64,000 bases of DNA from Patescibacteria group bacterium (lineage in GTDB: Bacteria; Patescibacteriota; Minisyncoccia; Phycocordibacterales; SBAW01), in NCBI GenBank assembly GCA_028871115.1, contig JAGWOD010000001.1, positions 4,736 through 68,735 on the forward strand. The letters are read 5' to 3'. The notes under the pieces were generated by a model. That model saw nothing but the letters and a program-made list of their open reading frames with translations. It was not told the DNA's origin and did no database searches. The number at the start of each line of letters is the position of its first letter. Positions within the stretch are counted from its first letter, which is position 1. This document shows, in pieces, positions 1 to 64,000 of this stretch. The position numbers were made by a program, and so were the translations under genes.

Positions 1-779
1 TGAAAGCGGTTGCAGAAGCGGCCAAGGAAGCGGGGCTCCCCGCCCTCGTTGGGCTCTCTGAAGGGGAGCGAAATTTCTTTCCTCTTGAACATGTCCGGGC
101 CATCATCGACCATTATCGCTCGCAGGGGATAGAGCTTTTCCTTAATGCCGACCATACCTACAGTATTGAGAAAGTACAGCAGGCGATAGTGGCAGGGTGC
201 GACAGTGTCATTATCGATGGTGCAAAGCTCCCGTTTGTACAAAACGCCCAGACTGCCGCAGCGTGTGTCAAATATGCTCGTGCCTCAGGCCGGGATGTTC
301 TTGTTGAAGGAGAGCTTGGCTACATCGGGCAATCCTCCGAAGTGGTCGATACTCTGCCTGCGGGCGCCGTCGCGACTGAGGCCATGATGACTAAGCCCGA
401 AGAGCTTAAAAAATTCGTTGATGAGACAGGACTTGATATGGCGGCCCCGGCGGTTGGCAATATCCACGGCATTGTGCGAAGCGGTAATCCCAAACTCTCC
501 ATTGTGCGTATCAAGGAACTCGCAGAGGCCGTTTCGATTCCTCTGGTTCTCCATGGAGGATCAGGGTCCTCGGACGAAGAGTTTTCAGGGGCGGTGCGTG
601 CGGGGATCGCTATCATTCACATCAATACTGATTTGAGGCTCACGTACCGCCACGGCATCGAGCGAAGCTTTGCGGCGCTCCCCAACGAAGTCGCCCCCTA
701 CAAGCTCTTCACCCCTGCGGTTGAAGATATGAAGTCCTACCTTGTACAAAAAATGCGTCTCTTTGCCGGCATAGAGTAA
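1..779 (+). CDS. fba: Fructose-bisphosphate aldolase, class II (5' partial; continues upstream of the window)
   Basis: The reading frame is open from nt 3. The translation (...NADHTYSIEKVQQAIVAGCDSVIIDG...LVLHGGSG...) matches the class II FBA / tagatose-bisphosphate aldolase family. The ORF-track start at 189 is an internal GTG. Confidence 0.8.
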   Translation, partial: KAVAEAAKEAGLPALVGLSEGERNFFPLEHVRAIIDHYRSQGIELFLNADHTYSIEKVQQAIVAGCDSVIIDGAKLPFVQNAQTAAACVKYARASGRDVLVEGELGYIGQSSEVVDTLPAGAVATEAMMTKPEELKKFVDETGLDMAAPAVGNIHGIVRSGNPKLSIVRIKELAEAVSIPLVLHGGSGSSDEEFSGAVRAGIAIIHINTDLRLTYRHGIERSFAALPNEVAPYKLFTPAVEDMKSYLVQKMRLFAGIE

Positions 780-810
780 TAGAGCGCTTCCTTCAGGGTA
801 GCGTTATGCC

Positions 811-839
811 TTGTCGGTCAAAGTACTTTTTGCTATAGT
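811..839 (+). promoter_or_regulatory. Putative sigma70-type promoter (TTGTCG-N17-TATAGT with TG extension) 9 nt upstream of the rplY ATG; probable leaderless or short-leader transcript
   Basis: ttgtcg at 811-816, tgctatagt at 831-839, ATG at 849, no Shine-Dalgarno sequence. Confidence 0.45.
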
Positions 840-848
840 CCTTCCGTT

Positions 849-1526
849 ATGACCGTGCTCAAGGCAGAGAAACGAGAGAGTGGCAAGGCAAAGGAGGCCC
901 GCAAGGGGGGGCTTCTGCCTGCGGTGGTCTATGGACGCAAAGAACCCTCTCAAGCCATTGCTATTTCACTCCTGGAATTTGAGAAAGCGCTTCACGAAGC
1001 GGGAGAAACATCAGTTATCGAGCTCCAGGGACTCGGCGCTTCCAAAGACGTTCTCATCCATGAGGTCACTTACGACGTACTTACCGGCCAGCCGCTCCAT
1101 GCGGATTTTTATGCAATTGAGAAAGGTCAGAAGGTTTCAGTTGCAGTGCCGCTTGAATTTGAAGGCGTTTCGCCTGCCGTGAAAGATCTCGGAGGCATTC
1201 TGGTCAAAGTCATGCATGAACTCGAGGTTGAAGGCGAACCCAAGCATCTCCCACGTGTGCTGCGTGTCAATATTGAATCGCTCGCGACGCTTGAGAGTCA
1301 AATACACGTAAAAGATCTGCCGCTCCCTTCAGGAGTTGTGCCTAAGGAAGATGCGGAGGAGGTGGTCGCCATGATCTCGGTTGCTAAGGAAGAGCCGGTT
1401 GAAGAGGTTCCTATGGACGTCTCTCAGATAGAGATGAGCGTCGAGCGCGGCAAGAAGGAAGAAGAGGGTGTGGAAGGTGCCGCCCCCGCTGCACCCGAGG
1501 CGAAAAAAGAGACTCCCAAGGCGTAG
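849..1526 (+). CDS. rplY: 50S ribosomal protein L25 / general stress protein Ctc
   Basis: The N-terminus (KAEKRESGKAKEARKGGLLPAVVYG) and overall length are typical of the L25/Ctc family, with an acidic C-terminal tail. Confidence 0.85.
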   Translation: MTVLKAEKRESGKAKEARKGGLLPAVVYGRKEPSQAIAISLLEFEKALHEAGETSVIELQGLGASKDVLIHEVTYDVLTGQPLHADFYAIEKGQKVSVAVPLEFEGVSPAVKDLGGILVKVMHELEVEGEPKHLPRVLRVNIESLATLESQIHVKDLPLPSGVVPKEDAEEVVAMISVAKEEPVEEVPMDVSQIEMSVERGKKEEEGVEGAAPAAPEAKKETPKA

Positions 1527-1596
1527 GGAGGCTACCTGCCCGTGAATATGTCAGAGCGCTCCACCGAGGGTGGGGCTTTTCATATATAATTGATCG

Positions 1597-2997
1597 ATGA
1601 ACACGGGATCCGCCCGCGCGGCGGCAGTTTTTTTTGCAGGCGCTTTCCTTGGCGCCGCACTATTACTGCCTGCTATAACCCTCGCACAGACGCCACCTAC
1701 CGTTGCATCAGAACAAGCGGCACTGCAGACACAGCTCAACGAAATAGATGCGCAGATAAGTGCTCTGCAGACTAGCCTCACGAGCACCGAGCAGCAGCAG
1801 ACCTCCCTTGAGCGCGATCTTGAGATCATCACGGATCAAATCCAGGAATCCCAGCTTGCCATTGAGCGCCGAAATCTCACCATCACGCAGCTCTCCCAGA
1901 GCATTCAACAAAAGGAGGATACTATCGCGGGACTCAATGATCAGCTGCAGGCAGAATATGCATCACTGGCAGCCATTTTACGCGAAGAAGATGAACTCGA
2001 TACGACCTCAGTCGTCGTAGCAGCGCTTACCTCTTCTTCACTGTCGAATTTCTTTGCGGACATTGACCAATTTGGTGCCATAAACGAGAGTATGCAGCAG
2101 TCTTTTACGGATATTCAGAGCAGCACCAAGCTCAATGAGCAGGCGAAGTCAGACCTTGAGGATCAGCTTGGCCAAGAGACCCAACTCCTGCAGGTCCAGC
2201 AACTCCAGCAGGAGCAACTGCAACAACAGGAAAATCAGAAGAACCAGATTCTTACAGCTACTAAAGGGCAAGCACAGGCGTACCAGTCACTCATTACTTC
2301 CAAGCAGCAGACTGCTTCCCAAATCCAGGCTGCCCTTTTTAGTCTTACAGGGGCTCATGCGATTTCCTTCGCACAGGCACTCCAGTATGCACAGCTCGCG
2401 GAGCAAAAAACAGGCATACGACCGGCGTTTCTTCTCGGAATCATAAAAGAAGAGAGCAATCTCGGACAGAACGTAGGGACGGGTAACTGGCAGACTGACA
2501 TGAATCCGACTCGAGATGCACCTATTTTTGCAGCAATCACCCGTTCACTCGGTCTTGATCCCGATACGATGCCTGTCTCGAAAAAACAATGGTACGGATG
2601 GGGCGGGGCCATGGGACCTGCACAATTTATTCCCTCTACATGGGCGCTCTATGCAGGCTACAGTGCTCCCGACTGGACCTACAACCCCGCGAATGATCGT
2701 ATCGGTGCGCTCACGGGCAACCACCCTCCCAATCCTTGGAATCCTGAGGATGCATTTATGGCAGCCGCTCTCTATCTCACTGACGATGGAGCGGCAGCAC
2801 AGACACCACGCTCTGAATTCATAGCAGCCATGTGTTATCTCGCGGGCTGCAGCGGGGTTAGTAACAAAAGCCTCCAGTTTTACGGCAATCAGGTACTCTG
2901 CAATGAGCTCGGGTATCAGCAGGACATCGATATCATAGACGGCACGCATGATGCCGCGGCCATGGAGCAAAATACCCTCTACTACGGTCAGTGCTAG
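1597..2997 (+). CDS. Membrane-anchored lytic transglycosylase with a long Gln-rich coiled-coil N-terminal region
   Basis: N-terminal signal/TM, then ~250 aa of coiled coil, then an SLT/MltB-like domain ([10 protein letters not shown]..., [13 protein letters not shown]). Confidence 0.6.
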
Positions 2998-3034
2998 ATT
3001 GCCTCGTCGGCAGTTCGATGCTATGATGCGGCGC

Positions 3035-3253
3035 ATGAAAGTGGATACCCACCCGACATATTTCCCGGACGCCAAGGTCGTATGCGCCTGCGGCGCTCAT
3101 TTCAGCGTGGGCTCAACCAAAGAGAAGATCGAGGTTGAAATCTGCAGCTCTTGCCACCCTTTCTATACGGGCAACGAGAAGATACTCGATACTGCTGGTC
3201 GCGTCGAAAAATTCAAGGCGCGCCGGGCAGCCGCCACCAAGAAATCCAAGTAG
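3035..3253 (+). CDS. rpmE: 50S ribosomal protein L31 (zinc-binding type)
   Basis: [10 protein letters not shown]...CACGAHF...[10 protein letters not shown] is the L31 signature. The ORF-track start at 2948 overlaps the upstream gene, so the start is placed at the ATG at 3035. Confidence 0.85.
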
Positions 3254-3307
3254 GTAGCATGGGCCGCTTTTCACCCTGCGCTGCAGGGGAGTGGGCGGTC
3301 ACCCTAT

Positions 3308-4282
3308 ATGAGCGAGGACCTCTCCCGCTACAAGGAACACCATAAAACTGCCTATCTTGCAGCGGCCTATGAGCGTCTGCTTGAGGAGGAAAGGCAACTG
3401 CGCGAGCTCTCTACTGCGGAGGATCTAGGCGATCTCGCGCGCGATGACCTCTCCCGCATTGCAGAACAAAAGGAAGTCTTGCGGGCGCAGATGGAGGGGA
3501 TTTTGAAGGAAGATGAAGCAGAGGAAGAATCGCCCAACGAGGTGATTCTTGAAGTGCGCGCGGGAGTGGGAGGCGGGGAAGCGGCGCTTTTTGCTGCAGA
3601 GCTCGCGACGATGTATCGCAGCTACGCGGGACTGAGGGGTTGGAGCGTGAGTGTGCTTTCCGAGAGTAAGACAGACCTTGGCGGATACAAAGAGGCCGTA
3701 TTTGAGCTTCATGGTAAGGGGGTGTATCAGCGGCTCAAATTCGAGACCGGAGTACACCGCATTCAGCGCGTTCCCGAAACCGAAAAGAGCGGGAGGGTAC
3801 ATACATCGACCGCTTCAATTGTCATTCTTCCGATCCGAAAAAAACACACCATCGTCATTAATCCAGCCGATATCGATATGGAATTCTCCCGCTCCGGCGG
3901 AGCCGGTGGCCAAAACGTCAATAAAGTAGAGACGGCAGTGCGCCTTGTCCACCGTCCGTCGGGAATCGATGCCCGCTCGCAGAGTGAGCGTAGTCAGGCT
4001 GCAAACCGTGAGCATGCCATGCAGGTACTTCTTGCCAAGCTCGAACGATTGCAGGAAGAAGAGGATGCGAAGAAACACGCGGCGGAGCGCAAAGATCAGA
4101 TTGGCACCGGCGATCGATCTGAGAAGATCCGCACCTATAACATTCTTCAGGATCGAGTGACGGATCACCGTCTCAAGGAATCCTGGCATAATCTTCCCTC
4201 TATATTTAAAGGGAACCTCGATCCTATTCTTGATGCACTCTCACAAGCCGAAGAGGGTAGCGCGGGCGTTGCGAAAACATAA
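3308..4282 (+). CDS. prfA: Peptide chain release factor 1
   Basis: GGQ motif ([11 protein letters not shown]) and an RF1-type domain 2/3 ([14 protein letters not shown]). Confidence 0.9.
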
Positions 4283-4317
4283 GGCCCGTGCTATCTTTTT
4301 GTGGTCTCGAAGCCGGT

Positions 4318-5043
4318 ATGGCAGCAAAAACGCAAGAAAAAAATAATCCACTCATTGATAAGCTCTTCTCGGCAGGGGCGCATTTTGGCTATACCAAAAC
4401 ACGTCGCCATCCATCGGTATCGCGCTTTATTTTTGGCTCAAAAGGGAGCGTTGAGCTCTTCAACCTCGAACAAACTGCAGCCTGTCTTGAAAATGCATTA
4501 GGAGTGCTGAAGGATTTTGCGTCAAAGCGCCAGACGGTGCTCTTCGTCGGTGCTAAGGCGGAAGCCCGCGGGGCTCTTGAGCGTGTGGCGCGCCGCCTCA
4601 ATCAGCCGTATGTCTCCGGTCGCTGGATTGGAGGAACGCTCACCAACTGGAGCGAGGTTAAGAAGCGTCTCGCACGTCTCGCGGAGCTTACCACTATGCG
4701 CGATAAGGGAGAGCTTACAAAATTTACTAAGCTGGAGCGGCTTCTCATCGATCGTGAAATCACTGATCTCGAGGCTATGTTCGGAGGGCTACGAGGTCTT
4801 GAGCGACCGCCGGCGGCGCTCTTTGTTGTCGACCCGCGCCACGAACATACTGCGGTTACCGAAGCGCGCAAAATGGGCCTTCCCGTCATTGCGCTTATGA
4901 ACTCTGACTGTGATGCTTCAGAGATTGCGCATCCTATCCCCGGCAATGATGCATCACGCCAGACAATCGAGTTTGTTCTTGAAGAGGTAGCAAAAGCATT
5001 TGAGGCGGGGGGAGTGGCGGCAGCGCAAGCCGCTTCGGTATAA
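4318..5043 (+). CDS. rpsB: 30S ribosomal protein S2
   Basis: MAAKTQEKNNPLIDKLFSAGAHFGYTKTRRHP is the S2 N-terminal signature. The ORF-track start at 4288 is an upstream GTG. Confidence 0.9.
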   Translation: MAAKTQEKNNPLIDKLFSAGAHFGYTKTRRHPSVSRFIFGSKGSVELFNLEQTAACLENALGVLKDFASKRQTVLFVGAKAEARGALERVARRLNQPYVSGRWIGGTLTNWSEVKKRLARLAELTTMRDKGELTKFTKLERLLIDREITDLEAMFGGLRGLERPPAALFVVDPRHEHTAVTEARKMGLPVIALMNSDCDASEIAHPIPGNDASRQTIEFVLEEVAKAFEAGGVAAAQAASV

Positions 5044-5061
5044 GGGTACATTAAGATTTGT

Positions 5062-5646
5062 ATGGCAATCACGGCGGAAGCAGTGAAGGAACTTCGCGAT
5101 AGGACGGGCCTCTCCGTCATGCAGTGCAAGAAGGCGCTTGAGGAGGCTAAGGGCGATCTTAACAAAGCGCTCGATATTCTTTCGCGCAAGAGCGCGGATG
5201 TCGCCCGCAAAAAAGGAGACCGCGCGCTTGGGGCGGGGGCTGTTGCAAGCTACATCCACGGCAACCACCAGGTGGGCGCTATGGTGCTCCTCTCCTGCGA
5301 GACCGATTTTGTCTCTAAAAACGAAGCTTTTATCTCTCTTGCTCGTGACATCGCAATGCATGCAGCAGCGACACGTCCCGAACATATACGCCAAAGCGAT
5401 GTTTCGCAGAGCGCCCTTGAGAAGCTTCGCGAGATCTTCGCACCTGAAGCGAGCGGCAAGCCTGCGAATATACAGGAAAAGGTTATCGACGGAAAAGTTT
5501 CTGCTCGTCTGAAAGAGACCGTCTTGCTCCTGCAGCCCTTTATCAAGGATGATTCAAAGACGATTCAAGACCTCATCGACGCTGCTTCCCATAAGTTCGG
5601 GGAACGCATTGAAGTGTCAAAATGTGCTTATTTCTCCGTGAAATAG
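5062..5646 (+). CDS. tsf: Elongation factor Ts (short form)
   Basis: AITAEAVKELRDRTGLSVMQCKKALEEAKGDLNKALDIL is the EF-Ts N-terminal UBA-like motif. The rpsB-tsf synteny is conserved. Confidence 0.9.
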   Translation: MAITAEAVKELRDRTGLSVMQCKKALEEAKGDLNKALDILSRKSADVARKKGDRALGAGAVASYIHGNHQVGAMVLLSCETDFVSKNEAFISLARDIAMHAAATRPEHIRQSDVSQSALEKLREIFAPEASGKPANIQEKVIDGKVSARLKETVLLLQPFIKDDSKTIQDLIDAASHKFGERIEVSKCAYFSVK

Positions 5647-5691
5647 GACTATCCCTTTGGGTCCCAAAACGTGCTAAAGTAGATAGATACT

Positions 5692-6096
5692 ATGGTGATA
5701 TTCCTTACGGCGGTGCTTCTGTGCTCTTCTTTGGGGATGGTGCTTCTTTTAGCCATTAAGCATTGGGAAGTCTCAAAAGATCGAATGCTCTTTAGATCAA
5801 CGCGGGCACAAGTTAATGAATCCTTTGCAATCTACCTTAATTTCTTCGCCTCACGTCTGCCTTCTCTGGCTCAAGAAAAAGGAAGAACTCATATAGAGGC
5901 TGTGGAAGTATGGTGTAAGGGAATGCTTGCTCGGGTACTACTCAAGGCTGAGGGGGTACTCGAAAGAATGCTCCGCACCCTCAAGCAAACTACGGCTCCG
6001 CATTCGGCTCAGGGACAAGTTTCCGCGTTCCTCCAGGAGATTGCGGAGCATAAGCGCACTCTTGCGCACACACGCGAGCACTCTCTCGCGCGGTAG
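5692..6096 (+). CDS. Hypothetical membrane-anchored protein
   Basis: ORF with an N-terminal hydrophobic segment and no recognisable family. A TGCTAAAGT -10-like element lies 12 nt upstream. Confidence 0.35.
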   Translation: MVIFLTAVLLCSSLGMVLLLAIKHWEVSKDRMLFRSTRAQVNESFAIYLNFFASRLPSLAQEKGRTHIEAVEVWCKGMLARVLLKAEGVLERMLRTLKQTTAPHSAQGQVSAFLQEIAEHKRTLAHTREHSLAR

Positions 6097-6107
6097 TATA
6101 CATCTCT

Positions 6108-6179
6108 GCCGGCATAGCTCAGTGGTAGAGCAGCGCTTTTGTAAAGCGTTGGTCGGGGGTTCAAATCCCTCTGCCGGCT
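6108..6179 (+). tRNA. tRNA-Thr (anticodon UGU)
   Basis: Cloverleaf: acceptor GCCGGCA/TGCCGGC, D-arm GCTC-AGTGGTA-GAGC, anticodon stem GCGCT/AGCGT with loop TTTGTAA (anticodon TGT), T-arm GGGGG-TTCAAAT-CCCTC, discriminator T. Confidence 0.85.
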
Positions 6180-6185
6180 CAGAAA

Positions 6186-6893
6186 TTAGAATTCCGTATT
6201 GGCGGTCGGGGAAGAAGTAGGCGTTGTTGTCGAAAGTTTTGCTATCCCGGGTGCTATTTTCAGAATATCATCGACACTTTTGAATCCGTAGACCGGTAGA
6301 CGGCTGTTGATGATGAGAGCAGGCAGCGTAGGCGCAATGGTGTGAAGTTCGATGAGCGTCTTGAGGGCTGAGAGGTCGAGATGGTAATCAAATGAATAGA
6401 CGCGCAGGGTCGGATACGTTTCCCGCAGGTAGGTGAGAACATCTCCTTCCTCTCCACAGCTACTGCAATCGCCTGCGTTGGAATAGAAATACAGAATGTA
6501 GATTGGGTGCGTACCGCACTGCATGGAGAGTTTCTCCAAAAGGAGATAATCCTGAATCTCAAGGAGTGAGTACTGTTCCTTAAGTTGGATCACCTGGGAA
6601 TTTTCAGACCCGAGTGTGTCTTCCGCGTAGGTGAGCTGATTGGCGAGAGTATTGAGCTCATCGGAGAGCACGGGATTTCCTTCATTGGAGCTTGCATAGG
6701 AGCAGGTAAGCGATCCCAGGAGTTCATACTGGGTCTCGCTCGACTGAAGATCTATGGATATTTGATCCTCCGTTGCGCGGATGTCAGCAACACGAGCTTC
6801 ATTGAAGAGGTAAGCGACGTAAAAAGCAGTCCCAAAAATAGCCGCCGTTATAAAAAGCGCGAGGGTGTATCGTCTCCAGCCTGAAAAAGTCAT
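6186..6893 (-). CDS. Membrane-anchored thioredoxin-fold protein (CSSC motif)
   Basis: N-terminal TM. A thioredoxin-like ILYFYSNAGDCSSCGEEGD motif is present. Confidence 0.45.
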   Translation of the reverse strand: MTFSGWRRYTLALFITAAIFGTAFYVAYLFNEARVADIRATEDQISIDLQSSETQYELLGSLTCSYASSNEGNPVLSDELNTLANQLTYAEDTLGSENSQVIQLKEQYSLLEIQDYLLLEKLSMQCGTHPIYILYFYSNAGDCSSCGEEGDVLTYLRETYPTLRVYSFDYHLDLSALKTLIELHTIAPTLPALIINSRLPVYGFKSVDDILKIAPGIAKLSTTTPTSSPTANTEF

Positions 6894-6940
6894 ACGGTAA
6901 GGGATCCTAGCGGTATCTCGTCACTCCTGCAAGTGTTCTC

Positions 6941-8170
6941 CTAGCGCCAGCGGCTTTCACGGGAGCGCACAGCTCCCCAGGCTGCGTTCGCGAGCCATAG
7001 CGGGGCGACAAGTCCATAAATAGTAAAATAGGAAACAATTGACCATATCCCAAAGTTTGCTCCGGCAATGCGTCGTCCGATGAGCACTGCCGCGAGAGTA
7101 GTGCAGACCGTTGCAATAACAAGAAGCGTCATAGTGCTGGTATTGAAATAGAACCAGTCCAGTGAAAAGTGAGGAACCTGCATGGGAATCTTCTCAACCA
7201 TAAAGACCTGTGCTTCCGCTACTATCCAAGAAACTATCCGATAGAGGACGAATGCGGCCCCGTAGAGTCCTCCGAGAAACATTACAAGAAGGAAGGGCAA
7301 GACCAGAGTTCCGAAATGTCCGTAGCGGCGGTTAAAATACATATAGCGATAGTCCCGCGAGTTCTGAAGAAATCCTTGTGACCACCGCGTCCGCTGGCGC
7401 ACCAAGGAGCGCACCGTGCGAGGAACATTGGTGTACACGACCGAGGTATGCGCATTCTCGATACGCAGGCCGTAGGCGTGCATACGAAACGCCATTTCCA
7501 TATCCTCCGTGTTATGGGCGTGGCGGAATGGACCCGTTATAGAAAACATTTCCCGCCGATAAATAGAAAATGGTCCCGGCAGGACCGAAATAGCCGAGAT
7601 ATTATCGAACATCTTGCGGTAGAAAATACCAAAGGTGTATTCAACCGCCTGCATAAGTTCAAGCAAATTGCGGGGCCGATTCACCTTCATGGCAGGCACT
7701 ACTGCCATAGTCTTGGGATTTTCTTCGAATTTCTTCACTGATTCGATAAGCGCGTCCGGGACCACGAAGGAATCGGCGTCGAGACACCCCACGAGTTCAC
7801 TCTTGGAATGCTCAATACCCGTGTTCAGTGCTGTGTATTTTCCGCCATTCTTTTTGGAGAGTACGTGCACTTGAGGATTTGAGGCGAATTGCTCTGCGAT
7901 AGCAAGCGTACTATCGGTTGATCCGTCGTTGACGACGATAATAGAGAGCTTGTCCTTGGGGTATTCAAGGGAGAGGAGCGATTTCAAAGTGCCTGCGAGT
8001 GTGCGCTCTTCATTCCAGCAAGGCACGATGATCGAAACGGAAGGATAGCGCAGTGGTCGAGCTACGGTCTTTACTGTTGGGCGTTTTTCAAAAAAAGTAA
8101 TGAGGAGGAATACCTCGAAGTAGAGGCCGAGGAATAGGAAAAAATATATGCCGATCTGCCCGAACGCCAT
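6941..8170 (-). CDS. Family 2 glycosyltransferase, processive membrane-integrated type (PgaC/NodC/cellulose-synthase-like)
   Basis: IIVPCWNEE...VNDGSTD...DAD...QRTRWSQG (QxxRW) with N- and C-terminal TM segments. Confidence 0.8.
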   Translation of the reverse strand: MAFGQIGIYFFLFLGLYFEVFLLITFFEKRPTVKTVARPLRYPSVSIIVPCWNEERTLAGTLKSLLSLEYPKDKLSIIVVNDGSTDSTLAIAEQFASNPQVHVLSKKNGGKYTALNTGIEHSKSELVGCLDADSFVVPDALIESVKKFEENPKTMAVVPAMKVNRPRNLLELMQAVEYTFGIFYRKMFDNISAISVLPGPFSIYRREMFSITGPFRHAHNTEDMEMAFRMHAYGLRIENAHTSVVYTNVPRTVRSLVRQRTRWSQGFLQNSRDYRYMYFNRRYGHFGTLVLPFLLVMFLGGLYGAAFVLYRIVSWIVAEAQVFMVEKIPMQVPHFSLDWFYFNTSTMTLLVIATVCTTLAAVLIGRRIAGANFGIWSIVSYFTIYGLVAPLWLANAAWGAVRSRESRWR

Positions 8171-8211
8171 GGGTGGGATTCTAGCACTTTTATGGCTATA
8201 CTGAAAGGGTT

Positions 8212-8976
8212 ATGACACCTGCGCGGTTAAGGGAAGATGAAGGGGCTCCCGTGCGCGGCCACTTCCATCCCATCTCCTCGCTCATTGCTGAGGCGAACCA
8301 GATTTTTTATGCCATGGGGTTTACCTTCGCCGAAGGGCCACTTGTCGAACATGAGTGGTACAACTTTGATGCCCTCAATGTTCCCAAGGATCATCCGGCG
8401 CGCGATATGCAGGACACGTTCTACCTTGGAGGTGAAACGGGTATGCTTATGCGCACGCATACCTCCAATGTCCAAATTCGCTACATGGAGGCACAGATGA
8501 AAAAAGGAATGCTTCCGCCTTATCGCATGATCACTATGGGTAAAGTATTCCGCAACGAGGCGACCGACATGACCCATGAAGCGGAATTTTTCCAGATGGA
8601 AGGTCTTGCGGTAGGAGAGGATATTACGCTCGCACATCTGCGTGATACGCTGTCACGTTTTTTTGCGGAGGTATTCAAGGGCGGCGTCGAGGTACGGTTT
8701 CGTCCCAGTTTTTTCCCTTTTACTGAGCCATCCGTCGAAGTAGATATGCGTCTTACCTCACCGGAGGCCCCAGAGAAATTGCGTGGGCGCTGGATCGAGA
8801 TGATGGGTGCGGGGATGGTGCATCCCAACGTGCTTACAAACGCAGGAATCGATTCCTCGCGATACCGCGGATTTGCCTTTGGCATGGGGCTCGATCGTCT
8901 GGCGCTCTTGCGGTGGGGAATTGAAGATGTACGCCTGATGCATTCTGGAGATCTTCGATTTATTAATCAATTTTAG
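8212..8976 (+). CDS. pheS: Phenylalanine--tRNA ligase alpha subunit (short, catalytic core only)
   Basis: Class II motifs (FRPSFFPFTEPS, GAGMVHPNVL, FAFGMGLDRLA) are present. At 254 aa it lacks the usual N-terminal helical extension. Confidence 0.9.
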   Translation: MTPARLREDEGAPVRGHFHPISSLIAEANQIFYAMGFTFAEGPLVEHEWYNFDALNVPKDHPARDMQDTFYLGGETGMLMRTHTSNVQIRYMEAQMKKGMLPPYRMITMGKVFRNEATDMTHEAEFFQMEGLAVGEDITLAHLRDTLSRFFAEVFKGGVEVRFRPSFFPFTEPSVEVDMRLTSPEAPEKLRGRWIEMMGAGMVHPNVLTNAGIDSSRYRGFAFGMGLDRLALLRWGIEDVRLMHSGDLRFINQF

Positions 8977-10769
8977 TGATGAAAGTCTCCCGTACCTGGC
9001 TTCAGAAATTCTTCGATACACCGCTGCCGGAAGCAGCAGAGCTCGCCGAGGCTCTCACCTTCCATGCCTTTGAAATAGAAGGAATTGAAGAAAACGATAT
9101 CCTCGATGTAAAGGTCACACCCAACCGAGGGCATGATTGCCTCTCGCACAGAGGCATCGCCAAAGAGCTTTCTGCTATCCTTTCTATTCCACTCGCCCAC
9201 GACCCGTTTTCCGAAACTAAGAGTCTCTCGCTGAAGACAAAAGAGGTAACGGTATCGGTTGAAAATGAAACCCTCTGTCCCCGCTATATTGCAGCAATAA
9301 TCCGGGGGGTGAGGGTAGGACCTTCGCCGCGGTGGCTCTCCCTGCGCCTTGAAGCACTTGGCCAGCGATCTATAAATAACGTGGTTGATGCTACGAATTT
9401 CGTGATGTTCAATCTAGGGCAACCACTCCATGCATTTGATGCTGCAAAGCTCAAGAAGCGAGATGATACATGGAGCATTGCGGTTCGTAATGCTCGGGAA
9501 GGGGAGCGGATACACACTCTTGATGGGAAAGATTATACACTCACTTCATCTATTCTTGTCATCTCCGATCCAAACGCCGATGAAGCCATAGGTATTGCGG
9601 GAGTAAAAGGAGGAATGCCTGCCGCTATTACTGAGGAGACGGTTGATATCATTATCGAGTCGGCGAATTTCAATGGACCCTGTGTACGCAAAGGAGCCCA
9701 GACTCTCAAGTTGCGCACCGATGCTTCCTCGCGGTTCGAGCAGGATTTGAGCCCGGAACTCGCGGGTTACGCAATGAACTCGGTAGTTGAGCTTATACGT
9801 ACGCTCGCGGGGGGAGAAATTCTAGGAGTTGTTGATAAGTACCCGAACCCACAGAAGAAGCAAGAAGTTGCTGTCTCTCTTTCTAAAATCAACGCCATTC
9901 TCGGTACCACCTTTGATGACGATAAGATTGCGAATATTTTTTCGCGTCTTGGATTTTCTTTCAAACATGATGGGAAAGAATTTTTGGTTACAGCACCGCT
10001 AGAGCGTCTCGACATTCTTCTTCCTGAGGATCTTGCCGAGGAAGTGGGTCGCATTGCCGGATATGATGAAATTCCTCTCACTCCTCTTCCACCCCTTGGA
10101 GGGGAACCCGAGATCAATCAGAGTTTCTCTGCCGTTGAGCGCGCCCGAGAGGATTTCATCTCAAAAGGATATTCCGAAGTCATTACTTCTGTGTTTGCCG
10201 ATGCGGGGGAGCGTACCGTGGCAAATAAAATTGACGGTGTGCGGCCCTACTTGCGGAGTACCCTTACAGATAATTTGCAGAGTACCCTCAAGAGAAACCT
10301 TCCCAATAAAGAGCTCCTCGGTCTCAAAGAAATAAAACTCTTCGAAGTAGGACCTGTGTGGCGGAATGGGAAAGAAGTGTTAATGGTCGGCAGCGCGAGT
10401 GAAAAAGGGCGAGTAAATGAAGTACCGCTATCTCTTGAAGCTCATGTTCCACACTATGATACCCCGTCCCTCTCTCAACTGCGCCGATATCGTCCATTCT
10501 CTCGCTTTCCCTATATTGTGAGAGATGTAGCGCTATGGGTTCCAAACGGAACCAATGCTGAGGAAGTACTCCATCGTATTCAGGAGCATGCAGGATCTCT
10601 TGTCGTGAACAGCTATCTCTTCGACACCTTCAAAAAAGGAGAAAAAGAATCTCTTGCGTTTCGGCTTATATTCCAATCCTTTGAACGCACCCTTGAAGAT
10701 TCCGAGGCAAATCAAGTGATGGAAAAGATACACACTTTTTTGCGTGCGCAAGGGTTTGAAATACGTTGA
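8976..10769 (+). CDS. pheT: Phenylalanine--tRNA ligase beta subunit (short)
   Basis: MKVSRTWLQKFFDT N-terminus, a B3/4 domain and a FDTF anticodon-binding C-terminus. It is overlapped with pheS at the TGATG junction. Confidence 0.85.
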   Translation: MMKVSRTWLQKFFDTPLPEAAELAEALTFHAFEIEGIEENDILDVKVTPNRGHDCLSHRGIAKELSAILSIPLAHDPFSETKSLSLKTKEVTVSVENETLCPRYIAAIIRGVRVGPSPRWLSLRLEALGQRSINNVVDATNFVMFNLGQPLHAFDAAKLKKRDDTWSIAVRNAREGERIHTLDGKDYTLTSSILVISDPNADEAIGIAGVKGGMPAAITEETVDIIIESANFNGPCVRKGAQTLKLRTDASSRFEQDLSPELAGYAMNSVVELIRTLAGGEILGVVDKYPNPQKKQEVAVSLSKINAILGTTFDDDKIANIFSRLGFSFKHDGKEFLVTAPLERLDILLPEDLAEEVGRIAGYDEIPLTPLPPLGGEPEINQSFSAVERAREDFISKGYSEVITSVFADAGERTVANKIDGVRPYLRSTLTDNLQSTLKRNLPNKELLGLKEIKLFEVGPVWRNGKEVLMVGSASEKGRVNEVPLSLEAHVPHYDTPSLSQLRRYRPFSRFPYIVRDVALWVPNGTNAEEVLHRIQEHAGSLVVNSYLFDTFKKGEKESLAFRLIFQSFERTLEDSEANQVMEKIHTFLRAQGFEIR

Positions 10770-10830
10770 AAATAGGGGATTTTTTCGTTTTCTCTCCTGT
10801 TGAGAATCTTCCCAGAATTTGCTAAAATAA

Positions 10831-10856
10831 AGGGGTCGGGAAACGACCTTTTTTCG
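10831..10856 (+). terminator. Rho-independent terminator after pheT
   Basis: GGTCG-GGAAA-CGACC hairpin followed by TTTTTT. Confidence 0.4.
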
Positions 10857-10863
10857 TTTAATC

Positions 10864-12936
10864 ATGGCTCAAAAAAGCAAAGAAGAAAAAGCGGCTGCAA
10901 AGACCGCAGTGGGCGCCTATAGCGCGGAATCTATCACGGTTCTTGAGGGGCTTGAGGCGGTACGCCGCCGTCCGGGCATGTACATAGGTACTACCGGATC
11001 CGATGGTCTCCACCACCTTATCTGGGAAGTCTTTGATAACTCTCGCGACGAGGCGATGGGAGGTTTCGCGGACGACATTGAGGTAGTGCTTCTGCCGGAA
11101 AATAGTATTCGTGTGGCGGACAATGGCCGCGGTATTCCGGTTGATGTCCACAAACAGACGAAGGTCTCCGCGCTTGAGACGGTCATGACTACTCTACACG
11201 CGGGGGGAAAGTTCGGAGGAGACGGCTATAAAGTCTCAGGAGGTCTCCACGGGGTTGGTGTCTCGGTGGTGAACGCTCTCTCCGTGTATGTGCAGGCCGA
11301 GGTACATCGGGACGGAGGCGTATATATGCAGGAGTACGCGCGGGGTAAAAAGAAAGCGTCGGTAAAAAAAATCGGAGCCTCGAAACTCCACGGCACCGTA
11401 ATTACTTTTTCCGCTGATCCGGAGATCTTCAATAAAATTGAATATGACTTCGATAAAATAGTGGCGCATCTACGAGAGCAGGCCTATCTCGTGAAGGGGC
11501 TGCGTATCAGCGTCATTGATGCTCGCGGAGGGAGCCTCAAATCTCCAGAGGCTGGGAAGGATCTCTACATACGCTCCCTACTTTCCGATTGTCCTTCCAT
11601 GACCTTCTACTTTGAAGGGGGACTTAAATCACTGGTTTCCTACTACAACCGCTATCAGAAACCTATCCATAAAAATATTTTCTATGTTGAGAAAGAGGAA
11701 GACAAGGTAGATGTCGAGATCTCCCTTCAGTACGTCGATGATGTAGCGGCACGCATGGTTGCGTTCGCCAATAATATTTACAACAGCGAAGGTGGAACGC
11801 ACGTGACAGGTTTTAAGACCGCACTCACGCGCTCGCTTAATGCCTATGCCCGTAAAAATAATCTCGCGAAGGAAAGCGATGAGAATTTTACGGGGGAGGA
11901 TGTCCTCGAAGGCCTCACGGCAGTCGTATCCGTAAAAATGCGGGAGATCCAATTTGAAGGCCAGACAAAGGGTAAATTGGGAAGCGTAGAAGCACGTGGC
12001 GCTGTTGAAACGGTATTTAGCGAAGCGTTTAGTTATTTCCTTGAAGAGAATCCGGATGATGCTCGGGCCATTATCGGCAAATCACTCCTTGCCATGAAAG
12101 CGCGCAAGGCAGCAAAGGCCGCAAAGGATTCAGTTCTGCGCAAAGGAGCCCTTGAAGGATTTGGACTGCCGGGCAAGCTCGCCGATTGTCAGAGCAAAGA
12201 GGCCGAAGAGTCTGAACTTTTCATTGTGGAGGGAGATTCCGCTGGAGGCTCAGGCAAACAGGGGCGTGATCGCCGTACCCAGGCGATTCTTCCACTGCGC
12301 GGGAAGATCCTCAACGTGGAGCGGGCCCGGCTCGATAAGATGCTTGCCTCCCAGGAAATCAGATATCTTATCCTCGCACTTGGCACTGCGATTGGTGACG
12401 TATTCGACCTATCGAAGCTTCGGTATCACAAAATCATCATTGCGACCGATGCCGACGTCGATGGAGCACATATCAGGACACTCCTCCTCACGCTTTTTTA
12501 CCGGCACTTCCGCCCAGTCATAGAAGGAGGATATCTCTATATTGCGCAACCGCCGCTTTATAAAATAAAGCGCGGTAAGGAAATTTTGTATGCATACTCT
12601 GACGATGACAAAATGAAACTACTCGGCAAAGATGCAGAAATCTCCGAGGAACCCCCCGAAGCGGGAGAGGAGAAGGACCCTGAGGCAGGGGAGGATGTTT
12701 CTGCAAAAGGGAAAAAACAAAAGATCTCCATTCAGCGCTACAAAGGTCTCGGCGAGATGAATCCTGAGGAGTTGTGGGAGACAACCATGGACCCTGCGCG
12801 CCGACAACTTAAACTTGTGACCATCGAAGATGCACAGGACGCTGACAGAGTGTTCGATATCCTTATGGGTGAGGATGTCCTATCACGTAAATCATTTATT
12901 CAAAGTAACGCCAAGCTTGCCAACCTCGATATATAA
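10864..12936 (+). CDS. gyrB: DNA gyrase subunit B
   Basis: GHKL ATPase (GLHHLIWEVFDNSRDEA), Toprim (EGDSAGGS) and a QRYKGLGEM tail. Confidence 0.9.
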   Translation: MAQKSKEEKAAAKTAVGAYSAESITVLEGLEAVRRRPGMYIGTTGSDGLHHLIWEVFDNSRDEAMGGFADDIEVVLLPENSIRVADNGRGIPVDVHKQTKVSALETVMTTLHAGGKFGGDGYKVSGGLHGVGVSVVNALSVYVQAEVHRDGGVYMQEYARGKKKASVKKIGASKLHGTVITFSADPEIFNKIEYDFDKIVAHLREQAYLVKGLRISVIDARGGSLKSPEAGKDLYIRSLLSDCPSMTFYFEGGLKSLVSYYNRYQKPIHKNIFYVEKEEDKVDVEISLQYVDDVAARMVAFANNIYNSEGGTHVTGFKTALTRSLNAYARKNNLAKESDENFTGEDVLEGLTAVVSVKMREIQFEGQTKGKLGSVEARGAVETVFSEAFSYFLEENPDDARAIIGKSLLAMKARKAAKAAKDSVLRKGALEGFGLPGKLADCQSKEAEESELFIVEGDSAGGSGKQGRDRRTQAILPLRGKILNVERARLDKMLASQEIRYLILALGTAIGDVFDLSKLRYHKIIIATDADVDGAHIRTLLLTLFYRHFRPVIEGGYLYIAQPPLYKIKRGKEILYAYSDDDKMKLLGKDAEISEEPPEAGEEKDPEAGEDVSAKGKKQKISIQRYKGLGEMNPEELWETTMDPARRQLKLVTIEDAQDADRVFDILMGEDVLSRKSFIQSNAKLANLDI

Positions 12937-12965
12937 AAAACTCCCGCTTTTAAGCGGGAGTTTTT
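12935..12965. terminator. Bidirectional Rho-independent terminator between gyrB (+) and the convergent surface-protein gene (-)
   Basis: AAAAAA-CTCCCGC-TTTTAA-GCGGGAG-TTTTT. Confidence 0.6.
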
Positions 12966-12978
12966 AGGTTGCAGGGAT

Positions 12979-14028
12979 TTAGTAGATTGTGGCGCTCGCT
13001 GTATTGTTTGCGAAATTCACGTCACCAGTCCTCTCTCCGGGGTCAGCCGTTATAGTGACCACTCCACTGGAGAGGTAGCCGCCGTTTCCTTGCGCTCCGT
13101 AGCAGGGAGCGGGGTACCCGATTGGATAGACAGGTGCCGTAGGATTGCAGTTTGACTCCTGGGAGTAGATCGGAGCCCTCCAGTTGAGCGTGTATACGAT
13201 ATAGCCTCCTGGAGGAAGCGCCTGTTGGGGTGCTGAGATGTAGGTATATGCAGGGGAGAGAGGAAGCGAAGCGGTGAAGATCCAGCCAGCGGGGGCAGTG
13301 AGAGAGCCCGCATTTCCTATTTCGAACTCCACGCTGCCCTGGCCTGCCGAGAGGATGCGCACTGACAGATCCACGCCTGCTACTTCCTGTGCGGGGTAAC
13401 CTTTGGAGACGCCTTTTACTGAGTAGCCTTTAGTTGCCGGAGCGGTTGCCACGGGGGCAGTTGTTTTTGTGGGTGCGATGGTTACCGACGCGCTTCCTGT
13501 CGCGGTTATGGCCCCTGTCGCGAGATTGACGGCTGAGACACTGATTTCTGTTGCCACATTCTTTTCTCCTGGGACATGCGGAATAAGGAGCATGTGCTCG
13601 GTCGCGTCCACATAATTAAAGGGAGTATTGCAGGGAACCGCCTGATATGCGCCGGTAGGAATAGGAGCATCAAGCGAAAGGCCGCTCGTACATGCGTAGG
13701 AAATTTCGTACCCGTATGCTCCCTCAGAGGGAGCAGCACTGTTTATGCTGTGCGTCCAAGAAACCATAAATGCGCTGCCTGAGGGCAGAGTACTTGAGGC
13801 GATCGAAACTACTACCACCTGATTCACTTGAGCTTGAGTGGGGGTGCTTGTCGATGTTTGAGGAGAAAACGGTTGGGAGAATAGGGAAGAGAACCCACCG
13901 CCGATCTCTCCAAGTACATTAGGGATATTGGAGGCAACGATAATGATGCCCCAAGCCCCGAGAATGAGGAGTAGTACCAGTCCGACTACGGTAAGGATGC
14001 GGAGCAGCTCCGTTCGCGTTTTTTCCAT
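12979..14028 (-). CDS. N-terminally membrane-anchored cell-surface protein with a C-terminal CARDB-like domain
   Basis: N-terminal TM helix, then Ser/Thr/Ala-rich Ig-like segments, then a C-terminal ...NAGSLTAPAGW...DPGERTGDVNFANNTASATI segment that resembles the CARDB fold. Confidence 0.5.
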   Translation of the reverse strand: MEKTRTELLRILTVVGLVLLLILGAWGIIIVASNIPNVLGEIGGGFSSLFSQPFSPQTSTSTPTQAQVNQVVVVSIASSTLPSGSAFMVSWTHSINSAAPSEGAYGYEISYACTSGLSLDAPIPTGAYQAVPCNTPFNYVDATEHMLLIPHVPGEKNVATEISVSAVNLATGAITATGSASVTIAPTKTTAPVATAPATKGYSVKGVSKGYPAQEVAGVDLSVRILSAGQGSVEFEIGNAGSLTAPAGWIFTASLPLSPAYTYISAPQQALPPGGYIVYTLNWRAPIYSQESNCNPTAPVYPIGYPAPCYGAQGNGGYLSSGVVTITADPGERTGDVNFANNTASATIY

Positions 14029-14100
14029 GGTGCCGCGAAGATATCATTGATAATCAATACTGTCAAGAACCCTTACTTGACAGCAACGTTATTTTAGGGT

Positions 14101-14904
14101 ATGCTTTCCAAAGCCTTGCAAATGCGAGGTAAAAGGAGCACCGTCACGGTGGATAGAAAACGCTCCTCCGTGAAGGACCCTCATAAGCACATAGACATGG
14201 ATTTGAAAGGAAAAGGCATCGTACTGGAGATAGAGGAACATCGCGTCGGCTTTTCGCTGGCGTTCATCCTTATTTTCACGGGAAGTTTTCTTTTTCTCGC
14301 GGTCCTCAACGTACTGCCCGATCCGACGGCGCAGTGGAATGAGGAGCACGGCGGTACGCCGGTTCCTGAGTACTCGCAGCCTTCATCGGTTGCAAGTACT
14401 ACTTCTTCTGCGCAGGGAAATACTGCCACTACCTCGGTAGCTGCTTTCTACGAGCAACCGGTCCGTATTGTCATTGATTCTATATCGCTTGATGTGGCGG
14501 TCTCGAACCCAACATCAACCAATGTCGGTGTCCTCGACAGCTGGCTTCTTAAGGGAGCAGTGCGCTATCCGACCTCCGCACTCTTGGGACAGTTTGGCAC
14601 CGTGCTCCTCTTCGGGCACTCGAGCTATCTCACTATCCCAGGGGATCAACCGTATAAGACCTTTGACGGTATACAGAATCTTCGAACAGGCGATGAGATC
14701 AGCGTCTATTCCTCAACCAAGGAATACCGCTACCGCGTGACTGGGGTGCGCCAGGCGAACGTCAACGATCAAAATACGTCGACGATTGAATTGCCCTCCA
14801 ACGGCCAATTCCTCACCCTCATTACTTGTGATTCCTTTGCAACTAAATCTGACCGATTTGTTGTCACTGCTCAGTTTGTAGGAACCTATTCGCTCGCGAG
14901 TTAA
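14101..14904 (+). CDS. Sortase (transpeptidase), membrane-anchored
   Basis: TM segment, then the catalytic triad context FGHSS ... LRTGDEISV ... LTLITC ... DRFVV (His, TLxTC Cys, Arg). The true start may be an internal Met, since a TTGACA-N16-TATGCT promoter overlaps 14077-14105. Confidence 0.75.
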   Translation: MLSKALQMRGKRSTVTVDRKRSSVKDPHKHIDMDLKGKGIVLEIEEHRVGFSLAFILIFTGSFLFLAVLNVLPDPTAQWNEEHGGTPVPEYSQPSSVASTTSSAQGNTATTSVAAFYEQPVRIVIDSISLDVAVSNPTSTNVGVLDSWLLKGAVRYPTSALLGQFGTVLLFGHSSYLTIPGDQPYKTFDGIQNLRTGDEISVYSSTKEYRYRVTGVRQANVNDQNTSTIELPSNGQFLTLITCDSFATKSDRFVVTAQFVGTYSLAS

Positions 14905-15068
14905 TCGCGGACGGATAGGTCCTTGCAACCCGGCATCCTCATATCTACGGACTCCGTACACATGAGTATGCCGTGAAGTGCATGGGCTCGGGCAAAGCGC
15001 CCGAAGCACCTTTCCATCAACCCCGCTTGGCTATGTTCTAGCCAGGCACTTTCTGGAGGTTAACGACA

Positions 15069-15602
15069 ATGGCTACTACGAAAAACGGTAAGTCGAAGAA
15101 GACTACTCCGAACCCCAACCTGATCAAGGTGATGTTCGAGGGCGTCCTCGATGTCTTCTTGCCCAAGAACTTCTCGACTCTCGCGCCTGCGGCCCCCGGC
15201 CCGGCTCCGACTCCACCGAAAAGTCCTCCGGTTCCGCCGGTGCATATCGGCAGTTCGAGGCACATCGGCTGGCCTGCCGTCGCGCTGGCCCTGTTGGCGC
15301 TCATCGGCGTGATCTGGCTCATCGACAACGGCTTTCCTCACCCGATCCGTCACATCGCGCTTCCCATGATTGGCGGCACGCAGAAGACAGCGGAAGTGAC
15401 CAGTACTCCGGAATGCCAGCGCGGCTGGTCCTGGAATTCGGCTCACGGCCGCTGCGAGTCTCCGACGCCTCAGAGCGAGCTCAAGCAGTACGATGTCGCG
15501 AAGGCGAATTGCAAGCCCGGCGACATCAAGCCAGTCAAGGTCAGCGTTCCGGGTCATCCGGATGTGGAGCGGATCGTGATGCAGAAGTGCGTCTACCGCT
15601 AA
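15069..15602 (+). CDS. Hypothetical Pro-rich single-pass membrane protein with a Cys-containing extracytoplasmic domain (GC-rich island)
   Basis: GGAGG SD at 15053-15057. The protein has a Pro-rich cytoplasmic stretch, a TM helix and a Cys-containing C-terminal domain. Local GC is clearly above the window average. Confidence 0.45.
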   Translation: MATTKNGKSKKTTPNPNLIKVMFEGVLDVFLPKNFSTLAPAAPGPAPTPPKSPPVPPVHIGSSRHIGWPAVALALLALIGVIWLIDNGFPHPIRHIALPMIGGTQKTAEVTSTPECQRGWSWNSAHGRCESPTPQSELKQYDVAKANCKPGDIKPVKVSVPGHPDVERIVMQKCVYR

Positions 15603-15614
15603 CTTTCAACAGGA

Positions 15615-15667
15615 CTCGGCGGAGTAGGTGTTTACACACCTACTCCGCCGAGCTCCATTTTTTTCTT
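15615..15667 (+). terminator. Strong Rho-independent terminator
   Basis: Perfect ~16-bp stem CTCGGCGGAGTAGGTGT / ACACCTACTCCGCCGAG followed by a T7 run. Confidence 0.7.
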
Positions 15668-15748
15668 GTGTTGGACTGTTTGTTCGCAATGACGTTGCGA
15701 ATAAGAAGACCCACACAAGGGTCGGCAAGCGCTACAAGGAGGAATCCA

Positions 15749-16285
15749 ATGCGCACCTTCGCCGCCCTCTTGGGAGGGCTGATGTTCTTTTCGCTTATCT
15801 GTTTCCCTTCCGTGACGTCGGCCGACGGCATGCCCGTACCCCAGCAGCAGGAATGCTCCGGATGTACGGCGTATGAGAATGCCCACGCCAAACCGAAGCC
15901 CACGAAGATCCGCCTTGTCTGTTATAAGTTCGAACAGCAGGCAAAGGATGCGGTGGTATTGACCATCCTCGATGTTCGAGGAATGACGCTTCCGCAGGAC
16001 CCCACAAAGCTCGATGCGCTTCTGAGCCAGCTCATTGCGGGCAAAGATCACATCGTTCATCGAGCTGCGTCTAAGGTCGCCAAGCCGCTCGACGAATATT
16101 GTATCGGGAAGTGGCGTGTGATCGAGGTCCTGAAGGAGGGCTACCTGGTCATTCTCTGCAACGGTCTGCCGGGCGGAAACAAGAAGGCCGTATTCAGGCC
16201 CGCCGACAGTCAGGCGATCCTGAACGGGGAGTATAGGCGGGCGTGCCTCGCGAATCATTGCGAACACGCTACGCACTCGCTCTAA
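15749..16285 (+). CDS. Hypothetical secreted Cys-containing protein (GC-rich island)
   Basis: AAGGAGG SD at 15736-15742, 6 nt before the ATG. There is a signal peptide (MRTFAALLGGLMFFSLICFPSVTSADG) and several Cys. The long upstream extension in the ORF track (from 15413) overlaps the terminator and is rejected. Confidence 0.45.
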   Translation: MRTFAALLGGLMFFSLICFPSVTSADGMPVPQQQECSGCTAYENAHAKPKPTKIRLVCYKFEQQAKDAVVLTILDVRGMTLPQDPTKLDALLSQLIAGKDHIVHRAASKVAKPLDEYCIGKWRVIEVLKEGYLVILCNGLPGGNKKAVFRPADSQAILNGEYRRACLANHCEHATHSL

Positions 16286-16293
16286 AGTCGGTT

Positions 16294-16335
16294 TGTCTCG
16301 GGCGGCCCAAAACCGCCCGAGACACCCCTATTTTA
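16294..16335 (+). terminator. Rho-independent terminator after the island
   Basis: GTCTCGGGCGG-CCCAAAA-CCGCCCGAGAC hairpin followed by a T-rich tract. Confidence 0.55.
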
Positions 16336-16392
16336 AGTACTTGACAAAACGAATGATTCATTTATAATTACTTTTGTTCAAATTAGATTGTT

Positions 16393-17601
16393 ATGAAAAA
16401 CACCTCCAAAAATAACGTTTCTTTTCTTTTTAAAGCCACAGTAATGGCAGTTATCTCTATTGGCATGTTTGCTGGTTCTCTTCAGTTTGCCCAAGCGCAG
16501 GAGACTCTGGATGGAGGCTGTTGCGGCTCAACTGGCTGGGACACCACTGGGGGTACAGACTCCTACGCTCCTTCGACGGGTTGGGATACTACGTCAGGAA
16601 CTGATTCCTATGTTCCTAGCACCGGCTGGGACACCACTGCGGGTACAGATTCCTATGTACCCTCAACTGGTTGGGACACGATTTCAGGAACTGATTCTTA
16701 TGTGCCGTATAGTTCGGCTCCGACCTATACCGCTTCAGGTGACTATACAGCCACCGGTAGCTACCTCCCTTCATATGGATATAGTTCAGCTTCTTACGGT
16801 GGGTATGCTCTCGGAGGCGCGTTTGGCTACAGCAATCCTTCTTACAGTCGCGTCTACGCACCGACGACGGTACTCACCAATACCATCGATAACGGGAACA
16901 GCTGTACTGCTATAAATAGCTGCAATACGAATACTACGGTCTCATCGCCGACAACCATCAGCTATAACAATTCTTCGCCGAGCTACCCTCTTTACCCCAT
17001 TTATCCTAGCTACCCTTCGTATCCGACCTATCCTTCGGCATATCAAGCTCCGACCTGCTCAATCCAAGTTTCTCCCTCAGTAGTCGCCTATGGGCAAGGA
17101 GTGACCCTCTCATGGACAAGTTCTGGAGCTACGTCAGGCAATATCTCTAATATTGGAAACGTCGCTCCGTCGGGCACTACCTACCTCAACGCGTACCAGA
17201 CGATTGTCTACAATGGCACCTTCTATGGTCCGGCTGGCTCTACGAATTGCTCGGCTACTATATCCGTCTCTGGATACAACAATCCCGCTCCGTACGTAAC
17301 CCTCAGTCAAGTGCCCTACACTGGCCTTGATCTGGGACCGACCGGCACCGCGCTCTACTGGCTCTTCCTTGTCCTTTGGTGTGCTATCGCTGCCTACTTT
17401 ATAGCGGTAAAGAAAATCCACATCCGAATCATCAATTGGTCTCGGGGATTCTTCCTCGGTGACGCGGATACGGTAGCTCATCCAGCCTACCAAGGGGCAC
17501 ACTCCAGCGCTGCGAAGCATTCGCTAGCCCACACTGTTCAGTCAGGAGTTGATACGGTAGATAATTTTATCCTCGCTCAGGTTCATCGCGGACATCGGTA
17601 A
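16393..17601 (+). CDS. Secreted repeat-containing surface protein with a C-terminal VPYTG motif plus hydrophobic segment plus basic patch (sortase-substrate-like)
   Basis: Signal peptide, then 4x 15-aa repeat STGWDTTxGTDSYxP, a Tyr/Ser/Pro-rich low-complexity region (PSYPSYPTYP) and an Ig-like domain. The C-terminus reads ...LSQVPYTGLDLGPTG-TALYWLFLVLWCAIAAYFIAV-KKIHIRI..., followed by ~55 more residues. Confidence 0.6.
   Translation: MKNTSKNNVSFLFKATVMAVISIGMFAGSLQFAQAQETLDGGCCGSTGWDTTGGTDSYAPSTGWDTTSGTDSYVPSTGWDTTAGTDSYVPSTGWDTISGTDSYVPYSSAPTYTASGDYTATGSYLPSYGYSSASYGGYALGGAFGYSNPSYSRVYAPTTVLTNTIDNGNSCTAINSCNTNTTVSSPTTISYNNSSPSYPLYPIYPSYPSYPTYPSAYQAPTCSIQVSPSVVAYGQGVTLSWTSSGATSGNISNIGNVAPSGTTYLNAYQTIVYNGTFYGPAGSTNCSATISVSGYNNPAPYVTLSQVPYTGLDLGPTGTALYWLFLVLWCAIAAYFIAVKKIHIRIINWSRGFFLGDADTVAHPAYQGAHSSAAKHSLAHTVQSGVDTVDNFILAQVHRGHR
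16528..16707 (+). repeat. Intragenic tandem repeat, 4 x 45 bp organised as an ABAB 90-bp duplication
   Basis: Units 1/3 and 2/4 are nearly identical at the DNA level (ggctgggacaccactg.gggtacaga.tcctac / ggttgggatac.ac.tcaggaactgattc.tatgt). Confidence 0.8.
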
Positions 17602-17632
17602 TTTCCTTTAGGGAAGAGATGCGAGGTTCCAA

Positions 17633-17674
17633 AACACACACAATCCCAGCGGCAATCCGCTGGGATTGTGTGTT
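17633..17674. terminator. Bidirectional terminator hairpin between the convergent surface-protein gene and thrS
   Basis: 18-bp perfect stem AACACACACAATCCCAGCGG-CAAT-CCGCTGGGATTGTGTGTT. Confidence 0.6.
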
Positions 17675-17686
17675 GAAAGAGCCCTC

Positions 17687-18934
17687 TTATCCTAAACGCC
17701 TTGTTGCTTCTTCGCTTAGTCGCGAGAGTATCTCTTGTATGGGCAGTGCTCCAATTTTACCCTTGTCGCGACTCTCGAGAGTCGCTGTTTCGTTTTGCAT
17801 TTCTTCATCTCCGACGACAAGTAAATAGGGGATTCTGGTCGTTTTTGCTTCACGGATCTTTTTGCCAAGCGTCTCGTCGCTTTCATCGACCTGTGCTCGC
17901 AATCCCGCTCCCTCGAGCGCTCCTAAAACCTCACGAGCAAATTGCTTATGCTTTTCACCAATTGGCAAGACGCGCACCTGAACGGGCGAGAGCCAGAGGG
18001 GGAGATTGCCTGCTAGGTGCTCAAGTAGAACAGCAGTGCATCGCTCGAGAGAACCTGTTATTGCGCTGTGAATCATCACAATACGCTCTTTCTCGCCTTT
18101 TTCATTGATACACGTGAGATCGAAGCGTTCAGGAATATTGAAATCGAGTTGAATAGTCGCCACCTGATGGTTCCGACCGATTGAGTCGGTAGCCATGAAA
18201 TCGAGTTTGGGACCATAGAGAGCCGCTTCTCCTGGCGCTTCGAAGTAGTCGGCTTTTCTCGTCTGTGCAATCTCGCGTAGTGCATTCTCAGCATTGTTCC
18301 AAATAGCCGCTGTTCCAAGATATTTTTCAGGATGGGCAGGATCGTGGAAGGAAAGGCGAGCACGCAATTTAAAACCAAAGGTACTCCAGAATGTGTCGAC
18401 GATATCCCAAATACGAAGAAATTCCTCGCGAACCTGTGTTTGTCTGCAGAAAACATGGCTATCATCCTGGGTAATCGAGAGTACTCGGGTGAGACCACCG
18501 AGTTCGCCCGATTGTTCGTCGCGATAGACCATTGTTGTCTCCGCGTAGCGCTGCGGCATCTCGCGGTAGGAATGAGGGCGACGATCGAATATTTGAGTAT
18601 GGTGAGGACAGTTCATGGGTTTGAGAGCATACTCTCGCCCTTCACGCGATGTAATACGGAAGAGATCTTCGCCGAATTTTTCCCAGTGTCCGGAGCGTTC
18701 GTAGAGCTCCCGCTTGGTGATGTGGGGGATCGTCACGCGTTGATAGCCATGTCGAGACCGTAATTCCCAGACGTATCGATCGAGTTCTTGGCGCAGTATT
18801 GTTCCGCGCGGGGTCCACAGAGGTAACCCAGAACCTACAAGTTCGGAAAAGGTAAAGAGATCAAGTTCGCGTCCGATAGTGCGATGATCGCGCTCATCCG
18901 CTCCTTCCTGACTTTGGGGCGTTTTTTGTACCAT
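17687..18934 (-). CDS. thrS: Threonine--tRNA ligase, catalytic plus anticodon-binding domains only (no N-terminal TGS/editing domains)
   Basis: ALKPMNCPHHTQIF class II motif and ThrRS-type catalytic core. At 415 aa it is well short of the ~640 aa of canonical bacterial ThrRS. Confidence 0.85.
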   Translation of the reverse strand: MVQKTPQSQEGADERDHRTIGRELDLFTFSELVGSGLPLWTPRGTILRQELDRYVWELRSRHGYQRVTIPHITKRELYERSGHWEKFGEDLFRITSREGREYALKPMNCPHHTQIFDRRPHSYREMPQRYAETTMVYRDEQSGELGGLTRVLSITQDDSHVFCRQTQVREEFLRIWDIVDTFWSTFGFKLRARLSFHDPAHPEKYLGTAAIWNNAENALREIAQTRKADYFEAPGEAALYGPKLDFMATDSIGRNHQVATIQLDFNIPERFDLTCINEKGEKERIVMIHSAITGSLERCTAVLLEHLAGNLPLWLSPVQVRVLPIGEKHKQFAREVLGALEGAGLRAQVDESDETLGKKIREAKTTRIPYLLVVGDEEMQNETATLESRDKGKIGALPIQEILSRLSEEATRRLG

Positions 18935-19005
18935 GGATTGTATAGTATCGGATTTTATCTCTTAGCAAAAGAAACACCCGCGCAGCATAGCCACGCGGGT
19001 GTGTG

Positions 19006-19386
19006 TTACGGAGCCGGATGTCCCCATCCACATGAGGGACGTACTCGCCGGGAGCTTCGTCGCGAATGGAATTTTTGCTTCGGACTCGGAACTCCGGACG
19101 TTCTGTCCCTCGGTTTGAGCAACCAGATAAGGGTCAATGCGGCGTCCTTGTGTTCGGCCGCCATCATCGTTTGACCCCTGCCGAAAGCGATGAGTGAAGC
19201 CCGCACTGCCTCGAGCGCTGGCCCAGAATGCCCCTCCCTTGCGAGCAGACTCTCGTACTGCTGGGCTACATTCTCGGGGTTATTATCGAGCACCCGCAGT
19301 AGTGAGCGGACTGCACTTCGCTCATCATGGCCAGGAAATCGATTTTTAAGCGCTGTCGCAGCCCTACGGAAGACCTTTAGCGTCAT
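19006..19386 (-). CDS. Hypothetical small protein (helical N-terminal half, low-complexity R/S/P-rich tail)
   Basis: ORF between dnaE and thrS on the same strand. AAGGGGG lies 9 nt upstream of the ATG. No family recognised and local GC is elevated. Confidence 0.3.
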   Translation of the reverse strand: MTLKVFRRAATALKNRFPGHDERSAVRSLLRVLDNNPENVAQQYESLLAREGHSGPALEAVRASLIAFGRGQTMMAAEHKDAALTLIWLLKPRDRTSGVPSPKQKFHSRRSSRRVRPSCGWGHPAP

Positions 19387-19480
19387 GAAACCAAGCCCCC
19401 TTAGTATTGTTGTGAAAGCAAGAAGAAACTGCTATTTCCGATAGTAATAACCGCTCAGTCTGCTGTCAATGAGATCTACA

Positions 19481-22400
19481 TTACAATGCCTTGAGTGCTT
19501 CTGCCACGAGGGAGAGTTCACCGTTTCGATTTGAGAGACGACCTTTGAGCGCGATACAGGAATCTGGCTTAAGAAGTGCACGGTATTCAGTGAAGGATTT
19601 TGGGAATACCACTGCCTCTATTGAGCCGTTAAAATCGGCTATCTTTATAAACGCCATTTGATCGCCGGCCTTGGTAAGTACGGTACGCATTTCCTCGATG
19701 ATTCCGCCGGTAACTGCGCTCATGCCGGGCTGGAGTTTCTCACGCAGTTCCTCGATAGTCATGGAACGCTTTGCGAGTTTTTCGCGCACCCGCTCAAGCG
19801 GGTGCCCCGAGACATACAAACCAAGGAGTTCCTTCTCCCATTGCAATTTCTCCTCGAGAGGTGCGGGCGGGGAGGGGAAAAGAGCAAGGTCATTGATTTC
19901 TCCTAAGCCCGCGAAAAGCGACTGTTGGGAACTTTCTCCTGCAGAACGATGATATTCGAGAATGCGTTCAATATTGGCCAACAAATTACCACGTTCACCA
20001 AAGCTATCGAGCGCGCCACACTGGATAAGTGCCTCCAGAGCTTTTTTATTGAGCGCTTGCTCTTGTACGCGCCGCAAAAAATCAGAAAGAGAAACAAAAC
20101 GGCCGTGAAGTTTTCGTTCGGTAATAATCGCTCCAGCGACTCCCTGGCCAAAATTCTTTATTGAATAAAGACCGAAACGAATTGCATCTCGGTTCGTTCC
20201 CGAAGCCAGTCGTGCCGCTTTCTCTGTTTTCTCTTCGCTCGCGCCAAGCACCACGGTGAAGTCCCCGAAACTTTCATTGATATCGGGAGGCAGGACTGGG
20301 ATGCCCATGCGCTTGCATTCAGTGACCATAATGCCTGTCGTATCAACATCGCCTGCTTCCGCCGTGAGGATAGCTGCCATGTACTCGATGGGATAGTTGG
20401 CTTTCATATACGCCGTTTGATAGGCAACCTTGCCGTAACTTGCTGCATGCGCTTTGTTGAATCCGTACGCAGCGAATGGTTCGATAAGCTTCCAGAGACG
20501 CTCGGCTCGTTGTTTGCCCATCCCATTTTGTATCGCGCCTGCGATAAGCTTTTCTTTCTGAGCCTCCATTTCAGCAGGTATCTTCTTGCCCATCGCCTTG
20601 CGTAGGGCATCAGCTTCAAGCCAGGAATATCCCGCAAGCCGCACTGCGATGAGGAGCACATCATCCTGATAGGTAATGACTCCGTAGGAGCGCTCAAGGA
20701 TGTCTTCCATGCGAGGATCGAGATAGGTAATGAGGGCAGGGTTATGTTTGCGCTCAATATACGCAGGGATCATTTCCATAGGGCCGGGGCGGAAGAGTGC
20801 GACCATGGCATTGATGTCGTGGATCGTAGTCGGCCGGAGCTCCTTGAGGAAGCGAGTCATACCTGACCCGTTGAGCTGGAAGGTCCCTTCAGTCTCTCCG
20901 TTGGCGAGCATCTCAAACGTTTTGCGGTCATTGAGGGGCACATTCTCTATGTCGATCTTAATGCCCCGTGTTTTCTCGACGAGCTTTACCGAACTGGCGA
21001 GTATAGAAAGGTTGCGGATGCCAAGGAAATCGAATTTCAGAAGACCCACGTCCTCGACCGAGTACATATCGTACTGAGTGATTATCTTGCCGCCCTTCGG
21101 ATCTTTTTGGAGCGGTGTGTAATGGACCAGAGTCTCTGGCGCGATGACAACGCCTGCCGCGTGCACGCTGATATGCCTTGCACACCCCTCGATTTTTCGG
21201 CCGAGGTCGATAATCTCCCGCGTCTCCTCTTCTTCTTTGTACATTTTTGCGAGTTCGGGATTTTCTTTGAGAGCTCGTTCGAGCGTCATGGGAAATCCTT
21301 GCGAACCGAAGGGCACCTCTTTTGCGATCCGATCGCCAAGTCCGTAGGCATAGCCAAGCGCGCGTGCCACATCCCGCACGACGCCCCGGGCGAGCATCGT
21401 TCCGAAAGTTCCTATCTGCGCCACATGCGTTTCTCCGTATTTTTTGCGCGCATATTCAATGACTTCGTCGCGTCGCGTATCGGCGAAGTCCATGTCGATA
21501 TCAGGAGCCTTCGGCCGCTCCGGGTTAAGGAAACGCTCGAACGGAAGCTGGTAGGTGATTGGATTAACGTTAGTGATGAAAGTGAGGTAGGAGATAAGAG
21601 AGCCGGCAGCGCTGCCGCGGGTTGTGGTGAGGATGCCGTGTTCGCGTGCAAAGGAAAGAAGATCCGCCACCACCAAGAAATAGGGTGCAAATCCTTTTTC
21701 CGCTATGATGCTGAACTCGTAGTCTACTCGCTTGCGCATCTCTAGCGTTGGCTCCATGCCCCGCAGGGAAAATCCTCTCTCGATGAGGGAGTGCAATTCT
21801 TTTTCGTAGGAGGAGCCTCCACTAAGAGGGAAGGCCGGAAATACCCATGATCCTAAGTCGAATTCGAGCGAACAACGCTCAGCGATTACGGATGCATTCT
21901 CAAGCGCCTCCGGAATATCTGCAAAAAGTTTCTCCATTTGTTCGGCACTCTGGAGAGAGAAATCCTCTTCATTGCCGCCGATATCTCCTTCTTCGGAAGG
22001 TCCCCGATTCTCTATAGCTCGCATCACAGTCCAGGCGCGACGATCATCGGGGGAGAGATAGAAGATTTCCTGGCCTGCAACGAGAGGTATATGTTCTCGA
22101 ATAGCTGACTCTCGAAGTGTTTCCATGGCGGCGTCGTGTCCATCGATTTCGGGATGAACTGAAACTTCAAGGTAGACGTTATCGTCCCCGAATATTGAGC
22201 GATATTCATCGACAACTTTCTTTATACGCTTGTTTTCGTTACTGCGGAGAATAGAAGTGATTTCTCCTCCGAGCGACGGGATGATGGAAATAAGTCCCTC
22301 AGCGTATTTCTTGAGTAACTCCCGCGAGACGACCGGAGAAGGGGAGTCGCTTAGATGAGATTCTGTGACAAGCGCGAGTAGATTTCGGTAGCCAGTTTCG

Positions 22401-22657
22401 TTTTGAGCAAGGAGGACAAGGCGGTGTTTATTCTCCCCGCTCTGCAGAGTCGCGTCGAGGCCGATAATAGCTTTGAGCCCCGCATGCTCGCATTCTTTAT
22501 AGAATTCGATAGCGCCATATAAATTATCTCTGTCAGTAAGCGCCAAACTTTTGCATCCGGCCGCTTTTGCCGCAGCCACGAGATCAGGAATTTTTGGCAG
22601 AGCCTGCAGAAGCGAGTAGTGGGAGTGGACGTGTAAGTGGGTAAAGCGGCCAGGCAT
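19481..22657 (-). CDS. dnaE: DNA polymerase III alpha subunit
   Basis: PHP domain N-terminus (HLHVHSHYSLL), polymerase core and a C-terminal OB fold. Confidence 0.9.
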   Translation of the reverse strand: MPGRFTHLHVHSHYSLLQALPKIPDLVAAAKAAGCKSLALTDRDNLYGAIEFYKECEHAGLKAIIGLDATLQSGENKHRLVLLAQNETGYRNLLALVTESHLSDSPSPVVSRELLKKYAEGLISIIPSLGGEITSILRSNENKRIKKVVDEYRSIFGDDNVYLEVSVHPEIDGHDAAMETLRESAIREHIPLVAGQEIFYLSPDDRRAWTVMRAIENRGPSEEGDIGGNEEDFSLQSAEQMEKLFADIPEALENASVIAERCSLEFDLGSWVFPAFPLSGGSSYEKELHSLIERGFSLRGMEPTLEMRKRVDYEFSIIAEKGFAPYFLVVADLLSFAREHGILTTTRGSAAGSLISYLTFITNVNPITYQLPFERFLNPERPKAPDIDMDFADTRRDEVIEYARKKYGETHVAQIGTFGTMLARGVVRDVARALGYAYGLGDRIAKEVPFGSQGFPMTLERALKENPELAKMYKEEEETREIIDLGRKIEGCARHISVHAAGVVIAPETLVHYTPLQKDPKGGKIITQYDMYSVEDVGLLKFDFLGIRNLSILASSVKLVEKTRGIKIDIENVPLNDRKTFEMLANGETEGTFQLNGSGMTRFLKELRPTTIHDINAMVALFRPGPMEMIPAYIERKHNPALITYLDPRMEDILERSYGVITYQDDVLLIAVRLAGYSWLEADALRKAMGKKIPAEMEAQKEKLIAGAIQNGMGKQRAERLWKLIEPFAAYGFNKAHAASYGKVAYQTAYMKANYPIEYMAAILTAEAGDVDTTGIMVTECKRMGIPVLPPDINESFGDFTVVLGASEEKTEKAARLASGTNRDAIRFGLYSIKNFGQGVAGAIITERKLHGRFVSLSDFLRRVQEQALNKKALEALIQCGALDSFGERGNLLANIERILEYHRSAGESSQQSLFAGLGEINDLALFPSPPAPLEEKLQWEKELLGLYVSGHPLERVREKLAKRSMTIEELREKLQPGMSAVTGGIIEEMRTVLTKAGDQMAFIKIADFNGSIEAVVFPKSFTEYRALLKPDSCIALKGRLSNRNGELSLVAEALKAL

Positions 22658-22763
22658 TACTCCAGTATATCTTCTCTCATTCTTTCCGCTTACATTGACC
22701 GCATTTTTTTCTTGTGCTTTCCTTTACACAGAAAGTTCAATAGCAATTCTACGGGAGGGTTTG

Positions 22764-23030
22764 ATGTGCGAATATTGTGGTACCCCCAACTCGCCAAATC
22801 CTCAGGTCAGAAAAAGCTTGATGCAAAGCTTCTCTCGCTTGATGACAGGCCAAGCTCGACGGCGTGCCCGCGGCCTTTCTGGGTTTCTGCGGCGCTTACT
22901 CGGATTTCTTCCGAAGTCAGGAGCGGAGCTTGAACAACGCCGCCAAGACCTTGCTCGGCAAAAGCTCAATCGTGAATTCAGAAGAAAAACACGCCCGCGC
23001 AATTTCGGTATTCCTTTACGGCTTCCCTGA
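22764..23030 (+). CDS. Putative small, highly basic protein (89 aa) with an N-terminal CEYCG motif
   Basis: GGGAGGG SD 4 nt before the ATG at 22764. The ORF ends in TGA at 23028-23030 and is followed 13 nt later by a terminator hairpin. It is Arg-rich. Confidence 0.3.
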   Translation: MCEYCGTPNSPNPQVRKSLMQSFSRLMTGQARRRARGLSGFLRRLLGFLPKSGAELEQRRQDLARQKLNREFRRKTRPRNFGIPLRLP

Positions 23031-23042
23031 GTCCTCTACACA

Positions 23043-23070
23043 GCTCCCCTTCGGGGGAGCTTTTGTTGTT
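23043..23070 (+). terminator. Rho-independent terminator
   Basis: GCTCCCC-TTCG-GGGGAGC followed by TTTTGTTGTT. Confidence 0.55.
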
Positions 23071-23083
23071 ATCATACATAGTA

Positions 23084-23680
23084 ATGGCAAGGATTCTTAT
23101 TGGTATAGATGAAGCCGGACGTGCTCCTCTTGCAGGACCTGTTTCAGTCGGCTTTGTAGCCGTTCCAGAAAAATTCGATGTTCTCAAAGAATTTCCCGGC
23201 GTGCGTGATTCAAAGAAGCTCTCGCCGGAGCGCCGCGAAGCACTCTATGAACTCCTGCTCACACGCGCCCACAATGGAGATGTTCGATTTTGTGTTCGAT
23301 TTTCGAGCCATAAATATATTGACCGCTTTGGTATCACCAAGGCTGTATATCGAGCCATAAAAAGCGGAGTTCAAGCCCTTGCGCCGCAACCTGAAGATAC
23401 CCACATACTTCTTGACGGTCTTTTACATGCGCCGAGGCAGTATTCTCAAGAGACCGTAATCCACGGAGATGATCTCATTCCTCTTATATCACTCGCATCA
23501 ATTGTAGCTAAGGTGCGTCGTGATCATCTTATGGAGCGTATGTCCCGATTATTCCCTGGGTATGGGTTTTCCAAACACAAAGGCTACCCAACTAAGGAGC
23601 ATTATAAAACTATCGAGCACAATGGTCTCTGCGATATTCATCGCCGAAGCTTTTGTTCAAAAGTAAAAGGTATTGTATAA
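23084..23680 (+). CDS. rnhB: Ribonuclease HII
   Basis: MARILIGIDEAGRAPLAGPV ... DSKKLS ... GSKHKGYPT motifs. The start is placed at the ATG at 23084, not the ORF-track start at 23063. Confidence 0.85.
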   Translation: MARILIGIDEAGRAPLAGPVSVGFVAVPEKFDVLKEFPGVRDSKKLSPERREALYELLLTRAHNGDVRFCVRFSSHKYIDRFGITKAVYRAIKSGVQALAPQPEDTHILLDGLLHAPRQYSQETVIHGDDLIPLISLASIVAKVRRDHLMERMSRLFPGYGFSKHKGYPTKEHYKTIEHNGLCDIHRRSFCSKVKGIV

Positions 23681-24112
23681 TTGAAGTGGAACTAAGTTCT
23701 CGGGCGACTTAAAGTTGCTCTCTCGACATCTTCCAACCCATGAACCCAGAAAGGGCGAATTGTGAACCTAGGAGACTCGAGGAAACAGCGGCAGCAGCCA
23801 TTCTCAGTGACGCGCCGTCTTAAAAAAATCAGAGCAAGAGAGGTGAGGATTCCTTGCGAAGGATGTCCTATGAGGCGTGGTAATGAACCATGGCTCGACC
23901 TCGAACATTGCTGTCTGGCTGAGCATGTACGTCTCGATCCTGATCATCTGATATGTATGATCAGTCTCCGATTGCAAGAGATTCGGAGCGGGCGACTGAA
24001 TCCTGGCCAGACTATGACGTTCGCTACATAACGTAAAGGAGGAAAGAGTAACAAGCGCCGGTTAAACAGCCGGCGCTTTGCATTTCAACACTTTTTTGCT
24101 ATAGTAGGCAAC

Positions 24113-24340
24113 ATGGTCGTACGGATGAGACATACACGCGCGCATACCGGCAACCGCCGGAGCCATCATGCGCTCGCAAACCCCACTCTCGTAAAATGCG
24201 AGTGCGGGGCAATGCGTCGCAAGCACGTGGCGTGTCCTCAATGCGGCCGCTATCGCGGACGGGTGGTAATTGATGTCGCGGCAAAGGCAGCGGCAAAACA
24301 AGCTCGCCAGAAAGCCCGCGAGGGAGCGGAACAAAAGTAG
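24113..24340 (+). CDS. rpmF: 50S ribosomal protein L32 (zinc-ribbon type)
   Basis: RRSHHALANP...CECG...CPQCGRYRGRVV. TTGCTATAGT lies 7 nt upstream of the start. Confidence 0.8.
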   Translation: MVVRMRHTRAHTGNRRSHHALANPTLVKCECGAMRRKHVACPQCGRYRGRVVIDVAAKAAAKQARQKAREGAEQK

Positions 24341-24437
24341 TTCCACCCCGCTAGGAGATAGGGAATTTTGCACTTGCTATACTTATAAGTGCGCAGTTTC
24401 CTGAAAGCTTAGGACCTTTCGCGCGTTCTTCTTACAT

Positions 24438-25352
24438 ATGGCAAACAGGCACCTCTCACGCTCAGTCGTACTCCAGGCCCTTTTCGAGTGGGATTTTAAG
24501 TCTCTCACTAAAGAACAGGCGCAGGCGTGTCTTTCTCGTATTACCTCTGAATTTGCCTCCGGTGCCGCAGATACGGCGTTTATGGAAGAGCTCCTTGGAG
24601 GTGTTCTTTCTCGTCGGGGTGATCTCGATCTCGTTATTGAAAAGGCTGCTCCTGAGTGGCCACTTGAGCGCATTTCTCCTGTTGATCGGAATATTCTTAG
24701 GCTCGGCCTCTACGAGCTTCTTTTTTCTGATCGAAACAAAGTACCTGCCAAAGTTGCCATCAATGAAGCGATAGAGCTCGGTAAAGCCTATGGAGGTGAA
24801 AATAGTGGCCGCTTCGTTAACGGTGTTCTTGGCGCGGTGTACAAGGAGCTCGGAGAGCCAGGTAAAGATGAGGTTGGCAAAAGGCGCAAAGACATTCCGT
24901 ACGACCAGATGCCGGTGGAGTATCTCGGCGGAGCGGTAGTCTTTGCGCACCACCAAGGTGATGTCTATCTCGCGCTGGTGCACGATATCTTTGGCCACTG
25001 GACGCTTTCCAAAGGACGCATTGAACAAGGAGAGAATCTCGAGGAGGGGACGATACGGGAGATTAAAGAGGAAATAGGACTTTCTATAAAGATACTTTCC
25101 TCACTCGGAGAAAATGAGTACGTAGCAAGTGATCCAAAAGCTGGGAAAAAACGCAAACACGTCGCGTATTTCCTCGCGGAATCGCCTTTTGTCGATGTAA
25201 AGCTCGAAGAAGAAAAGGGGGGCCTCGACGAAGCCCGCTGGTTTCGTCTCAAAGATGCCCTTGAACTTAATTTCTACGAGGACATCCTGCCTATTGTCAC
25301 GAAAGCAGTACAGAATCTTACCGAAGGTTCAAAGAAGAAACATAAGAAATAA
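24438..25352 (+). CDS. nusB: NusB (transcription antitermination factor) fused to a C-terminal Nudix hydrolase domain
   Basis: Residues 1 to ~140 are NusB (RSVVLQALFEWDF...AINEAIELGKAYGGENSGRFVNGVLGAVYKE). Residues ~165-304 carry a Nudix box (GHWTLSKGRIEQGENLEEGTIREIKEEIGL). Confidence 0.8.
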   Translation: MANRHLSRSVVLQALFEWDFKSLTKEQAQACLSRITSEFASGAADTAFMEELLGGVLSRRGDLDLVIEKAAPEWPLERISPVDRNILRLGLYELLFSDRNKVPAKVAINEAIELGKAYGGENSGRFVNGVLGAVYKELGEPGKDEVGKRRKDIPYDQMPVEYLGGAVVFAHHQGDVYLALVHDIFGHWTLSKGRIEQGENLEEGTIREIKEEIGLSIKILSSLGENEYVASDPKAGKKRKHVAYFLAESPFVDVKLEEEKGGLDEARWFRLKDALELNFYEDILPIVTKAVQNLTEGSKKKHKK

Positions 25353-25353
25353 A

Positions 25354-26052
25354 ATGAGTGAGAAAAATTTCAGCGAATTCGCTCAAAAACTCAACCTAGT
25401 ATTTAAAGACGAAAGTCTCCTGCGACTTGCGTTTACCCATCGTTCATACCTCAATGAGCATCGTGAAGAGGCTCATCGCGGCCACAATGAGCGGCTTGAA
25501 TTCTTGGGTGATGCGGTGCTCGAACTTACCTCAACGCGCTTTCTCTACGATCGGTTTCCAACCCATCAGGAAGGCGATCTTACTGCCTATCGAGCGGCGC
25601 TCGTGAACGCTAATACGCTTTCGGAAGTTGCGGCACGCATTGGTATGAACGATTACCTCCTTCTCTCCAAGGGTGAAGCAAAGGATCTAGGCCGCGCCCG
25701 CCAGATACTTCTTGCCAATGCTTTTGAAGCTCTTATCGGAGCGGTTTACCTTGATCAGGGATATGACGGAGCCGAGCACTTCCTCTCAAGGTATCTTTTC
25801 CCAAAGATAGATGAGATCGTCAAAAAACGTCTTTGGCAGGATGCAAAGTCTGCCTTCCAGGAAAAAGCTCAGGAGCACGAAGGAGAGACTCCTACCTACG
25901 CTGTACTACGCGAGGAGGGACCGGACCATGACAAACAATTTGTCATGGGAGTATATGTCAGAAACGTGCTTGTGGCTGAAGGAGAGGGTCGTAGTAAGCA
26001 GGAAGCGGAACAAGAGGCCGCACGAGCGGGTCTTGAACGTAAAGGTTGGTAG
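25354..26052 (+). CDS. rnc: Ribonuclease III
   Basis: ERLEFLGDAVLEL signature plus a dsRBD. The ATG at 25354 sits 1 nt after the upstream stop, so the ORF-track extension from 25255 is rejected. Confidence 0.85.
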   Translation: MSEKNFSEFAQKLNLVFKDESLLRLAFTHRSYLNEHREEAHRGHNERLEFLGDAVLELTSTRFLYDRFPTHQEGDLTAYRAALVNANTLSEVAARIGMNDYLLLSKGEAKDLGRARQILLANAFEALIGAVYLDQGYDGAEHFLSRYLFPKIDEIVKKRLWQDAKSAFQEKAQEHEGETPTYAVLREEGPDHDKQFVMGVYVRNVLVAEGEGRSKQEAEQEAARAGLERKGW

Positions 26053-26093
26053 TTTCTCAATACCAGAGGCTTTTTCTTGTTACAATATCGGCA

Positions 26094-28334
26094 ATGCGTT
26101 TGAAAAGTATAGAGCTCTCTGGGTTTAAATCATTTGCCAAAAAAACTGAGCTCAAATTTGACTCCTCTATAACGGCCATTGTTGGTCCTAATGGATCAGG
26201 CAAAAGCAATATTGCCGAGGCATTCCGTTTTGTGTTGGGTGAGCAGTCTATGAAATCCATGCGCGGCAGGCGTGGCGAGGATCTCATCTGGAATGGTTCG
26301 CCTGCGATGGGACGGGCGGGAAGGGCCTCAGTACGATTAGTGCTCGACAATGCTGATCGAGTGCTCAATCTTGATTTCGACGAGGTGCAATTTGAACGCG
26401 TTGTCCATAGGGATGGCAGCAACGATTACCTTCTCAATGGGAGCACGGTACGCCTGCGGGATATCGCCGAGCTTCTGGCGCATGCAGGTATTGGATCATC
26501 TGGGCATCATATTATTTCGCAAGGTGAAGCTGACCGTATACTCAGCGCTTCTCCTCGCGATCGGCGCGAAATGATAGAGGACGCTCTCGGACTCACTGCA
26601 TATCTCTACAAACGAGAAGATGCGGAGCGAAAACTCGAAAAAGCGCAGGAGAATATGCGTGAAGTCGAAGCGTTGCGCCGCGAATTGGCACCACACTTGA
26701 AGTTTCTCTCAGGTCAGGTCAAAAAGATAGAAGAAGGGGAAAAACTTCGCGAGGAGCTTGCCAATGCCTACGTAGAATACCTGAAGCGCGAAAAACTCTA
26801 TCTTGTAGAGACAAAAGAAGCCCTTGCCGCTGATGAATCTAGCCCCAGCAAGGAGCGGCATGATATTGAGAACCGAATACAGAAATTACGGGATGGCCTT
26901 GCGAGTAAGGCAAAGAGCGATGAGAGCGCTCACGAACTCGTTCGCTTGGAGAAAGAAGGAAGCATAACGCGCGGGCAGCGCGAAGAGCTTACGCGTGAGA
27001 TTGGCCGCCTTGAAGGAGAGCTCATTGCTCGGGAATCGATTGCCAAGCGTTCAGAAGGCGCCACGATTCCCGCAAAAAAGGCTGCTGCATTTGCTGAGGA
27101 AATTGCTGCGGCACTTGAAGAGGCTAAGGAATTTGATCTACAAGCTCTCCAAAAGACTGTTGCTTCTCTTGTCCATCGTGTCCGTGAGTTTGCTCGTTCG
27201 ATACTGCATAGCGAAGGCGGAGAAGATACAGAATCACTTGGAGAGCTCAAAGAAAGAAAACAAAAACTTGAAAAGGAGTTGCACGATATCCAATCGCAAG
27301 AAGAAAGAAACCGCAGATCTGTCTCGAACTTGCGTGAAGACATAGAGTCGAAAAAAGATGCGTCGCGGCAGGCTGAGCGTGAGCTCTTTTCTGCTATGGC
27401 CCGCCGCAGTGAACTTGAGAGCATTCTTGCAGGGATTGCCACGCGGAAGGAAGCTTTGGCACGAGACGAAGAGCGTTTTAAAGAGGAGCTGCGTGAAGGG
27501 GGTGTCTTAATCGGCCGGGGGATATTGGGGTATGAATCATTTGAACTTGAGAGAGGCAAGGTGCAGACAAAGGAGTCTATTCTGGAGGATCGTTCGCAGC
27601 AGGAAGTTCGTCGTCGAAAGCTAGAGCGTCTCAAGATTCGACTTGAAGAAGCTGATACCTTGGGGGGCGCTGAAGTACTTAAGGAGCATCATGAAACAAG
27701 AGAGCGAGATGAATTTCTCGGACGTGAACTAAGTGACCTGCAAACATCGGCTGAATCTCTTCGTGCACTTATTGCCGAATTAACGGAGACGCTCGAGGGA
27801 CGCTTTGCTCAAGGTATTGAGACTATCACCCTTCAATTCAGCGAATTTTTTAAACTTATGTTCGGCGGGGGAGAGGCAAAGCTCTATATCGTGAAAGAGC
27901 ACAGAGTGCGTAGACAAGCATCCTCCGAAGCAGAATATGAAGAGGGGGAAGAAGACGGTGAAGATGATGCAGAGCTCGAAGAAGGAGTGGAAATCTCAGT
28001 CAATTTGCCCCACAAGCGTGTCAAAGGGCTCCATATGCTCTCCGGTGGGGAGCGAGCACTCACGTCAATCGCACTTATCTTTGCAATGAGCCAGGTAAAT
28101 CCGCCACCCTTTCTTATTCTTGATGAGACAGATGCGGCGCTTGATGAAGCGAACTCAAGGCGCTATGGCGATATGATAGAAACTCTCGCGCGCAAATCAC
28201 AGCTTATTTTGATAACGCATAACCGAGAAACCATGAGCCGGGCGGGGATTCTGTATGGTATTACGATGGGCAGCGAAGGTGTCTCGAAGCTTCTCTCGGT
28301 TCGGTTTGAAGAGGCTCTCAGCGTGGCAAAATAA
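26094..28334 (+). CDS. smc: Chromosome segregation protein SMC (shortened coiled coil, ~747 aa)
   Basis: Walker A (GPNGSGKSN), long coiled coil, signature LSGGERALTSIA, Walker B (ILDETDAALD). Confidence 0.85.
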   Translation: MRLKSIELSGFKSFAKKTELKFDSSITAIVGPNGSGKSNIAEAFRFVLGEQSMKSMRGRRGEDLIWNGSPAMGRAGRASVRLVLDNADRVLNLDFDEVQFERVVHRDGSNDYLLNGSTVRLRDIAELLAHAGIGSSGHHIISQGEADRILSASPRDRREMIEDALGLTAYLYKREDAERKLEKAQENMREVEALRRELAPHLKFLSGQVKKIEEGEKLREELANAYVEYLKREKLYLVETKEALAADESSPSKERHDIENRIQKLRDGLASKAKSDESAHELVRLEKEGSITRGQREELTREIGRLEGELIARESIAKRSEGATIPAKKAAAFAEEIAAALEEAKEFDLQALQKTVASLVHRVREFARSILHSEGGEDTESLGELKERKQKLEKELHDIQSQEERNRRSVSNLREDIESKKDASRQAERELFSAMARRSELESILAGIATRKEALARDEERFKEELREGGVLIGRGILGYESFELERGKVQTKESILEDRSQQEVRRRKLERLKIRLEEADTLGGAEVLKEHHETRERDEFLGRELSDLQTSAESLRALIAELTETLEGRFAQGIETITLQFSEFFKLMFGGGEAKLYIVKEHRVRRQASSEAEYEEGEEDGEDDAELEEGVEISVNLPHKRVKGLHMLSGGERALTSIALIFAMSQVNPPPFLILDETDAALDEANSRRYGDMIETLARKSQLILITHNRETMSRAGILYGITMGSEGVSKLLSVRFEEALSVAK

Positions 28335-28403
28335 AAAGACTGGTCTTACTATGGATAGTGTTCCCTCCACTCATGGAGGGAAAAGTTCTTTCGGAGGGGA
28401 ATA

Positions 28404-28706
28404 ATGCGCTTTAAGAAGCCACCTGCCACTCTAGCAGAACGGACAGTATCGGGTTCCTACGAAGTCGCCTGGGGCGTCGTCGATTCGGCGGACATGCGAT
28501 GGGCTCCGTTTCTGTTGCGTCTTCGGAACCGTGTCCAAGACGACTGGGAAGTGCCCAAGAACGCAAATACAGTGCTTGATGTCAGCGCGGATCTCTACGC
28601 GCTTGGGGTTATTCCCAAAGGAGTCAAGATTCCGACTAGCCCGAGCGAACTTCAAGAGCTCCTGAATTCCATGGGCTCCACGCAGGCCTCCGAGCCAGTC
28701 TCCTAG
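28404..28706 (+). CDS. Hypothetical small protein
   Basis: GGAGGGG SD 4 nt upstream of the ATG. It overlaps the convergent rnr stop by 4 nt. Confidence 0.4.
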   Translation: MRFKKPPATLAERTVSGSYEVAWGVVDSADMRWAPFLLRLRNRVQDDWEVPKNANTVLDVSADLYALGVIPKGVKIPTSPSELQELLNSMGSTQASEPVS

Positions 28707-30676
28707 ACTAAGACGAAATCAATAGTACGTGCGGAGACATCTGCACCAACTAGCTTCACGCGCACTCGGTCTCCGAGTGCGATTTTTTTATTGGTACGGT
28801 CTCCAACAATTGCGTATTCTTTGGGATTGTAGCGATAATAATCGCCTTCAATGCTCGCAACGCGCACAAGTCCTTCACATGCGGTATGTTTCTCCTCCAC
28901 GTACACTCCCCATTCGGTGGTACCCGAAACTGTGCCCTCGAAAATCTCTCCAATTTTGCTCGTCATGAACTCTACTTGCTTATAACGGATGCTGTCGCGC
29001 TCGGCATCTGTTGCTTTCGCTTCTTGCAGAGAGGCGGCGATACACATTTTTTCGAGTGCTCCGTATTCTTTGTGTGTTATCGGTTTGTTGTTGAGATGCG
29101 AGCCAAGGATGCGGTGTACAAGAATATCCGGATATCGGCGGATAGGGGAGGTGAAGTGTGTGTAGTATTCAAATGAGAGTCCGAAATGGCCAATATTTTT
29201 AGTTGAGTAGATCGCTTTTGCCATAGAGCGCAGTGTAGCGGTGCGTATAAGCTGCTCCTCCGGCTTTCCCTCAATGCTATCGAGGAGAACCTGTATATCA
29301 CGGGCGCTGTAGTGCGCACGGCCCTTTTTTACGTGCCCAAATTCATACCCTAGTGCACGCACGAAGACAGCGAGCTCTTCAATCCGGTCCTCTTTAGGTT
29401 GATCGTGGATGCGGTATAGAAAGACGAGTCCATGTTCCGGATTCTTCTGTGCAAGTTTTGAAACATACTGCGCCACTTCACGATTCGCAAGAAGCATAAA
29501 TTCCTCAATGAGTGAATTTGTTTCAAGCCGTTCTTTACGAGTGATCGCCAGAGGACGGCCATGCTCGTCGAGCGTAAAACGGACCTCGTTTTCGCCGAAA
29601 TCGATAGCCCCCTCTCGTTCACGCTCTCTCTTAAGTGTTCTGCCAAGTGAGCGTAGTATTTCAAGTTCCTTGAAATACGGACCCGCTTTCTTAGTAAGTA
29701 CCTCTTGTGCAGCTTCATAGGTAAAGCGCTTATCAGAGCGAATGATAGTTTTTTTGAATTGTCGATCGAGCACTTCCGCTTTTTGATTCAGGCGAAATAT
29801 AGCCGAAAAGGCAAGGCGATCTTCACCTTCCCGTAGGCTACAGACATTACCTGAGAGCTCATTGGGCACCATGGGGATGGTCGTGTCGACTAGATATACC
29901 GAAGTGCCCCGTTTACGGGCTTCAGCGTCAAGCGCTGATCCTTCCTTTACGAAGAACGACGCGTCGGCGATATGGATACCTATTTCAAACTCTCCATTCC
30001 CAAGTTCTTGTACCGAGAGAGCGTCATCGAAATCTTTTGCATCCGGAGGATCAATGGTGAACGTGGGTATGGTGCGGCAGTCAAAACGTTTAGAAGCTTC
30101 CTCTGCAATAATATGTGTGTGATCTTTTTCGATCTGCTGTGCTTCGCGCACAACCTCAGGGAGAAACTGTGTGGAGAAACCATGTTCGAGCACAATGGCA
30201 TTCATTTCGGTACGATGCTCGCCGGCACGTCCAAGAGCCTGAAGCACCTTGCCCTGCGGATCCTCGACACCATTGAAGGAGATAAGCTCAACAAGTATTT
30301 TCTCTCCTTCTTTACCAGTACCGGAATCCTTAAGAAGGATAGGGCGATAGAAACGGACATCATCGGGCAATGCCACCCATTGCCTGCCATTTCTTTTAAG
30401 TGTGCACACGAATGTGTCGCGAGCTCGCGAGATCACTCGGATAATTTTGCCGTGCGGGCGAAGGGGAGCCCGGAGTCCTTTACCACGCCCTGGACGCAGC
30501 TCAATCACCTCGACTTCTACTTCGTCGCCGTTGAGCGCGCCACCGAGAGCCTCAGTGGCAATTTCGATGTCTTCGTGTTCGGGCCACGCGACATAGCCCG
30601 TTCCTTTACGGGTGATCTGAACGATACCGCTTACTCGGGCTTGCCGAGGCGGCCTATTGGTCTTTTCCTTCTGCAT
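28703..30676 (-). CDS. rnr: Ribonuclease R (RNB family 3'-5' exoribonuclease with a C-terminal S1 domain)
   Basis: Cold-shock-like N-terminus, RNB catalytic domain (DIDPPDAKDFDDA) and a C-terminal S1 domain. Confidence 0.85.
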   Translation of the reverse strand: MQKEKTNRPPRQARVSGIVQITRKGTGYVAWPEHEDIEIATEALGGALNGDEVEVEVIELRPGRGKGLRAPLRPHGKIIRVISRARDTFVCTLKRNGRQWVALPDDVRFYRPILLKDSGTGKEGEKILVELISFNGVEDPQGKVLQALGRAGEHRTEMNAIVLEHGFSTQFLPEVVREAQQIEKDHTHIIAEEASKRFDCRTIPTFTIDPPDAKDFDDALSVQELGNGEFEIGIHIADASFFVKEGSALDAEARKRGTSVYLVDTTIPMVPNELSGNVCSLREGEDRLAFSAIFRLNQKAEVLDRQFKKTIIRSDKRFTYEAAQEVLTKKAGPYFKELEILRSLGRTLKREREREGAIDFGENEVRFTLDEHGRPLAITRKERLETNSLIEEFMLLANREVAQYVSKLAQKNPEHGLVFLYRIHDQPKEDRIEELAVFVRALGYEFGHVKKGRAHYSARDIQVLLDSIEGKPEEQLIRTATLRSMAKAIYSTKNIGHFGLSFEYYTHFTSPIRRYPDILVHRILGSHLNNKPITHKEYGALEKMCIAASLQEAKATDAERDSIRYKQVEFMTSKIGEIFEGTVSGTTEWGVYVEEKHTACEGLVRVASIEGDYYRYNPKEYAIVGDRTNKKIALGDRVRVKLVGADVSARTIDFVLV

Positions 30677-30809
30677 AGAGAAAACAGTGCTTCAATGATA
30701 CTACAAAATTTCTTTCCTGACAAATGCAGGAGAGCTGCTTCATTGACCCACGAGCTCTTCTTTGATAAAGTCTTTTTATCCCGCTCACGCGGGATGTTTT
30801 AAACAACAC

Positions 30810-31175
30810 ATGATCACTATTCGACTCCAGCGCCGCGGACGAAAGAACGACCCGAGCTTCCGGGTTATTGTCGTTGACTCCAAGCGCAGTATGAAGACTG
30901 GCAGTTACCTTGAGATGGTGGGGTCATACGATCCTCGGACCGACAGAATCGAGCTTAACGCTGAGCGTATCGCACACTGGATGAGCCATGGTGCCAAGGC
31001 TTCTGATACAGTACACAACCTCCTTGTCTCTCAGAAGATCATCGATGCGAAGAAGATTAACGTACTTCCAAGAAAGACCCCTTCCAAGAAAGAAGAGGCA
31101 CCCGTATCTCTTGAAACTACGGCCCAACCGCCGGCAACTGCCGAAGCTGTGGGCAGTGATGTTGCGCCCCAGTGA
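30810..31175 (+). CDS. rpsP: 30S ribosomal protein S16
   Basis: MITIRLQRRGRKNDPSFRVIVVDSKRS signature. The start is placed at the ATG at 30810. Confidence 0.85.
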   Translation: MITIRLQRRGRKNDPSFRVIVVDSKRSMKTGSYLEMVGSYDPRTDRIELNAERIAHWMSHGAKASDTVHNLLVSQKIIDAKKINVLPRKTPSKKEEAPVSLETTAQPPATAEAVGSDVAPQ

Positions 31176-31222
31176 CCTACTGCTACAATTTCACTAGTTA
31201 TTAATCAACTACATATACTGCA

Positions 31223-31588
31223 ATGGTGGAAAAAGATCAGGAGTTCTTGGAGTTCGTCATCAAAGGTCTTGTCGATCATCCAAACGAGGTAAAAATTAAC
31301 CGTACGGTTGACGAGATGGGTGTTTTGCTGACTCTGGATCTCAATGCGGAAGATATGGGCAAGGTCATCGGTCGTTCAGGCAACACTGCCAAGGCCATCC
31401 GGACTCTTTTGCGAGTCGTAGGGATGAAAAACAATGCCCGTGTGAATCTCAAGATTAACGAGCCAGCAGGAGGTATGCGCAGTGGTGCACCTTCCATGGC
31501 TGAGTATCGCGCTGAGAACCCTGCGCCTTCTCAAAGCCCCGCAATGAAGTCGGTTGATGAAGCTATGGAAGAGTTGGGAAGTTTCTAA
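31223..31588 (+). CDS. KH-domain RNA-binding protein (UPF0109/YlqC-like)
   Basis: KH fold with GKVIGRSGNTAKAIR. This gene has a conserved position after rpsP. Confidence 0.8.
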   Translation: MVEKDQEFLEFVIKGLVDHPNEVKINRTVDEMGVLLTLDLNAEDMGKVIGRSGNTAKAIRTLLRVVGMKNNARVNLKINEPAGGMRSGAPSMAEYRAENPAPSQSPAMKSVDEAMEELGSF

Positions 31589-31612
31589 TTTTAAAAAAAA
31601 GACAGAACTCAA

Positions 31613-31646
31613 AAACCGCGCTACAGTAGTAGCGCGGTTTTTTCTT
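31613..31646 (+). terminator. Strong Rho-independent terminator
   Basis: 11-bp perfect stem AACCGCGCTAC-AGTA-GTAGCGCGGTT followed by TTTTTT. Confidence 0.75.
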
Positions 31647-31677
31647 GTGAAGGGAAAATGCCCCAGACGATAGATAT

Positions 31678-32340
31678 ATGAAAAAGAATTTCCATATCAT
31701 AACTCTTTTTCCTGAAGTAATTGAAAGCTATACAAAGGTATCGATACTTGGACGTGCACAAAAAAATAAGATCCTCTCTGTCAACACTTATCAGCTTCGT
31801 GACTTTGCTCAAAATCGATGGGGGAAAGTAGATGAACGTGCCTATGGTGGAGGCCCGGGTATGATTCTTCGTGCTGAGCCTATAGTTAGAGCAGTTAATG
31901 CAATCCGCAAAAACAAGCCAAGAGCAACAGTGCTCATTATGTCTGCGGGCGGCAAGCCTTTTACGAACGCTCTTGCTCGCGTATACGCAAAAAATCATAA
32001 CGATGTAATAATCGTCTCTGGTCGCTACGAAGGGCTTGATGCGCGGGTGAAGAAAATACTCGGGGCACAGGAGATTTCTGTGGGCCCCTATATTCTTACG
32101 GGGGGAGAGATTCCCGCTCTTGCTGTCATTGATGCGGTGTCACGGCATATTCCTGGGGTGCTCGGAAAATATGAATCTCTCGAAGAAGGAAGAGTTGCTT
32201 CCCATGACGTTTATACCCGCCCCGAAATTCTCCTATATCGGGGCAAGAAATACCGCGTTCCCAAAGTACTCCTATCGGGCCACCATGCAAAAATTGATGA
32301 ACTTCGAGGCCGCAGGCGTAGTCTGGGGAAAAATACTTGA
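31678..32340 (+). CDS. trmD: tRNA (guanine37-N1)-methyltransferase
   Basis: SPOUT/TrmD motifs (IITLFPE, YGGGPGM, SGRYEGLDARV). Confidence 0.9.
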   Translation: MKKNFHIITLFPEVIESYTKVSILGRAQKNKILSVNTYQLRDFAQNRWGKVDERAYGGGPGMILRAEPIVRAVNAIRKNKPRATVLIMSAGGKPFTNALARVYAKNHNDVIIVSGRYEGLDARVKKILGAQEISVGPYILTGGEIPALAVIDAVSRHIPGVLGKYESLEEGRVASHDVYTRPEILLYRGKKYRVPKVLLSGHHAKIDELRGRRRSLGKNT

Positions 32341-32365
32341 CGTACAAGCCCCTTTTGCTATACTG
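32338..32365 (+). promoter_or_regulatory. Near-consensus sigma70 promoter for rpoBC (TTGACG-N16-TGCTATACT), with a ~200-nt untranslated leader
   Basis: ttgacg at 32338-32343 and an extended -10 tgctatact at 32357-32365. The fused rpoBC ATG is at 32570. Confidence 0.6.
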
Positions 32366-32569
32366 GATAGCGAAACAAGGGGGTAAGCGATTGAGTAGTA
32401 GGACTCGCGTTTCAAACAATAGAATAGTGCTTTGAGGTTAAGACCCGAAGCTTATTGAAACAGATAGGCAAGGGCGCTTTGTGCGTCTGCTATTTTCGTG
32501 TTTCTAGGACAACCCCAGTCTTTATTTTCCTGTTTTTAATTATCTATTCATATAACTACGCTACGCCGT

Positions 32570-35500
32570 ATGCGCGAACAAAAATTCTTCAAACGGCATA
32601 ACCCCTCTCGCGTCGCCACTCCCAATCTTGTGGCTGACCAAATCCGCTCCTTCGAGTGGCTCCTCAAGGAGGGCATCCGAGAGACTTTCAAAGAATTTAC
32701 ACCTATCAAAGACTATTCCGGTAAGAAATTCGATCTTGAGTTTTCTAAGATTGAGATCGGCGAGCCGAAATTTGACGAACACTACGCGAAAGACCAGAAA
32801 CTCACCTACGACGCGCCGATACGGGCTATCGTTCGACTCACGAATAAAACATCAGGCGAAAAGAAGGAGCAGGAGATATTTCTTGCGGATATCCCTGTAA
32901 TGACTCCGCACGGCACCTTCATTATAAACGGTGTCGAACGAGTCATTGTGCCGCAGCTTGCTCGCTCCTACGGTGTGTTCTTTACTGCTGAAGAACTTAA
33001 AGGAAAGAAGCATTTTGGTGCAAAGATTATTCCCGCACGCGGTGTTTGGATCGAAATAGAAGCGGATGCCGATGGCATGCTCTCTGTCCGCATCGATCGC
33101 AAGCGCAAGTTTCCAGCTATATCGCTTCTGCGCGTACTGGGTGCTCGTTATGATAGTGACCTCAAATCGCTTTTCAGCCACGCTTCCTATGAGAAACGCT
33201 GGGTAGAAGCTGCAATGGAGAAAGATCCTGCAAAAACTGTTGAAGAGGCTTACATAGAGATACATAAGCGATTGCGCGACGGAGATCTTGCTACTGCAAA
33301 AAATGCGCAAGACTATATAACTGCTCTCTTTAGTGAAGAGCGATACGATCTTTCCCCAGTAGGACGTTTCCGTTTCAACCAGCGCTTTGGAAAGTCATTG
33401 GGCGTTCAAGAACTTACCCGCAAAACCCTCAGTCTCGATGACGTAGTCACCACGCTGCGTCATTTGCTCATGCTCGAAAATACTCCCGACGCGATGGAAG
33501 ATAACATCGATCACCTCGGCTCCCGCCGCGTCCGCTACGTAGGAGAGACACTCCAGAGCCGTGTCCGTGTGGGACTCACTCACATGAAGCGCAACATCCA
33601 GGACCGTATGTCGACCATAGATGCGGAGGCTTCGCTTCCCGTCCAATTCGTCAATCCGCGCCCGCTTCAGGCCCGTATCAAAGAATTCTTCACCACCAAC
33701 CAGCTCTCTCAGTTCATGCAGCAGGAGAATGCACTTGCGGAGCTTGAGCATTTGCGTACCTTCTCAGCTCTTGGCCCTGGCGGTCTTACCCGTGAGCGCG
33801 CAGGTTTTGAGGTGCGCGATGTGCACCCTTCACACTACGGGCGCCTTTGCCCCATTCATACTCCAGAAGGTCCGAACATCGGACTCATTCTGCGTCTTTC
33901 GACGTTCGCACGTCTCAATGAGTTCGGCATGATAGAGACGCCTTACGCGAAAGTGGCCAATGGCACCGTGACGAACGAAATCATATATCTCAACGCTGCA
34001 GAGGAAGAAAATGAAAAGATAGCCCACGGCGCGACAGAACTTCATGGAGACGGCAGAATCGTCGAAGAGATGGTGGAAGTGCGCTTCAAGGGGGCTCCTG
34101 TACGCGTGCCTCGCGCCGAAGTCAAATATACGGATGTTTCTCCTCAACAGCCCTTCTCCATCGCGACATCAATGATTCCGTTTCTTGAGCATGATGATGC
34201 AAACCGAGCGCTCATGGGTTCAAACATGCAGAAACAGGCGATTCCCTGTCTCATTCCTGAAGCTCCGCTTGTTGCCACCGGCATGGAGGAAACTGCAGCA
34301 CATGATACGGGACGCTTAGTATTTGCTCTTGAGGGGGGCACGGTGGCGGAGGTTGATGGACGACACATTTCAGTAAAAAACGATAAAGGAAAAGAGACAA
34401 AATACCCTCTCATCAATTTTGTGCGTACCAACGGGTTCACGGCGCTCCATCATCGCCCTATCGTTTCTGTAGGAGAGAAGGTTAAAAAAGGACAACTTCT
34501 CGCTGATGCTTCCTCCACCGATGGAGGACAGCTTGCACTTGGACAAAACGTCATGGTGGCATTCATGACGTGGTCAGGTGCTAATTACGAGGATGCCATC
34601 ATTATTTCTGAGCGTCTCGTAAAAGACAGCAAATTTTCAACCATCAATATTGAGGAGTTTGTCTGCAACGTACGGGATACGAAGCTCGGAGCCGAGGAGA
34701 CAACGCACGACATACCCAATGTTTCAGAAACGAAGCTCCGTAACCTCGACGAGGAAGGCGTCGTACGCATCGGCTCAGAAGTCCGCCCTGGCGATATATT
34801 GGTTGGCAAGATAACACCCAAAGGCGAAACCCAACTCACGCCGGAAGAGCGGCTGTTGCGATCTATTTTCGGCGAGAAGGCCCGTGACGTGAAGGATTCA
34901 AGCCTCCGTATGGAGAACGGCAAACGAGGCCGGGTTATCGGAGTAAAAGTCTTTTCCCGAGAAGCAGGACATCAGCTTGAATCTGGCATACTCAAGCGCA
35001 TCCATATTGAAGTAGCACAACTGCGAGCGGTCTCCGTAGGAGATAAGCTTGCAGGCCGCCACGGCAACAAGGGCGTCATTTCCCGTATTCTTCCTGAAGA
35101 AGATATGCCCTACACCTCCGATGGTCGACCTGTCGATGTCATTTTGACACCGCTTGGTGTTCCTTCGCGTATGAATCTCGGACAGATTCTCGAGCTCCAT
35201 CTTGGACTCGCGGCCAATACCCTCAAGTACCAGGCAATCTGCCCTCCGTTTGCAGGAGCAACTGAAGAGGAAATTCGCAGCGAACTCAAGCAAGCTGGCT
35301 TCAATGAAAATGGGAAAATGAGGCTCTTTGACGGCCGGACGGGCGAGCAATTTGAACAGGAGATCGCCGTTGGATACATGTATATCCTCAAGCTCCATCA
35401 TATGGTCGAGGATAAGATCCACATGCGCTCTATCGGTCCTTATTCCCTCATCACGCAACAGCCTCTCGGCGGCAAGGCTCAAGGCGGCGGACAGCGCTTT

Positions 35501-38500
35501 GGAGAAATGGAAGTATGGGCACTTCTTGGCTATGGCGCTGCCTATACGCTGCGCGAGATGCTCACGGTGAAATCCGACGACATCATGGGTCGTTCAGCGG
35601 CATTCGACTCTCTTGTGCGCGGGGAACGTATTGCACACCACTACGCTCCAGCATCATTCAACGTGCTCTTGCATACCTTGCGTGGTCTCGCGCTTGATGT
35701 TGAGCTCCTCCGGGGGACTGCACCTATCCGTAGCGGCAAGAAAACTCCTGGAGCAGAGATCGGAGATTTTGACGCAGTGCGTATAAGACCTGCCTCTCCT
35801 GAGAGAATTGGCGAATGGTCCTATGGAGAAGTTACAAAGCCTGAAACTATCAACTACCGCACCCAGCGTCCGGAGAAGAACTCCCTCTTTGATGAGAAGA
35901 TATTCGGGCCTGAGAAAGACTACGAATGCTATTGCGGAAAATATCGAGGCATACGCTACAAGGGCATTGTCTGCGAGAAATGCGGTGTTGAGCTCACTCG
36001 GGCTATTGTGCGTCGCGAGCGTATGGGGCACGTCGATCTCGCAGTCCCTGTCGCGCATGTGTGGTTCTTGCGTGGCATTCCGTCGCGACTCGCCATGACT
36101 CTGGGTATCTCTGCCGCCGATCTTGAAAAGGTCGCCTATTTTGCGGGGTATATCATCATCTCGGTCAATGAAAAGGAACGTGAGCGTATCAGCAAAGAGC
36201 TTGAGAGCGAATACAAGACCAAGCTCAAGGCGCTTCAGGACGAGAAATCGAAGGAGAAGATCAAAGAGCTTTTTCTTGAAGCCAAGCGCGATATCGATGC
36301 ACTGCGGATCGGTACAGTTCTCGACGAGGCTCGATATCACCGCTACGCCATAAAATATGGTGCTGCGTTCGAAGCGGGAATTGGTGCAGAGGCACTTTAC
36401 AATTTCTGCAAAGGCCTCGATCTCAAAATGATGGAGCGTGCTACCGCTAAGGCCTTCGAGGAGGCTGGTTCTGCCGAACGCGAGAAATTGAGCAAACGAC
36501 TCTCACTCATGCGCGGCATGATACGAGCCAACGTGCGTCCCGAATGGATGTTCCTCACCCGCATTCCTATTATTCCGCCGGGCTTGCGCCCCATGGTGGC
36601 ACTTGATGGTGGCCGCCACGCGACCTCGGATGTTAATGATCTTTATCGTCGTGTCATCAATCGCAACAATCGTCTCAAGAAGCTCATAGATATTCATGCG
36701 CCTGATGTAATTCTGCGCAATGAAAAACGAATCCTCCAGGAGGCAGTAGATGCTCTTATTGATAATTCAATCCGCCATGGTGGAGCGGCGTATTCCGCGA
36801 CCACACAGGCTCGCACCCGTCCGCTGAAGTCTCTCTCAGATAACCTCAAAGGCAAGCACGGCCTCTTCCGACAAAACCTTCTCGGCAAGCGAGTCGATTA
36901 CTCTGGCCGATCGGTCATTGTGGTAGGCCCTGAACTCAAACTCAACCAGTGCGGTCTTCCCAAACACATGGCGCTTGAACTCTTCCGTCCCTTTATCATC
37001 GGCAAACTTCTTGAGAGAGAACTTGCCTACAATATTCGTGGTGCTGGACGTCTTATTGATGAAGGGGTACCTGAGGTGTGGGCTATTCTTGAAGATGTCA
37101 TAAAGGATAAGTACGTGCTTCTCAACCGCGCGCCTACCCTCCACCGCTTGGGTATTCAGGCCTTCCAGCCGGTTCTTATTGAAGGCAACGCGATACAGCT
37201 TCACCCGCTTGTATGTCCTGCTTTTAACGCTGACTTCGATGGTGACCAGATGGCAGTACACGTGCCACTTTCGCCTGAAGCACAAGCCGAAGCACGTGAA
37301 ATTATGGCGGCTCCTAAGAACATCCTCAAGCCCGGAGATGGCCAGCCGGTAGTTGCCTCCAAACTTCTCGATATTTTGCTCGGTGCTTATTGGATGACCA
37401 AGGAAGTGGAAAAAGCTAAAGGGGAGGGAATGGCCTTCTCAAGCCCTAATGCTGCCATATTGGCCTACGATTACGGTGCTGTTGGCTTCCAAGCAAAGAT
37501 CAAAGTCCTTCCTTCGGAGAAAGAGAAGTACGCACAGTTTGGGAATTCTCTTTTTGAGACGACCGTAGGACGCCTGCTCTTCAATACGGTATTCCCCTCG
37601 GATTATCCCTATGTAAACGCGGCCATTGATAAGAAAGGCCTTGCTCGGCTCGTTGATGATCTTATCGCCCGGTACGGTCTCGAGAGAATACCTGAGATCA
37701 TGGATCGCATTAAGGCGTTCGGATTTCGCTACGTTACACAGTCGGGTATTACCTGGTCCCTCGACGATATTCGTGTGCCGAAGGAGAAGCGGGAAATTGT
37801 CGCTGCCGCACAGAAGCGATCCGATGAAATCGTCAAACATTGGGAAGAAGGCCTTCTCTCCCAGGAAGAGCGCTACCGCATGAATATTGAGGTCTGGCAC
37901 GCGGCAAAGGCTGAAGTCGAGAAGCTCATACCTGCGACACTTCCAATTAACGGCTCAGTCTCCGACATGTTGCGCTCCGGTGCTCGCGGTTCTATTGCCC
38001 AGGTAACGCAAATGGCGGGCATGAAGGGTCTTATTGCTTCTCCAACTGGCGAGGCTATCGAATTTCCGATCACCACCTCCATGAAAGAGGGTCTTTCGCC
38101 GATTGAATACTTCATTACCACCCACGGCTCTCGAAAAGGACTCACTGATACTGCTCTTCAAACTGCAAAAGCTGGGTATCTCACTCGACGTTTGTTTGAC
38201 GTGGCGCAAGACATTGTCGTAGGGGAGGAAGACTGCGGAACTAGTGAAGGTCTCGCTGTGCGCCGCGAGAGCGCATCAGGAATCGGTACCTTCCTCGCAA
38301 GCAATATTCGAGGACGTTTCCTTGCTGGAGATGTCGCGGACGCGAAGGGCACTATTCTCTTCAAGAAAGGTCATTTTACGACAGCGCCAGATGCAAAAAA
38401 GATTGAGGAATCGGGAGCCCCCTCCGTATATGTTCGCTCCCCAGTCGGATGTAAATCACAACGAGGCATTTGTATTCACTGCTATGGAGCAGATCTTGCA

Positions 38501-39412
38501 ACCTGGGAGCCGGTCTCCCTTGGAGAAGCGGTAGGCACAGTTGCCGCCCAAGCTATCGGTGAACCCGGCACTCAACTCACTATGAACGTCAAGCATGCTG
38601 GCGGTTCAGCGTCGGTCGGAGGCGACATCACCCAGGGTCTCCCTCGTGTTGAGGAGATATTTGAACGCCGCACCCCCCGCAACCCTGCTGCTGTGGCTGC
38701 TGTAGCGGGCGAAGTGATAGAAATACGCGAGGACGGAAAAGAGAAAACCATCGTGGTTCTTCCTGATATTGAGAGCAAAGGAAAAGGCAAGAAGGCCGGT
38801 TCGGTTGAATACCCGGTCAACATACGCCGCACCCCACTTATAAAAATGGGAGATCGAGTCGAACGGGGCCAGCTTCTCACTGACGGATCAGCGGATCTTT
38901 CCGAACTTTTCCAATATGCAGGACGAGAAAAGACACTCGACTATATCTTGCGGGAAGTCTCCCGAATATACGAGCTTCAGGGCGTTACGATATCAGTCAA
39001 ACATATTGAAGTCATTGCTCGTCAGATGTTTAGCCGTATGCGTATAACCGAACCGGGAAATACGGAATTCTCTTCCGGTGATATTGCGGGCGAAGTTGAG
39101 CTCACGGCCGAAAACGCTGAAACGTCCGGTGAAAAAGCCAAAGCAGAGCCTCTCATCATGGGTATTCTCGAAGTCTCGCTTTCTCGTGCGAGCTTCCTCT
39201 CAGCCGCTTCGTTCCAGAACACGACCCGTATGCTCATCAAGGCGTCAGTTTACGGAGCGATAGACTATCTCCATGGCCTCAAAGAGAACGTCATCATCGG
39301 TCGACTTATCCCAGCTGGCACCGGGTACCGGGGTTCGTCGAAATCGGCAATAGTAGCAAAGTACGCACCTATCCCGACTGAAGCTATCCGCAAAGAGCGT
39401 GAAATCGCTTAG
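32570..39412 (+). CDS. rpoBC: Fused DNA-directed RNA polymerase beta-beta' subunit (RpoB-RpoC single polypeptide, 2280 aa)
   Basis: N-terminal ~1045 aa are RpoB (through [13 protein letters not shown]). A short linker (~35711-35765) follows. The RpoC N-terminus then runs in frame ([22 protein letters not shown]...[22 protein letters not shown]...NADFDGD). No stop or frameshift is present. Confidence 0.9.
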
Positions 39413-39507
39413 TCATCTATTTTGATTTCTTGAGCGTACACGGCCCTGTATGAGCGGGGCCGTTTTTAAGTAGCAAAGTTGGGTCAAAATCTATACACTT
39501 ACAGAAT

Positions 39508-41232
39508 ATGGATTCTCCTGTCCATGAAATTAAGGAACGTCTCAATATTGTTGATGTTATAGGTTCATACGTTCAACTTAAAAAAGCTGGACGCAGCTTC
39601 GTTGCTCGCTGTCCGTTCCATAAAGAACGCACGCCTTCTTTTCATGTTTCCCCAGAGCGCGGTACCTACAAGTGTTTCGGCTGTGGGGAAGGAGGTGACA
39701 TATTCACCTTTATCGAAAAGGTAGAAGGTATTGATTTTCCTACGGCGCTTAAACAACTCGCGGAGCGTGCAGGGGTGCAATTGCCCGCACGAGGCTGGCA
39801 GAATACAAGCCCAAAAGAGCAAGAAAAAGAAGAGCGCTTGTATGCAGTGCTCGAGAAGGCAACTTCTTTTTATGAAGAAGAACTTGGGAGGCACAGCAAT
39901 GCAAAGGAGTATATCCTCTCCAGAGGAATACAGGAGAATACTCTAAAAAAATGGAGCATCGGCTATGCTCCGGCAAGCTGGGAATTACTTTCCTTAAAGC
40001 TTCTTGCCACCGGATTTTCCAAGGAAGAGCTTATCGAAGCAGGCCTCTCGGTACCTTCTGAGAAAAAGAGGGGAGAGGTGTTCGATCGATTCCGAGGTCG
40101 TATTATGTTCCCGATTTTTAATACTGAAGGAAAACCGATTGCATTTTCAGGACGATTTTTTGAGAAGGTTCAGGGTTCCCGAGAGGATGGTCCGCCTGCA
40201 AAATATGTCAATTCCCCAGAGACGACGCTTTTCAGAAAATCGAAGGTACTCTACGGGCTCCATATAGCTAAAGAATATATACGCAAAGCGGATTGCATAC
40301 TTCTTGTAGAGGGACAATTCGATGTCGTACTTTCTCATCAAGCGGGTTTGCCCTTTGCGGTGGCTCTCTCGGGTACTGCCCTTACTGAGGAGCATTTGAG
40401 GCTTCTTGGGCGTCTCTCTAAACGTCTTGTGTTAGCTCTTGATGCTGATGAGGCAGGCATCCGCTCGGGCCTCAAGAGTACTGCTATGGCACTTGCTGCT
40501 GGCTTTGACGTAAAAATTCCGATTATAAAAGAGGGTAAAGATCCTGCGGATCTCGCAGCGAAGGATCCGGAACTGCTCCGCTCTGCGGTGCGCACAAGCA
40601 TAGCGGCAATAGAATTTTTTCTCCAAGCTCTTCGCCCTGGGGCAAAAGATGAGCGTGGATATAAGAAACTTGTTGAAAAAGAAATCTTGCCACTCATAGG
40701 GGCTCTTCGAAGCAAAATAGAACAGGAGCATTTTATACAGCTTGTGGCGCAGCGTCTTCTTGTTTCGGAGGATGCAGTACGGGCTGAGATGAAAAAATCA
40801 GCTTCTTCTGTCGTGCAGACTGATGAGTCCCAAGGCGACACCCGTCAGGCAGAGGATGTACAAACGGGGAATATGCACGTGCCCCTGGAGAAATATGCCG
40901 GCATGCTCCTCTTCCGCTTTAATGAGAATTCAGAGATATATAAAAATCTTGAAATATCTCTTGGCAAAGAGCGTTTACTGGCACTAAAAGAACGACTCTC
41001 TCCCAACGCAGAGCGTCTGCGTTTTGAATTCGATATTCTTGGCGAGGATGAAAATATCCAAGCGAGCCTATTACTTGAGGAGATTGCGCGCGTGCTCCTT
41101 GATGAGGAGATTTCCTCTATACAAAAGCTTCTGCGTGCCGCTGAAGTTGAGCGGAAATCTACTGAAGCCCATGAACTTGCTGTGAAGCTAACTTCGCTTG
41201 CGCGGCGCAGAGAAGAACTCCGCCGTTCATAA
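39508..41232 (+). CDS. dnaG: DNA primase
   Basis: CHC2 zinc finger (CPFHKERTPSFHV...CFGCGEGGD) and Toprim (LLVEGQFDV...LDADEAG). Confidence 0.9.
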   Translation: MDSPVHEIKERLNIVDVIGSYVQLKKAGRSFVARCPFHKERTPSFHVSPERGTYKCFGCGEGGDIFTFIEKVEGIDFPTALKQLAERAGVQLPARGWQNTSPKEQEKEERLYAVLEKATSFYEEELGRHSNAKEYILSRGIQENTLKKWSIGYAPASWELLSLKLLATGFSKEELIEAGLSVPSEKKRGEVFDRFRGRIMFPIFNTEGKPIAFSGRFFEKVQGSREDGPPAKYVNSPETTLFRKSKVLYGLHIAKEYIRKADCILLVEGQFDVVLSHQAGLPFAVALSGTALTEEHLRLLGRLSKRLVLALDADEAGIRSGLKSTAMALAAGFDVKIPIIKEGKDPADLAAKDPELLRSAVRTSIAAIEFFLQALRPGAKDERGYKKLVEKEILPLIGALRSKIEQEHFIQLVAQRLLVSEDAVRAEMKKSASSVVQTDESQGDTRQAEDVQTGNMHVPLEKYAGMLLFRFNENSEIYKNLEISLGKERLLALKERLSPNAERLRFEFDILGEDENIQASLLLEEIARVLLDEEISSIQKLLRAAEVERKSTEAHELAVKLTSLARRREELRRS

Positions 41233-41284
41233 TCTCTGCGTTTGCTATACTTCTTCAGAACTGACCCCAGAAGAGGGAGTTGTT

Positions 41285-41626
41285 ATGGTCGATGTGCGGC
41301 GTTTGCGTATCGTGCGGAATGCTCTTCGAGTTGTGAATAAAAAAAAGATGGAGTTGAGTGTTGACGATAGAAAAGTTATCAAAGAATTCATGACAGAAGT
41401 GCTTCCGAAGAATCACTTCTCAGACCATGAATTCCGGACGAAACTCTACCAGCAAACACTTCGCCCTAAGGGCAAGCATCTCATGCGCATCTTTGATCGT
41501 ATGGAGGTGCTTGAACAACAATTGCTCTTGGCTACCCACCCTGCTACCACTCTTTTGAAATGGGACTCAGATATGAGCGCATATGTTAAATGTTGGTGCG
41601 AGTTCTTGCTCGGTACATGGGACTAA
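41285..41626 (+). CDS. Hypothetical protein between dnaG and rpoD
   Basis: GGAG SD and an ATG at 41285. The ORF-track start at 41198 overlaps the dnaG end. No family recognised. Confidence 0.4.
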   Translation: MVDVRRLRIVRNALRVVNKKKMELSVDDRKVIKEFMTEVLPKNHFSDHEFRTKLYQQTLRPKGKHLMRIFDRMEVLEQQLLLATHPATTLLKWDSDMSAYVKCWCEFLLGTWD

Positions 41627-41633
41627 CACACAC

Positions 41634-41665
41634 CCCGTAGCATCTCAGTTGCTGCGGGGTTTTTA
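41634..41665 (+). terminator. Rho-independent terminator
   Basis: CCCCGTAGC...GCTGCGGGG hairpin followed by TTTTT. Confidence 0.5.
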
Positions 41666-41715
41666 TATAGAGAAACTGGATTTTTAATGAGTTTGTGCTA
41701 TAGTACTCTTACGTT

Positions 41716-42984
41716 ATGGCGAAGGGGATGAGGGCTAAAGCCCGTCTACATAAGCGGGCCGGAGCAAGGCGCGCTTCTGCGTCGCGCCTTAAGGCTAAAC
41801 ACTATCGTGCTAATGCGGCCCGACGGCGTACTTCATCTGCTCTCTCGGGAAGGAGTTCGAAGGAGAAGAAATCAACACTCCCAAAAGCCCAGAAGATTGA
41901 TTCAAAGTCCGCACGTCGGCTGGCTGATCAAGGAAAGAAAGCCGAAGCATTGATGGCGCGAGGCCGTGAAAGAGGCTTTGTCACCTACGACGAAATCCTC
42001 AAGGCATTTCCAAATATAGAGACAGACGTTCTCTTCCTTGAGGAATTGTATGAGCGGTTTTCCGCGGCGCATATCGATGTTCTTGAAGGAGGGGGAATGC
42101 TCGAGGTAAAGGAAGAGCCTCTTGATCAAAGCTATGGGCGTAGCGATAGTCAGTACGATTCCATTCAAATGTATCTGCGAGAAATAGGCAGATACCCACT
42201 TCTCTCTGCGAAGGAAGAGAGAGATCTCGCTAAGCGCATCACGGAGGGTGAAATCGAGGCAAAAAATCTCCTTGCTCGAGCAAACTTGCGTCTGGTTGTT
42301 TCTATCGCAAAAAAATATGTTGGTCGAAGTCCCGACCTGACGCTTCTTGACCTCATACAGGAGGGTAATCTCGGTCTTTTCAAAGCGGTTGATAAATTCG
42401 ATTATACGAAGGGATATAAATTTTCTACCTACGCTACCTGGTGGATACGTCAAGCAATTACCCGTGCACTCGCCGATCAGAGCCGCACGATACGCATACC
42501 GGTCCACATGGTTGAGACCATTGCAAAATATAAACAGGTGGCGCGGCGGCTTTCACAGGATCTCGGTAGGGAACCTCTCGCTGAAGAGATTGCGCTTGAG
42601 ATGGGAGTTGACGTCGATAAGATATATCAAATAGAGAAAATTGACCAAGATACCGTATCTCTTGAGAGCCCAGTCGGAAGTGAAGAAGATGACGGGAAAT
42701 CGGTTTTGGGGGACTTCATCAAAGATGACAAAATACTCTCTCCAGACCAGGAAGTAGCCCGTCGAATTCTCACGGATCAAGTACGGGAAATACTGGATGA
42801 TCTTTCGCCTAAAGAGCGGGAGATACTCAAGCTACGACACGGCCTTGAGGATGGTATTTACCACACTCTTGAAGAGGTGGGTAAGAAATTCGGAGTGACT
42901 CGCGAACGCATCCGCCAGATAGAGGCGAAAGCGCTTGAGCGCATCCGCACGCATGATAAGGCAAAAAAGCTTCGCAGCTATTAG
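41716..42984 (+). CDS. rpoD: RNA polymerase sigma factor RpoD (sigma-70)
   Basis: Region 2 ([37 protein letters not shown]) and region 4 ([23 protein letters not shown]). GTGCTATAGT lies 11 nt upstream. Confidence 0.9.
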
Positions 42985-44208
42985 TTAGCGCTGCTCAGTA
43001 AGGTCCCAAATTTTTGCTGCAATATTGCGCGGCCTACCCTCAAACGGCAGGTGATGGTTGTCGAAAAAAGGCATACTGTTGCATTCGATTACTCCACAGC
43101 GCACCTCTCTCCATGAACGGGAGAGATCGGGGCTGATGAAGTCAATTCCAACTACTTCAGCCCGCAGTCTGTCTGAAATCTCCTCGAAGAGGAGAATATT
43201 ATCAGGATGGACTTCATCACTCACATCTTTTGTCGTGCCCCCTACCGACCAATTAATTTTTTGGTGCAGGGTAATCCGCTCTCCAGAGGGAGGAACACTT
43301 TGAGGTGAAAGTGTTTGTCTTTTTAATTCATCGAGCGTCTCTTGAGAAAGTGCGATAGGGGAGAAGTATGGCCCCCGTCGAGCAGGGTGCTCATTTGCTT
43401 TCTCTACGAGCTCTTGTATCGTTTTGTGACCGTCTCCGATAATAGTCGGAGGATCACGACGAATAGTTGCACAAAGCTTCCCGTCGACTAGGGTGGCGCG
43501 ATACACGTGTCCCTCAAGCTCTTCCTCGATGACTACTAAAGGCGAGACCTGCTTTGCGATAGCAAAGGCTTGTTTGAGCTTCTTCTCGTCCGATATATGG
43601 AGGGTCGTGTGTCGCGTGGCCGAACCCACATGAGGTTTTGTGATGACGGGTTTTAGAAGAGTATCGTATATGTGCCGAGCGCTCTTGTAAGAAGAGGCCG
43701 CACCTCCTGCAGCTACTGGAAAGTGGTATGCCTGGAATCTTTTTTTGAGTTCGGCCTTATTATCGATCCACCAGACTGGCCCACGTTTCCGAGTGGATAA
43801 GGGGATTCCTTCAAACGAGCTATGCCGCCCATCTCTAAACTTCACTATGAAAAGATTGCGTGGAAGTCCAAATAATCTGAACTCTTGCATCTCGATTCCG
43901 CGCTCTTTTGCCTCTTCCCATAGTACGCGGTCAAGAAGAAGCGTCTTCTCGTCGGGTGCATCAAGCAAGGTCCCGAGCCCTAGTCGCGCTATTCCTCTGT
44001 AAATGAGCGGCAGGAGCCATTCTGCGTGCAATACACGCTCTCCTATATATCGTCCAATCTCGCTCGGATAGAAGAAAAGAGGACGTGCAAAGCGCTCAAG
44101 CCAGAGGGCAATATAGGTCCCTTTGTGGTATATCGGATCGCTTCCACAATCGGTGCAACGCAGTGCGGAGCCCGATACTTCTTGCATGCTCATAGTATAC
44201 TCGCTCAT
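42985..44208 (-). CDS. ATP-grasp enzyme related to the cyanophycin-synthetase N-terminal domain (standalone)
   Basis: ATP-grasp motifs include ...IIGDGHKTIQELVEKANEHPARRG... and NWSVGGTTKDVSDEVHPDN, which is CphA-N-like. The N-terminus carries a CTDCG motif. Confidence 0.6.
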   Translation of the reverse strand: MSEYTMSMQEVSGSALRCTDCGSDPIYHKGTYIALWLERFARPLFFYPSEIGRYIGERVLHAEWLLPLIYRGIARLGLGTLLDAPDEKTLLLDRVLWEEAKERGIEMQEFRLFGLPRNLFIVKFRDGRHSSFEGIPLSTRKRGPVWWIDNKAELKKRFQAYHFPVAAGGAASSYKSARHIYDTLLKPVITKPHVGSATRHTTLHISDEKKLKQAFAIAKQVSPLVVIEEELEGHVYRATLVDGKLCATIRRDPPTIIGDGHKTIQELVEKANEHPARRGPYFSPIALSQETLDELKRQTLSPQSVPPSGERITLHQKINWSVGGTTKDVSDEVHPDNILLFEEISDRLRAEVVGIDFISPDLSRSWREVRCGVIECNSMPFFDNHHLPFEGRPRNIAAKIWDLTEQR

Positions 44209-44235
44209 AAAGGAGCCTGGTATTATACTGCCCTC

Positions 44236-45099
44236 ATGAAATCTCAGGGGTCAAAAGATTTGAATGTGGGCGAGAAAAAACACACTAAGACCCGCTTTCC
44301 CATACAGCATTGGAGCCATTCCTCCCTCACGGCCTTTTTGAGAAATCCGCTCGCTTGGTATAAACGCTATGTCGAGGAAATCTATGATACTCCCGCAACC
44401 CCCTCGTCCATAGTCGGTCGGGCTGGCCATGTTGCCCTGCAACATTTCTATGGTGGGCTCGGGAAGGAACCTGCTATAGCTCTTGGCCTTGAATACCTAC
44501 GAAGTGTTTCCGACTTTGAAATCAATTTTGGAGCCATAAAAAGCAAGCGTCTCAAGAAAAAGAAGCGAGAAGCTATGGAGCGGGAGTACCTTCAAGCAGT
44601 GGGATTTTATCTAGAGCGGCCTCCCAAACACAGAGTACTTGGTGTTGAAGTGAAGGCGATGGCAAAGGTGCCGGGTCTCCCGCTTCCTCTTAAGGCGGTA
44701 TCGGATCTTGTGGTTACCTCCCGAGTGGAAAAGGGGGCGGTCGACATTATTGACCATAAATTCGTCGATCATTTTAGCAGGCGGGGAGTAGAGAAGCCGC
44801 TTTTTCTCATTCAAGCTCTCTTTAACTACTACACGGTCCAAGAACTTTTTGGAAAGCCGGTTCGACGCTTTGTCGTATATGAATGTAAAAAATCAAGAAA
44901 TGCCGATGGTTCAGCCCAATTACGTCGGCACGTTATTGATTTTCGCTCCTGTAAGGAAGATTTTACTGTCTTCCACCGCCTCATACGGGACGCAACGGAG
45001 GAGATTGGGCGACGCCGAGCGTATCTTCCCAATCCTTCTGACCTTTTTGAAGGAGATAATTCCTTCGATATCTATCGTCTCGGTCTTCTTGAAGAGTAG
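44236..45099 (+). CDS. PD-(D/E)XK family nuclease (RecB/Cas4-like fold)
   Basis: HWSHSSLTAFLRNPLAWYKRY N-terminal motif, plus D/E-K residues typical of the PDDEXK_1 family. The start is at the ATG at 44236, and the ORF-track start at 44026 overlaps the divergent gene. Confidence 0.55.
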   Translation: MKSQGSKDLNVGEKKHTKTRFPIQHWSHSSLTAFLRNPLAWYKRYVEEIYDTPATPSSIVGRAGHVALQHFYGGLGKEPAIALGLEYLRSVSDFEINFGAIKSKRLKKKKREAMEREYLQAVGFYLERPPKHRVLGVEVKAMAKVPGLPLPLKAVSDLVVTSRVEKGAVDIIDHKFVDHFSRRGVEKPLFLIQALFNYYTVQELFGKPVRRFVVYECKKSRNADGSAQLRRHVIDFRSCKEDFTVFHRLIRDATEEIGRRRAYLPNPSDLFEGDNSFDIYRLGLLEE

Positions 45100-45103
45100 G
45101 AAT

Positions 45104-45823
45104 TTATTGTCCCGTGCTTGAGGCGGTTGTCGAGGTGGAGATCGATTGTCCGATTGCCTGGAGTACCTGATCGACCGCTGCTCGCATGGAAGCGTATGGC
45201 TGGTCTCCTACAAGCTGAAGCACCGGTTGATTATTTGCCATGATCACAATTGAAGGCGTTCCCTGGAATCCCTCTGCGATTGCTTCGTTGTAATCAGCCT
45301 GAACTTTTGATGCGAACTGATTGCTGTTGAGGCACTGATTGAATTGCTGTACGTTGAGGCCCACTTCACCAGCGACCACGGGGAGCTGGGAGAGATCAAG
45401 CCCGTTGTCGGAGGGAGTTATTGAATAGATGGTGTCTATGTACTTAAAGAATGCAGTATTTCCACCAAGCGAGGCCGCACACTCAGCCGCCTGTGACTCC
45501 TCAGGCGCCTTGGAGTGTATCTGGGCGAGTGGGAAGGGGCGGAATACCCACGCGACCTTACCGGAGGGGCCGTAATACTGCATAAGCTGATCCATCGTGG
45601 ACTCGAAGTTCTTGCAGAAGGGGCACTCAAGGTCCGCATACTCGACTATCTTTACGGGAGCATTTGGATTGCCATAGATGTGATCTGTTGAATCGACCGG
45701 ACGTACTGCCTGAGTGGCGGTGTTCCCTGAAGAGCCTGGGTTGCGACTTATTAAAAAGACACCACCTGCAATAAGAATGCCCACAACCACGATACTAATG
45801 GGGAGTACGTATTGGCTTTTCAT
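45104..45823 (-). CDS. Membrane-anchored DsbA-family thiol:disulfide oxidoreductase
   Basis: TM anchor, a thioredoxin fold with CPFC and a DsbA-like helical insertion. The start is at internal Met 29 (MKSQYVLPISIVVVG). Confidence 0.7.
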   Translation of the reverse strand: MKSQYVLPISIVVVGILIAGGVFLISRNPGSSGNTATQAVRPVDSTDHIYGNPNAPVKIVEYADLECPFCKNFESTMDQLMQYYGPSGKVAWVFRPFPLAQIHSKAPEESQAAECAASLGGNTAFFKYIDTIYSITPSDNGLDLSQLPVVAGEVGLNVQQFNQCLNSNQFASKVQADYNEAIAEGFQGTPSIVIMANNQPVLQLVGDQPYASMRAAVDQVLQAIGQSISTSTTASSTGQ

Positions 45824-45858
45824 ACTATGTAATTTATATGTACTGTAATTATAGCACT

Positions 45859-46428
45859 CTAAAACGGCAAGGTATGGGTCAGGGATCCATTGGTAGGTTT
45901 TTCCCACTCCTTAGTATCGATCTTTAGTTCCCGAATACCGTCGAAATCACGGTACTTGAGGGAGCCATTCTTTCGAACCCAGTCATATAATTCGCGAGTG
46001 ATGCGCACATCTTCGAGGCAATATGCCCGTACTTTTTCGCGCTCTCCTTGGGCCCACCACTTGACCGCCTGTAAGCCGCTTCCACTTTTTTTGCGTCCGA
46101 GGGTTGCTTCAGCTACGTTGTCGAGTCTAAGGCGCCGCCCAAGTACTTTTTTAATTTCTTTCATGAGATCAACACTCCGGATAGCACTCAAATTGCCCGG
46201 ATAGTATTTATTGAGGATAGGAATATCAAAATGGTCGCTGTTATAGCCTATGACGATATCTGCGCTTTCAAGTATGGGCCAAAGTCTTGCAATATCTTCG
46301 AGAGTAAAACTTACATACTCGTCGTTTTGAGAATCATGAATACCCACAAGCGCAAGATCAAGCTGGGAAGGATCGGACATGCTGCTTCCTATATTGCTTG
46401 TTTCTATGTCGAGAGTGATTTTCCGCAT
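45859..46428 (-). CDS. DEDD-family 3'-5' exonuclease (DnaQ/RNase T-like)
   Basis: Exo I motif LDIETS, Exo II YNSDHFDIPIL and Exo III YCLEDVRITRELY. Confidence 0.65.
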   Translation of the reverse strand: MRKITLDIETSNIGSSMSDPSQLDLALVGIHDSQNDEYVSFTLEDIARLWPILESADIVIGYNSDHFDIPILNKYYPGNLSAIRSVDLMKEIKKVLGRRLRLDNVAEATLGRKKSGSGLQAVKWWAQGEREKVRAYCLEDVRITRELYDWVRKNGSLKYRDFDGIRELKIDTKEWEKPTNGSLTHTLPF

Positions 46429-46431
46429 GTT

Positions 46432-47679
46432 TCAGAAGCTTTTAAGGAAAGATGGCAAGCTAGTAAGAGCGATTTTCTCTTCTTCTCCTGTAGCTAATGT
46501 CCGGATTGCTACCATTCCTGAATCGATTTCGTTTCGGCCGATAACAATGAGATGAGGAATTCCCTTTTTATCCGCTGATTTTATCTGCTCTCCCAATTTC
46601 TTGTCCCCAAGATCGACAGCTGCGGATATACCCTGAGCTCTCAACCTCGAGGCTATTTTCATCGCTTCGGTTACCATATCTTCTCCTGTGACCGCAAGAT
46701 AGACCTTGATGGGGGAGGTATAGGAGGGAGTAAGACTTCGTACCTCGAGGAAGTCCCGAATAGTAACATCACCCATCCCAAAACCAACCGCAGGCATTGT
46801 TTCTTCACCGAAGAGTTCCATCAAATTGTCATATCTTCCTCCCCCGAATAATGAACGGTTATTGTCAGGGTGGGTATCGTAAACCTCAAATACAAGGCCG
46901 GTATAGTAATCAAACCCTCGTACGATGTAGGGCTCGAATCGAGCATTGGAACATCCGAGTTCCTTGAGCGTTGTAAGAAGCTCAACGACATCTTTTGGAG
47001 CTACAGAAGCCACAAATTCTTGTGGGGAGATGCCTATCTCTTTAAGAGAAGCCTCCTCTTCTTGAGAAGATACCTTACCGTGTCGATCGAGAAGGCCGTG
47101 CAACTTTTTTGTGCTCTCCTCAGAGAGAGAGTGCTGTGTAATGAGCCCATTGAGGAAGCCTCGAGAACTAATACGAATTTCGAAATCATTCTCTGTGGCA
47201 CCAAAAGCGCGCATGAGAGTGTGAGCAAGCAAAATTATTTCTGCATCTGCCGCGATGTGTTCCGAGCCAAAAAGATCAATATTCAATTGCCAATGTTCGC
47301 GCACGCGTCCGCGCTGAGGGCGCTCGTAACGAAAGACGTTTGGTATGGAATACCATCGCAAGGGAAAAGAAAGATCTCGGCGGCGTGCCGCCACCATCCG
47401 AGCAACGGTAGGAGTCATCTCCGGTCGGAGCGTTACCTCTCGGTCACCGCGATCAAGGAATGTGTAAGTCTGCTGTGTAGCAATTTCTTCATTTTCCGAT
47501 CCCTTTGCACGATAGAGTTCAGCTGGCTCAAGTAAAGAAGCACTGTATTCTTCATACCCAGCGCTCTGTGCTACTTGGCGCATGATGGAAAAGAGGTGTT
47601 GCTGCAGGGCCTGCTCCTTCGGGTAGAAATCCCGGACCCCTTTATAAGGATCAGTGGAGAGTTTGCCGTTGCGCGCCAT
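46432..47679 (-). CDS. hisS: Histidine--tRNA ligase
   Basis: Class IIa motifs (RWYSIPNVFRYERPQRGRVREHWQ, GGGRYDNL) and a C-terminal anticodon-binding domain. Confidence 0.9.
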   Translation of the reverse strand: MARNGKLSTDPYKGVRDFYPKEQALQQHLFSIMRQVAQSAGYEEYSASLLEPAELYRAKGSENEEIATQQTYTFLDRGDREVTLRPEMTPTVARMVAARRRDLSFPLRWYSIPNVFRYERPQRGRVREHWQLNIDLFGSEHIAADAEIILLAHTLMRAFGATENDFEIRISSRGFLNGLITQHSLSEESTKKLHGLLDRHGKVSSQEEEASLKEIGISPQEFVASVAPKDVVELLTTLKELGCSNARFEPYIVRGFDYYTGLVFEVYDTHPDNNRSLFGGGRYDNLMELFGEETMPAVGFGMGDVTIRDFLEVRSLTPSYTSPIKVYLAVTGEDMVTEAMKIASRLRAQGISAAVDLGDKKLGEQIKSADKKGIPHLIVIGRNEIDSGMVAIRTLATGEEEKIALTSLPSFLKSF

Positions 47680-47720
47680 ATTCGCTACATTGTAACTGTT
47701 TTAGAAGCCAAAATACAGAT

Positions 47721-48494
47721 ATGAAAGCAATTGGGGGCGGCGTGCTTAGTCTCTACAAACGCCTTGGCGAAACGCCCCGCGAACGCCTAGAACGCCTGCG
47801 TCTTGAGAAGCCCCAGTACCAATATGAGGTGCTCTCCTATGCTGGACGTCTTGACCCAATGGCCGAGGGGGTACTCCTCTGTCTTGTCGGGGCAGAGAAT
47901 TCACGCCACGAGAAGTGGCTCGAGCTTTCGAAGGAGTACGTTCTTGATATTTTGTTTGGATTTGCAACGGATACCTACGATATTTTGGGGAAGGTAATAC
48001 AAACCGGTGACTCCTCGCTCATTGGCCGTCGCTCTCTCGAGCAAGGACTCAATGAATTTCGTGGACTTGTCTCCCAAGAGTATCCTCCTTTTTCTTCAAA
48101 GACTCTTGACGGGAGGGCACTTTTTGAATGGGCACGCGAAGGCTCAATCGGATCTCTCACTATTCCTCGGCGGACAGTGACTATTTACGATATTGAGTTT
48201 TCAGGTATGTATAAGATTCCCGAACCCCAACTTCTTTTCTACATTGAATCAAGCATTGCCCGTGTTCAGGGAGATTTTCGTCAAGAAGAGATTCTTGAAT
48301 TGTGGCACCGTAACCTTCGGCCGGCAGGCACGCGAGAATTTCCTTGCGCGACCATCAAGATCTCCTGCTCCTCAGGGACCTACGCTCGCTCTATAGCCCA
48401 CGGTCTGGGTCAGCATCTTGGGATTCCAGCCCTCGCGCTCCATATCCTGCGAACAAAGGTAGGGGAGTACAGCGTTGCAAAATCCCTACGCTGA
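47721..48494 (+). CDS. truB: tRNA pseudouridine(55) synthase
   Basis: GRLDPMAEGVLLCLVG catalytic Asp motif. Confidence 0.85.
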   Translation: MKAIGGGVLSLYKRLGETPRERLERLRLEKPQYQYEVLSYAGRLDPMAEGVLLCLVGAENSRHEKWLELSKEYVLDILFGFATDTYDILGKVIQTGDSSLIGRRSLEQGLNEFRGLVSQEYPPFSSKTLDGRALFEWAREGSIGSLTIPRRTVTIYDIEFSGMYKIPEPQLLFYIESSIARVQGDFRQEEILELWHRNLRPAGTREFPCATIKISCSSGTYARSIAHGLGQHLGIPALALHILRTKVGEYSVAKSLR

Positions 48495-48499
48495 GATCC

Positions 48500-49516
48500 T
48501 CACCAATCCAGTTCTCCAGTCTTGTATTCAGTAACTCTTGTCTCGAAGAAATTCTTTTCTTTCGGGAGGTCCATGATCTCGCTCATCCAAGGAAATGGAT
48601 TGTCCTTATGGTAAAAGCGTTCAAGACCGATGCGCTCAAGGCGGCGGTCAGCAACATGCTCAACGTATTGCTTTACCGATCCAGGGGTAAGGCCAAGAAT
48701 GCCACGAGGAAGAGCGTCATCTGCGTACTGCTTCTCAAGTTCGACGCCACGCTTGATGTTGTCTGTAAGCGTCTGCTTAAATTCTGGAGTCCAAATCTCA
48801 GGGTTTTCTGCAACGATGGTATTGATAAGATCTGCTCCGAAGGCTAAATGTACTGATTCATCACGCAAAATGAATTGGAATTGCTCGCCAACGCCTACCA
48901 TGCGATTTTTACGCAGCATGGAAAGCATCATCGCAAATCCGGCATAGAAGAAGATACCTTCCATAATGACGTAATAGCCAACCAAATCGTGGACAAATTT
49001 TTTGACGTTTGCTTCTCCCTCGGTGGAGAAATTAGGATCAAACACCGACTTAGTCATTTCAACAACAAAATCGTCCTTTGCTTTGATTGAAGGGATGGTG
49101 TTGTACATGTTGTAAATTTCATCGGGATTGAGACCGAGTGTATCGCAGCAATAGATGAAGGTATCAGTATGCACGGCTTCTTCATATGATTGGCGCAACA
49201 AATATTGGCGGCTTTCTGGATTCGTGACGTGGCGGTAAATAGCCAGCACAATATTGTTTGCGGTGAGCGATTCTGCGGTCGAGAAAAATCCGAGGTTCCA
49301 AAGAATCATACGACGCTCATCTTCGGAGAGTGCACCTGGTTTTTTCCACAACTCCACGTCCTGTTGCATAGAAACCTCCTCGGGTACCCAATTGTTAGCA
49401 ACTCCCTTTTTGTAGTGCGTACGCGCCCAGGGGTACTTCATGGGAAGTATCTTATTGGGATCCGTTGAGCGACCGTTGATAATTCCGCCTCGAATCTTGT
49501 CGCTTTTCTCCGCCAT
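48500..49516 (-). CDS. nrdB: Ribonucleotide reductase class Ia beta subunit (R2)
   Basis: Ferritin-like di-iron ligands (EEAVH...ESVHL/E..H) and a conserved C-terminus. Confidence 0.85.
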   Translation of the reverse strand: MAEKSDKIRGGIINGRSTDPNKILPMKYPWARTHYKKGVANNWVPEEVSMQQDVELWKKPGALSEDERRMILWNLGFFSTAESLTANNIVLAIYRHVTNPESRQYLLRQSYEEAVHTDTFIYCCDTLGLNPDEIYNMYNTIPSIKAKDDFVVEMTKSVFDPNFSTEGEANVKKFVHDLVGYYVIMEGIFFYAGFAMMLSMLRKNRMVGVGEQFQFILRDESVHLAFGADLINTIVAENPEIWTPEFKQTLTDNIKRGVELEKQYADDALPRGILGLTPGSVKQYVEHVADRRLERIGLERFYHKDNPFPWMSEIMDLPKEKNFFETRVTEYKTGELDW

Positions 49517-49597
49517 GAAATTTGTATATTGTCTGTTAATAAAGCGTCTTCGCGTAACGCCTACCGATACTACCCTCTGTCACAATGAGCTCAAATC

Positions 49598-52500
49598 TTA
49601 CGCACTACAAGACTCGCACACCTCGCCAATTTGCTCGACACGAGTATTGGGCGCAGATGCTGTAGTGGTCGACGCAGAGAATTTCGGAATACCAGAAGCA
49701 CGAGGTTCTTCTTTAAGAGAAGTAGCACGCGGAGCTTCGTTCTTGGTTTCTATTTCGCGACGTAGTTCCTCAAGAGGAGAAAGTGTAGATGCGCGGACCG
49801 CAACTTTTTCCTCAATCGAATCTGCAAATATAGAAGAGGGAACCGATACTGCCACCGTCTCTTCCATGATGATAGCCGCCGCAGGCAGGGGAGTGATTGC
49901 AGCAGGAGAATCAGATTTTGAAGTACCTCCGAATTTTTTAAGATTAACCGTCGCTTTCTCTACGCGAGAAGCTCCAAGCGAGCGCAAATAATACGTGGTC
50001 TTGAGGCCAAGAGCCCACGCATACTGATATATTTCGGAGAGGACTTTGCCCGAAGTGCCTCCATAAAAGATGTTAAGCGACTGGCTTTGGTCTATCCAAC
50101 GGCCCCGATAGGCTGCTGCTTTAATGAGCCACTGGGACTCGATCTCGAAGGTCTCTTTATACTTCTCCCGAATTGCAGAAGGTATCTCGGCAATCTGTCG
50201 GATGGCTCCATCATAGTATTTTATCTTTTCGAGCATATCCTCATTCCAGAGTTCGAGTTTTTTCAGATCTTCAACGAGATATTCGTTAACCACCATGAAG
50301 TCACCGGCCATGTTGCTCTTCACATAGAGGTTCTTGTATATGGGCTCTATGGTTGGATAGCAACCCGCAATATTGGCAGTTGAAGCGGTGGGAGCGTTTG
50401 CCATAGTGTTGGAATTTCGCATGCCCCATTTGCGTATCGCTTCACGCACAAGACGCCAATCGAGAGTCTCGTGTCGAGGAACATCGATCTTCATTCCACG
50501 CTCCTGTTCAAGGAGCGCGATGGTGTCTTGAGGAAGGATGCCGCGATCCCATTTGGAACCTGCGTAGGTCTCATAGGTGCCGCGCTCGCGTGCAAGAAGC
50601 GAGGAAGAAAGAATGGCGTGGTACGCGATCGTTTCCATGCTCTCATCAGAGAAACGCACGGCTTCCTCAGAATCAAAATTGATATTCATGAGATAGAGAG
50701 CGTCTTGAAGGCCACGCAACCCGAGACCTACCGGACGATGCTTCATGTTGGACGCCCGTGTCTTTTGGGTTGGGTAGTAATTTATATCGATGACATTGTC
50801 GAGCATACGCATCGCGACGGGTATGACTTTTGCAATGCGTTCTCGACTCCAGACTCCCTTCTCTACAAAGCGGGCCATATTGATTGATCCGAGGTTGCAT
50901 ACTGCGGTTTCGGTGGCGGAAGAATTGAGCGTTATCTCCGTGCAGAGATTTGAAGAATGAACAACGCCTACATGATCCTGTGGCGAGCGTATGTTTGAAG
51001 GGTCTTTCCAGGTCACCCACGGATGCCCTGTTTCAAAAAGCATGGTGAGATTTTTCTTCCAGAGATCTGCTGCGCGGATGCGCTTGTGATGAGGAATAGT
51101 TCCTGCTTCCGCAGCTTTTTCATAGCGCGCGTATGCCTCTTCAAATTTTCGGCCATAGAGATCATGGAGGTCAGGCACATCGGAAGGGGAGAACAGAGTC
51201 CAATACCCATCCTCGGACAGACGCTTCATAAAAAGATCTGGTATCCATACAGCAGTATTGAGATCATGAGCTCGGCGCCGCTCGTCTCCGGTATTTTTAC
51301 GCAACTCCATGAAATCCTCGATATCGAGATGCCAGTATTCAAGATATACGGCTGCCGCACCGCGCCGTCGGCCGCTTCTATTGATGGAAATAGTTACATC
51401 ATTGGCTATTTTGAGGAACGGTATAACTCCCTGGCTTTCTACACCAGTTGTTTTAACGAGCGATCCCGTTGCACGCACGGGAGTCCAGTCGGTGCCGAGT
51501 CCTCCTGCGTATTTGAGTAGCTGAGCCCCATCGGAAAATTCGTTGAAAATCATGTTCAGATCATCAGGCACGGTGGAAAGAAAACACGATGAAAGCTGGG
51601 GCTTTACGAGGCCCGCGTGGTAGAGCGTCGGAGAAGATGGTGTGTAATACATCGACGACATTATTTCGTAGAACTCTATAGCGTGGAGTTCCCGTTCCTC
51701 TTGAGTCTTTTCGGAAAGTGCCGTTCCCATCGCCACGCGCATCCAAAAGATCTGAGGCGTCTCAAGAAGTTCTTTTGTACCGTGGACTTTCGAGAGGTAA
51801 TTTGCTTGAAGTGTCTGAAGGCCGAGGTATTTAAACTCGAGATCCCTCTCAACGACTAGAGCATCAGCCATGCGCTTCAAATTGAATGAAAGAAGTTCTT
51901 TGTCGAACTGACCAACTTCAACTCCACGTCCTATGGAGCGGATAAATGCGGCGCGATACTCTTGATCAAGTTTTTCATAATCAATGTCTCCGAGAACGCT
52001 GCGGTACATCGACTGCAGAACAAGTCGTGCCGCTACAAACGAATACGCCGGGTCTCGCTCGATGAAGGAGCGTGTCACCATGACGAGCACTTCATGAATA
52101 TCTTTGCTCTTCATGCCCTCGTACATCTCTTGTCGTACTTTCGAAATAACAGCAGGAACATCGATGTCGTGTTCGTAGCCGATTGCCGCGCGCAGAAGTG
52201 TCCGCGTAAGTTTGCTCTCACTGAAGGCCTCGCGCGCTCCGCTGCGCTTTTCTATGAGGAGTGCGTTCTCGACGATCTTCTCAGCAACTTCCTGACGCTT
52301 CTCTTCTCGGATTTTTTCGTGTTCATAGCGATAAATGATGTAGGATTTGGCAACGCCAAAGTACCCTCGTTCCATGAGGGCGTTTTCGACCAAGTCCTGT
52401 ATGTTCTCAACGGTTGGAAAGAAGGCCGTATTAGCAAATTTTCCGTCAATAAGGGTCGTAACAGCCCTGGTTATATCAAATGCATCCTTCTCATGTGCAT

Positions 52501-52606
52501 CGCCGAGCACTGCGGCGAATGCTTTTTGTACAGCGACGGTAATTTTATCCGGATGGAAGTCAACGATTGTCCCGTTGCGCTTCTTTATCTTCTGCGTAGT
52601 GGCCAT
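49598..52606 (-). CDS. nrdA: Ribonucleotide reductase class Ia alpha subunit (R1) with an N-terminal ATP-cone and a C-terminal CxxC tail
   Basis: ATP-cone (KRNGTIVDFHPDKI), catalytic core (NLCTEI, PTAST) and a C-terminal CESCS. Confidence 0.9.
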   Translation of the reverse strand: MATTQKIKKRNGTIVDFHPDKITVAVQKAFAAVLGDAHEKDAFDITRAVTTLIDGKFANTAFFPTVENIQDLVENALMERGYFGVAKSYIIYRYEHEKIREEKRQEVAEKIVENALLIEKRSGAREAFSESKLTRTLLRAAIGYEHDIDVPAVISKVRQEMYEGMKSKDIHEVLVMVTRSFIERDPAYSFVAARLVLQSMYRSVLGDIDYEKLDQEYRAAFIRSIGRGVEVGQFDKELLSFNLKRMADALVVERDLEFKYLGLQTLQANYLSKVHGTKELLETPQIFWMRVAMGTALSEKTQEERELHAIEFYEIMSSMYYTPSSPTLYHAGLVKPQLSSCFLSTVPDDLNMIFNEFSDGAQLLKYAGGLGTDWTPVRATGSLVKTTGVESQGVIPFLKIANDVTISINRSGRRRGAAAVYLEYWHLDIEDFMELRKNTGDERRRAHDLNTAVWIPDLFMKRLSEDGYWTLFSPSDVPDLHDLYGRKFEEAYARYEKAAEAGTIPHHKRIRAADLWKKNLTMLFETGHPWVTWKDPSNIRSPQDHVGVVHSSNLCTEITLNSSATETAVCNLGSINMARFVEKGVWSRERIAKVIPVAMRMLDNVIDINYYPTQKTRASNMKHRPVGLGLRGLQDALYLMNINFDSEEAVRFSDESMETIAYHAILSSSLLARERGTYETYAGSKWDRGILPQDTIALLEQERGMKIDVPRHETLDWRLVREAIRKWGMRNSNTMANAPTASTANIAGCYPTIEPIYKNLYVKSNMAGDFMVVNEYLVEDLKKLELWNEDMLEKIKYYDGAIRQIAEIPSAIREKYKETFEIESQWLIKAAAYRGRWIDQSQSLNIFYGGTSGKVLSEIYQYAWALGLKTTYYLRSLGASRVEKATVNLKKFGGTSKSDSPAAITPLPAAAIIMEETVAVSVPSSIFADSIEEKVAVRASTLSPLEELRREIETKNEAPRATSLKEEPRASGIPKFSASTTTASAPNTRVEQIGEVCESCSA

Positions 52607-52988
52607 GGTCGCCGTGAAAAGTTAGTTATTAATAAGTGCTTGCTCTCGGACTTGTTATTATACTCCTCCCACTTCCACTCGGCTCGTTTTTTTCATCATC
52701 AGGACTGTGTACAAATAACAACAGCACATTTTTTAGCCCCTCCGCAACGGGACTCGTAAAAAATGCTGCGCCCCAGGCATTTTTTGATGTATTTTTTCAT
52801 AAGTCTCAATCATTCATGATCATCAAAACATCACAATAGTCTCTAAAATGTAGGGATCATCCCACCGCCACTAATTTCCTCTACAGCTTGATTACCTCGT
52901 ATATAAAACATCCCTTTCCAATTGGTCTCTGGTATTTTTTTTATATGCGAGTATGCTGAATTCGTACTGCACTCAAGCGCACTAGGTT

Positions 52989-53528
52989 ATGCTTATCCAC
53001 CGAAGAGAGAAAGAAGATCAGAACATCTGGAATTTCTTTTTTAGCGTTCTTTTTGGGATACTTCTTGCCCTTTCGTGTTGGCAAATATACCTAACGTACG
53101 GCTTTTTCCCGCAAGGGGTGCCTGTATTTGACGCTGTACTAATGGCTCTTGCCGTGTTGCGTATCACGCGGCTTCTCGTCTATGACAAAATAACGCGCTT
53201 CGCGCGCGAGTGGTTCCTTCAAAAACGTACTGTAGTCGAGAATGGGAAGGAATTCATTGAGCTCAAAGAATTTCAGAAAGGATTCCGACATACTATCCAC
53301 GATCTTCTTCAGTGCCCGTGGTGTGTGGCCGTCTGGGCGTCACTTGTCGTTGTGTTTTGTTATTTCGAATTTACCTGGAGTTGGTATGTCATCTTCATGC
53401 TCGCTGTCGCCGGGGTAGGGTCGTTCCTTCAAGTGAGTGCGAATGCGATTGGTTGGTACGCTGAAGCGAAAAAAACTGCAACGCTCGAGATGAGACGCTC
53501 CAAGACTATTGAAACCGGACGGGAATAG
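52989..53528 (+). CDS. DUF1360-family integral membrane protein
   Basis: ITRLLVYDKI...LQCPWCVAVWASL pattern with 4 TM helices. Confidence 0.6.
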   Translation: MLIHRREKEDQNIWNFFFSVLFGILLALSCWQIYLTYGFFPQGVPVFDAVLMALAVLRITRLLVYDKITRFAREWFLQKRTVVENGKEFIELKEFQKGFRHTIHDLLQCPWCVAVWASLVVVFCYFEFTWSWYVIFMLAVAGVGSFLQVSANAIGWYAEAKKTATLEMRRSKTIETGRE

Positions 53529-53985
53529 AGGCCGATTGATTCCGCGAGGGATCACCGGAAGAATTTTTATTTTCTAAAATGAGCGTGCCGGTCGCTGTTT
53601 GTGGCTGTGTGAAGTTGAGTGTTGCACTAAATGAGATAAACTTGCTGCTTGTTGAGTTCTCCTCAGCATTTGCGGACGTTTGCACAATGATATTGCCGTT
53701 TGCATCCTCGAGTATCACAGGAAACTGACCTTCTACATACCAAGAGCTCGTAGCTTCTCCATTGACTATGAGAGGGGAGCTGACCAGGTCTCCGGCATTG
53801 GGAGAAGAGATAGAAATACTCGCTTCAGCGTTTGCTCCGGAAAAAGTAGTAGTCGCAGGAAACTCTGAAGTAGTGCTAGCCATTACTCCTCCTTGGGGTA
53901 GGGGTGCGCCAGGACGCAAGACAAAGTAGGATACTCCTCCTGCGAGGATGACAAGAATGAGGATGATAAACCAGTCTTTATTCAT
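53506..53985 (-). CDS. Membrane-anchored Gmad2/GerMN-like Ig-fold protein
   Basis: N-terminal TM, then a Ser/Thr-rich linker, then a domain resembling the Gmad2 family. It is the last gene of the GH130 operon, with a 4-nt overlap. Confidence 0.5.
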   Translation of the reverse strand: MNKDWFIILILVILAGGVSYFVLRPGAPLPQGGVMASTTSEFPATTTFSGANAEASISISSPNAGDLVSSPLIVNGEATSSWYVEGQFPVILEDANGNIIVQTSANAEENSTSSKFISFSATLNFTQPQTATGTLILENKNSSGDPSRNQSASIPVRFQ

Positions 53986-54797
53986 AGCGCTTCCTTTAGG
54001 TGAGGACGCTTTTGAGTGGTAACGCTTTCATGCGTAGATAGTGCCTCTAAAATGCTCTTGATCTTTAAGGCCGTTTCAGCAACCGAAGAGACTTGGAATG
54101 TTGGTATTTCTGTTTCTTTTACCACTTCATCGTTGCCGCCAGGGTAGAGCGCATCACCAACGTAGAGCATCTCACGTATTGGGATAGCAGTAATTTGAGC
54201 GAGTTTTTGGATACCATACGCTTTGGTAATGCCTTTGCGGACAATATCGATGGTCGTCATGCCTCCGATACGGATTGTAAAATCGGGAAGAAGCGGTTGG
54301 AGTGCTTCTTGGAGAGAAGTTCGTTTGCGACGCTCAGGATCCCATTTTTCTTTTTCAGAAATGGGTGCCTGTTGTCCGAGCGCAGAGAAAGATATTTCAG
54401 AACCACGATCTTCGATTTGTTCTCCCCATGTGGTAGTGATATCTCTCTCGACCTCGGTTGAAGCGAGTGCATGAGTGAGAGCATTTCGAATCGCTTCTTT
54501 TTCTTCCGGGGAGAGTTCAAGATCATAGGAGGCATGCCAGGCGCCCTCCACGTACTGGTAGAGCTCAGATGCATTTGTTGGGAAGAGATACAACCGCTCG
54601 AGACGAGCATCGGAGGGTATGCTCGCAAGAAATTGTTTTTGAAACTGCGGATATGATCCTCCCGACATCACAGCGATGGGTAGTTTCTCAAGAAGTTTCC
54701 CGAGAAGATCACCCATGTCCTTCCCGAGTAGCTGCTTACTTTCTGCAAGCGTTCCATCCAGATCAAACGCTACAAGTTTCGGCAGTGTGCTCTTCAT
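53982..54797 (-). CDS. HAD-IIB family hydrolase, eukaryotic-type phosphomannomutase-like
   Basis: VAFDLDGTLAES (HAD motif I), IAVMSGGSYPQFQKQF (PMM-like) and YVGDAL...GGND (motif IV). Confidence 0.65.
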   Translation of the reverse strand: MKSTLPKLVAFDLDGTLAESKQLLGKDMGDLLGKLLEKLPIAVMSGGSYPQFQKQFLASIPSDARLERLYLFPTNASELYQYVEGAWHASYDLELSPEEKEAIRNALTHALASTEVERDITTTWGEQIEDRGSEISFSALGQQAPISEKEKWDPERRKRTSLQEALQPLLPDFTIRIGGMTTIDIVRKGITKAYGIQKLAQITAIPIREMLYVGDALYPGGNDEVVKETEIPTFQVSSVAETALKIKSILEALSTHESVTTQKRPHLKEAL

Positions 54798-56722
54798 GTG
54801 AGCGTTTTTGGCGCGAGGATACTAAGCAGTCGCTTGAGTGAAAATGTTGCTACTCCTACTACGGAATCGGCTGCTCCGTAGTATACGAAGAGTGAATCTT
54901 TCTTGAGCGTCATGCCGCAGGAGAACACGACCTTGCGCACCTGACCCTCGAGCTCATAGGATTCAGTCGGTTCGAAAATGGTATCGGCGGTGCGGGCAAG
55001 AACGATCGTGGGGTTCTTTAGATCAAGGAGTGCTGCGCCCAGCCGGTAGGTACCGGTGCGAGATACGCCGTGATAGATGAGAAGCCATCCTGCTTTTGTC
55101 TTAAGTGGCGGTCCAGCGATCCCCACCTTCTCGCTGTCCCACATTCCTTTGCGTGGGGAGATGAGTTCAATGCAGCGGGAGAGGCGTTCTTTGCTGAAAT
55201 CAAGCGAATCAAGAAGATCTGCGCACACGCTGCCTGCCGTATCAACTCGATGCATCAGCATAAATTTATTCCCAATTTTCTCCGGGAACACGCACATATC
55301 CTTGTCATGGACCATATCTGGCGTCACGAGCTGGGGGGGACTCCATTTGGAAAAGCGCTGTGCTACGAAATCCTTCACCGCTATGGAGGAAAGAGCCGCA
55401 TGCCAGGGGTGTACCCCGTCGTAGGCAGTGTAGCCAAGATAAATTCGCTCACCGATTCGGGTGAGTCGGGGATCCTCACATCCTGAGTTAACTCCCGCCG
55501 CCCGTTTCATTTCAAAATCTGCCCGCGGAGCATAGGCAGGCTCCGGAAGGCGTTTAGAGATGTGCACGCCGTCCTTGCTCGAGGCATATCCGAAAGTCGA
55601 CGTATTATCATTGGACATTGCGCGATAGAGAATGTGCACGGTTCCTCCTATCTGTACCGCTGCGGGATTAAACGTCGCCTTCTTTTCCCATGAGTGGTTA
55701 GCATCGGGGCGTATGATGGGATTTTCTTTCGCGCGTATTGCGAATTTTGCTCTTCGCATAGGTATGAGGGCAGTGAGGAGGTCATTCAGTGAAAGGGAGA
55801 ATTTTGCGCAGACGGTATCAGCGGATCCGTAATAGACGTCGAGCCGGTCCTCTTCCTCAAGTAGTGCTCCGGTCGGGAAGACAATATCGGGGGTCACTCC
55901 GTAGCGCTCATAGATTTCTTCTGGAACAAGGATGGGACCCTTCGTCCGTCCAATGATAGTGCGCGGATCATCGAGATCGAGAAGCACCGCTTCGATACCG
56001 AAGACTCGCTCGCCGCCGCCGAAGTAATTTTGGATATACGAATAGATGAGAAGCCACCCATCCTTCGTGCGTATTGGCGGCGCGCCTACTTCTACGTGGT
56101 CATGGTCAGAACGCAGGGGATTGAGAGTATGCATGGAGAGATCGGCATGCCATGCTTCCCAGAATTTCTGATCCCACAGTTCTTCAAGTCGGTCGCACTG
56201 CACTATGGCGATGCGTGCTGGCGGCTCGTCGGTGTGCGCGGTGAGCACTGCTGTTATTTTGCCCCCCACGCGCTTCGGGAATAGCGCCATTGCTTTGGCA
56301 TTAAAGGGAGTTACAAGGTGCTTTTCGTCGATGTGCTCGAGATCCCTTGAGAGCGCCACTCCTATCTTGATGTTGCCCGCTCCAAATGGCACACCGCCGA
56401 GCGCAGTGTAGAAAATAATGTAGGTTCCCTCAAAATATGCGACACGAGGATCCTCACAGCCAAACCGGTCCCACTCTTCCGAGGGGGTGATCAGTTGTCG
56501 GCGTCTGCTAAATGATTCTCCATCTTGGGACTCTGCCACTCCGATCGTTGAGATGCCTGCGGGTGTCATGAGCGCATCGGGATTACCGAGCGCTCGGTAG
56601 AGAAGATACGTCGATCCTCCTTTCTTGATTGGGCAGCCATTGAAAGTCCCGCGGGCTTCCCAGGGGCGGGCATCGCTCGGCATGAGAAGCGGATTGCGGG
56701 GACTGCGGCGGGCGATAAACAT
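54794..56722 (-). CDS. Tandem double GH130-family glycoside phosphorylase (two beta-mannoside-phosphorylase-like modules fused)
   Basis: The GH130/DUF377 pattern occurs twice: FNGCPI..YLLYRALG...GVAESQDGESF...CEDPRV, and FNPAAVQIGGTVHILYRAM...GYASSKDGVHI...CEDPRL. Confidence 0.7.
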   Translation of the reverse strand: MFIARRSPRNPLLMPSDARPWEARGTFNGCPIKKGGSTYLLYRALGNPDALMTPAGISTIGVAESQDGESFSRRRQLITPSEEWDRFGCEDPRVAYFEGTYIIFYTALGGVPFGAGNIKIGVALSRDLEHIDEKHLVTPFNAKAMALFPKRVGGKITAVLTAHTDEPPARIAIVQCDRLEELWDQKFWEAWHADLSMHTLNPLRSDHDHVEVGAPPIRTKDGWLLIYSYIQNYFGGGERVFGIEAVLLDLDDPRTIIGRTKGPILVPEEIYERYGVTPDIVFPTGALLEEEDRLDVYYGSADTVCAKFSLSLNDLLTALIPMRRAKFAIRAKENPIIRPDANHSWEKKATFNPAAVQIGGTVHILYRAMSNDNTSTFGYASSKDGVHISKRLPEPAYAPRADFEMKRAAGVNSGCEDPRLTRIGERIYLGYTAYDGVHPWHAALSSIAVKDFVAQRFSKWSPPQLVTPDMVHDKDMCVFPEKIGNKFMLMHRVDTAGSVCADLLDSLDFSKERLSRCIELISPRKGMWDSEKVGIAGPPLKTKAGWLLIYHGVSRTGTYRLGAALLDLKNPTIVLARTADTIFEPTESYELEGQVRKVVFSCGMTLKKDSLFVYYGAADSVVGVATFSLKRLLSILAPKTLT

Positions 56723-56734
56723 ACGTTTGATTGA

Positions 56735-57931
56735 TTATACTGCAGGCGCGAGGACGGCATGTTCATCGTGCATAAGCGATCGCAGAAAATTCTCAAGAGG
56801 AGCGGTCGCAACATTAACGGTCTTGTCGCCTCCGCCGTAGTAGAGGAAGAGCGTCCCGTCTTTGATCACCGCGCCTGAGCCGTACACGACCCCGGGCTTC
56901 CAGTCGTTTTCATAGGGCATATCAGGAGTGAGTATAGGCTTCGAAGAGCGAAAAAGTATTTTAGTGGGCTCCTCAAGATCAAGAAGCATCGCGCCTATGT
57001 TGTATCCAATGTGCACATGGGCGGGATCCATCCCGTGATAAAAAAGAAGCCAACCACGCGAGGTTTTAAGTGGCGGGGCACCCGTGCCACGCACCCACTT
57101 ATCCCAGTGATGGGGTCGCCCTTTGGTGCGATCATAATGGCTTTCTATATATTCTCCGCGCTCAAAGCGGGAGAGATCGTCAACATATTCAACTTCGACC
57201 TCGGGGGCCACACTATGGAGAATTGCATATTTTCCATGGATCTTCTCAGGAAATAGTACCCAGTTTTTATGAATAGAGCCTGGCGGAGAGAGGGGAACGG
57301 GCTTGTTCCAGCGCCACGTCTTTGCAAGGAGCGCATCTGCATGCAGCGAGGTGAGCATCATCCGAAGACTTTCCCAGCCGTTGAAGGCCGAATAGGTCAT
57401 ATACACAACCCCTTCAATCTCGACAGCGCGCGGATCCTCGCTTCCTCCCCAGCCACCGCCTGAAGCGTAGAGCGCAGGGTTGTAGCGCAGTTCCGAACGC
57501 GCAGGGGAGGTGAATGGATTTCGAAACTTCGATAGCAAATGCTCTATGTCGGCAATAAAAACGGGGTGAGGAAGACGTTCATCAAAGTGAACTCCATCAG
57601 CGCTTGAAGCATACCCGACGCGGGAAATTCCATCCTCACCAAGCGCGCGATAAAGCAAGTGGACTCGATCGCCAACATACACCGCTGCGGGGTTGAATAC
57701 CGCCTGATTCTCCCAGGCATGTTCAGGGAGGGGTCCGAGGACGGGATTTTCTCGAGCACGAGCCAGATGGGGCGTCCGTCCCCGAAATGAGTGTCTCGCG
57801 ACATAGCCGATTGCGAAGAGAATGAGAAAAAGTATGAATCCGGCAATAACAATCCACACATTGCCTAGCGCAATGCCAGAAAGAATCACCGCCGCTGCGA
57901 CTATTTCCTCCATACCAATCTTATTGCGCAC
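56735..57931 (-). CDS. Membrane-anchored GH130-family glycoside phosphorylase
   Basis: N-terminal TM helix (IVAAAVILSGIALGNVWIVIAGFILFLILFAIG), then a GH130 pattern (FNPAAVYVGDRVHLLYRALG...GYASSADGVHF...SEDPRAV). Confidence 0.7.
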   Translation of the reverse strand: MRNKIGMEEIVAAAVILSGIALGNVWIVIAGFILFLILFAIGYVARHSFRGRTPHLARARENPVLGPLPEHAWENQAVFNPAAVYVGDRVHLLYRALGEDGISRVGYASSADGVHFDERLPHPVFIADIEHLLSKFRNPFTSPARSELRYNPALYASGGGWGGSEDPRAVEIEGVVYMTYSAFNGWESLRMMLTSLHADALLAKTWRWNKPVPLSPPGSIHKNWVLFPEKIHGKYAILHSVAPEVEVEYVDDLSRFERGEYIESHYDRTKGRPHHWDKWVRGTGAPPLKTSRGWLLFYHGMDPAHVHIGYNIGAMLLDLEEPTKILFRSSKPILTPDMPYENDWKPGVVYGSGAVIKDGTLFLYYGGGDKTVNVATAPLENFLRSLMHDEHAVLAPAV

Positions 57932-58290
57932 TACGTCCGTCCGTACCGGTCTTTCAGTCGAACTATGTCTTCTTCATCAAAATCTCCAAAGGAGATCTCA
58001 AGCATCCACAGATCATGCTCGAGTGCTTCTGCCCGGTGTGCGGTTCCTCGTGGAATAAAAAATTCCTTTTGGGCATGGACTTTTTGAGTGCTGTCCCCAA
58101 TAGTCACCACACCTTCTCCGCTCAGTACATGCCAGAACTCGTCTCGCTTGGCGTGTGTCTGAAGGCTCAGGGCTTCACCGCTGCGTACTGAAAGAAGTTT
58201 TACGGTTGAGGGAGTATTTAAGGTGAATTGTTCGAAAAACCCCCAAGGCCGCTCCTCTTTTTTATAAAAAGGGAGACTTTCAGTACTCAT
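57931..58290 (-). CDS. Cupin-type mannose-6-phosphate isomerase (type II PMI domain, standalone)
   Basis: ERPWGFFEQF...SLQTHAKRDEFWHVLSGEG...IPRGTAHRAEAL...DIVRLKDRYGR matches the PMI cupin of ManC-type enzymes. The start is placed at internal Met 17, and the ORF-track start is 58338. Confidence 0.65.
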   Translation of the reverse strand: MSTESLPFYKKEERPWGFFEQFTLNTPSTVKLLSVRSGEALSLQTHAKRDEFWHVLSGEGVVTIGDSTQKVHAQKEFFIPRGTAHRAEALEHDLWMLEISFGDFDEEDIVRLKDRYGRT

Positions 58291-58408
58291 TAATTTCAGT
58301 ATATGCCTAGAATTTTCGCAGAACCCTAAAAAAGCCAAGAACTGTGCACAACTTATGTGCTCAAGTTGAAGTTCTCCTCAACTCAAAGAGGAAAAGTGGC
58401 AACTAATC

Positions 58409-59104
58409 TTAGGATCCCGAGGGGATTTTGTTGTTGAAGAATAGAGCGCGTTCTTTTGGGAACAGCCACAGGGCCATGGCGTACACGCTGTAGGAGATGA
58501 AAAAGGCTGAAAGCACATCTATCGTGTAGTGGAGATGACCAAGAAGGACCACCACTCCGAGAATCACTGAAGCAGCCAGGAAGATATAGCGCAGGAGTCT
58601 ATCATGCCAATAGATAAGGGCCATCATGAAGGGGAGGGTAGTGTGTCCTGAGAAGAATTGATCGCCTCCTCCGAAGAACGCGAGCAGTATCTTGCTATGC
58701 ACATCTATTATGACGTGATCAGGGTAGGGCCCAATGTGTGTGAGCGACACAAAAATGGCGCGGACGAAGAATACCAAGCTTAGTGTATAGAGTGTGAAGG
58801 GTGCTCGTTTGGGATGAAGGATACATAGAATAGCGATAAGTAAGACTACTGCAAGCGCCCCGTATACAAAAATATCCTCCACTCCCGTAACGACGGGCAC
58901 ATTGGAGAGAATGATGTCGGTCACTGAGCTGCTTGCTTTCTCGGTCGCATACAGATCGCTGAAGGCGTTGGCGGCAGCGCTCAAGGCAATTGCCACTAGT
59001 GAAAGAAGAATAGAAAAAAATATCTCCCTGTTGGACCAGATTTCTTTGTGACGCTGCCATGCGCGGCTCGACCATCCTTCAGGTACTATAGTCTCCTCCT
59101 GCAT
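58409..59104 (-). CDS. PAP2-superfamily integral membrane phosphatase/transferase
   Basis: FSGHTT and GHLHYTIDV motifs (PAP2 motifs 2 and 3), multiple TM helices. Confidence 0.55.
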   Translation of the reverse strand: MQEETIVPEGWSSRAWQRHKEIWSNREIFFSILLSLVAIALSAAANAFSDLYATEKASSSVTDIILSNVPVVTGVEDIFVYGALAVVLLIAILCILHPKRAPFTLYTLSLVFFVRAIFVSLTHIGPYPDHVIIDVHSKILLAFFGGGDQFFSGHTTLPFMMALIYWHDRLLRYIFLAASVILGVVVLLGHLHYTIDVLSAFFISYSVYAMALWLFPKERALFFNNKIPSGS

Positions 59105-59129
59105 CTTTGTGAGTATACTACCTCCTCTC

Positions 59130-60353
59130 TCACCCTCGCTTCATTGCCCGCATGAGGATGCTCGCTCCTAGGAATACGAGCAAGAGTCCGAGAGCGTAGA
59201 GATAGAGTCCTCCTGAGAGGATGTTTTTCTCCTGCGTGAAAAAGAAGGTTAGAGAAATAAGAAGGGTGCCTGCTAGCATACGCCAGACCCACAACGACGC
59301 GTCCCGAAAAATCATCGTCGCATAAAAATCCTTTCCGCTTCTTCCCATAGATTCCATGGTATAGAGATCAGTTACGTGAATTGATACGCGCACTACCGGC
59401 CAAGACACTGCTCCCGCAAATCCGTAGAGTATGACTCCGGGAGCACTCAGTAGCGAAGCGAATAGTGCACTCGAGACGGCAAGAAAGGATGTTGATATCC
59501 CAAGAATTTTCAAACGATTCTCCACGGTCCGATATTGTGCGAGCGCAAGAATAAATAGTGCGGAGAACACAGCGAAGGATGTTGCATACAAGCCCACCTG
59601 AATTACTCCTCCGAGAAGAAAGAGGACCACAAGGGGAATGGTGACGGTCGAGACTACCTCCTGCCAGGCAGTTGCGAGGAGGTAAGGCTGTGCAGAGCGA
59701 TTTTTTCGCTCGGTGAGGAAATGTGAGAAATCATGCCATTCAATGGGCGTAGGCCGGTAATTGTTGAGACCTGAGAAACAGAAAAAACCGAACAAGTAGA
59801 AGAGGGGAGTAATAATGAAAAGGAGCGTGAATTGTCCGATATTGAATACCTGCCCGGAAAGCCATAGAAGGAGTGTTGCAAGCGCTGGCCCTAAAATTGC
59901 GACAATGACGGTGCCGGCAGTAAGCAAGGAAGAGTAAAAATCTCGCTCCTCGTTGCGCGTCTCTGATAGTTCGAAAGTGTGAATAGTGAGCCAGAAGAGG
60001 CCGTTACCAAGGCCGTTGACTCCCATGGCGAGATAGGCAAGCGCGGGGGTGTCGCTTTTGAGGAGTACCAAGAGCGTAACCCCCATCAATATGAAGCTCC
60101 AGAAAAATCCGTATTTTATATTGAGCTGCCATCGGGAAGCAAAAAATCCGAGTATACAGAAGGTTACTGCGATTCCCGTGTCGAAGATAAGCGTCGCGAG
60201 AACGTTAAGAGCGAAACTTGAGAACTCCTGATACAAAAAAAGCTGAATAAACACGCTCGTGAGACTTGTCGTGAGGCTGTAAATCCAGAAGAGAAACACG
60301 AGGGAACGTACCGGCAGGCGCAAGCCCCTGAATTGCCTGAATATCTGAGACAT
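59130..60353 (-). CDS. MFS transporter (12 TM)
   Basis: Hydropathy pattern and MFS-like loop motifs. Its start codon overlaps the divergent GT2 start (CATG). Confidence 0.7.
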   Translation of the reverse strand: MSQIFRQFRGLRLPVRSLVFLFWIYSLTTSLTSVFIQLFLYQEFSSFALNVLATLIFDTGIAVTFCILGFFASRWQLNIKYGFFWSFILMGVTLLVLLKSDTPALAYLAMGVNGLGNGLFWLTIHTFELSETRNEERDFYSSLLTAGTVIVAILGPALATLLLWLSGQVFNIGQFTLLFIITPLFYLFGFFCFSGLNNYRPTPIEWHDFSHFLTERKNRSAQPYLLATAWQEVVSTVTIPLVVLFLLGGVIQVGLYATSFAVFSALFILALAQYRTVENRLKILGISTSFLAVSSALFASLLSAPGVILYGFAGAVSWPVVRVSIHVTDLYTMESMGRSGKDFYATMIFRDASLWVWRMLAGTLLISLTFFFTQEKNILSGGLYLYALGLLLVFLGASILMRAMKRG

Positions 60354-61173
60354 GTCATCATTTTACACCGTGAAAGTAAGTATTGTAGTGCCTGCATATA
60401 ACGAAGAGGAGGTACTCGGACCTTGCCTCCAAACCATACGCCATTCGATTGCCGAGGCTTCCCTTGAAGAGAATGACTACGAGATCATCGTCGTAAACAA
60501 CGTTTCGACGGACCGAACCAGGGAGATTGCGAGCGCCACCCCAGGAGTTCGAGTAGTTGATGAGCCTCGCAAGGGACTTACCCGAGCTAAAGAAGCGGGA
60601 TTTAGGGCTGCCCGGGGTGAGCTCATAGCGCATCCCGACGCGGACACTCTCATGCCACCGCATTGGCTATCGTTTGCGCTCTCGGAATTTGAGCGCAGTC
60701 CTCATCTTGTGGCCCTCAGCGGTCCGTACATTTACTACGATGCTACAGGCCTTTCGCGCCTCGTTACTCGCATCTGGCTCACCATGGGGTTTCTTTTTCA
60801 TCTTGTTATACGGGACATTCTTCACAAAGGAGCGATGGTGCAGGGAGGGAACTATATTGCGCGTCGCTCGGCTCTCGAGGCAATTCAAGGATACGATACG
60901 TCTATAGAATTTTATGGCGAGGATTTCGATATCGCGACCCGTCTCCTTAGAGTAGGGAAAGTCAAATGGACCTGGAAGTTCTATATGTATTCCTCAAGCC
61001 GGCGCCTAGCGGCTGAAGGAAGTATTATCACTGGGCTGCGCTATGGAGCGAATAATATTGCTTCAGTTTTTCTCAGGCGTCCTTTGATGCAAACTTATAC
61101 TGATATCCGACCAAAATTGAAGGCTCGTGCCCAGGAGGCGGCAGACACGTTGATAAGAACAGGACGTTTATAG
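60352..61173 (+). CDS. Family 2 glycosyltransferase (soluble/monotopic type)
   Basis: VSIVVPAYNEE...VVNNVSTD...HPDADT... Confidence 0.8.
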   Translation: MSSFYTVKVSIVVPAYNEEEVLGPCLQTIRHSIAEASLEENDYEIIVVNNVSTDRTREIASATPGVRVVDEPRKGLTRAKEAGFRAARGELIAHPDADTLMPPHWLSFALSEFERSPHLVALSGPYIYYDATGLSRLVTRIWLTMGFLFHLVIRDILHKGAMVQGGNYIARRSALEAIQGYDTSIEFYGEDFDIATRLLRVGKVKWTWKFYMYSSSRRLAAEGSIITGLRYGANNIASVFLRRPLMQTYTDIRPKLKARAQEAADTLIRTGRL

Positions 61174-61208
61174 CGCCGAGCTCTCAAGCGCGTGGGATCT
61201 GAGGGATA

Positions 61209-61236
61209 TTGACAAATATCTATATTTATGTATAAT
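61209..61236 (+). promoter_or_regulatory. Consensus sigma70 promoter (TTGACA-N16-TATAAT, with TG immediately upstream of the -10)
   Basis: ttgaca at 61209-61214 and tataat at 61231-61236. AAGGAG SD at 61294-61299 and ATG at 61305. Confidence 0.6.
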
Positions 61237-61304
61237 TACCCCCAGAAAAAGCCTTAGAATGAGGAAAAGAACGGGGGACTCCACCCTTAACCCAAGGAGT
61301 CCTC

Positions 61305-62039
61305 ATGCGTTTGTTCAAACATAAGGAAGACGCTTCCAAGCAAAAGCCTCGTCGAATCTTCAAGCTCTCCCGCATCGTGTTGTTGCTCCTCGGCGCCACG
61401 CTCATCATTCAGCATTACTACCTGTCGGCTGAAATGGGTCAGGCGCTCGAGAGCCAGTCACTTAAGGAGGCTATACGAGAGTGTGTGGGGCCAGTGCTTG
61501 CCGGTGAGGCGGGCATTGTTGGTCCCAAGGGCATGGCGCTTGTCGGCAAGACTATCGAGAACCGTGCGGCGCTGCTCAAAGGCGACCTGTTTGCTCGCCT
61601 CTGTCAGGCAGCAAAGGGCGTCCATATGGCGCGTGGCAAGGGGCCTATGCCCGACTACTCAAGCTGGCTCGGACATTCGATCCAGTATGAGCGAGGCGGA
61701 CAGCGTCTCTTGGCCCAGGCCGAGGACGTTGCTGGGAAGGTGTTTAGTGGCGAGTGGGATTTCGGGAACATCAATACTGAGCATCTCACTCATTACAACA
61801 CCTTTACCCCTGCTTCACCACAATGGTGGAGCTTCATGCGGGGCAATCGGGGCATCGATTGCAAGAGTGTCCAAATGCTGCACACGAAGAGTGGAGGTAT
61901 AAGTTTCTTCACCCTTTGTTACAGCGGTTCCACTCCGCACGCCTCTCTGAGATTCTCGCAGACTACCTCCAAGGTGGGGCAGCAGCGAGTGCCACCTCCG
62001 CCACCTCGGAAGCCTCTCTACCATATTGCCAATCGGTAA
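61305..62039 (+). CDS. Hypothetical membrane-anchored protein (GC-rich compositional outlier)
   Basis: Strong promoter, SD and terminator. There is an N-terminal TM (IVLLLLGATLIIQHYYL). Codon style is GC3-rich, unlike the neighbouring genes. Confidence 0.5.
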   Translation: MRLFKHKEDASKQKPRRIFKLSRIVLLLLGATLIIQHYYLSAEMGQALESQSLKEAIRECVGPVLAGEAGIVGPKGMALVGKTIENRAALLKGDLFARLCQAAKGVHMARGKGPMPDYSSWLGHSIQYERGGQRLLAQAEDVAGKVFSGEWDFGNINTEHLTHYNTFTPASPQWWSFMRGNRGIDCKSVQMLHTKSGGISFFTLCYSGSTPHASLRFSQTTSKVGQQRVPPPPPRKPLYHIANR

Positions 62040-62063
62040 CGAAAGTTCTTCGATCTACTCCAG

Positions 62064-62096
62064 AGCCCGCCGCATCCTTGTGGCGGGCTCTTTTCT
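62064..62096 (+). terminator. Rho-independent terminator, with a second hairpin at 62124-62150 that may serve the convergent minus-strand gene
   Basis: GAGCCCGCCGCA-TCCT-TGTGGCGGGCTC followed by TTTTC. Downstream there is also GGCCACCC-TTAAAAA-GGGTGGCC. Confidence 0.6.
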
Positions 62097-62158
62097 ATGT
62101 AGAGTATGGAGCTCTCTAAAGAGCAGAGGCCACCCTTAAAAAGGGTGGCCGATAGGTT

Positions 62159-62382
62159 TTAGAGCCCAATTTTTTGACCGGATTCTTGTGAATCGCGGAA
62201 AAATGGGGCTTCCCACTTCATAGCGGGGTCGATGCTCAGATAGGGAGACTGAGCTGTGGAAAGAGGCTCAGCCTCAAGGGCTTCTTTGCCAAGCCATTCG
62301 GGATGATAGGTTGTAACCCCTGTTTTCACCCCAATGAGGCAAAGGATCGCAAGTAGAACGTATGCAAACGTAAAGTCTTTCA
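62159..62382 (-). CDS. Hypothetical small secreted protein (~74 aa)
   Basis: Internal Met followed by a signal-peptide-like segment (MKDFTFAYVLLAILCLIGV). The ORF-track start is 62491. Confidence 0.35.
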
Positions 62383-62494
62383 TCTCATCTCTCCCCTGAG
62401 ATGATAGTTGGAACGGACTTCTAGTTCGGAGCATAGCGCGCTGTCTGCAAAAAGTCATCAGCACACTTGCCTCAGGTGTGCATAAGCGCAAAAA

Positions 62495-62884
62495 TTATTT
62501 TTTCTTCTTTATGCTCTTCTTTGTGGGCTCTTCAAAGCACATTGCTTCGATGTTGTGCCCGTCGGGATCGAAGACAAACGCGGCGTAGTAATCAGGGCTG
62601 TAATCCGGACGCGGTCCCGGCGCACCATTGTCCGTGCCGCCCGCGGCGAGCGCCGCACTGTGAAAATCCTTGACTGCCTTCGCGTTTTTTCCTCGAAACG
62701 CGAGGTGTGTGGGCTCCACACGCTCTTTTTTGACTATCCAAAAGCTTGTATGGCCGCCTTCCTTGAAGCCTCCCGCTGTCCCGTACTCCACGGAGAGGGT
62801 ATACCCGAGAGGTTTGAGGGCCTTTGTATAGAACTCTTTTGAACGGGCGTAGTCCTTAACGTGCAGAGAGAAATGATCCATCAT
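62495..62884 (-). CDS. VOC-family (glyoxalase / bleomycin-resistance fold) protein
   Basis: MMDHFSLHVKDYARSKEFY...GHNIEAM pattern of the glyoxalase-like fold. Confidence 0.7.
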   Translation of the reverse strand: MMDHFSLHVKDYARSKEFYTKALKPLGYTLSVEYGTAGGFKEGGHTSFWIVKKERVEPTHLAFRGKNAKAVKDFHSAALAAGGTDNGAPGPRPDYSPDYYAAFVFDPDGHNIEAMCFEEPTKKSIKKKK

Positions 62885-63006
62885 ACGCGTGTTGTGTTAC
62901 CCAATAAGCTCTCAGTATAGGCCTATAACCGCTGTATCTGGGGTGAAGGGAGGAAGAACCTCTTTATGGGTGTACAATAGTGGTATTAGCCTTTAATTAT
63001 CATTCC

Positions 63007-63159
63007 ATGGCAGCAGAAGTAGCTTATTGTGTGAAGTGCAAGGAGAAGCGCGATATGAAGGATCCCAAGGAGATAGTCATGAAAAGCGGCATGAAAGCAA
63101 TGCAGGGAACCTGCAGCGTCTGCGGGACCAAGATGTTTAAAATCCTCGGCAAGAAGTAA
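63007..63159 (+). CDS. DUF5679-like zinc-ribbon mini-protein (50 aa), not in the supplied ORF track
   Basis: MAAEVAYCVKCKEKRDMKDPKEIVMKSGMKAMQGTCSVCGTKMFKILGKK contains CxxC...CxxC with ~25-aa spacing and is Lys-rich. It is followed by a strong hairpin terminator. Confidence 0.55.
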   Translation: MAAEVAYCVKCKEKRDMKDPKEIVMKSGMKAMQGTCSVCGTKMFKILGKK

Positions 63160-63177
63160 CCGCCGCCTCTTCTCTCC

Positions 63178-63215
63178 TCACACCGCGCCCTTCTCTGGGG
63201 CGCGGTGTTTCGTTT
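63178..63215. terminator. Bidirectional Rho-independent terminator between the zinc-ribbon ORF (+) and the Nramp gene (-)
   Basis: CACCGCGCCC-TTCTCT-GGGGCGCGGTG followed by TTTCGTTTT. Confidence 0.6.
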
Positions 63216-64000
63216 TATGAGGGCAGGGAAGTGATAAGAAGGGCGAGTGCCGAGAGCCCCATGAATGCGAAGGTAATCCAGACCAATGTCTTTGAGAGGA
63301 GGCCGCTTTTGAATTCGCCCATGACCTCACTATTTTGTGCGAGGCGCCCGATGATATAGATGAGTGGCACAGCGATGATGCCGTTGATGACGGCCGTGAT
63401 GACAAGTGCGCGTATAGGATCGATGCCAATAAAATTGATAAGAAGCCCCAGTAGTGTTGCGACTGTGATAATGCCGTAGAACCCGTGAGCCCGCCGGAGC
63501 TTGAGATTGAGCCCCTCTCGCCAATTCAGTGTCTCGGCGACAACATAGGATGCCGATGCTGAAAGAACAGGAACGGCGAGGAGCCCTAGGCCAATAATAC
63601 CGATCGCGAAGAAGAACTTCGCGATAGTCCCCGCATAGGGAAAGGTATGCACCAAGGGCTCAAGTGCGCGCGCTGCGTCTGCCGAGGTGGCGACGTTGGT
63701 AATGCCGTTGCCATTGAGAACGGTCGCCGCAACGACAATGATAGACCACGTCGCTATCTGGGAGGAAAGCATCCCGATGAAATTATCGATCCGCATTCGT
63801 CTGAGGTAGCGGGGAGAAGGGGCCGGGACACCTCCGTGGATCATGCGGCGCTCGCGCTCTTCCTCGACTTCCTGGGAAGCTTCCCAGAAGAACATATAGG
63901 GAGAGATGGTGGTTCCGATAACCCCTGTGAGTATAAAGAGGAATGCAGTATTGAATTCAATGTGCGGCACGAATGTGGCTAAGAGTATGCTCCGCCAAGG
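63215..64000 (-). CDS. mntH: Nramp-family divalent metal cation transporter (3' portion; the gene continues beyond the window end)
   Basis: C-terminal TM helices characteristic of Nramp/MntH. The frame stays open upstream of the GTG at 63970 through nt 64000. Confidence 0.75.
   Translation of the reverse strand, partial: PWRSILLATFVPHIEFNTAFLFILTGVIGTTISPYMFFWEASQEVEEERERRMIHGGVPAPSPRYLRRMRIDNFIGMLSSQIATWSIIVVAATVLNGNGITNVATSADAARALEPLVHTFPYAGTIAKFFFAIGIIGLGLLAVPVLSASASYVVAETLNWREGLNLKLRRAHGFYGIITVATLLGLLINFIGIDPIRALVITAVINGIIAVPLIYIIGRLAQNSEVMGEFKSGLLSKTLVWITFAFMGLSALALLITSLPS

Follow-up and report, generated by a model that had tools for sequence, protein, structure and literature searches.

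A sortase and a PYTG-motif protein encoded in a conserved gene block of Paceibacteria as a candidate dedicated sortase–substrate pair

Does the sortase encoded at this locus act on the secreted repeat protein encoded downstream, the C-terminus of which resembles a sorting signal but contains VPYTG? We addressed this question using the window, that is, the whole 64-kb stretch of DNA that was analysed, which comes from a Patescibacteria MAG, together with related loci (Table 1). Paceibacteria comprise a large set of uncultured, ultra-small bacteria. The explanation we favor, at a probability of roughly 0.6, is a dedicated sortase–substrate cassette of the Paceibacteria (Parcubacteria) core genome with a lineage-specific sorting signal, at which the substrate would be cleaved.

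Table 1. Features of the sortase/PYTG locus (window coordinates)
Feature	Position	Strand	Remarks
Bidirectional hairpin terminator, gyrB (+)/CARDB-like gene (−)	12936..12965		AAAAAACTCCCGCTTTTAAGCGGGAGTTTTT; read directly
CARDB-like protein, 349 aa	12979..14028	−	ORF; conserved divergent partner of sortase
CARDB-like protein, N-terminal TM (aa 8–32)	13933–14007	−	
Putative divergent promoter region, CARDB-like gene/sortase	14029..14169		Consensus matches only
Sortase	14170..14904	+	244 aa from GTG start used by NCBI; ORF opens at 14101
Sortase TM anchor	14251–14316	+	
Sortase catalytic His150	14617–14619	+	Within LFGHSS
Sortase catalytic Cys220	14827–14829	+	Within TLITC
Sortase catalytic Arg229	14854–14856	+	Within SDRFV
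Orphan ORF, 177 aa	15069..15602	+	Pro-rich N-terminus, one TM helix, Cys-containing C-terminus
Small secreted Cys-containing protein	15749..16285	+	Likely start; ORF opens at 15413
Terminator hairpin	16294–16324		After the 15749..16285 ORF
Predicted sigma-70-type promoter, TTGACA-16-TATAAT	16341..16368	+	12/12 match; precedes PYTG gene
PYTG protein	16393..17601	+	ORF, 402 aa; 385 aa from NCBI start 16444
PYTG protein signal peptide	to 16497	+	Ends in AQA/Q
Tandem 45-nt repeat, about 3.8 copies	16534..16703	+	Tandem Repeats Finder and translation
Ig-like beta-sandwich domain	17056..17274	+	AF2 pLDDT about 97
Conserved C-terminal module	17278..17439	+	PYVTLSQ-VPYTG-LDLGPTGT-ALYW...AY...-KK
VPYTG	17311–17325	+	Coordinates checked
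Hydrophobic segment/TM helix, 20 residues	17350–17409	+	ALYWLFLVLWCAIAAYFIAV
Basic patch KKIHIRI	17410–17430	+	
Cytoplasmic tail, 56 aa	17431..17598	+	Alignment
Conserved terminal motif VDNFILAQVHR	17557–17589	+	
Hairpin, 17-bp stem, convergent PYTG gene/thrS	17637..17674		Sequence read directly

The sortase is genuine and membrane-anchored. It matched Pfam PF04203 at 67.6 bits (cut-off 26.6), its AF2 model (pLDDT 83) resembled many sortases in Foldseek (E about 1e-10), and the catalytic His, Cys and Arg, placed by alignment to B. anthracis SrtA (2kw8), were present without exception in 27 orthologues. The original prediction of a bona fide sortase was therefore borne out. Classification by HMM into classes A–F, which the same prediction had proposed, succeeded for the family but not for the class: the sortase fell under every class cut-off, the best match being class E (42 bits versus 160) and the second-best, likewise weak, class C (39.7 bits, cut-off 160).

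The tripartite, sortase substrate-like C-terminus described for the PYTG protein was confirmed, with VPYTG, a 20-residue helix and KKIHIRI all in place. In the AF2 model, the linker that contains the motif has no secondary structure, and the motif stands five residues ahead of the modelled TM helix. A profile of the C-terminal module matched 1,055 clusters at 50% identity (643 at E≤1e-10); there is no Pfam or NCBIfam model for this large, unnamed family, and the PYTG motif is undescribed. Exact PYTG occurred in 109/109 new representatives, and PYT(G) preceded the flank in 156 of 157 modules that were located through this downstream flank alone. The family consensus is [V/I]-P-Y-T-G-[L/F]-[D/E]-[L/F]-G, where position 1 is rarely L, A, M or T, and conservation extends to L at −4 (100%), G at +7 (98%) and YW at +14/+15 (95–98%). 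With the module retained so widely, and the combination of motif and TM helix unique to the repeat protein in a scan of the window, these features are more than chance.

In LPXTG sorting (S. aureus SrtA and protein A; classes A–F), the enzyme, too, is a Cys transpeptidase anchored in the membrane, its triad is likewise His-Cys-Arg (with TLxTC), and the substrate likewise carries an N-terminal signal peptide and a P-x-T-G core that precedes a hydrophobic helix with basic residues at its cytoplasmic end. Here, however, position 1 is V or I and Tyr is invariant at ‘x’; conservation continues into the residues on either side of the motif and includes the sequence of the TM helix (YW...AY). In addition, 56 residues (up to 360 in relatives) with a conserved end follow the basic patch, the sortase reaches no class cut-off and the anchor models PF00746 and TIGR01167 gave no match to the PYTG protein.

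The locus had been described as accessory, a view that did not hold. The order gyrB, CARDB-like gene (minus strand), sortase, variable small secreted-protein genes, PYTG gene(s), thrS and dnaE is found Paceibacteria-wide, and throughout this class the sortase/PYTG locus forms a conserved core block flanked by gyrB and thrS/dnaE. In 53 of 55 species-level loci, the sortase is followed within 6 kb by a PYTG ORF on the same strand (median gap, 1.3 kb); reciprocally, of 26 metagenome loci picked through the C-terminal module alone, 23 had a sortase upstream of the PYTG gene. Related sortases thus do neighbor PYTG proteins, as it had been suggested to check, and the pairing is retained even in divergent variants (L161, L162); some loci contain 2–3 PYTG genes. 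This adjacency and the invariant P-Y-T-G point to a sortase–substrate relationship and strongly back the proposal that VPYTG is what the sortase recognizes; PYTG is probably the recognition signal of the adjacent enzyme.

PYTG proteins are apparently restricted to this single locus, with 1–3 per genome, which means that the customary argument from one signal on many unrelated proteins of a genome is not available. The original prediction would have counted the motif’s absence from the rest of the proteome as a refutation. Because a dedicated pair is expected to have its one to three PYTG proteins at one locus only, that test is not valid, and the applicable one is conservation across genomes. 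Known dedicated pairs (SrtB–IsdC with NPQTN, the B. anthracis class D sortase with LPNTA substrates and class E with LAXTG) similarly place a specialized sortase beside one or a few substrates with a non-canonical, lineage-specific signal. Those pairs are accessory or condition-specific, alongside a housekeeping SrtA, whereas the pair described here sits in a class-wide core block and its signal has a conserved cytoplasmic extension. The exosortase/PEP-CTERM, archaeosortase/PGF-CTERM and rhombosortase/GlyGly-CTERM systems also join a short motif, TM helix and basic cluster to a dedicated enzyme, and they too are lineage-specific and were recognized in silico by co-occurrence. Their enzymes, however, are polytopic membrane proteins rather than members of PF04203, and their signals terminate the protein and occur on many proteins per genome.

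Under the favored reading, the Sec signal peptide would export the PYTG protein and the C-terminal helix would hold it in the membrane, KK/KR inside. The sortase, with an N-terminal TM anchor and its catalytic domain outside the cell, would recognize the nine-residue consensus in the unstructured linker, about eight residues before the helix, and cut between T and G. The lysine-free ectodomain would then be passed to a nucleophile in the envelope, for which a peptidoglycan precursor is the most likely candidate, and the membrane would retain G-LDLG...YW, the TM helix and a tail ending in D-x-F-I-x-x-Q-I-x-R.

The residues after the basic patch, put at about 55 in the original prediction (56 by our count), had been treated as a mere deviation from the classic layout, but the tail is a conserved feature. 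Its D-x-F-[IV]-x-x-Q terminus was present in 104/109 representatives, and AF2 placed a short helix at residues 374–380 (385-aa numbering). In other subfamilies the tail reaches 245–360 aa and carries a conserved helical domain (about 100 aa), for which our search gave no recognizable homologue. In alignments, conservation is poor in the ectodomain and highest in the putative remnant. Because TM helix and tail are conserved, the retained fragment probably has an independent function. A precedent is C-pep sensing in Streptococcus gordonii, in which a two-component system reportedly senses the membrane remnant of sortase A cleavage. That remnant is short and ordinary, whereas the putative one here can carry the helical domain.

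A conserved TM helix and tail are unlike the disposable tails of classic substrates and fit a stable, two-sided membrane protein; the sortase, moreover, belongs to no class of known specificity. The PYTG-TM-tail unit might accordingly be a permanent anchor, with PYTG as an uncut membrane-proximal structural or binding motif and the sortase nearby since both act on the envelope, its substrates lying elsewhere or being absent here. Conservation far past the pentapeptide and the unmatched anchor HMMs agree with this idea, which we nevertheless consider unlikely: P-x-T-G is exactly the core of known sortase signals and is invariant, and the adjacency described above holds from both directions. Furthermore, short-tail paralogues and relatives (L026, L109, P0132 and P0219) follow the textbook arrangement, in which motif, TM helix, basic residues and protein end all fall within 30–45 aa. 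Apart from these, neither the window nor about 2.3 Mb of related sequence contained a classic-layout signal that could mark an alternative substrate. In one case of 157 (L160), a gene of its own encodes everything downstream of PYTG, which shows that the two halves of the protein can exist apart.

A sortase that cuts PYTG need not do so for wall anchoring. It might ligate the ectodomain to a second protein, for instance the divergent CARDB-like protein or one of the small secreted proteins of the variable slot, or release or activate the membrane fragment as a maturation or signaling step via the tail. The frequent CARDB-like partner, the slot that always separates sortase from substrate, the tail with its gene fissions (suggestive of independent function) and the better conservation of the remnant than of the ectodomain are all compatible with this. 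We regard it as rather improbable, as no acceptor motif was identified, the tail domain resembles nothing recognizable and anchoring to peptidoglycan is the default sortase chemistry. Dedicated sorting to the envelope remains our preferred reading, although the analyses applied here do not discriminate between the two.

The window’s PYTG protein has 101 homologues. Its ectodomain is Thr/Ser/Tyr/Gly-rich and disordered, and its 45-nt repeat translates to (S/T)TGWDTTxGTDSY(V/A)P. The AF2 model is disordered over residues 1–200, followed by the Ig-like domain, linker, TM helix and terminal helix. The Ig-like domain is optional, being present in only some aligned orthologues and missing from most, and its Foldseek matches were generically Ig-like, with no pilin fold among them. 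Across the family, the C-terminal module is joined to disordered, Ig-like or CARDB ectodomains of about 150 to 1,100 aa. A class C-type pilus operon with the PYTG protein as pilin could be imagined from the sortase adjoining its substrate, the loci with 2–3 PYTG genes and the second-best class match. It is, however, very improbable: lysine is entirely absent from the window ectodomain and from 128/185 in the family, which leaves no pilin-motif nucleophile, the ectodomain is mostly disordered, the optional domain is neither CnaA nor CnaB and the class C cut-off is far off. A pilin role for this protein, with its lysine-free ectodomain, is effectively refuted.

The ‘GC-rich two-gene island’ of the original prediction was confirmed in its GC content (0.57–0.63 across about 14950–16300 versus 0.505 window-wide) and its two ORFs, but the interval that it fills, between sortase and PYTG gene, is occupied in every relative by a variable set of small secreted-protein genes. 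The orphan ORF, where GC reaches 0.63, had no Pfam or NCBIfam match and no homologue among 80 related loci; a 17-bp hairpin with a T-run follows it (15615–15652). This hairpin falls within the long form of the second ORF, which favors the later start, so that the protein likely begins MRTFAALLGG... with a signal peptide. Diverged homologues occupy the same slot in nine other genomes.

The minus-strand gene had been called a membrane-anchored CARDB-domain protein. Strand and anchor were correct, and its ectodomain is Ig/CARDB-like, but the window copy gave no Pfam CARDB match at E≤0.1. CARDB was detected in 15 of 35 orthologues (best E, 2e-6), and one orthologue has a precomputed CARDB match, so the assignment here is by orthology only. 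Homologues were found in 64/80 related loci, in every case just upstream of the sortase and on the other strand. As for the strong terminators proposed on both sides, the hairpin beyond thrS’s convergent partner, the PYTG gene, has no plus-strand T-tract and only TTTT on the minus (thrS) strand, whereas the gyrB-side hairpin is canonical, with A/T runs on either side. The divergent CARDB-like and sortase genes are separated by a region with promoter-like sites at 14077–14105 (plus) and 14066–14038 (minus), each matching the consensus at 10 of 12 positions.

Using a sortase alignment, we scanned one genome per GTDB species and collected 80 related loci from Adlerbacteria, Kaiserbacteria, Nomurabacteria, Paceibacterota and Minisyncoccia. 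A single gene order recurs among them: gyrB (+), a 349-aa protein (-), the sortase (+), zero to five small ORFs, one or more genes (+) for a PYTG protein (the secreted repeat protein of the window or its counterpart), thrS (-) and dnaE (-). A same-strand PYTG ORF lies no more than 6 kb 3' of the sortase in 53 of the 55 loci with at least 4.5 kb of downstream sequence, at a median gap of 1,330 nt, and at least two PYTG genes are present in 17 loci. In the two exceptions, L071 and L075, the sortase is a paralogue that lies in a different genomic setting. The association was also recovered in reverse: when metagenome contigs were searched only with the module, the conserved C-terminal block around PYTG and the transmembrane (TM) helix, a sortase was found upstream in 23/26 loci where at least 5 kb on that side was available, and thrS downstream in 42/47. 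The three loci lacking one are from a subgroup in which relatives carry the sortase 5-5.5 kb upstream, and the divergent variants L161 and L162 keep the same arrangement. Related sortases neighbour PYTG proteins, a point that the original prediction had proposed to check, and its description of an accessory locus gives way to that of a conserved core block, since the order persists in both scans and in divergent variants. PYTG proteins appear confined to this locus.

Features of the sortase-PYTG locus (window coordinates)
Feature	Position	Strand	Remark
gyrB	10864-12936	+	ORF call
349-aa membrane-anchored protein	12979-14028	-	ORF call
Sortase	14101-14904	+	NCBI start GTG at 14170, 244 aa
Sortase TM helix	14251-14316		
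Long ORF opposite orfA	15060-15557	-	
orfA, GC-rich stretch	15069-15602	+	ORF call
Hairpin after orfA	15615-15652		17-bp stem, T-run
orfB, GC-rich stretch	15413-16285	+	ORF call
Hairpin after orfB	16294-16324		12-bp stem, T-run
Promoter TTGACA-16-TATAAT	16341-16368		perfect match, before PYTG gene
Repeat (PYTG) protein	16393-17601	+	402 aa, ORF call
Mature ectodomain	16498-17310		
CTAINSCNT	16903-16929		
VPYTG	17311-17325		
Substrate TM helix	17350-17409		
thrS	17687-18934	-	ORF call
dnaE	19481-22657	-	ORF call

The NCBI entries identical to the window sortase and repeat protein are named 'MAG: sortase [Patescibacteria group bacterium]' and 'hypothetical protein KGJ34_00120', respectively. Inspection of the sequence located both hairpins described as bounding the locus, the second of which, on the PYTG gene/thrS side, has no T-tract on the + strand. 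CARDB, the domain named for the 349-aa protein, was matched by 15/35 orthologues in an HMM scan (best E = 2e-6) and by a precomputed match in the L161 orthologue, but the Pfam profile HMM (PF07705) gave no match to the window protein at E ≤ 0.1. At the other end of the locus, the window thrS encodes only 415 aa and starts at the catalytic core, without a TGS or editing N-terminus. Among related loci, some have this short form (about 403-415 aa) and others a longer one of about 580-600 aa that includes tRNA_SAD.

The enzyme itself had been called a genuine sortase, and profile, alignment and structural model all agree. It matches Pfam PF04203 (a profile given as 125 positions) over residues 123-258 with 67.6 bits (gathering threshold 26.6; E = 1.1e-18), and alignment to the class A enzyme SrtA of B. 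anthracis (PDB 2kw8) places the catalytic His in LFGHSS, Cys in TLITC and Arg in SDRFV. These residues (H150, C220 and R229) are invariant among 27 sortase orthologues. The AF2 model (mean pLDDT 83) contains a TM helix (residues 17-45), a disordered linker and a catalytic barrel domain (99-241), and Foldseek matched it to >100 sortase chains at E of about 1e-10. HMM classification, proposed as a check, reached no class: the window sortase scored under every class A-F NCBIfam cut-off (NF033745-8, TIGR01076, TIGR03064 and others), the best being class E (42.3 bits versus a cut-off of 160), followed by classes C (39.7 versus 160), D (31.5 versus 165), F (27.3 versus 166) and B (13.3 versus 154), with the generic TIGR01076 at 37.5 versus 39.35. 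Structure expressed no preference either, with Foldseek scores near-equal for classes E, A, C and D.

Two further observations concern the sortases. The TM helix is unusually conserved, with Phe invariant at positions i, i+4 and i+8 (F28, F32 and F36). The paralogues of L071 and L075 (about 9950-10600 of those loci) carry GHSTSL and LVTCNT variants and lie, by eye, near M23 peptidase-like and thiol-disulfide oxidoreductase-like genes; their surroundings contain no PYTG gene.

The features originally described for the repeat protein were all found. Its signal peptide ends in FAQA, followed by Q; the gene contains about 3.8 copies of a 45-nt repeat; and a 20-residue hydrophobic stretch begins 8 residues past the G of VPYTG, followed by KKIHIRI. 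The putative signal is represented by the peptides PYVTLSQVPYTGLDLGP and LSQVPYTGLDLG, and the pairing of PYTG with a TM helix occurs once in the 64-kb window. No Pfam or NCBIfam family, including the anchor models PF00746 and TIGR01167, matched the protein at E ≤ 0.1. AF2 predicted about 200 disordered residues and then a confident Ig-like sandwich; PYTG sits beyond it in an unstructured linker, which leads to a long TM helix and finally to a short terminal one. Alignment confined the Ig domain to some orthologues, and its structural matches in Foldseek were to generic Ig folds only.

Ectodomains are composed to 65% of Thr, Ser, Tyr, Gly, Pro and Asn, with 0.8% lysine, and 128 of 185, that of the window protein among them, contain no lysine at all, which excludes lysine-based pilin polymerisation and leaves these proteins without the pilin-motif lysine nucleophile expected of class C substrates. 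We therefore rejected a pilin identity, the fold too being only a generic Ig one. The mature window ectodomain is Thr/Ser/Tyr/Gly-rich and has one arginine only. A C-T-x-N-S-C-N-T motif is kept among otherwise unalignable orthologues, and the substrate TM helix is unusually conserved, with a near-invariant YW at its outer edge and AY deeper in.

Homologous ectodomains are barely alike, and what they share is the extended C-terminal module (17278-17439 in the window), with the consensus P-Y-[V/I]-[T/S]-L-[S/T]-x-[V/I]-P-Y-T-G-[L/F]-[D/E]-[L/F]-G-x-x-G-x-x-x-Y-W...A-Y-L...K-[K/R]-V-Q-N. This module has no model in Pfam (2025 copy) or NCBIfam (2026 copy). When a 54-column profile of it was compared with 1.84 billion representative proteins, 1,055 clusters matched at E ≤ 1e-3 and 643 at E ≤ 1e-10; exact PYTG was present in 109/109 newly returned representatives, 104 of which end in D-x-F-[I/V]-x-x-Q. 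Circularity was avoided by also finding modules through the downstream flank only (G[LF][DE]..G..G...[YF]W), and P-Y-T preceded this flank in 156/157 cases. Motif position 1 is V in 65%, I in 25% and L in just 3%, X is always Y, and the P-x-T-G core is invariant.

The PYTG region resembles an LPXTG-type sorting signal in following an N-terminal signal peptide, in the hydrophobic segment soon past the motif and the basic residues next to it, and in its genomic association with a sortase. Of the pentapeptide it has the P-x-T-G core, with V at position 1 and Y at X in the window. It differs in that the anchor HMMs do not match the window protein and in that the basic patch is not the protein end: 56 residues lie beyond KKIHIRI, and only short-tail paralogues and relatives stop at the basic tail. 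The most likely reading, to which we assign a probability of about 60%, is that the sortase and PYTG protein of the window form a dedicated enzyme-substrate pair whose signal is lineage-specific. It draws on the invariant P-x-T-G core just outside the TM helix, the substrate-like topology, the near-obligate adjacency to a membrane-anchored sortase and the existence of relatives with a textbook short tail. Comparative genomics gives good support to the proposal that this sortase recognises the motif, and PYTG is its putative signal. Sortases have been reported to be enriched in CPR (PMC6744442), and generic 'sortase motifs' have been mentioned for CPR surface proteins (PMC5220378); we found no description of PYTG, VPYTG or IPYTG as a sortase or CPR signal in the literature searched, the coverage of which was incomplete. 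What sets the system apart is its unclassified sortase lineage, its undescribed and strictly conserved putative signal, and the conserved cytoplasmic extension after that signal.

This extension takes three forms, with lengths counted from the G. Most proteins, including that of the window, have 80-130 residues ending in D-x-F-I-x-x-Q-I-x-R; others have 41-61 residues and come close to a classic signal; and a third kind has 245-360 residues, about 100 of which form a conserved helical domain. Two proteins combine this domain with the terminal motif. The domain had no Pfam match, a best PDB match at E = 0.06, a weak and non-significant similarity to pol III tau/gamma (E = 0.2) and only unnamed fragments as hits in a protein-database search. 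In L162 (170-3974) a 197-aa secreted protein follows the sortase; next come a PYTG protein ending 33 aa past the motif and a separate tail-domain ORF, which is a gene fission, the domain being fused to PYTG proteins in other lineages.

Simple wall anchoring leaves the conserved TM helix and cytoplasmic tail unexplained, and for this reason we weighed two alternatives to it: that the PYTG protein is never cleaved, which we consider unlikely, and that its cleavage serves to join it to another protein or to activate the remnant, which we rate lower still. A split module was considered as natural evidence of cleavage products and set aside as an anecdote (1/157). It is found in the divergent locus L160 (2907-10176), where two classic short-tail signal proteins, with TPETG and VPYTG, precede a separate gene whose product starts at the post-PYTG part (GFDLG..G...FW-TM-tail; GFDLGTTGNGIFW) and runs through a TM helix into a long tail; no sortase was detected in this 15-kb contig.

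Returning to the dedicated pair, the Phe face of the sortase helix and the YW...AY of the substrate hint, from their conservation, at recognition inside the membrane. A speculative extension, which we think rather improbable as a whole, is that cleavage between T and G of PYTG matures a two-sided precursor by dividing it into two functional products, a wall-linked surface polymer and a conserved membrane fragment (G-LDLG...YW-TM), recognition being partly intramembrane, between the F-x3-F-x3-F face and YW...AY. The surface product would be a lysine-free, Tyr/Ser/Thr-rich polymer, and the tail, as terminal D-x-F-I-x-x-Q-I-x-R peptide or ~100-aa helical domain, would report or couple surface assembly inward. 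If true, one major branch of the Candidate Phyla Radiation (CPR) would universally possess a transmembrane signalling or assembly device that depends on a sortase.

The cell envelope of CPR/Patescibacteria and the display of surface proteins by these episymbionts are poorly understood. If the pairing is functional, it would add a new sorting signal, [V/I]PYTG[L/F][D/E][L/F]G, and a sortase lineage outside classes A-F, and would probably mark a major Paceibacteria surface protein, with a consensus promoter in front of its gene. It would also supply a searchable annotation marker (>1,000 clusters) and a testable puzzle, a conserved cytoplasmic domain after a sorting signal, and a sortase strict for P-Y-T-G could serve as an orthogonal protein-ligation tool.

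Between the sortase and PYTG genes, the GC-rich stretch with two ORFs was confirmed, GC reaching 0.63 around 15100-15550 versus 0.505 for the window. Its framing as an island was wrong, and a foreign origin is unsupported: every relative has fast-evolving small genes in this slot, mostly for secreted Cys-containing proteins, and slot GC across 59 loci averages ~2 points above the locus mean (window, +6). orfB clusters with same-slot ORFs of 9 other loci; orfA is an orphan. The strong hairpin after orfA falls inside the longer version of orfB, so that a start at 15749, with a signal peptide, is probable. Long ORFs cover the same GC-rich bases on both strands, and the reading on the + strand (orfA) was chosen on two grounds only, the terminator that follows it and the way its neighbours are oriented. 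With very strong hairpin terminators behind both small ORFs and a promoter before the PYTG gene, each of these genes is apparently a separate transcription unit.

Follow-up and report, generated by a model that had tools for sequence, protein, structure and literature searches.

A GC3-rich gene pair beside a Patescibacteria sortase gene probably fills a hypervariable slot whose contents are exchanged within the clade

Two neighbouring ORFs in a 64,000-nt stretch of a Patescibacteria metagenome-assembled genome (MAG), hereafter called the window, are far richer in GC at third codon positions (GC3) than the genes around them. They lie between a sortase gene and the gene for a repeat protein with a PYTG motif, and a sequence-only reading of the DNA had taken them for an island acquired from a higher-GC donor and inserted next to the sortase. 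This raises the question of whether the pair is foreign DNA or whether its composition has a source closer to the locus itself. Our analysis indicates that the apparent island is probably a hypervariable slot of a conserved Patescibacteria cell-surface locus, the contents of which are exchanged within the clade. The coordinates given in the sequence-only reading were accurate, and the features of the locus are as follows.

14101-14904, + strand: sortase gene (Pfam PF04203, E = 1.1e-18), conserved left anchor
14905-15068, + strand: sortase-ORF1 spacer, strongly structured, holding the Shine-Dalgarno (SD) site of ORF1
15055-15059, + strand: SD site of ORF1, GGAGG, 9 nt upstream of the ATG
15069-15602, + strand: ORF1, 177 aa, GC3 0.77, orphan in the first slot position
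15615-15664, + strand: intrinsic terminator of ORF1 (stem-loop 15615-15652, run of seven T at 15658-15664)
15653-15748, + strand: structured leader of the ORF2-family gene (long hairpin at about 15664-15720, then the SD AAGGAGG)
15736-15742, + strand: SD site of ORF2, AAGGAGG, 6 nt upstream of the ATG
15749-16285, + strand: ORF2, 178 aa, GC3 0.72, predicted secreted protein with 8 Cys
16294-16334, + strand: intrinsic terminator of ORF2 (stem-loop 16294-16324, short run of four T)
16341-16368, + strand: sigma-70-type promoter of the PYTG-protein gene (TTGACA-N16-TATAAT, 12/12 consensus match)
16393-17601, + strand: PYTG repeat protein, 402 aa, GC3 0.50 (native), conserved right anchor

The GC contents of ORF1 and ORF2 are 0.610 and 0.577, and their GC3 values are 0.770 and 0.721 (z = +4.35 and +3.52 against the background genes of the window). 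The 49 other long ORFs in the window, which define the background for GC3, have a value of 0.515 ± 0.059 with a maximum of 0.645, and none of 370 size-matched in-frame background chunks reaches the GC3 of either ORF. The windowed comparison of GC3 and codon usage therefore gives a clear deviation from the window background, and the description of the pair as GC-rich and biased at third positions holds. Because GC1 and GC2 are ordinary in both ORFs, the excess of GC is synonymous; amino-acid composition was rejected as the source of the high GC3 on the same grounds. Codons ending in A are scarce (A3 of 0.04 in ORF1 and 0.10 in ORF2, compared with 0.16-0.29 elsewhere). The codon usage of the pair is fitted better by GC-rich hosts of the clade than by its own genome (+0.079 nat/codon, with the same measure at -0.154 nat/codon for core genes of the window), and the CTC-Leu preference of the clade is kept. 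The intergenic spacers of the stretch are only mildly enriched in GC.

The sortase scores 67.6 bits against PF04203, for which the Pfam gathering cut-off is 26.6, and its NCBIfam matches are class E/C-like, all under the curated cut-offs. Its composition is native (GC3 0.57). The 402-aa protein on the other side of the slot contains VPYTG at residues 307-311 (nt 17311-17325), after which come a hydrophobic segment and KK; homologues bearing [VIL]PYTG occupy the same position in relatives. The adjacent sortase probably has this protein as its substrate. A search anchored on the sortase alignment yielded 80 related loci. The order gyrB, a 349-aa membrane protein encoded on the opposite strand, sortase, small secreted ORFs, PYTG protein, thrS and dnaE is found in dozens of related contigs, including L004, L009, L011, L014, L015/16 and many metagenome loci; the named relatives in the clade are labelled Kaiserbacteria and Adlerbacteria. 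The slot between the sortase and the PYTG gene or genes accommodates one to five genes for small, secreted or membrane-anchored, Cys-containing proteins.

The genes identified between 8.2 and 23.7 kb of the window are pheS, pheT, gyrB, sortase, thrS, dnaE and RNase HII, with neighbours identified through the Pfam labels on their homologues in L015/L016. No integrase is among them, and the 349-aa, PYTG, 126-aa and 111-aa proteins gave no recombinase-family match. No recombinase was seen in the related loci either, with the one exception of an unrelated Y1 transposase that lies some 8 kb off in L015/16. There is no tRNA within about 9 kb of the slot (the only one in the window is at 6108-6180), and nothing convincing in the way of flanking direct or inverted repeats or att sites was seen around it. 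A phage or plasmid origin was rejected, with no significant PHROG match and no blastn match, as was membership of a defence system, with none assigned by PADLOC. A literature search for sortase loci in Patescibacteria or for a PYTG sorting motif returned nothing relevant.

An SD site with a 5-mer match is present in just five of the 52 window genes, ORF1 and ORF2 included, in agreement with the earlier observation that the pair has strong SD sites and many native genes do not. Each ORF ends in a strong intrinsic terminator, as had also been proposed. That of ORF1 consists of a 17-bp perfect stem with a 4-nt loop (-39.3 kcal/mol, z = -9.7), and that of ORF2 of a 12-bp stem with a 7-nt loop (-27.4 kcal/mol, z = -5.2). 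Of 15 loci, 14 have a structural equivalent of the ORF2 terminator 3′ of their ORF2-family gene; the exception is L014, in which the gene is followed by an imperfect inverted repeat with no T run. The TTGACA/TATAAT promoter further downstream is conserved in 12 of the 15 loci and marks where the variable slot ends on the right.

The leader of the ORF2-family gene is conserved as a structure. In a 13-locus alignment analysed with RNAalifold, 89% of the cells are paired compared with 74% in shuffles (0/500), and compensatory changes occur in 17 of the 21 stem pairs, with slid controls at no more than 47%. The covariance model scores 72.9 bits in the window and detects further copies upstream of other slot ORFs in relatives, and the minimum free energy fold of the window copy gives the same hairpin (z = -3.6). 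The abundance of G·U pairs when the hairpin is read on the sense strand suggests an RNA. No Rfam family matched 15653-15748; in a scan of 14500-16800 at E up to 1, a minus-strand NrrF match and a mir-55 match to the terminator hairpin came up, both at chance level. The loci repeat one order of elements: terminator, leader, SD, coding sequence (CDS), terminator, TTGACA/TATAAT promoter. The slot genes examined are separate units, each equipped with a strong SD and a terminator, and many of them also have a conserved structured leader. These regulatory elements (SD, terminator, leader, downstream promoter) are thus ancestral features of the locus and not borne by an island, so that the SD sites and terminators do not count as the cargo of an island, as the sequence-only reading had it.

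ORF2 has a signal-like N-terminal segment along with its 8 Cys, as expected from its earlier description as a Cys-containing protein with a signal peptide. Exhaustive HMMER searching, alignments and a profile search identify it as a member of an uncharacterised, clade-restricted family, and the HMMER and profile searches gave no member outside the Patescibacteria clade. The proteins of this family are about 110-150 aa long when mature and share a set of four to five conserved Cys. In an alignment of 17 sequences, C36, C39, G78 and C137 do not vary and Q63 hardly does, whereas C58, C118, G120 and the N138-G139 of an LCNG motif are invariant only in a closer set of eight. The closest non-self match to ORF2 is 42% identical. 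Comparison of ORF2 with its copy in a second sample gives a dN/dS of 0.15, indicating purifying selection. The AlphaFold2 model built with the family alignment has a core pLDDT of 85-91, whereas the single-sequence model is unusable (pLDDT 46). No significant structural neighbours of the predicted fold were found, BFVD fold matches included, and no PDB sequence matched ORF2. Neither ORF1 nor ORF2 has a significant profile match among the curated families (Pfam, NCBIfam, PHROGs, PADLOC and PDB sequences), and neither C-terminus (...VMQKCVYR in ORF1 and ...CEHATHSL in ORF2) carries an LPXTG-type motif or a hydrophobic segment. The window also encodes a membrane-anchored DsbA-like oxidoreductase, which fits disulfide-bonded exported proteins.

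At least 15 distinct related loci have an ORF2-family gene in this place, which is downstream of the sortase and immediately 5′ of the PYTG gene; the family members are always co-oriented with the sortase and adjoin the PYTG gene wherever the contig includes it. The comparison of syntenic loci, which the sequence-only reading had set beforehand as the test of its own proposal, therefore found genes of this family in the same position in relatives, and for ORF2 the view of a module inserted next to the sortase and absent from relatives does not stand.

The situation is different for ORF1, which is an orphan. It contains 13% Pro, with an N-terminal part rich in Lys and Pro, a single hydrophobic segment at residues 66-84, and a C-terminal domain with Cys116, Cys129, Cys148 and Cys174, in line with its earlier description as a Pro-rich single-pass membrane protein. 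Its sole match in the database search is itself, in the NCBI MAG, and no contigs encoding it are on record. Profile searches gave nothing in Pfam, NCBIfam or PADLOC and a chance-level PHROG match only (E = 0.039). The homology searches suggested in the earlier reading thus place ORF2 in a clade-restricted family and return ORF1 alone for ORF1. A jackhmmer search of the local ORF set suggested that ORF1 belongs to a post-sortase 4-Cys lipoprotein family (L036, L086, L073, L063, L052 and L028). This assignment was rejected; a profile of the family built without ORF1 does not report it at E up to 10, and the link reflects a drifting profile whose marginal seed was L083 (E = 0.003). Pairwise tests of ORF1 against the neighbours in L016, L014, L009, L011 and L039 were not significant, and no homology was found between ORF1 or ORF2 and the two GC3-rich lipoprotein genes in the L004 slot. 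ORF1 carries a short Cys-loop motif that is enriched among slot proteins, a pattern recognized post hoc. In relatives, its position is filled by other small secreted ORFs. The spacer preceding ORF1 has a GC content of 0.56 (intergenic mean 0.444 ± 0.067) and a stable fold over 14920-15068 (-59.3 kcal/mol, z = -4.3). In the alignment with the closest relative, L009, DNA homology stops about 25 nt past the sortase stop codon, and we therefore place the left boundary of the slot near 14930.

Comparison of related loci with each other illustrates how variable the slot is between its conserved flanks. In L016 versus L079/L078 and in L051 versus L044, DNA homology of 75-88% extends through gyrB and the sortase and is lost over the slot CDSs. 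It returns in the same pairs over about 70-100 nt upstream of the ORF2-family ATG (78-94%) and again after the stop codon, where it covers about 160-175 nt at 91-94% between L016 and L079/L078 and amounts to 75% between L051 and L044. The ORF2-family CDSs enclosed by the 91-94% flanks are not alignable. L015 and L079 share 92% identity in the sortase and 94% in GyrB but only 32% in their ORF2-family alleles, and the distant L051 has an allele with 55% identity to that of L079; L051 and L044 are 90% identical in GyrB and 28% in the alleles. The relationships of the alleles are accordingly incongruent with those of their hosts (Mantel r = 0.27, versus 0.82 for sortase against GyrB). The alleles nearest to ORF2 of the window, those of L009 (41%) and L014 (39%), belong to its nearest hosts by both sortase and GyrB. 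At the population level, ORF2 accounts for 15 of the 17 differences that separate the window from the second sample, L001 (Fisher p = 0.005), with a dS of 0.084 in ORF2 compared with 0.0045 per site in the flanks. This cluster, as read from the two sequences, looks like an imported tract and not like relaxed constraint.

The GC3 of the slot is almost independent of that of the host. ORF2-family genes have GC3 values of 0.52-0.75 in hosts of 0.37-0.76, with a slope of 0.23 ± 0.13 (n = 15), and the slope for whole slots is 0.38 ± 0.11 over 30 loci, in which genes of metagenome loci were called by a crude longest-ORF rule. Median GC3 is 0.65 for the slot and 0.66 for the host (host range 0.33-0.77). 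The difference between slot and host is +0.13 in low-GC3 hosts and -0.08 to -0.14 in the GC-richest ones. Several unrelated slot genes have a high GC3 in low-GC hosts, as in L011 (slot genes 0.67-0.72 against 0.39) and L004 (0.67-0.68 against 0.51), and the sortase and PYTG genes beside GC3-rich slots have a GC3 at host level or lower. Within the class A alleles, which are 35-45% identical, GC3 is nearly flat over host values of 0.39-0.76, which could equally reflect a gene-specific equilibrium. The window background of 0.51 belongs to the bottom tenth of the clade; because the genome is at the low-GC end of its clade, the cassette looks like a GC-rich island.

Such an equilibrium is the core of the alternative that deserves the most attention, and we consider it possible, though unlikely. 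The slot would have been inherited vertically, and a force specific to its genes, either mRNA selection or GC-biased gene conversion at a hot spot of recombination, would hold their GC3 at about 0.65-0.75 in every host, so that they stand out only in GC-poor genomes. The nearly flat GC3 of the ORF2 family, even among anciently diverged alleles (35-45% identity), speaks for it, as do the nearest alleles of the window being in its nearest hosts and ORF2 being a local hot spot of synonymous diversity; recombining genes reportedly have a higher GC3 in many bacteria. However, the high GC3 ends abruptly where the conserved flanks begin, whereas conversion tracts should spill into the sortase and PYTG genes, and alleles of different classes are too divergent for heteroduplex formation. 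The force would also have to hit several unrelated slot families while sparing the PYTG protein, which is equally secreted. A one-way push does not explain the GC3-poorer slots of the GC-richest hosts, which correspond to regression to a pool mean, and vertical inheritance is at odds with sister genomes that demonstrably bear replaced cassettes.

A classical genomic island, in which a two-gene module came recently from an unrelated higher-GC organism and settled by the sortase, would account for a GC3 far over the background, for the SD sites and terminators of the pair and for an ORF1 that has no homologue in the databases searched. We nevertheless regard it as improbable, and for ORF2 it is largely refuted by a family that sits in the same position in related loci and is confined to the clade, next to regulatory elements ancestral to the locus. 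The pair retains clade-specific codon preferences, has no phage or plasmid similarity, and lies apart from any tRNA, convincing repeat or integrase within the limits given above. Very high expression of both ORFs might likewise produce a biased codon usage, and the strong SD sites, strong terminators and strong promoter nearby could be read in this way; but the genes read from the window translations as ribosomal proteins L25, S2 and S16, EF-Ts and the RNA polymerase subunit have an ordinary GC3 of 0.50-0.58 and A3 of 0.16-0.22, which makes this explanation very improbable. Least credible of all is a chimeric join of a contig from a GC-richer organism into the MAG during assembly or binning. 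The source is indeed a metagenome-assembled genome, and the second assembly does not contain the left junction between sortase and ORF1. On the other hand, that independent assembly (L001, SRR32006840) spans the 3′ end of ORF1, ORF2 and the start of the PYTG gene with the same junctions, the gene order is repeated in many relatives, and the homology with L009 runs on past the stop codon of the sortase.

Exchange of slot contents within the clade is the reading we favour. Import from a GC-richer genome is the most economical account of the high GC3, and to this extent the earlier proposal of a higher-GC donor stands; what does not stand is a foreign donor. Because the codon usage matches that of GC-rich clade members, the donor is likely to have been a relative with the same locus, and GC-richer relatives are the most likely source of the present slot contents. 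Recombination within the conserved intergenic stretches on either side, the leader before the gene and the terminator and promoter after it, would replace coding cassettes as a whole, and alleles would therefore circulate among the lineages of the clade. If turnover of the slot outpaces compositional amelioration, its GC3 would reflect the pool of the clade (about 0.65) and not the resident genome. ORF2 would then be the local allele of its family, and ORF1 an orphan occupant of the first position. Because no near-identical allele of either ORF was found in GC-richer genomes by the database and profile searches, we infer the transfer into the window genome, with its direction and recency, from these patterns and did not observe it. 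The nearest alleles are in the nearest hosts, and vertical descent of this particular allele is therefore possible.

With regard to function, the gene context and predicted features suggest that the slot products may work outside the cell as disulfide-bonded proteins, together with the PYTG protein anchored by the sortase, in recognition of a partner or host cell, a role that would be under diversifying pressure. An attached life on other microbes is assumed for the Patescibacteria (CPR), and to our knowledge almost nothing is known of the surface molecules for their partner recognition beyond type IV pili. A bolder version, to which we give little weight, is that the slot is a dedicated cassette system of these ultra-small episymbionts, composed of arrayed units of leader, SD, disulfide-rich secreted protein and terminator. 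The leader hairpin of about 60 nt might be a novel regulatory RNA through which a single signal controls expression of the whole array or, alternatively, a homology or recombination handle for shuffling between lineages, and the variable proteins might decorate a sortase-anchored PYTG fibre and set which host cell is recognized.

What appeared to be a foreign two-gene island thus becomes a defined and widespread locus comprising a sortase, its probable non-canonical PYTG substrate and rapidly exchanged, secreted Cys-rich proteins, features expected of arms-race molecules at a cell-cell interface. It adds an uncharacterised protein family and a covariation-supported RNA motif absent from Rfam. 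It also suggests that a GC3 island can arise when the hypervariable slot of a compositional-outlier genome samples the gene pool of its clade, a slot that island callers would misreport as foreign DNA.

Several known systems share parts of this organization. With a genomic island or phage moron, the pair has in common a deviant GC3, translation signals and terminators of its own, but here there is no integrase among the neighbouring genes identified, no convincing direct repeat, no phage context and no tRNA within about 9 kb, and relatives possess both the slot and the ORF2 family. Integron cassette arrays are similar, in resemblance only, in their small single-ORF units and in an imperfect hairpin conserved in structure more than in sequence. 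In contrast to integrons, no integrase is seen in the locus, the hairpin is 5′ of the ORF between terminator and SD and is G·U-rich on the sense strand, suggesting RNA, and the cassettes come with an SD and a terminator of their own.

Gram-positive bacteria have sortase-dependent gene clusters for surface proteins and pili, such as the pneumococcal rlrA islet and the Corynebacterium spa clusters. As in these, a sortase gene is adjacent to that of a repeat-rich secreted protein with a sorting-type motif, a hydrophobic segment and basic residues, and small accessory exported proteins are encoded in a cluster whose content varies by strain. However, the motif here is (V/I)PYTG instead of LPXTG, the membrane segment is followed by 60-270 further residues, a sorting signal is absent from ORF1 and ORF2, and the sortase falls under the NCBIfam cut-off of every named class. 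The small genes each form a separate unit of transcription and translation that includes a structured leader, and the cluster is fixed between the housekeeping genes gyrB and thrS, unlike the mobile islets.

Cassettes replaced through their flanks are known from the pneumococcal blp bacteriocin/immunity region and from the capsule loci between dexB and aliA. These share with the slot the conserved flanks around non-alignable allelic cassettes, the incongruence between allele phylogeny and host, and a cassette base composition that departs from that of the genome. The cargo differs, being an uncharacterised family of secreted Cys-rich proteins with no transporter, double-glycine leader or biosynthetic genes seen. 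In addition, exchange in the Patescibacteria locus spans lineages with GyrB only 75-94% identical, and its flanks are short intergenic regulatory elements instead of genes.

Both ORF1 (15069-15602) and ORF2 (15749-16285), which lie downstream of the sortase gene (14101-14904), were found where the sequence-only reading had placed them, and the richness in GC at third codon positions (GC3) that it described was borne out by calculation. Against a background of 0.515 ± 0.059 (maximum 0.645) for the 49 other long ORFs in the window, GC3 is 0.770 in ORF1 (z = 4.35) and 0.721 in ORF2 (z = 3.52), values attained by none of 370 size-matched in-frame chunks of the background genes. GC1 and GC2 are ordinary, and the shift mostly reflects a low number of A-ending codons (A3 of 0.04 and 0.10 versus 0.16-0.29 elsewhere). 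In codon usage the pair is closer to GC-rich hosts of the same clade than to its own genome, and the CTC-Leu preference of the clade is retained.

The signals of this region, including the gene of the downstream repeat protein with a VPYTG motif (PYTG protein), are as follows.

15055-15059, + strand: canonical Shine-Dalgarno (SD) site of ORF1, GGAGG
15615-15652, + strand: first terminator, -39.3 kcal/mol, z = -9.7, followed by T7
15653-15748, + strand: structured leader (hairpin approximately 15664-15720) with the same fold as the conserved hairpin, z = -3.6
15736-15742, + strand: canonical SD site of ORF2, AAGGAGG
16294-16324, + strand: second terminator, -27.4 kcal/mol, z = -5.2
16341-16368, + strand: perfect TTGACA-N16-TATAAT promoter, 3' of the second terminator
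16393-17601, + strand: PYTG repeat protein gene; (V/I)PYTG (VPYTG at 17311-17325), then a hydrophobic segment and basic residues

The strong SD sites and the two strong terminators of the earlier description are thus present, and the scarcity of SD sites in native genes also holds, with a 5-mer SD in just 5 of the 52 window genes. Besides ORF1 and ORF2, two others of these five, at 61305-62039 (+) and 28404-28706 (+), have high GC3 (0.64 and 0.62) and no Pfam match, and might likewise be imported or cassette-like. A TAnn[AC]T box was located 4-22 nt from the start codon in 16/52 genes. Many window genes have a TATAAT-like box 7-12 nt 5' of the start (for example, upstream of 8212, 17687-18934(-), 19481-22657(-), and 42985-44208(-)) and most lack an SD, which suggests that leaderless or very short-leader mRNAs are widespread in this genome. 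The spacer between the sortase gene and ORF1 (14905-15068) is rich in GC for intergenic DNA and folds unusually strongly (-59.3 kcal/mol, z = -4.3); it has no Rfam match, and its counterpart in the related contig L009 ends after the first ~25 nt.

Related loci were gathered with ThrRS as the anchor and later with the sortase. Their order is pheS-pheT-gyrB, a 349-aa protein gene on the opposite strand, the sortase gene, small ORFs, one or more [VIL]PYTG repeat protein genes (the motif is accompanied by a hydrophobic segment), thrS, and dnaE. It is kept in L004 (a Kaiserbacteria MAG), L014, L015/16, and many metagenome contigs. In L005, the whole sortase module is missing and thrS abuts gyrB; its gyrB (11612-15031) contains an insert of ~1.27 kb that is unalignable to the window GyrB and leaves the ORF open, and which may be an intein. 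The thrS genes in the conserved position of L016 (13197-14450), L071 (11852-13105), and L037 (6358-7587) are only 43-47% identical to that of the window, compared with 72-79% in most other relatives, suggesting that they were probably replaced by a different ThrRS type.

An exhaustive HMMER search detected distant relatives of ORF2 (P0003 with 42% identity and E = 6e-32, and five weaker ones), which are located downstream of the sortase in the same arrangement in every contig with enough flank. A family HMM extended the set to 10 additional distinct metagenome loci anchored on the sortase; in each of them the gene has the orientation of the sortase gene and, where the contig includes the PYTG gene, lies immediately 5' of it. 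A signal peptide and a framework of conserved cysteines are common to the proteins: in a 17-sequence alignment, C36, C39, G78, and C137 do not vary and Q63 hardly does, and a closer 8-sequence set adds C58, C118, G120, N138, and G139 as invariant positions. Against 5.8 billion proteins, the family profile gave only eight matches, all unnamed or hypothetical and one from an Adlerbacteria MAG. The family is conserved and restricted to this clade. ORF2 has no match in Pfam, NCBIfam, PADLOC, PHROGs, or PDB sequences, in agreement with the secreted, Cys-containing product of unknown family proposed earlier. Its AlphaFold2 model, built from the family alignment, has a confident α/β core (pLDDT 85-91 over residues ~50-170) for which Foldseek gave no significant neighbour in either PDB or BFVD; among PDB entries the top match, a TssJ-like β-sandwich, was not significant (E = 0.012, TM 0.33).

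Across loci, the surroundings of the ORF2-family gene are constant. The upstream gene ends in a terminator, after which come a structured ~100-nt leader and a strong SD; the coding sequence is followed by a strong terminator and, before the PYTG gene, a TTGACA/TATAAT promoter. The SD, terminators, and leader are ancestral features of this locus. The long hairpin formed by the leader is strongly supported by covariation: 89% of alignment cells are paired versus 74% in shuffles (0/500), and 17 of 21 pairs show compensatory changes (slid controls, ≤47%). The abundance of G·U pairs implies an RNA of the sense strand, which has no Rfam counterpart. A covariance model found extra copies before other small secreted Cys-rich ORFs and one before a PYTG protein, always on the sortase strand (L037 3600-3698; L039 9827-9931 and 10325-10428; L057 10329-10434). 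The region between the sortase and PYTG genes (the slot) in several relatives is accordingly an array of self-contained units, each with a leader, SD, small secreted protein, and terminator. In some copies (e.g. L014), the pyrimidine-rich 5' end can pair with the SD instead, which hints at a possible switch.

ORF1 has a Lys-/Pro-rich N-terminal part, a single hydrophobic segment (aa 66-84), as expected for the Pro-rich single-pass membrane protein of the earlier description, and a four-Cys C-terminal domain. Its sole database match is itself, in the NCBI MAG labelled "Patescibacteria group bacterium". A local jackhmmer link to a four-Cys post-sortase family was rejected because a profile built without ORF1 gave E > 10, and pairwise comparisons with slot proteins of other loci were not significant; ORF1 remains an orphan. 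The Cys-loop motif C-x(1-3)-G-x(1-2)-[FWY]-x(4-8)-C, common to ORF1 and that family, is ~5-fold enriched in slot ORFs (15/264 vs 43/3543), which is suggestive, the pattern having been set after the sequences were seen.

The sequence-only reading regarded the pair as an island inserted beside the sortase. This part did not hold: what lies beside the sortase is a hypervariable slot that is itself conserved, with the ORF2 family at the same position in relatives. In close relatives, DNA homology of 75-88% across gyrB and the sortase gene stops at the sortase end, the slot coding sequences have no detectable DNA homology, and homology resumes over the ~70-100 nt directly 5' of the ORF2-family ATG (78-94%). 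Between L016 and L079/L078 it is also found over the ~160-175 nt after the stop (91-94%); between L051 and L044 the downstream stretch is only 75% identical. L015 and L079 share 92% identity in the sortase, 94% in GyrB, and 32% in the ORF2-family protein, and the L079 allele is 55% identical to that of the distant L051. L051 and L044 have 90% identical GyrB and 28% identical alleles. When all pairs are taken, the identity of the ORF2-family proteins shows a weak correlation with that of the sortases (r = 0.27), versus r = 0.82 between sortase and GyrB. A 984-bp contig of another sample (L001) carries a 97% identical ORF2 between the same flanks and so gives independent confirmation of the right-hand junctions. 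At population scale the pattern recurs: 15 of the 17 differences between this contig and the window fall inside ORF2 (p = 0.005) and are mainly synonymous (dS 0.084, versus 0.0045 per site in the flanks), fitting an imported tract rather than relaxed constraint. The dN/dS of ORF2 against L001, 0.15, indicates a real gene under purifying selection. The slot is hypervariable and its alleles are mobile.

Expression-linked codon bias was excluded as the source of the high GC3, since the ribosomal-protein, EF-Ts, and RNA polymerase genes have values of 0.50-0.58. GC3 of the ORF2 family is 0.52-0.75 irrespective of host GC3 (0.37-0.76; slope 0.23 ± 0.13, 15 loci), exceeding the host by 0.15 to 0.27 in five GC-poor hosts and differing by ~0 to -0.07 in GC-rich ones. 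For whole slots, the slope is 0.38 ± 0.11 (30 loci), the median of 0.65 equals the clade host median of 0.66, and in the GC-richest hosts slot GC3 is below the host's own. Such a pattern is regression towards a shared pool. The window background (0.51) is in the bottom tenth of the clade, with only one of the 30 hosts lower. The conserved flanks delimit the effect: in the GC-poor L011 and L004, several unrelated slot genes are GC3-rich and the neighbouring sortase and PYTG genes are not. In L053, a gene for a secreted 275-aa protein (5676-6503; GC3 0.80, host ~0.51) seems to be a further GC3-rich cassette, in this case at a second site in the locus: it is placed upstream of the sortase, with the 349-aa-protein homologue on one side and an extra PYTG gene on the other.

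The main rival explanation, which keeps some probability because no near-identical donor allele was found among the sampled genomes, invokes a force specific to these genes, for example GC-biased gene conversion at a hot spot of recombination (Lassalle et al. 2015, PMC4450053). The best explanation is import of GC-richer DNA from relatives with the same locus. Hence the earlier proposal of acquisition from a higher-GC donor stands as to import, with the donor sought among such relatives. Genomes that still share ~85% identity in the flanking DNA have had their cassettes replaced, from which we infer that turnover outpaces synonymous-site amelioration. A cassette in a GC-poor genome would then keep the pool composition, which would explain the present case.

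The window also encodes a membrane-anchored DsbA/thioredoxin-like oxidoreductase (45104-45907, -), which fits the formation of disulfides outside the cytoplasm of this organism. Because the slot proteins are predicted to be exported, Cys-rich, hypervariable, and encoded between the sortase gene and that of its probable PYTG substrate, we propose that they may be disulfide-bonded extracellular proteins that, together with the repeat protein anchored by the sortase, serve to recognise partners or hosts and are under diversifying pressure. Full-text searches of the literature gave nothing relevant to the ORF2 family, the leader RNA, or the locus, which, given this and their absence from the searched family libraries, appear to be undescribed. 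These searches gave no paper on a PYTG motif either. The PYTG gene of the window has 45-nt tandem repeats at 16531-16706, with units (S/T)TGWDTTxGTDSYxP, and homologues elsewhere have other short aromatic/Asp repeats (e.g. YDYGTAT and YPEYDST). The (V/I)PYTG motif is conserved in homologues from L004, L003, L014, L016, and others, and is probably a non-canonical sorting signal for the adjacent sortase, unusual in that 60-270 more residues follow the membrane segment.

Follow-up and report, generated by a model that had tools for sequence, protein, structure and literature searches.

Few bacterial transcription factors are as conserved or as well studied as NusB, which is regarded as a single-domain adaptor. 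The canonical protein of E. coli, T. maritima and A. aeolicus consists of about 140 residues folded into seven helices. In E. coli NusB, residues Y18, E81 and F122 and the D118 position belong to the NusE(S10) interface and the boxA U8 pocket (PMC3177189). The NusB fold is also found as part of a larger protein. In RsmB/Sun, the 16S rRNA m5C967 methyltransferase, an N-terminal NusB-fold RNA-binding domain is combined with an enzyme domain acting on rRNA, which provides a precedent for the protein described here.

The Nudix proteins that bear on this locus include the ApnA hydrolases (human NUDT2, the Ap4A hydrolase of C. elegans, aq_158 of Aquifex, the Ap6A hydrolase Ndx1 of Thermus, CT771 of Chlamydia and Rv2985 of M. 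tuberculosis), which are free-standing, Rv2985/MutT1 having a different C-terminal domain. The P1-phosphate site of NUDT2 is formed by His37, Lys42, Tyr82 and Lys89, and the adenine is sandwiched by Tyr82, Phe128 and Glu130 (PMC4734340, in which the histidine is given as His32; it is taken here as His37 of the HHW motif). The specificity tyrosine, Tyr82 of NUDT2 or Tyr87 by 1XSC numbering, belongs to the loop that follows the Nudix box (PMC5389931). The bacterial RNA 5' pyrophosphohydrolase RppH/NudH and, in trimming PPP-RNA, NUDT2 belong to the same broad Nudix branch and act on an RNA 5' triphosphate or Np4A cap. The regulator NrtR has an N-terminal Nudix domain joined to a winged-helix DNA-binding domain and works by binding its effector, ADP-ribose, rather than by catalysis.

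At the locus analysed here, a Nudix domain is fused to NusB. The linker and Nudix domain add a C-terminal extension of 160 residues to the canonical NusB. No account of this NusB-Nudix architecture was found in the searchable literature, including a review of the Nudix clan.

The fusion gene

The features of the gene are situated as follows in the window, which is the whole 64-kb stretch of DNA that was analysed.

24438 to 25352, + strand: nusB::nudix fusion gene, 304 residues, coordinates including the stop codon (Pfam NusB and NUDIX)
24438 to 24857, + strand: NusB domain, residues 1-140, all-helical (TIGR01951, PDB matches, AF2)
24858 to 24911, + strand: inter-domain linker, residues 141-158 (conserved motif, low AF2 pLDDT)
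24912 to 25349, + strand: Nudix domain of the Ap4A-hydrolase type with C-terminal helix, residues 159-304 (Pfam NUDIX, Foldseek, phmmer, BLASTP)

The open reading frame starts with ATG, ends with TAA and is uninterrupted by any stop codon or frameshift, the junction included. Pfam finds NusB at residues 7-136 (E=3.9e-35) and NUDIX at residues 182-282 (E=3.1e-15) of the product, the Nudix domain proper extending over residues 159-297. This agrees with a preliminary description of the DNA, which had recognized NusB in the first 140 or so residues, a Nudix domain in the same frame, and a junction at about 24850-24910. That description had also called for a check on a frameshift or stop at the junction. 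The place of read support was taken here by independent assemblies: the same unbroken frame is found in hundreds of them, from differing studies and samples, at 27-100% identity. An identical protein is present in NCBI, together with 120 clusters at 69-81% identity, all of which have both domains, and the same architecture is shared by thousands of homologues. Public annotation labels these proteins plain "NusB", the second domain having been missed.

The NusB domain

The N-terminal half matches the NCBIfam "nusB" equivalog TIGR01951 with 124.8 bits against a cut-off of 88.35 over residues 4-137. In the PDB it matches T. maritima NusB most closely (E=2.5e-21) and next the E. coli and Aquifex proteins. 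The AF2 model of this domain has seven predicted helices with pLDDT above 90, and in Foldseek comparisons it superimposes on T. maritima NusB 1tzv (TM 0.83, rmsd 1.8) and Aquifex NusB 3r2d (TM 0.86). The seven-helix fold, the aromatic residue of the S10 interface, the residues of the boxA U8 pocket and the locus are all those of canonical NusB.

A phmmer alignment to 1ey1 places F16, D83, N122 and F126 at E. coli positions Y18, E81, D118 and F122, respectively. D83 and F126 are at least 90% conserved in a deep alignment of 75 sequences, and F16 is invariant in 16 close homologues. Judged by these alignments, the S10-interface and boxA residues are retained. The NusB part also matches RsmB models (E=6e-16), with 58 bits against a cut-off of 319. 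RsmB has a NusB paralogue as its N-terminal domain; the fusion gene, by contrast, is the nusB orthologue, and the SAM methyltransferase that forms the catalytic domain of RsmB is absent from the fusion protein. Neither the window nor the 80 retrieved loci described below contain rRNA genes. A boxA-like decamer was sought in the window; no exact match was found, and no candidate lay where it would be meaningful.

The linker and the predicted domain arrangement

The motif ELGEPGKDE (residues 137-145) spans the last NusB residues and the linker. It is nearly invariant in 74 species-level sequences and is absent from the stand-alone NusB of sister lineages. In the AF2 model residues 141-150 of the linker have a pLDDT of about 50. 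With a deeper alignment the pTM, which is a global score, goes up from 0.48 to 0.76 and the pLDDT is 92; this rise points to a predicted fixed two-domain unit of NusB and Nudix.

Relationship of the Nudix domain to known families

The Nudix domain scores 56.8 bits against PF00293, for which the cut-off is 21.1, and Foldseek assigns a probability of 1.00 to many Nudix structures, in accord with an alpha/beta/alpha Nudix fold. The Aquifex Ap4A hydrolase 3i7u (aq_158) superimposes on it with a TM of 0.88, an rmsd of 2.1 and 29% identity; other structural neighbors are Ndx1, CT771, NUDT2 and Rv2985. A phmmer search finds Thermus Ndx1 (E=8e-10), and BLASTP aligns human NUDT2 at 34% identity over 107 residues. 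By these comparisons the domain is closest to the Ap4A/Ap6A hydrolases, a likeness at the level of the branch only. The best neighbors have 29-34% identity and a TM of up to 0.88, and they share with this copy the HWTxxKG motif, the tyrosine after the box, the lysine at the position of NUDT2 Lys89, a second stacking aromatic residue and a canonical box.

None of the NCBIfam Nudix equivalogs reaches its cut-off, the best being MutT1 (31 against 475 bits) and NudC (30.6 against 158). The curated families RppH, NudC, MutT and MutT1 were each rejected as far below cut-off. For RppH, scores with the PRK00714 variants range from 17.7 to 29.9 bits, where cut-offs of 116-241 apply (29.9 against 118 for the highest), and BdRppH is a distant Foldseek match at rank 44. 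RppH also differs in that it is not tethered to a transcription factor. As regards the substrates proposed in the preliminary description, a nucleotide, an alarmone or an NAD cap, the nearest relatives of the domain are ApnA hydrolases, and neither NudC, which acts on NAD caps, nor the known (p)ppGpp hydrolases are among them. Viral contigs yielded only generic Nudix proteins of about 30% identity, and a phage origin of the domain, or phage relatives, was dropped from consideration.

The Nudix box and the nucleotide pocket

Two sites within the Nudix domain are of particular importance.

24993 to 25013, + strand: G186-H-W-T-L-S-K192 motif, corresponding by alignment to HHWTPPK of NUDT2, with His37 and Lys42 of the P1-phosphate site
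25014 to 25082, + strand: Nudix box G193-x5-E199-x7-R207-E208-I-K-E211-E212-I-G214-L215, read from the sequence

The box fits GX5EX7REUXEEXGU exactly, the metal-binding glutamates included. The canonical box of the earlier reading is thus present, although the string quoted for it began seven residues early, at G186 instead of the box glycine G193. The complete box is found in 111 of 120 close homologues, in 31 of 73 species representatives and in 9 of 54 deep clusters, so that the catalytic glutamates, whose possible loss had been singled out for checking, are kept here and in the close clade but have been lost in much of the wider family. At least 26 independent changes have occurred in the box residues. 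The residue usually lost is E208, equivalent to human NUDT2 E58, the position mutated in the E58A structure 4ijx. In most of the diverged members, unlike the ApnA hydrolases, the catalytic glutamates are missing. A degenerate catalytic box of the type seen in NrtR is absent from this copy and present in 89 of 129 diverged relatives. These resemble NrtR in that a Nudix domain is joined to a nucleic-acid-binding module, the partner being NusB instead of a winged helix. Within the clade of this copy, the conservation of the box (111/120) indicates that it is under purifying selection and that hydrolysis has probably been retained. The present protein, too, is probably catalytically active.

The nucleotide pocket has fared differently from the box. 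On the NUDT2 alignment, His37, Lys42, Tyr82 and Lys89 of the P1-phosphate site correspond to H187, K192, Y228 and K240, and Tyr82, Phe128 and Glu130 of the adenine sandwich to Y228, Y280 and D282. Y228 is found in every one of the 74 species-level sequences. In the 89 degenerate-box relatives, K192, Y228, K240, Y280 and D282 are each kept in 70-86 sequences (K192 in 86), and W188 is kept in 85. The position of H187 is not conserved and is occupied by H, Y, K or R. Because the pocket residues persist almost everywhere while the catalytic box decays, the function common to the family is probably the binding of a nucleotide polyphosphate. What has been conserved seems to be the binding of a ligand, hydrolysis being an optional extra of particular clades. 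We infer both the binding of a ligand by this pocket and the choice of ligand from homology to NUDT2. The preliminary suggestion of a hydrolase coupled to antitermination is supported only in part: the fusion is real and its box intact here, but in most distant relatives the box has been lost and the pocket kept.

Distribution and gene order

Among species-representative genomes, at least 565 carry a relative of this protein; their records name many lineages of the Parcubacteria group (Paceibacteria), a whole class of tiny uncultured bacteria. The fusion is therefore old. The 80 best loci of these genomes were retrieved for comparison. In them the match is colinear across the junction, from residue 1 to about residue 295 of the query, except where contig ends cut it, and 73 fusion frames are intact. 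The genes flanking the fusion in the window are the following.

24113 to 24340, + strand: rpmF, ribosomal protein L32, first gene of the conserved cluster (Pfam Ribosomal_L32p, E=3e-14)
25354 to 26052, + strand: rnc, RNase III (Pfam Ribonucleas_3_3, Ribonuclease_3 and dsrm)
ending at 28334, downstream of rnc: SMC-like gene

The rpmF-nusB-rnc-smc arrangement noted earlier is thus confirmed, with L32 upstream and RNase III and then the SMC-like gene downstream, and the order rpmF-nusB::nudix-rnc-smc recurs in related loci. The rpmF gene precedes the fusion in almost every related locus examined. A promoter-like site, recognized by consensus match only, lies near rpmF at 24077-24105. The ATG of rnc is one base past the stop codon of the fusion; rnc follows the fusion at 71 loci, where the gap has a median of 17 nt. 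Sister lineages have a stand-alone nusB of 140-144 residues in the same rpmF-nusB-rnc slot, also followed by rnc, whereas in about 70 loci the slot is occupied by the fusion. Since plain nusB is found at the same locus in the sister lineages, the fusion gene is the nusB orthologue of the organism. The window contains no second NusB and no second Nudix.

Natural split pairs of nusB and nudix, as a sign of recent fusion, were sought and rejected, every candidate being explained otherwise: an in-frame TAA at the conserved Tyr135 (L085), a contig edge (L084) and a masked run of N (L071). Two long variants (L003 and L025) result from upstream in-frame starts of mechanically called frames. One free-standing Nudix homologue was found (P0261), with 43% identity, a canonical box and an integrase, a methylase and Rep_O as neighbors.

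Possible functions of the fusion protein

The explanation that accounts best for these observations, to which slightly less than an even chance may be given, is that the protein is a NusB orthologue whose Nudix domain holds an adenine-nucleotide 5'-polyphosphate, preferably the 5' end of the leader RNA, and clips it where the box is intact. An Ap4A-hydrolase-type Nudix domain would have been inserted between nusB and rnc and joined to the C-terminus of NusB. The NusB half would keep its usual role of pairing with S10 and binding boxA on the nascent rRNA leader, and the Nudix half, packed at a predicted fixed position against it, would grip its ligand in the NUDT2-like pocket as its conserved task. 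The preferred ligand would be the 5'-terminal pppA/NpnA end of the same boxA-bearing leader, so that the protein would have two holds on the leader, one at boxA and one at the 5' end. As a best guess from pocket homology, the ligand is this 5' end or else an ApnA-type signal. In clades with the full box, that of the query included, the 5' polyphosphate or cap would be clipped to a monophosphate, and the clipped end would feed the processing and recycling pathway centered on RNase III and encoded next door; any link of the protein to RNase III is suggested by gene order. In lineages that lack the catalytic glutamates, the Nudix domain would only bind.

The tight packing with rnc is consistent with binding to the leader 5' end, as are the retained pocket residues and the kinship to ApnA hydrolases. 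RNase III cleavage itself yields 5'-monophosphate ends, however, and removal of the PPP is therefore not obviously needed for rRNA maturation. The ligand follows from pocket homology only, and the pocket would accommodate a free nucleotide as well. The domain also stays below the cut-off of every curated Nudix family model. NUDT2, an enzyme of the Ap4A-hydrolase class, does turn PPP-RNA into P-RNA (PMC8616924). The C-terminus of NusB is situated close to the S10 interface and to boxA on its 3' side, not toward the 5' side of the RNA (PMC3177189).

A more elaborate form of the leader 5'-end reading, which should be regarded as improbable, is that the Nudix domain both reads and erases the rRNA 5' end during transcription. 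Held at RNA polymerase through NusB, S10 and boxA, it would capture the 5'-pppA end or Np4A cap, loop the leader and, if the box is intact, remove the cap or phosphates; in lineages with a dead box, it would act only as a clamp. If true, this would be a bacterial counterpart of a cap-binding and decapping factor within the antitermination complex.

About one chance in four, in our estimate, goes to a different ligand and purpose, in which the Nudix domain binds free Ap4A/ApnA, ATP or an alarmone and thereby alters the binding of NusB to S10 or boxA, or its stay in the antitermination complex. Synthesis of rRNA would be tuned to the nucleotide or stress status of the cell, much as the dead Nudix domain of NrtR senses ADP-ribose, and the signal would in addition be broken down wherever a clade has an intact box. 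The outlasting of the catalytic residues by the pocket residues is what such a sensor would show. The Nudix domain of NrtR (3gz8) is among the Foldseek neighbors, Nudix domains with a regulatory, non-enzymatic role form an established class (PMC5389931), and the predicted rigid packing of the domains would permit allostery. Set against this, no particular ligand is favored, and the sequence data do not separate a sensor from a protein that binds the leader 5' end. The strong conservation of the box in the query's clade would be needless for a pure sensor. We also know of no allosteric regulation of NusB.

The Nudix fold might instead have been co-opted as a contact surface for a protein or an RNA backbone in an rRNA antitermination complex specific to the CPR, nucleotide binding being irrelevant. 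This is doubtful. There is a precedent in SuhB, a protein of enzyme fold in the rrn antitermination complex of E. coli. Repeated loss of the catalytic residues would be compatible with such an adaptor, and ELGEPGKDE, highly conserved yet predicted with low confidence, resembles a partner-binding peptide. However, the residues that have been kept are those that bind phosphate and adenine in NUDT2, which a scaffold would not be expected to preserve, and the query's clade has retained the catalytic box.

It is less probable still that the fusion is incidental, a housekeeping hydrolase that cleans up ApnA or NTP having been encoded between nusB and rnc and joined by loss of a stop codon, with two independent halves that are merely co-expressed. 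The canonical box of this copy, the resemblance of the domain to housekeeping Ap4A hydrolases and the one free-standing homologue would fit. Nevertheless, a housekeeping enzyme should either keep its catalytic residues or vanish, whereas this domain has long been retained while they, but not the pocket residues, decayed. The conserved linker, the fixed packing predicted for the domains and the lack of a natural split form among the candidates examined also count against it.

There is hardly any chance that the frame is an artefact joining two neighboring genes, which its recurrence across hundreds of independent assemblies refutes and for which nothing was found in favor.

Implications

The family represents a natural experiment in the conversion of an enzyme into a binding module. 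Many of its clades have an intact box and many a dead one, with a pocket common to both, and the hypotheses set out above are therefore directly testable with recombinant proteins. In a very large and poorly understood bacterial radiation, what is apparently the only recognizable NusB is permanently joined to a predicted nucleotide-polyphosphate-binding domain. Such a protein would physically link the rRNA antitermination machinery to the chemistry of RNA 5' ends (triphosphate or NpnN caps) or to signals of the ApnA type, molecules whose cellular targets have been in question for decades.

The fusion gene and its surroundings

The fusion gene, its domains and its neighbours occupy the following positions in the window.

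24438-25352, + strand: nusB::nudix fusion gene, an uninterrupted ORF with an ATG start and a TAA stop, 304 aa
aa 7-136: NusB domain (Pfam NusB, E=3.9e-35)
aa 141-158, nt 24858-24911: linker between the NusB and Nudix parts
aa 182-282: NUDIX domain (Pfam NUDIX, E=3.1e-15)
nt 25014-25082: Nudix box, G193-x5-E199-x7-R207-E208-I-K-E211-E212-I-G214-L215
24113-24340: rpmF (L32), upstream neighbour of the fusion
25354-26052: rnc (RNase III), with its start codon one base past the fusion stop codon
26046-28334, + strand: SMC-like gene downstream of rnc, with a probable start M at 26094

The preliminary description of a NusB and a Nudix domain in one ORF is borne out by the continuous frame and the two Pfam matches, and the junction that it proposed coincides with the linker. 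The protein also scores 124.8 bits against TIGR01951, the NCBIfam NusB equivalog (cut-off 88.35). The Nudix box of the window copy is a perfect match to GX5EX7REUXEEXGU; the box reported earlier is thus real, although the string quoted for it starts at G186, seven residues upstream of G193. L32, RNase III and the SMC-like gene are all present around the fusion in the rpmF-nusB-rnc-smc arrangement described previously. An RNase HII gene lies upstream of this cluster and an RNase R gene downstream, on the opposite strand. There is no second NusB or Nudix gene within the 64-kb window.

The SMC-like protein has only ~750 aa, the typical length of bacterial SMC being ~1,180 aa. It is consistently short (710-830 aa) across ~60 related loci, so the short form characterises the clade and is no truncation. 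Elsewhere in the window, a single 2280-aa ORF (32570-39412, + strand) has the complete set of RpoB domains at aa 19-1047 and, after it, the complete set of RpoC domains at aa 1067-2165. It is a putative rpoB-rpoC fusion, of a kind known from Helicobacter and Wolbachia.

Distribution of the fusion

The fusion is real, ancient and clade-defining. An identical protein is found in NCBI, named 'transcription antitermination factor NusB [Patescibacteria group bacterium]', both Pfam domains are present in 120 of the 120 best clusters (69-81% identity), and a GTDB scan with one genome per species matched at least 600 stretches, at least 565 of which encode a relative of the query. An origin by misassembly is thereby excluded. 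The match is colinear over query residues 1 to ~295 in the best 80 loci, barring contig-end cuts. The record titles of these loci point to the Parcubacteria group of Patescibacteria (Nomura-, Kaiser-, Zambryski-, Vogel-, Ryan- and Niyogibacteria, and Paceibacterota), and one close homologue comes from an Adlerbacteria record. The 'Saccharibacteria' labels on many related records look like placeholder names. One fusion protein at 74% identity (P0013) is labelled 'Acetobacteraceae bacterium' in NCBI; its source is probably a mis-binned Patescibacteria contig rather than a true occurrence outside the group.

With few exceptions these loci share the gene order (dnaE on the opposite strand) rnhB - rpmF - nusB::nudix - rnc - smc, and the gap between the fusion and rnc has a median of 17 nt in related loci. 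An exhaustive HMMER search gave 56 full-length fusion clusters (50%-identity representatives), 54 of which had good coverage and were aligned, with identity down to 27%. The architecture is abundant in sequence databases, under the label 'NusB' only, and full-text literature searches and the Nudix clan review gave no description of it.

Several related loci were considered as variant forms of the gene and rejected. In L085 (542-1459, GCA_013565675.1) the fusion is broken by an in-frame TAA at the conserved Tyr135 codon, so that gene callers give separate NusB and Nudix proteins; the interruption reflects a nonsense mutation or a sequencing error rather than a natural split. The apparent split is due to a contig edge in L084 and to a run of N in L071, and the long versions in L003 and L025 reflect upstream in-frame starts.

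The NusB half

Every NusB membership test run was passed by the N-terminal half. In other lineages the same slot is occupied by a stand-alone NusB of 140-144 aa, which is 47-53% identical to this half; in two such related loci (L081 and L083) nusB follows rpmF and overlaps rnc, the next gene. The fusion gene is therefore the nusB orthologue; a Nudix module entered the space between nusB and rnc, two genes that were linked before the fusion arose.

In the alignment to E. coli NusB (1ey1), F16, D83, N122 and F126 correspond to Y18, E81, D118 and F122, respectively. Y18 is buried in the NusE interface, F122 belongs to the boxA-U8 pocket, and the nusB101 mutant is D118N, having the Asn found at N122 of the fusion (PMC3177189). 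F16 is invariant among 16 close homologues, and in a deep alignment of 75 sequences D83 and F126 reach at least 90% conservation. With these interface and boxA residues retained, the NusB half looks fully functional, and we infer that it binds S10 and boxA.

No 16S gene was found in the fetched loci examined. The boxA-like decamer TGYTCTTTRA, with at most one mismatch, occurs 31 times in the window, compared with 17.9 +/- 3.9 expected from shuffles, an excess that codon or amino-acid composition may account for. The window has no exact match, and none of the matches is in an obvious regulatory position near the operon.

The Nudix half

The nearest solved relatives by sequence are Thermus Ndx1, an Ap6A hydrolase (E=8e-10 across the whole Nudix domain), Aquifex Ap4A hydrolase, Chlamydia CT771, human NUDT2 and C. 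elegans Ap4A hydrolase. Foldseek comparison of the AF2 model with the PDB placed the Aquifex enzyme first (3i7u; TM 0.88, rmsd 2.1 Å, 29% identity), followed by Rv2985/MutT1, Ndx1, CT771 and the C. elegans and human Ap4A hydrolases; the first RppH had rank 44. The Nudix half failed the RppH models, and none of the curated Nudix family models came near its cut-off on this half. Judged by these matches, it belongs to the ApnA-hydrolase branch, outside every named or curated family.

BLASTP against NUDT2 (the NUDT2 sequence used being 100% identical to 3u53_A) gave 34% identity over 107 aa. The motif G186-H-W-T-L-S-K192-G aligns with H36-H-W-T-P-P-K42-G of NUDT2, and Y228, K240, Y280 and D282 are equivalent to Tyr82, Lys89, Phe128 and Glu130. 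In the human enzyme the His of the HHW motif, Lys42 and Tyr82 coordinate the P1-site sulphate, Lys89 corresponds to Plasmodium Lys94, a sulphate ligand in that enzyme, and the adenine is sandwiched by Tyr82 and Phe128 while Glu130 contacts its amino group (PMC4734340). The same Tyr (Tyr87 in 1XSC numbering) is the specificity motif of ApnA hydrolases (PMC5389931).

The box was scored at five key positions (E199, R207, E208, E211 and E212) in three sequence sets. The catalytic glutamates, whose possible loss had been raised in the preliminary description, are intact in the window copy, and all five positions are kept in 111 of 120 close homologues. Farther out they are not: the full set remains in 31/73 species-level representatives (48-70% identity) and in 9/54 deep cluster representatives (27-59% identity). 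The position most often lost is E208, replaced by K, V, I or A; it is equivalent to NUDT2 E58, mutated to Ala in entry 4ijx, with the same substitution in 1xsa. Mapped onto a neighbour-joining tree of 150 fusion proteins, the state of the box requires at least 26 changes, compared with 47 +/- 3 for shuffled labels, showing that the losses are many and independent, yet clade-structured. Many relatives (for example proteins P0018 and P0026 and loci L001 and L003) carry a 5-residue insertion in the first loop of the box (GKIGDSPEIANE...), so that G-x10-E replaces the G-x5-E of window aa 193-199 while the remaining box is kept.

The pocket has a different fate. Among 89 diverged sequences with a degenerate box, W188 is kept in 85, K192 in 86, Y228 in 80 (Phe in 5 more), K240 in 70 (Arg in 12 more), Y280 in 83 and D282 in 79. 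The Nudix-half columns at least 90% conserved in the 75-sequence alignment are G165, W188, T189, K192, Y244, W268 and Y280, none of which is catalytic. As the pocket is kept and the catalytic glutamates are not, the property selected family-wide looks like nucleotide polyphosphate binding, hydrolysis apparently being under selection only in some clades, that of the window included.

The Nudix domain of the fusion has a free-standing 150-aa homologue (P0261; locus L082, 5001-5453) with 43% identity and a canonical box. Its context, a weak integrase match, a DNA methylase and a faint Phage_rep_O match, resembles that of a phage or mobile element. Scans of IMG/VR gave no close relatives of the domain in phages.

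Predicted structure and linker

AF2 prediction from 16 close sequences gave two confident domains with a pTM of 0.48. With 75 diverse sequences the pTM was 0.76 and the mean pLDDT 92.1, falling below 50 only at aa 145-149. Such a rise for a two-domain protein of this size suggests that the Nudix domain is packed in a defined way against NusB. The segment ELGEPGKDE (aa 137-145, nt 24846-24872) is nearly invariant in species-level fusions and absent from the stand-alone NusB of sister lineages. Its confidence in the model is low despite this near invariance, and it may be a docking or binding peptide for a partner.

Possible function

In our best reading, held tentatively, the NusB half would join S10 at boxA of the nascent rRNA leader, as NusB normally does, while the rigidly attached Nudix domain would hold an adenine-nucleotide 5'-polyphosphate group. 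The favoured ligand is this leader's own 5' end (pppA or an NpnA cap), because NusB would already be on this RNA, such ends are substrates for enzymes of the same branch (NUDT2 shortens PPP-RNA to P-RNA; PMC8616924), binding alone would still be useful as a second RNA grip, and the neighbouring genes include some for RNA processing (rnc, rnr). With its box intact, the protein of this clade is predicted to hydrolyse the end to a 5' monophosphate. Against this reading, monophosphate ends are already made by RNase III cleavage, and the NusB C-terminus is near the 3' side of boxA (PMC3177189).

Alternatively, the Nudix domain might sense a free ligand in the manner of NrtR, which we consider rather unlikely. 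NrtR, a degenerate Nudix sensor with a DNA-binding domain, and RsmB, a NusB-like domain with an rRNA methyltransferase, are the closest architectural precedents, but both differ from NusB-Nudix. That the domain serves as a pure structural adaptor, by analogy with SuhB, seems quite improbable. That a housekeeping hydrolase working independently was fused to NusB incidentally is very improbable, given that the domain is retained after catalytic decay, the linker is conserved and a fixed packing is predicted. The functional meaning of the fusion is what we infer here, and the fusion itself gives clean, testable hypotheses.
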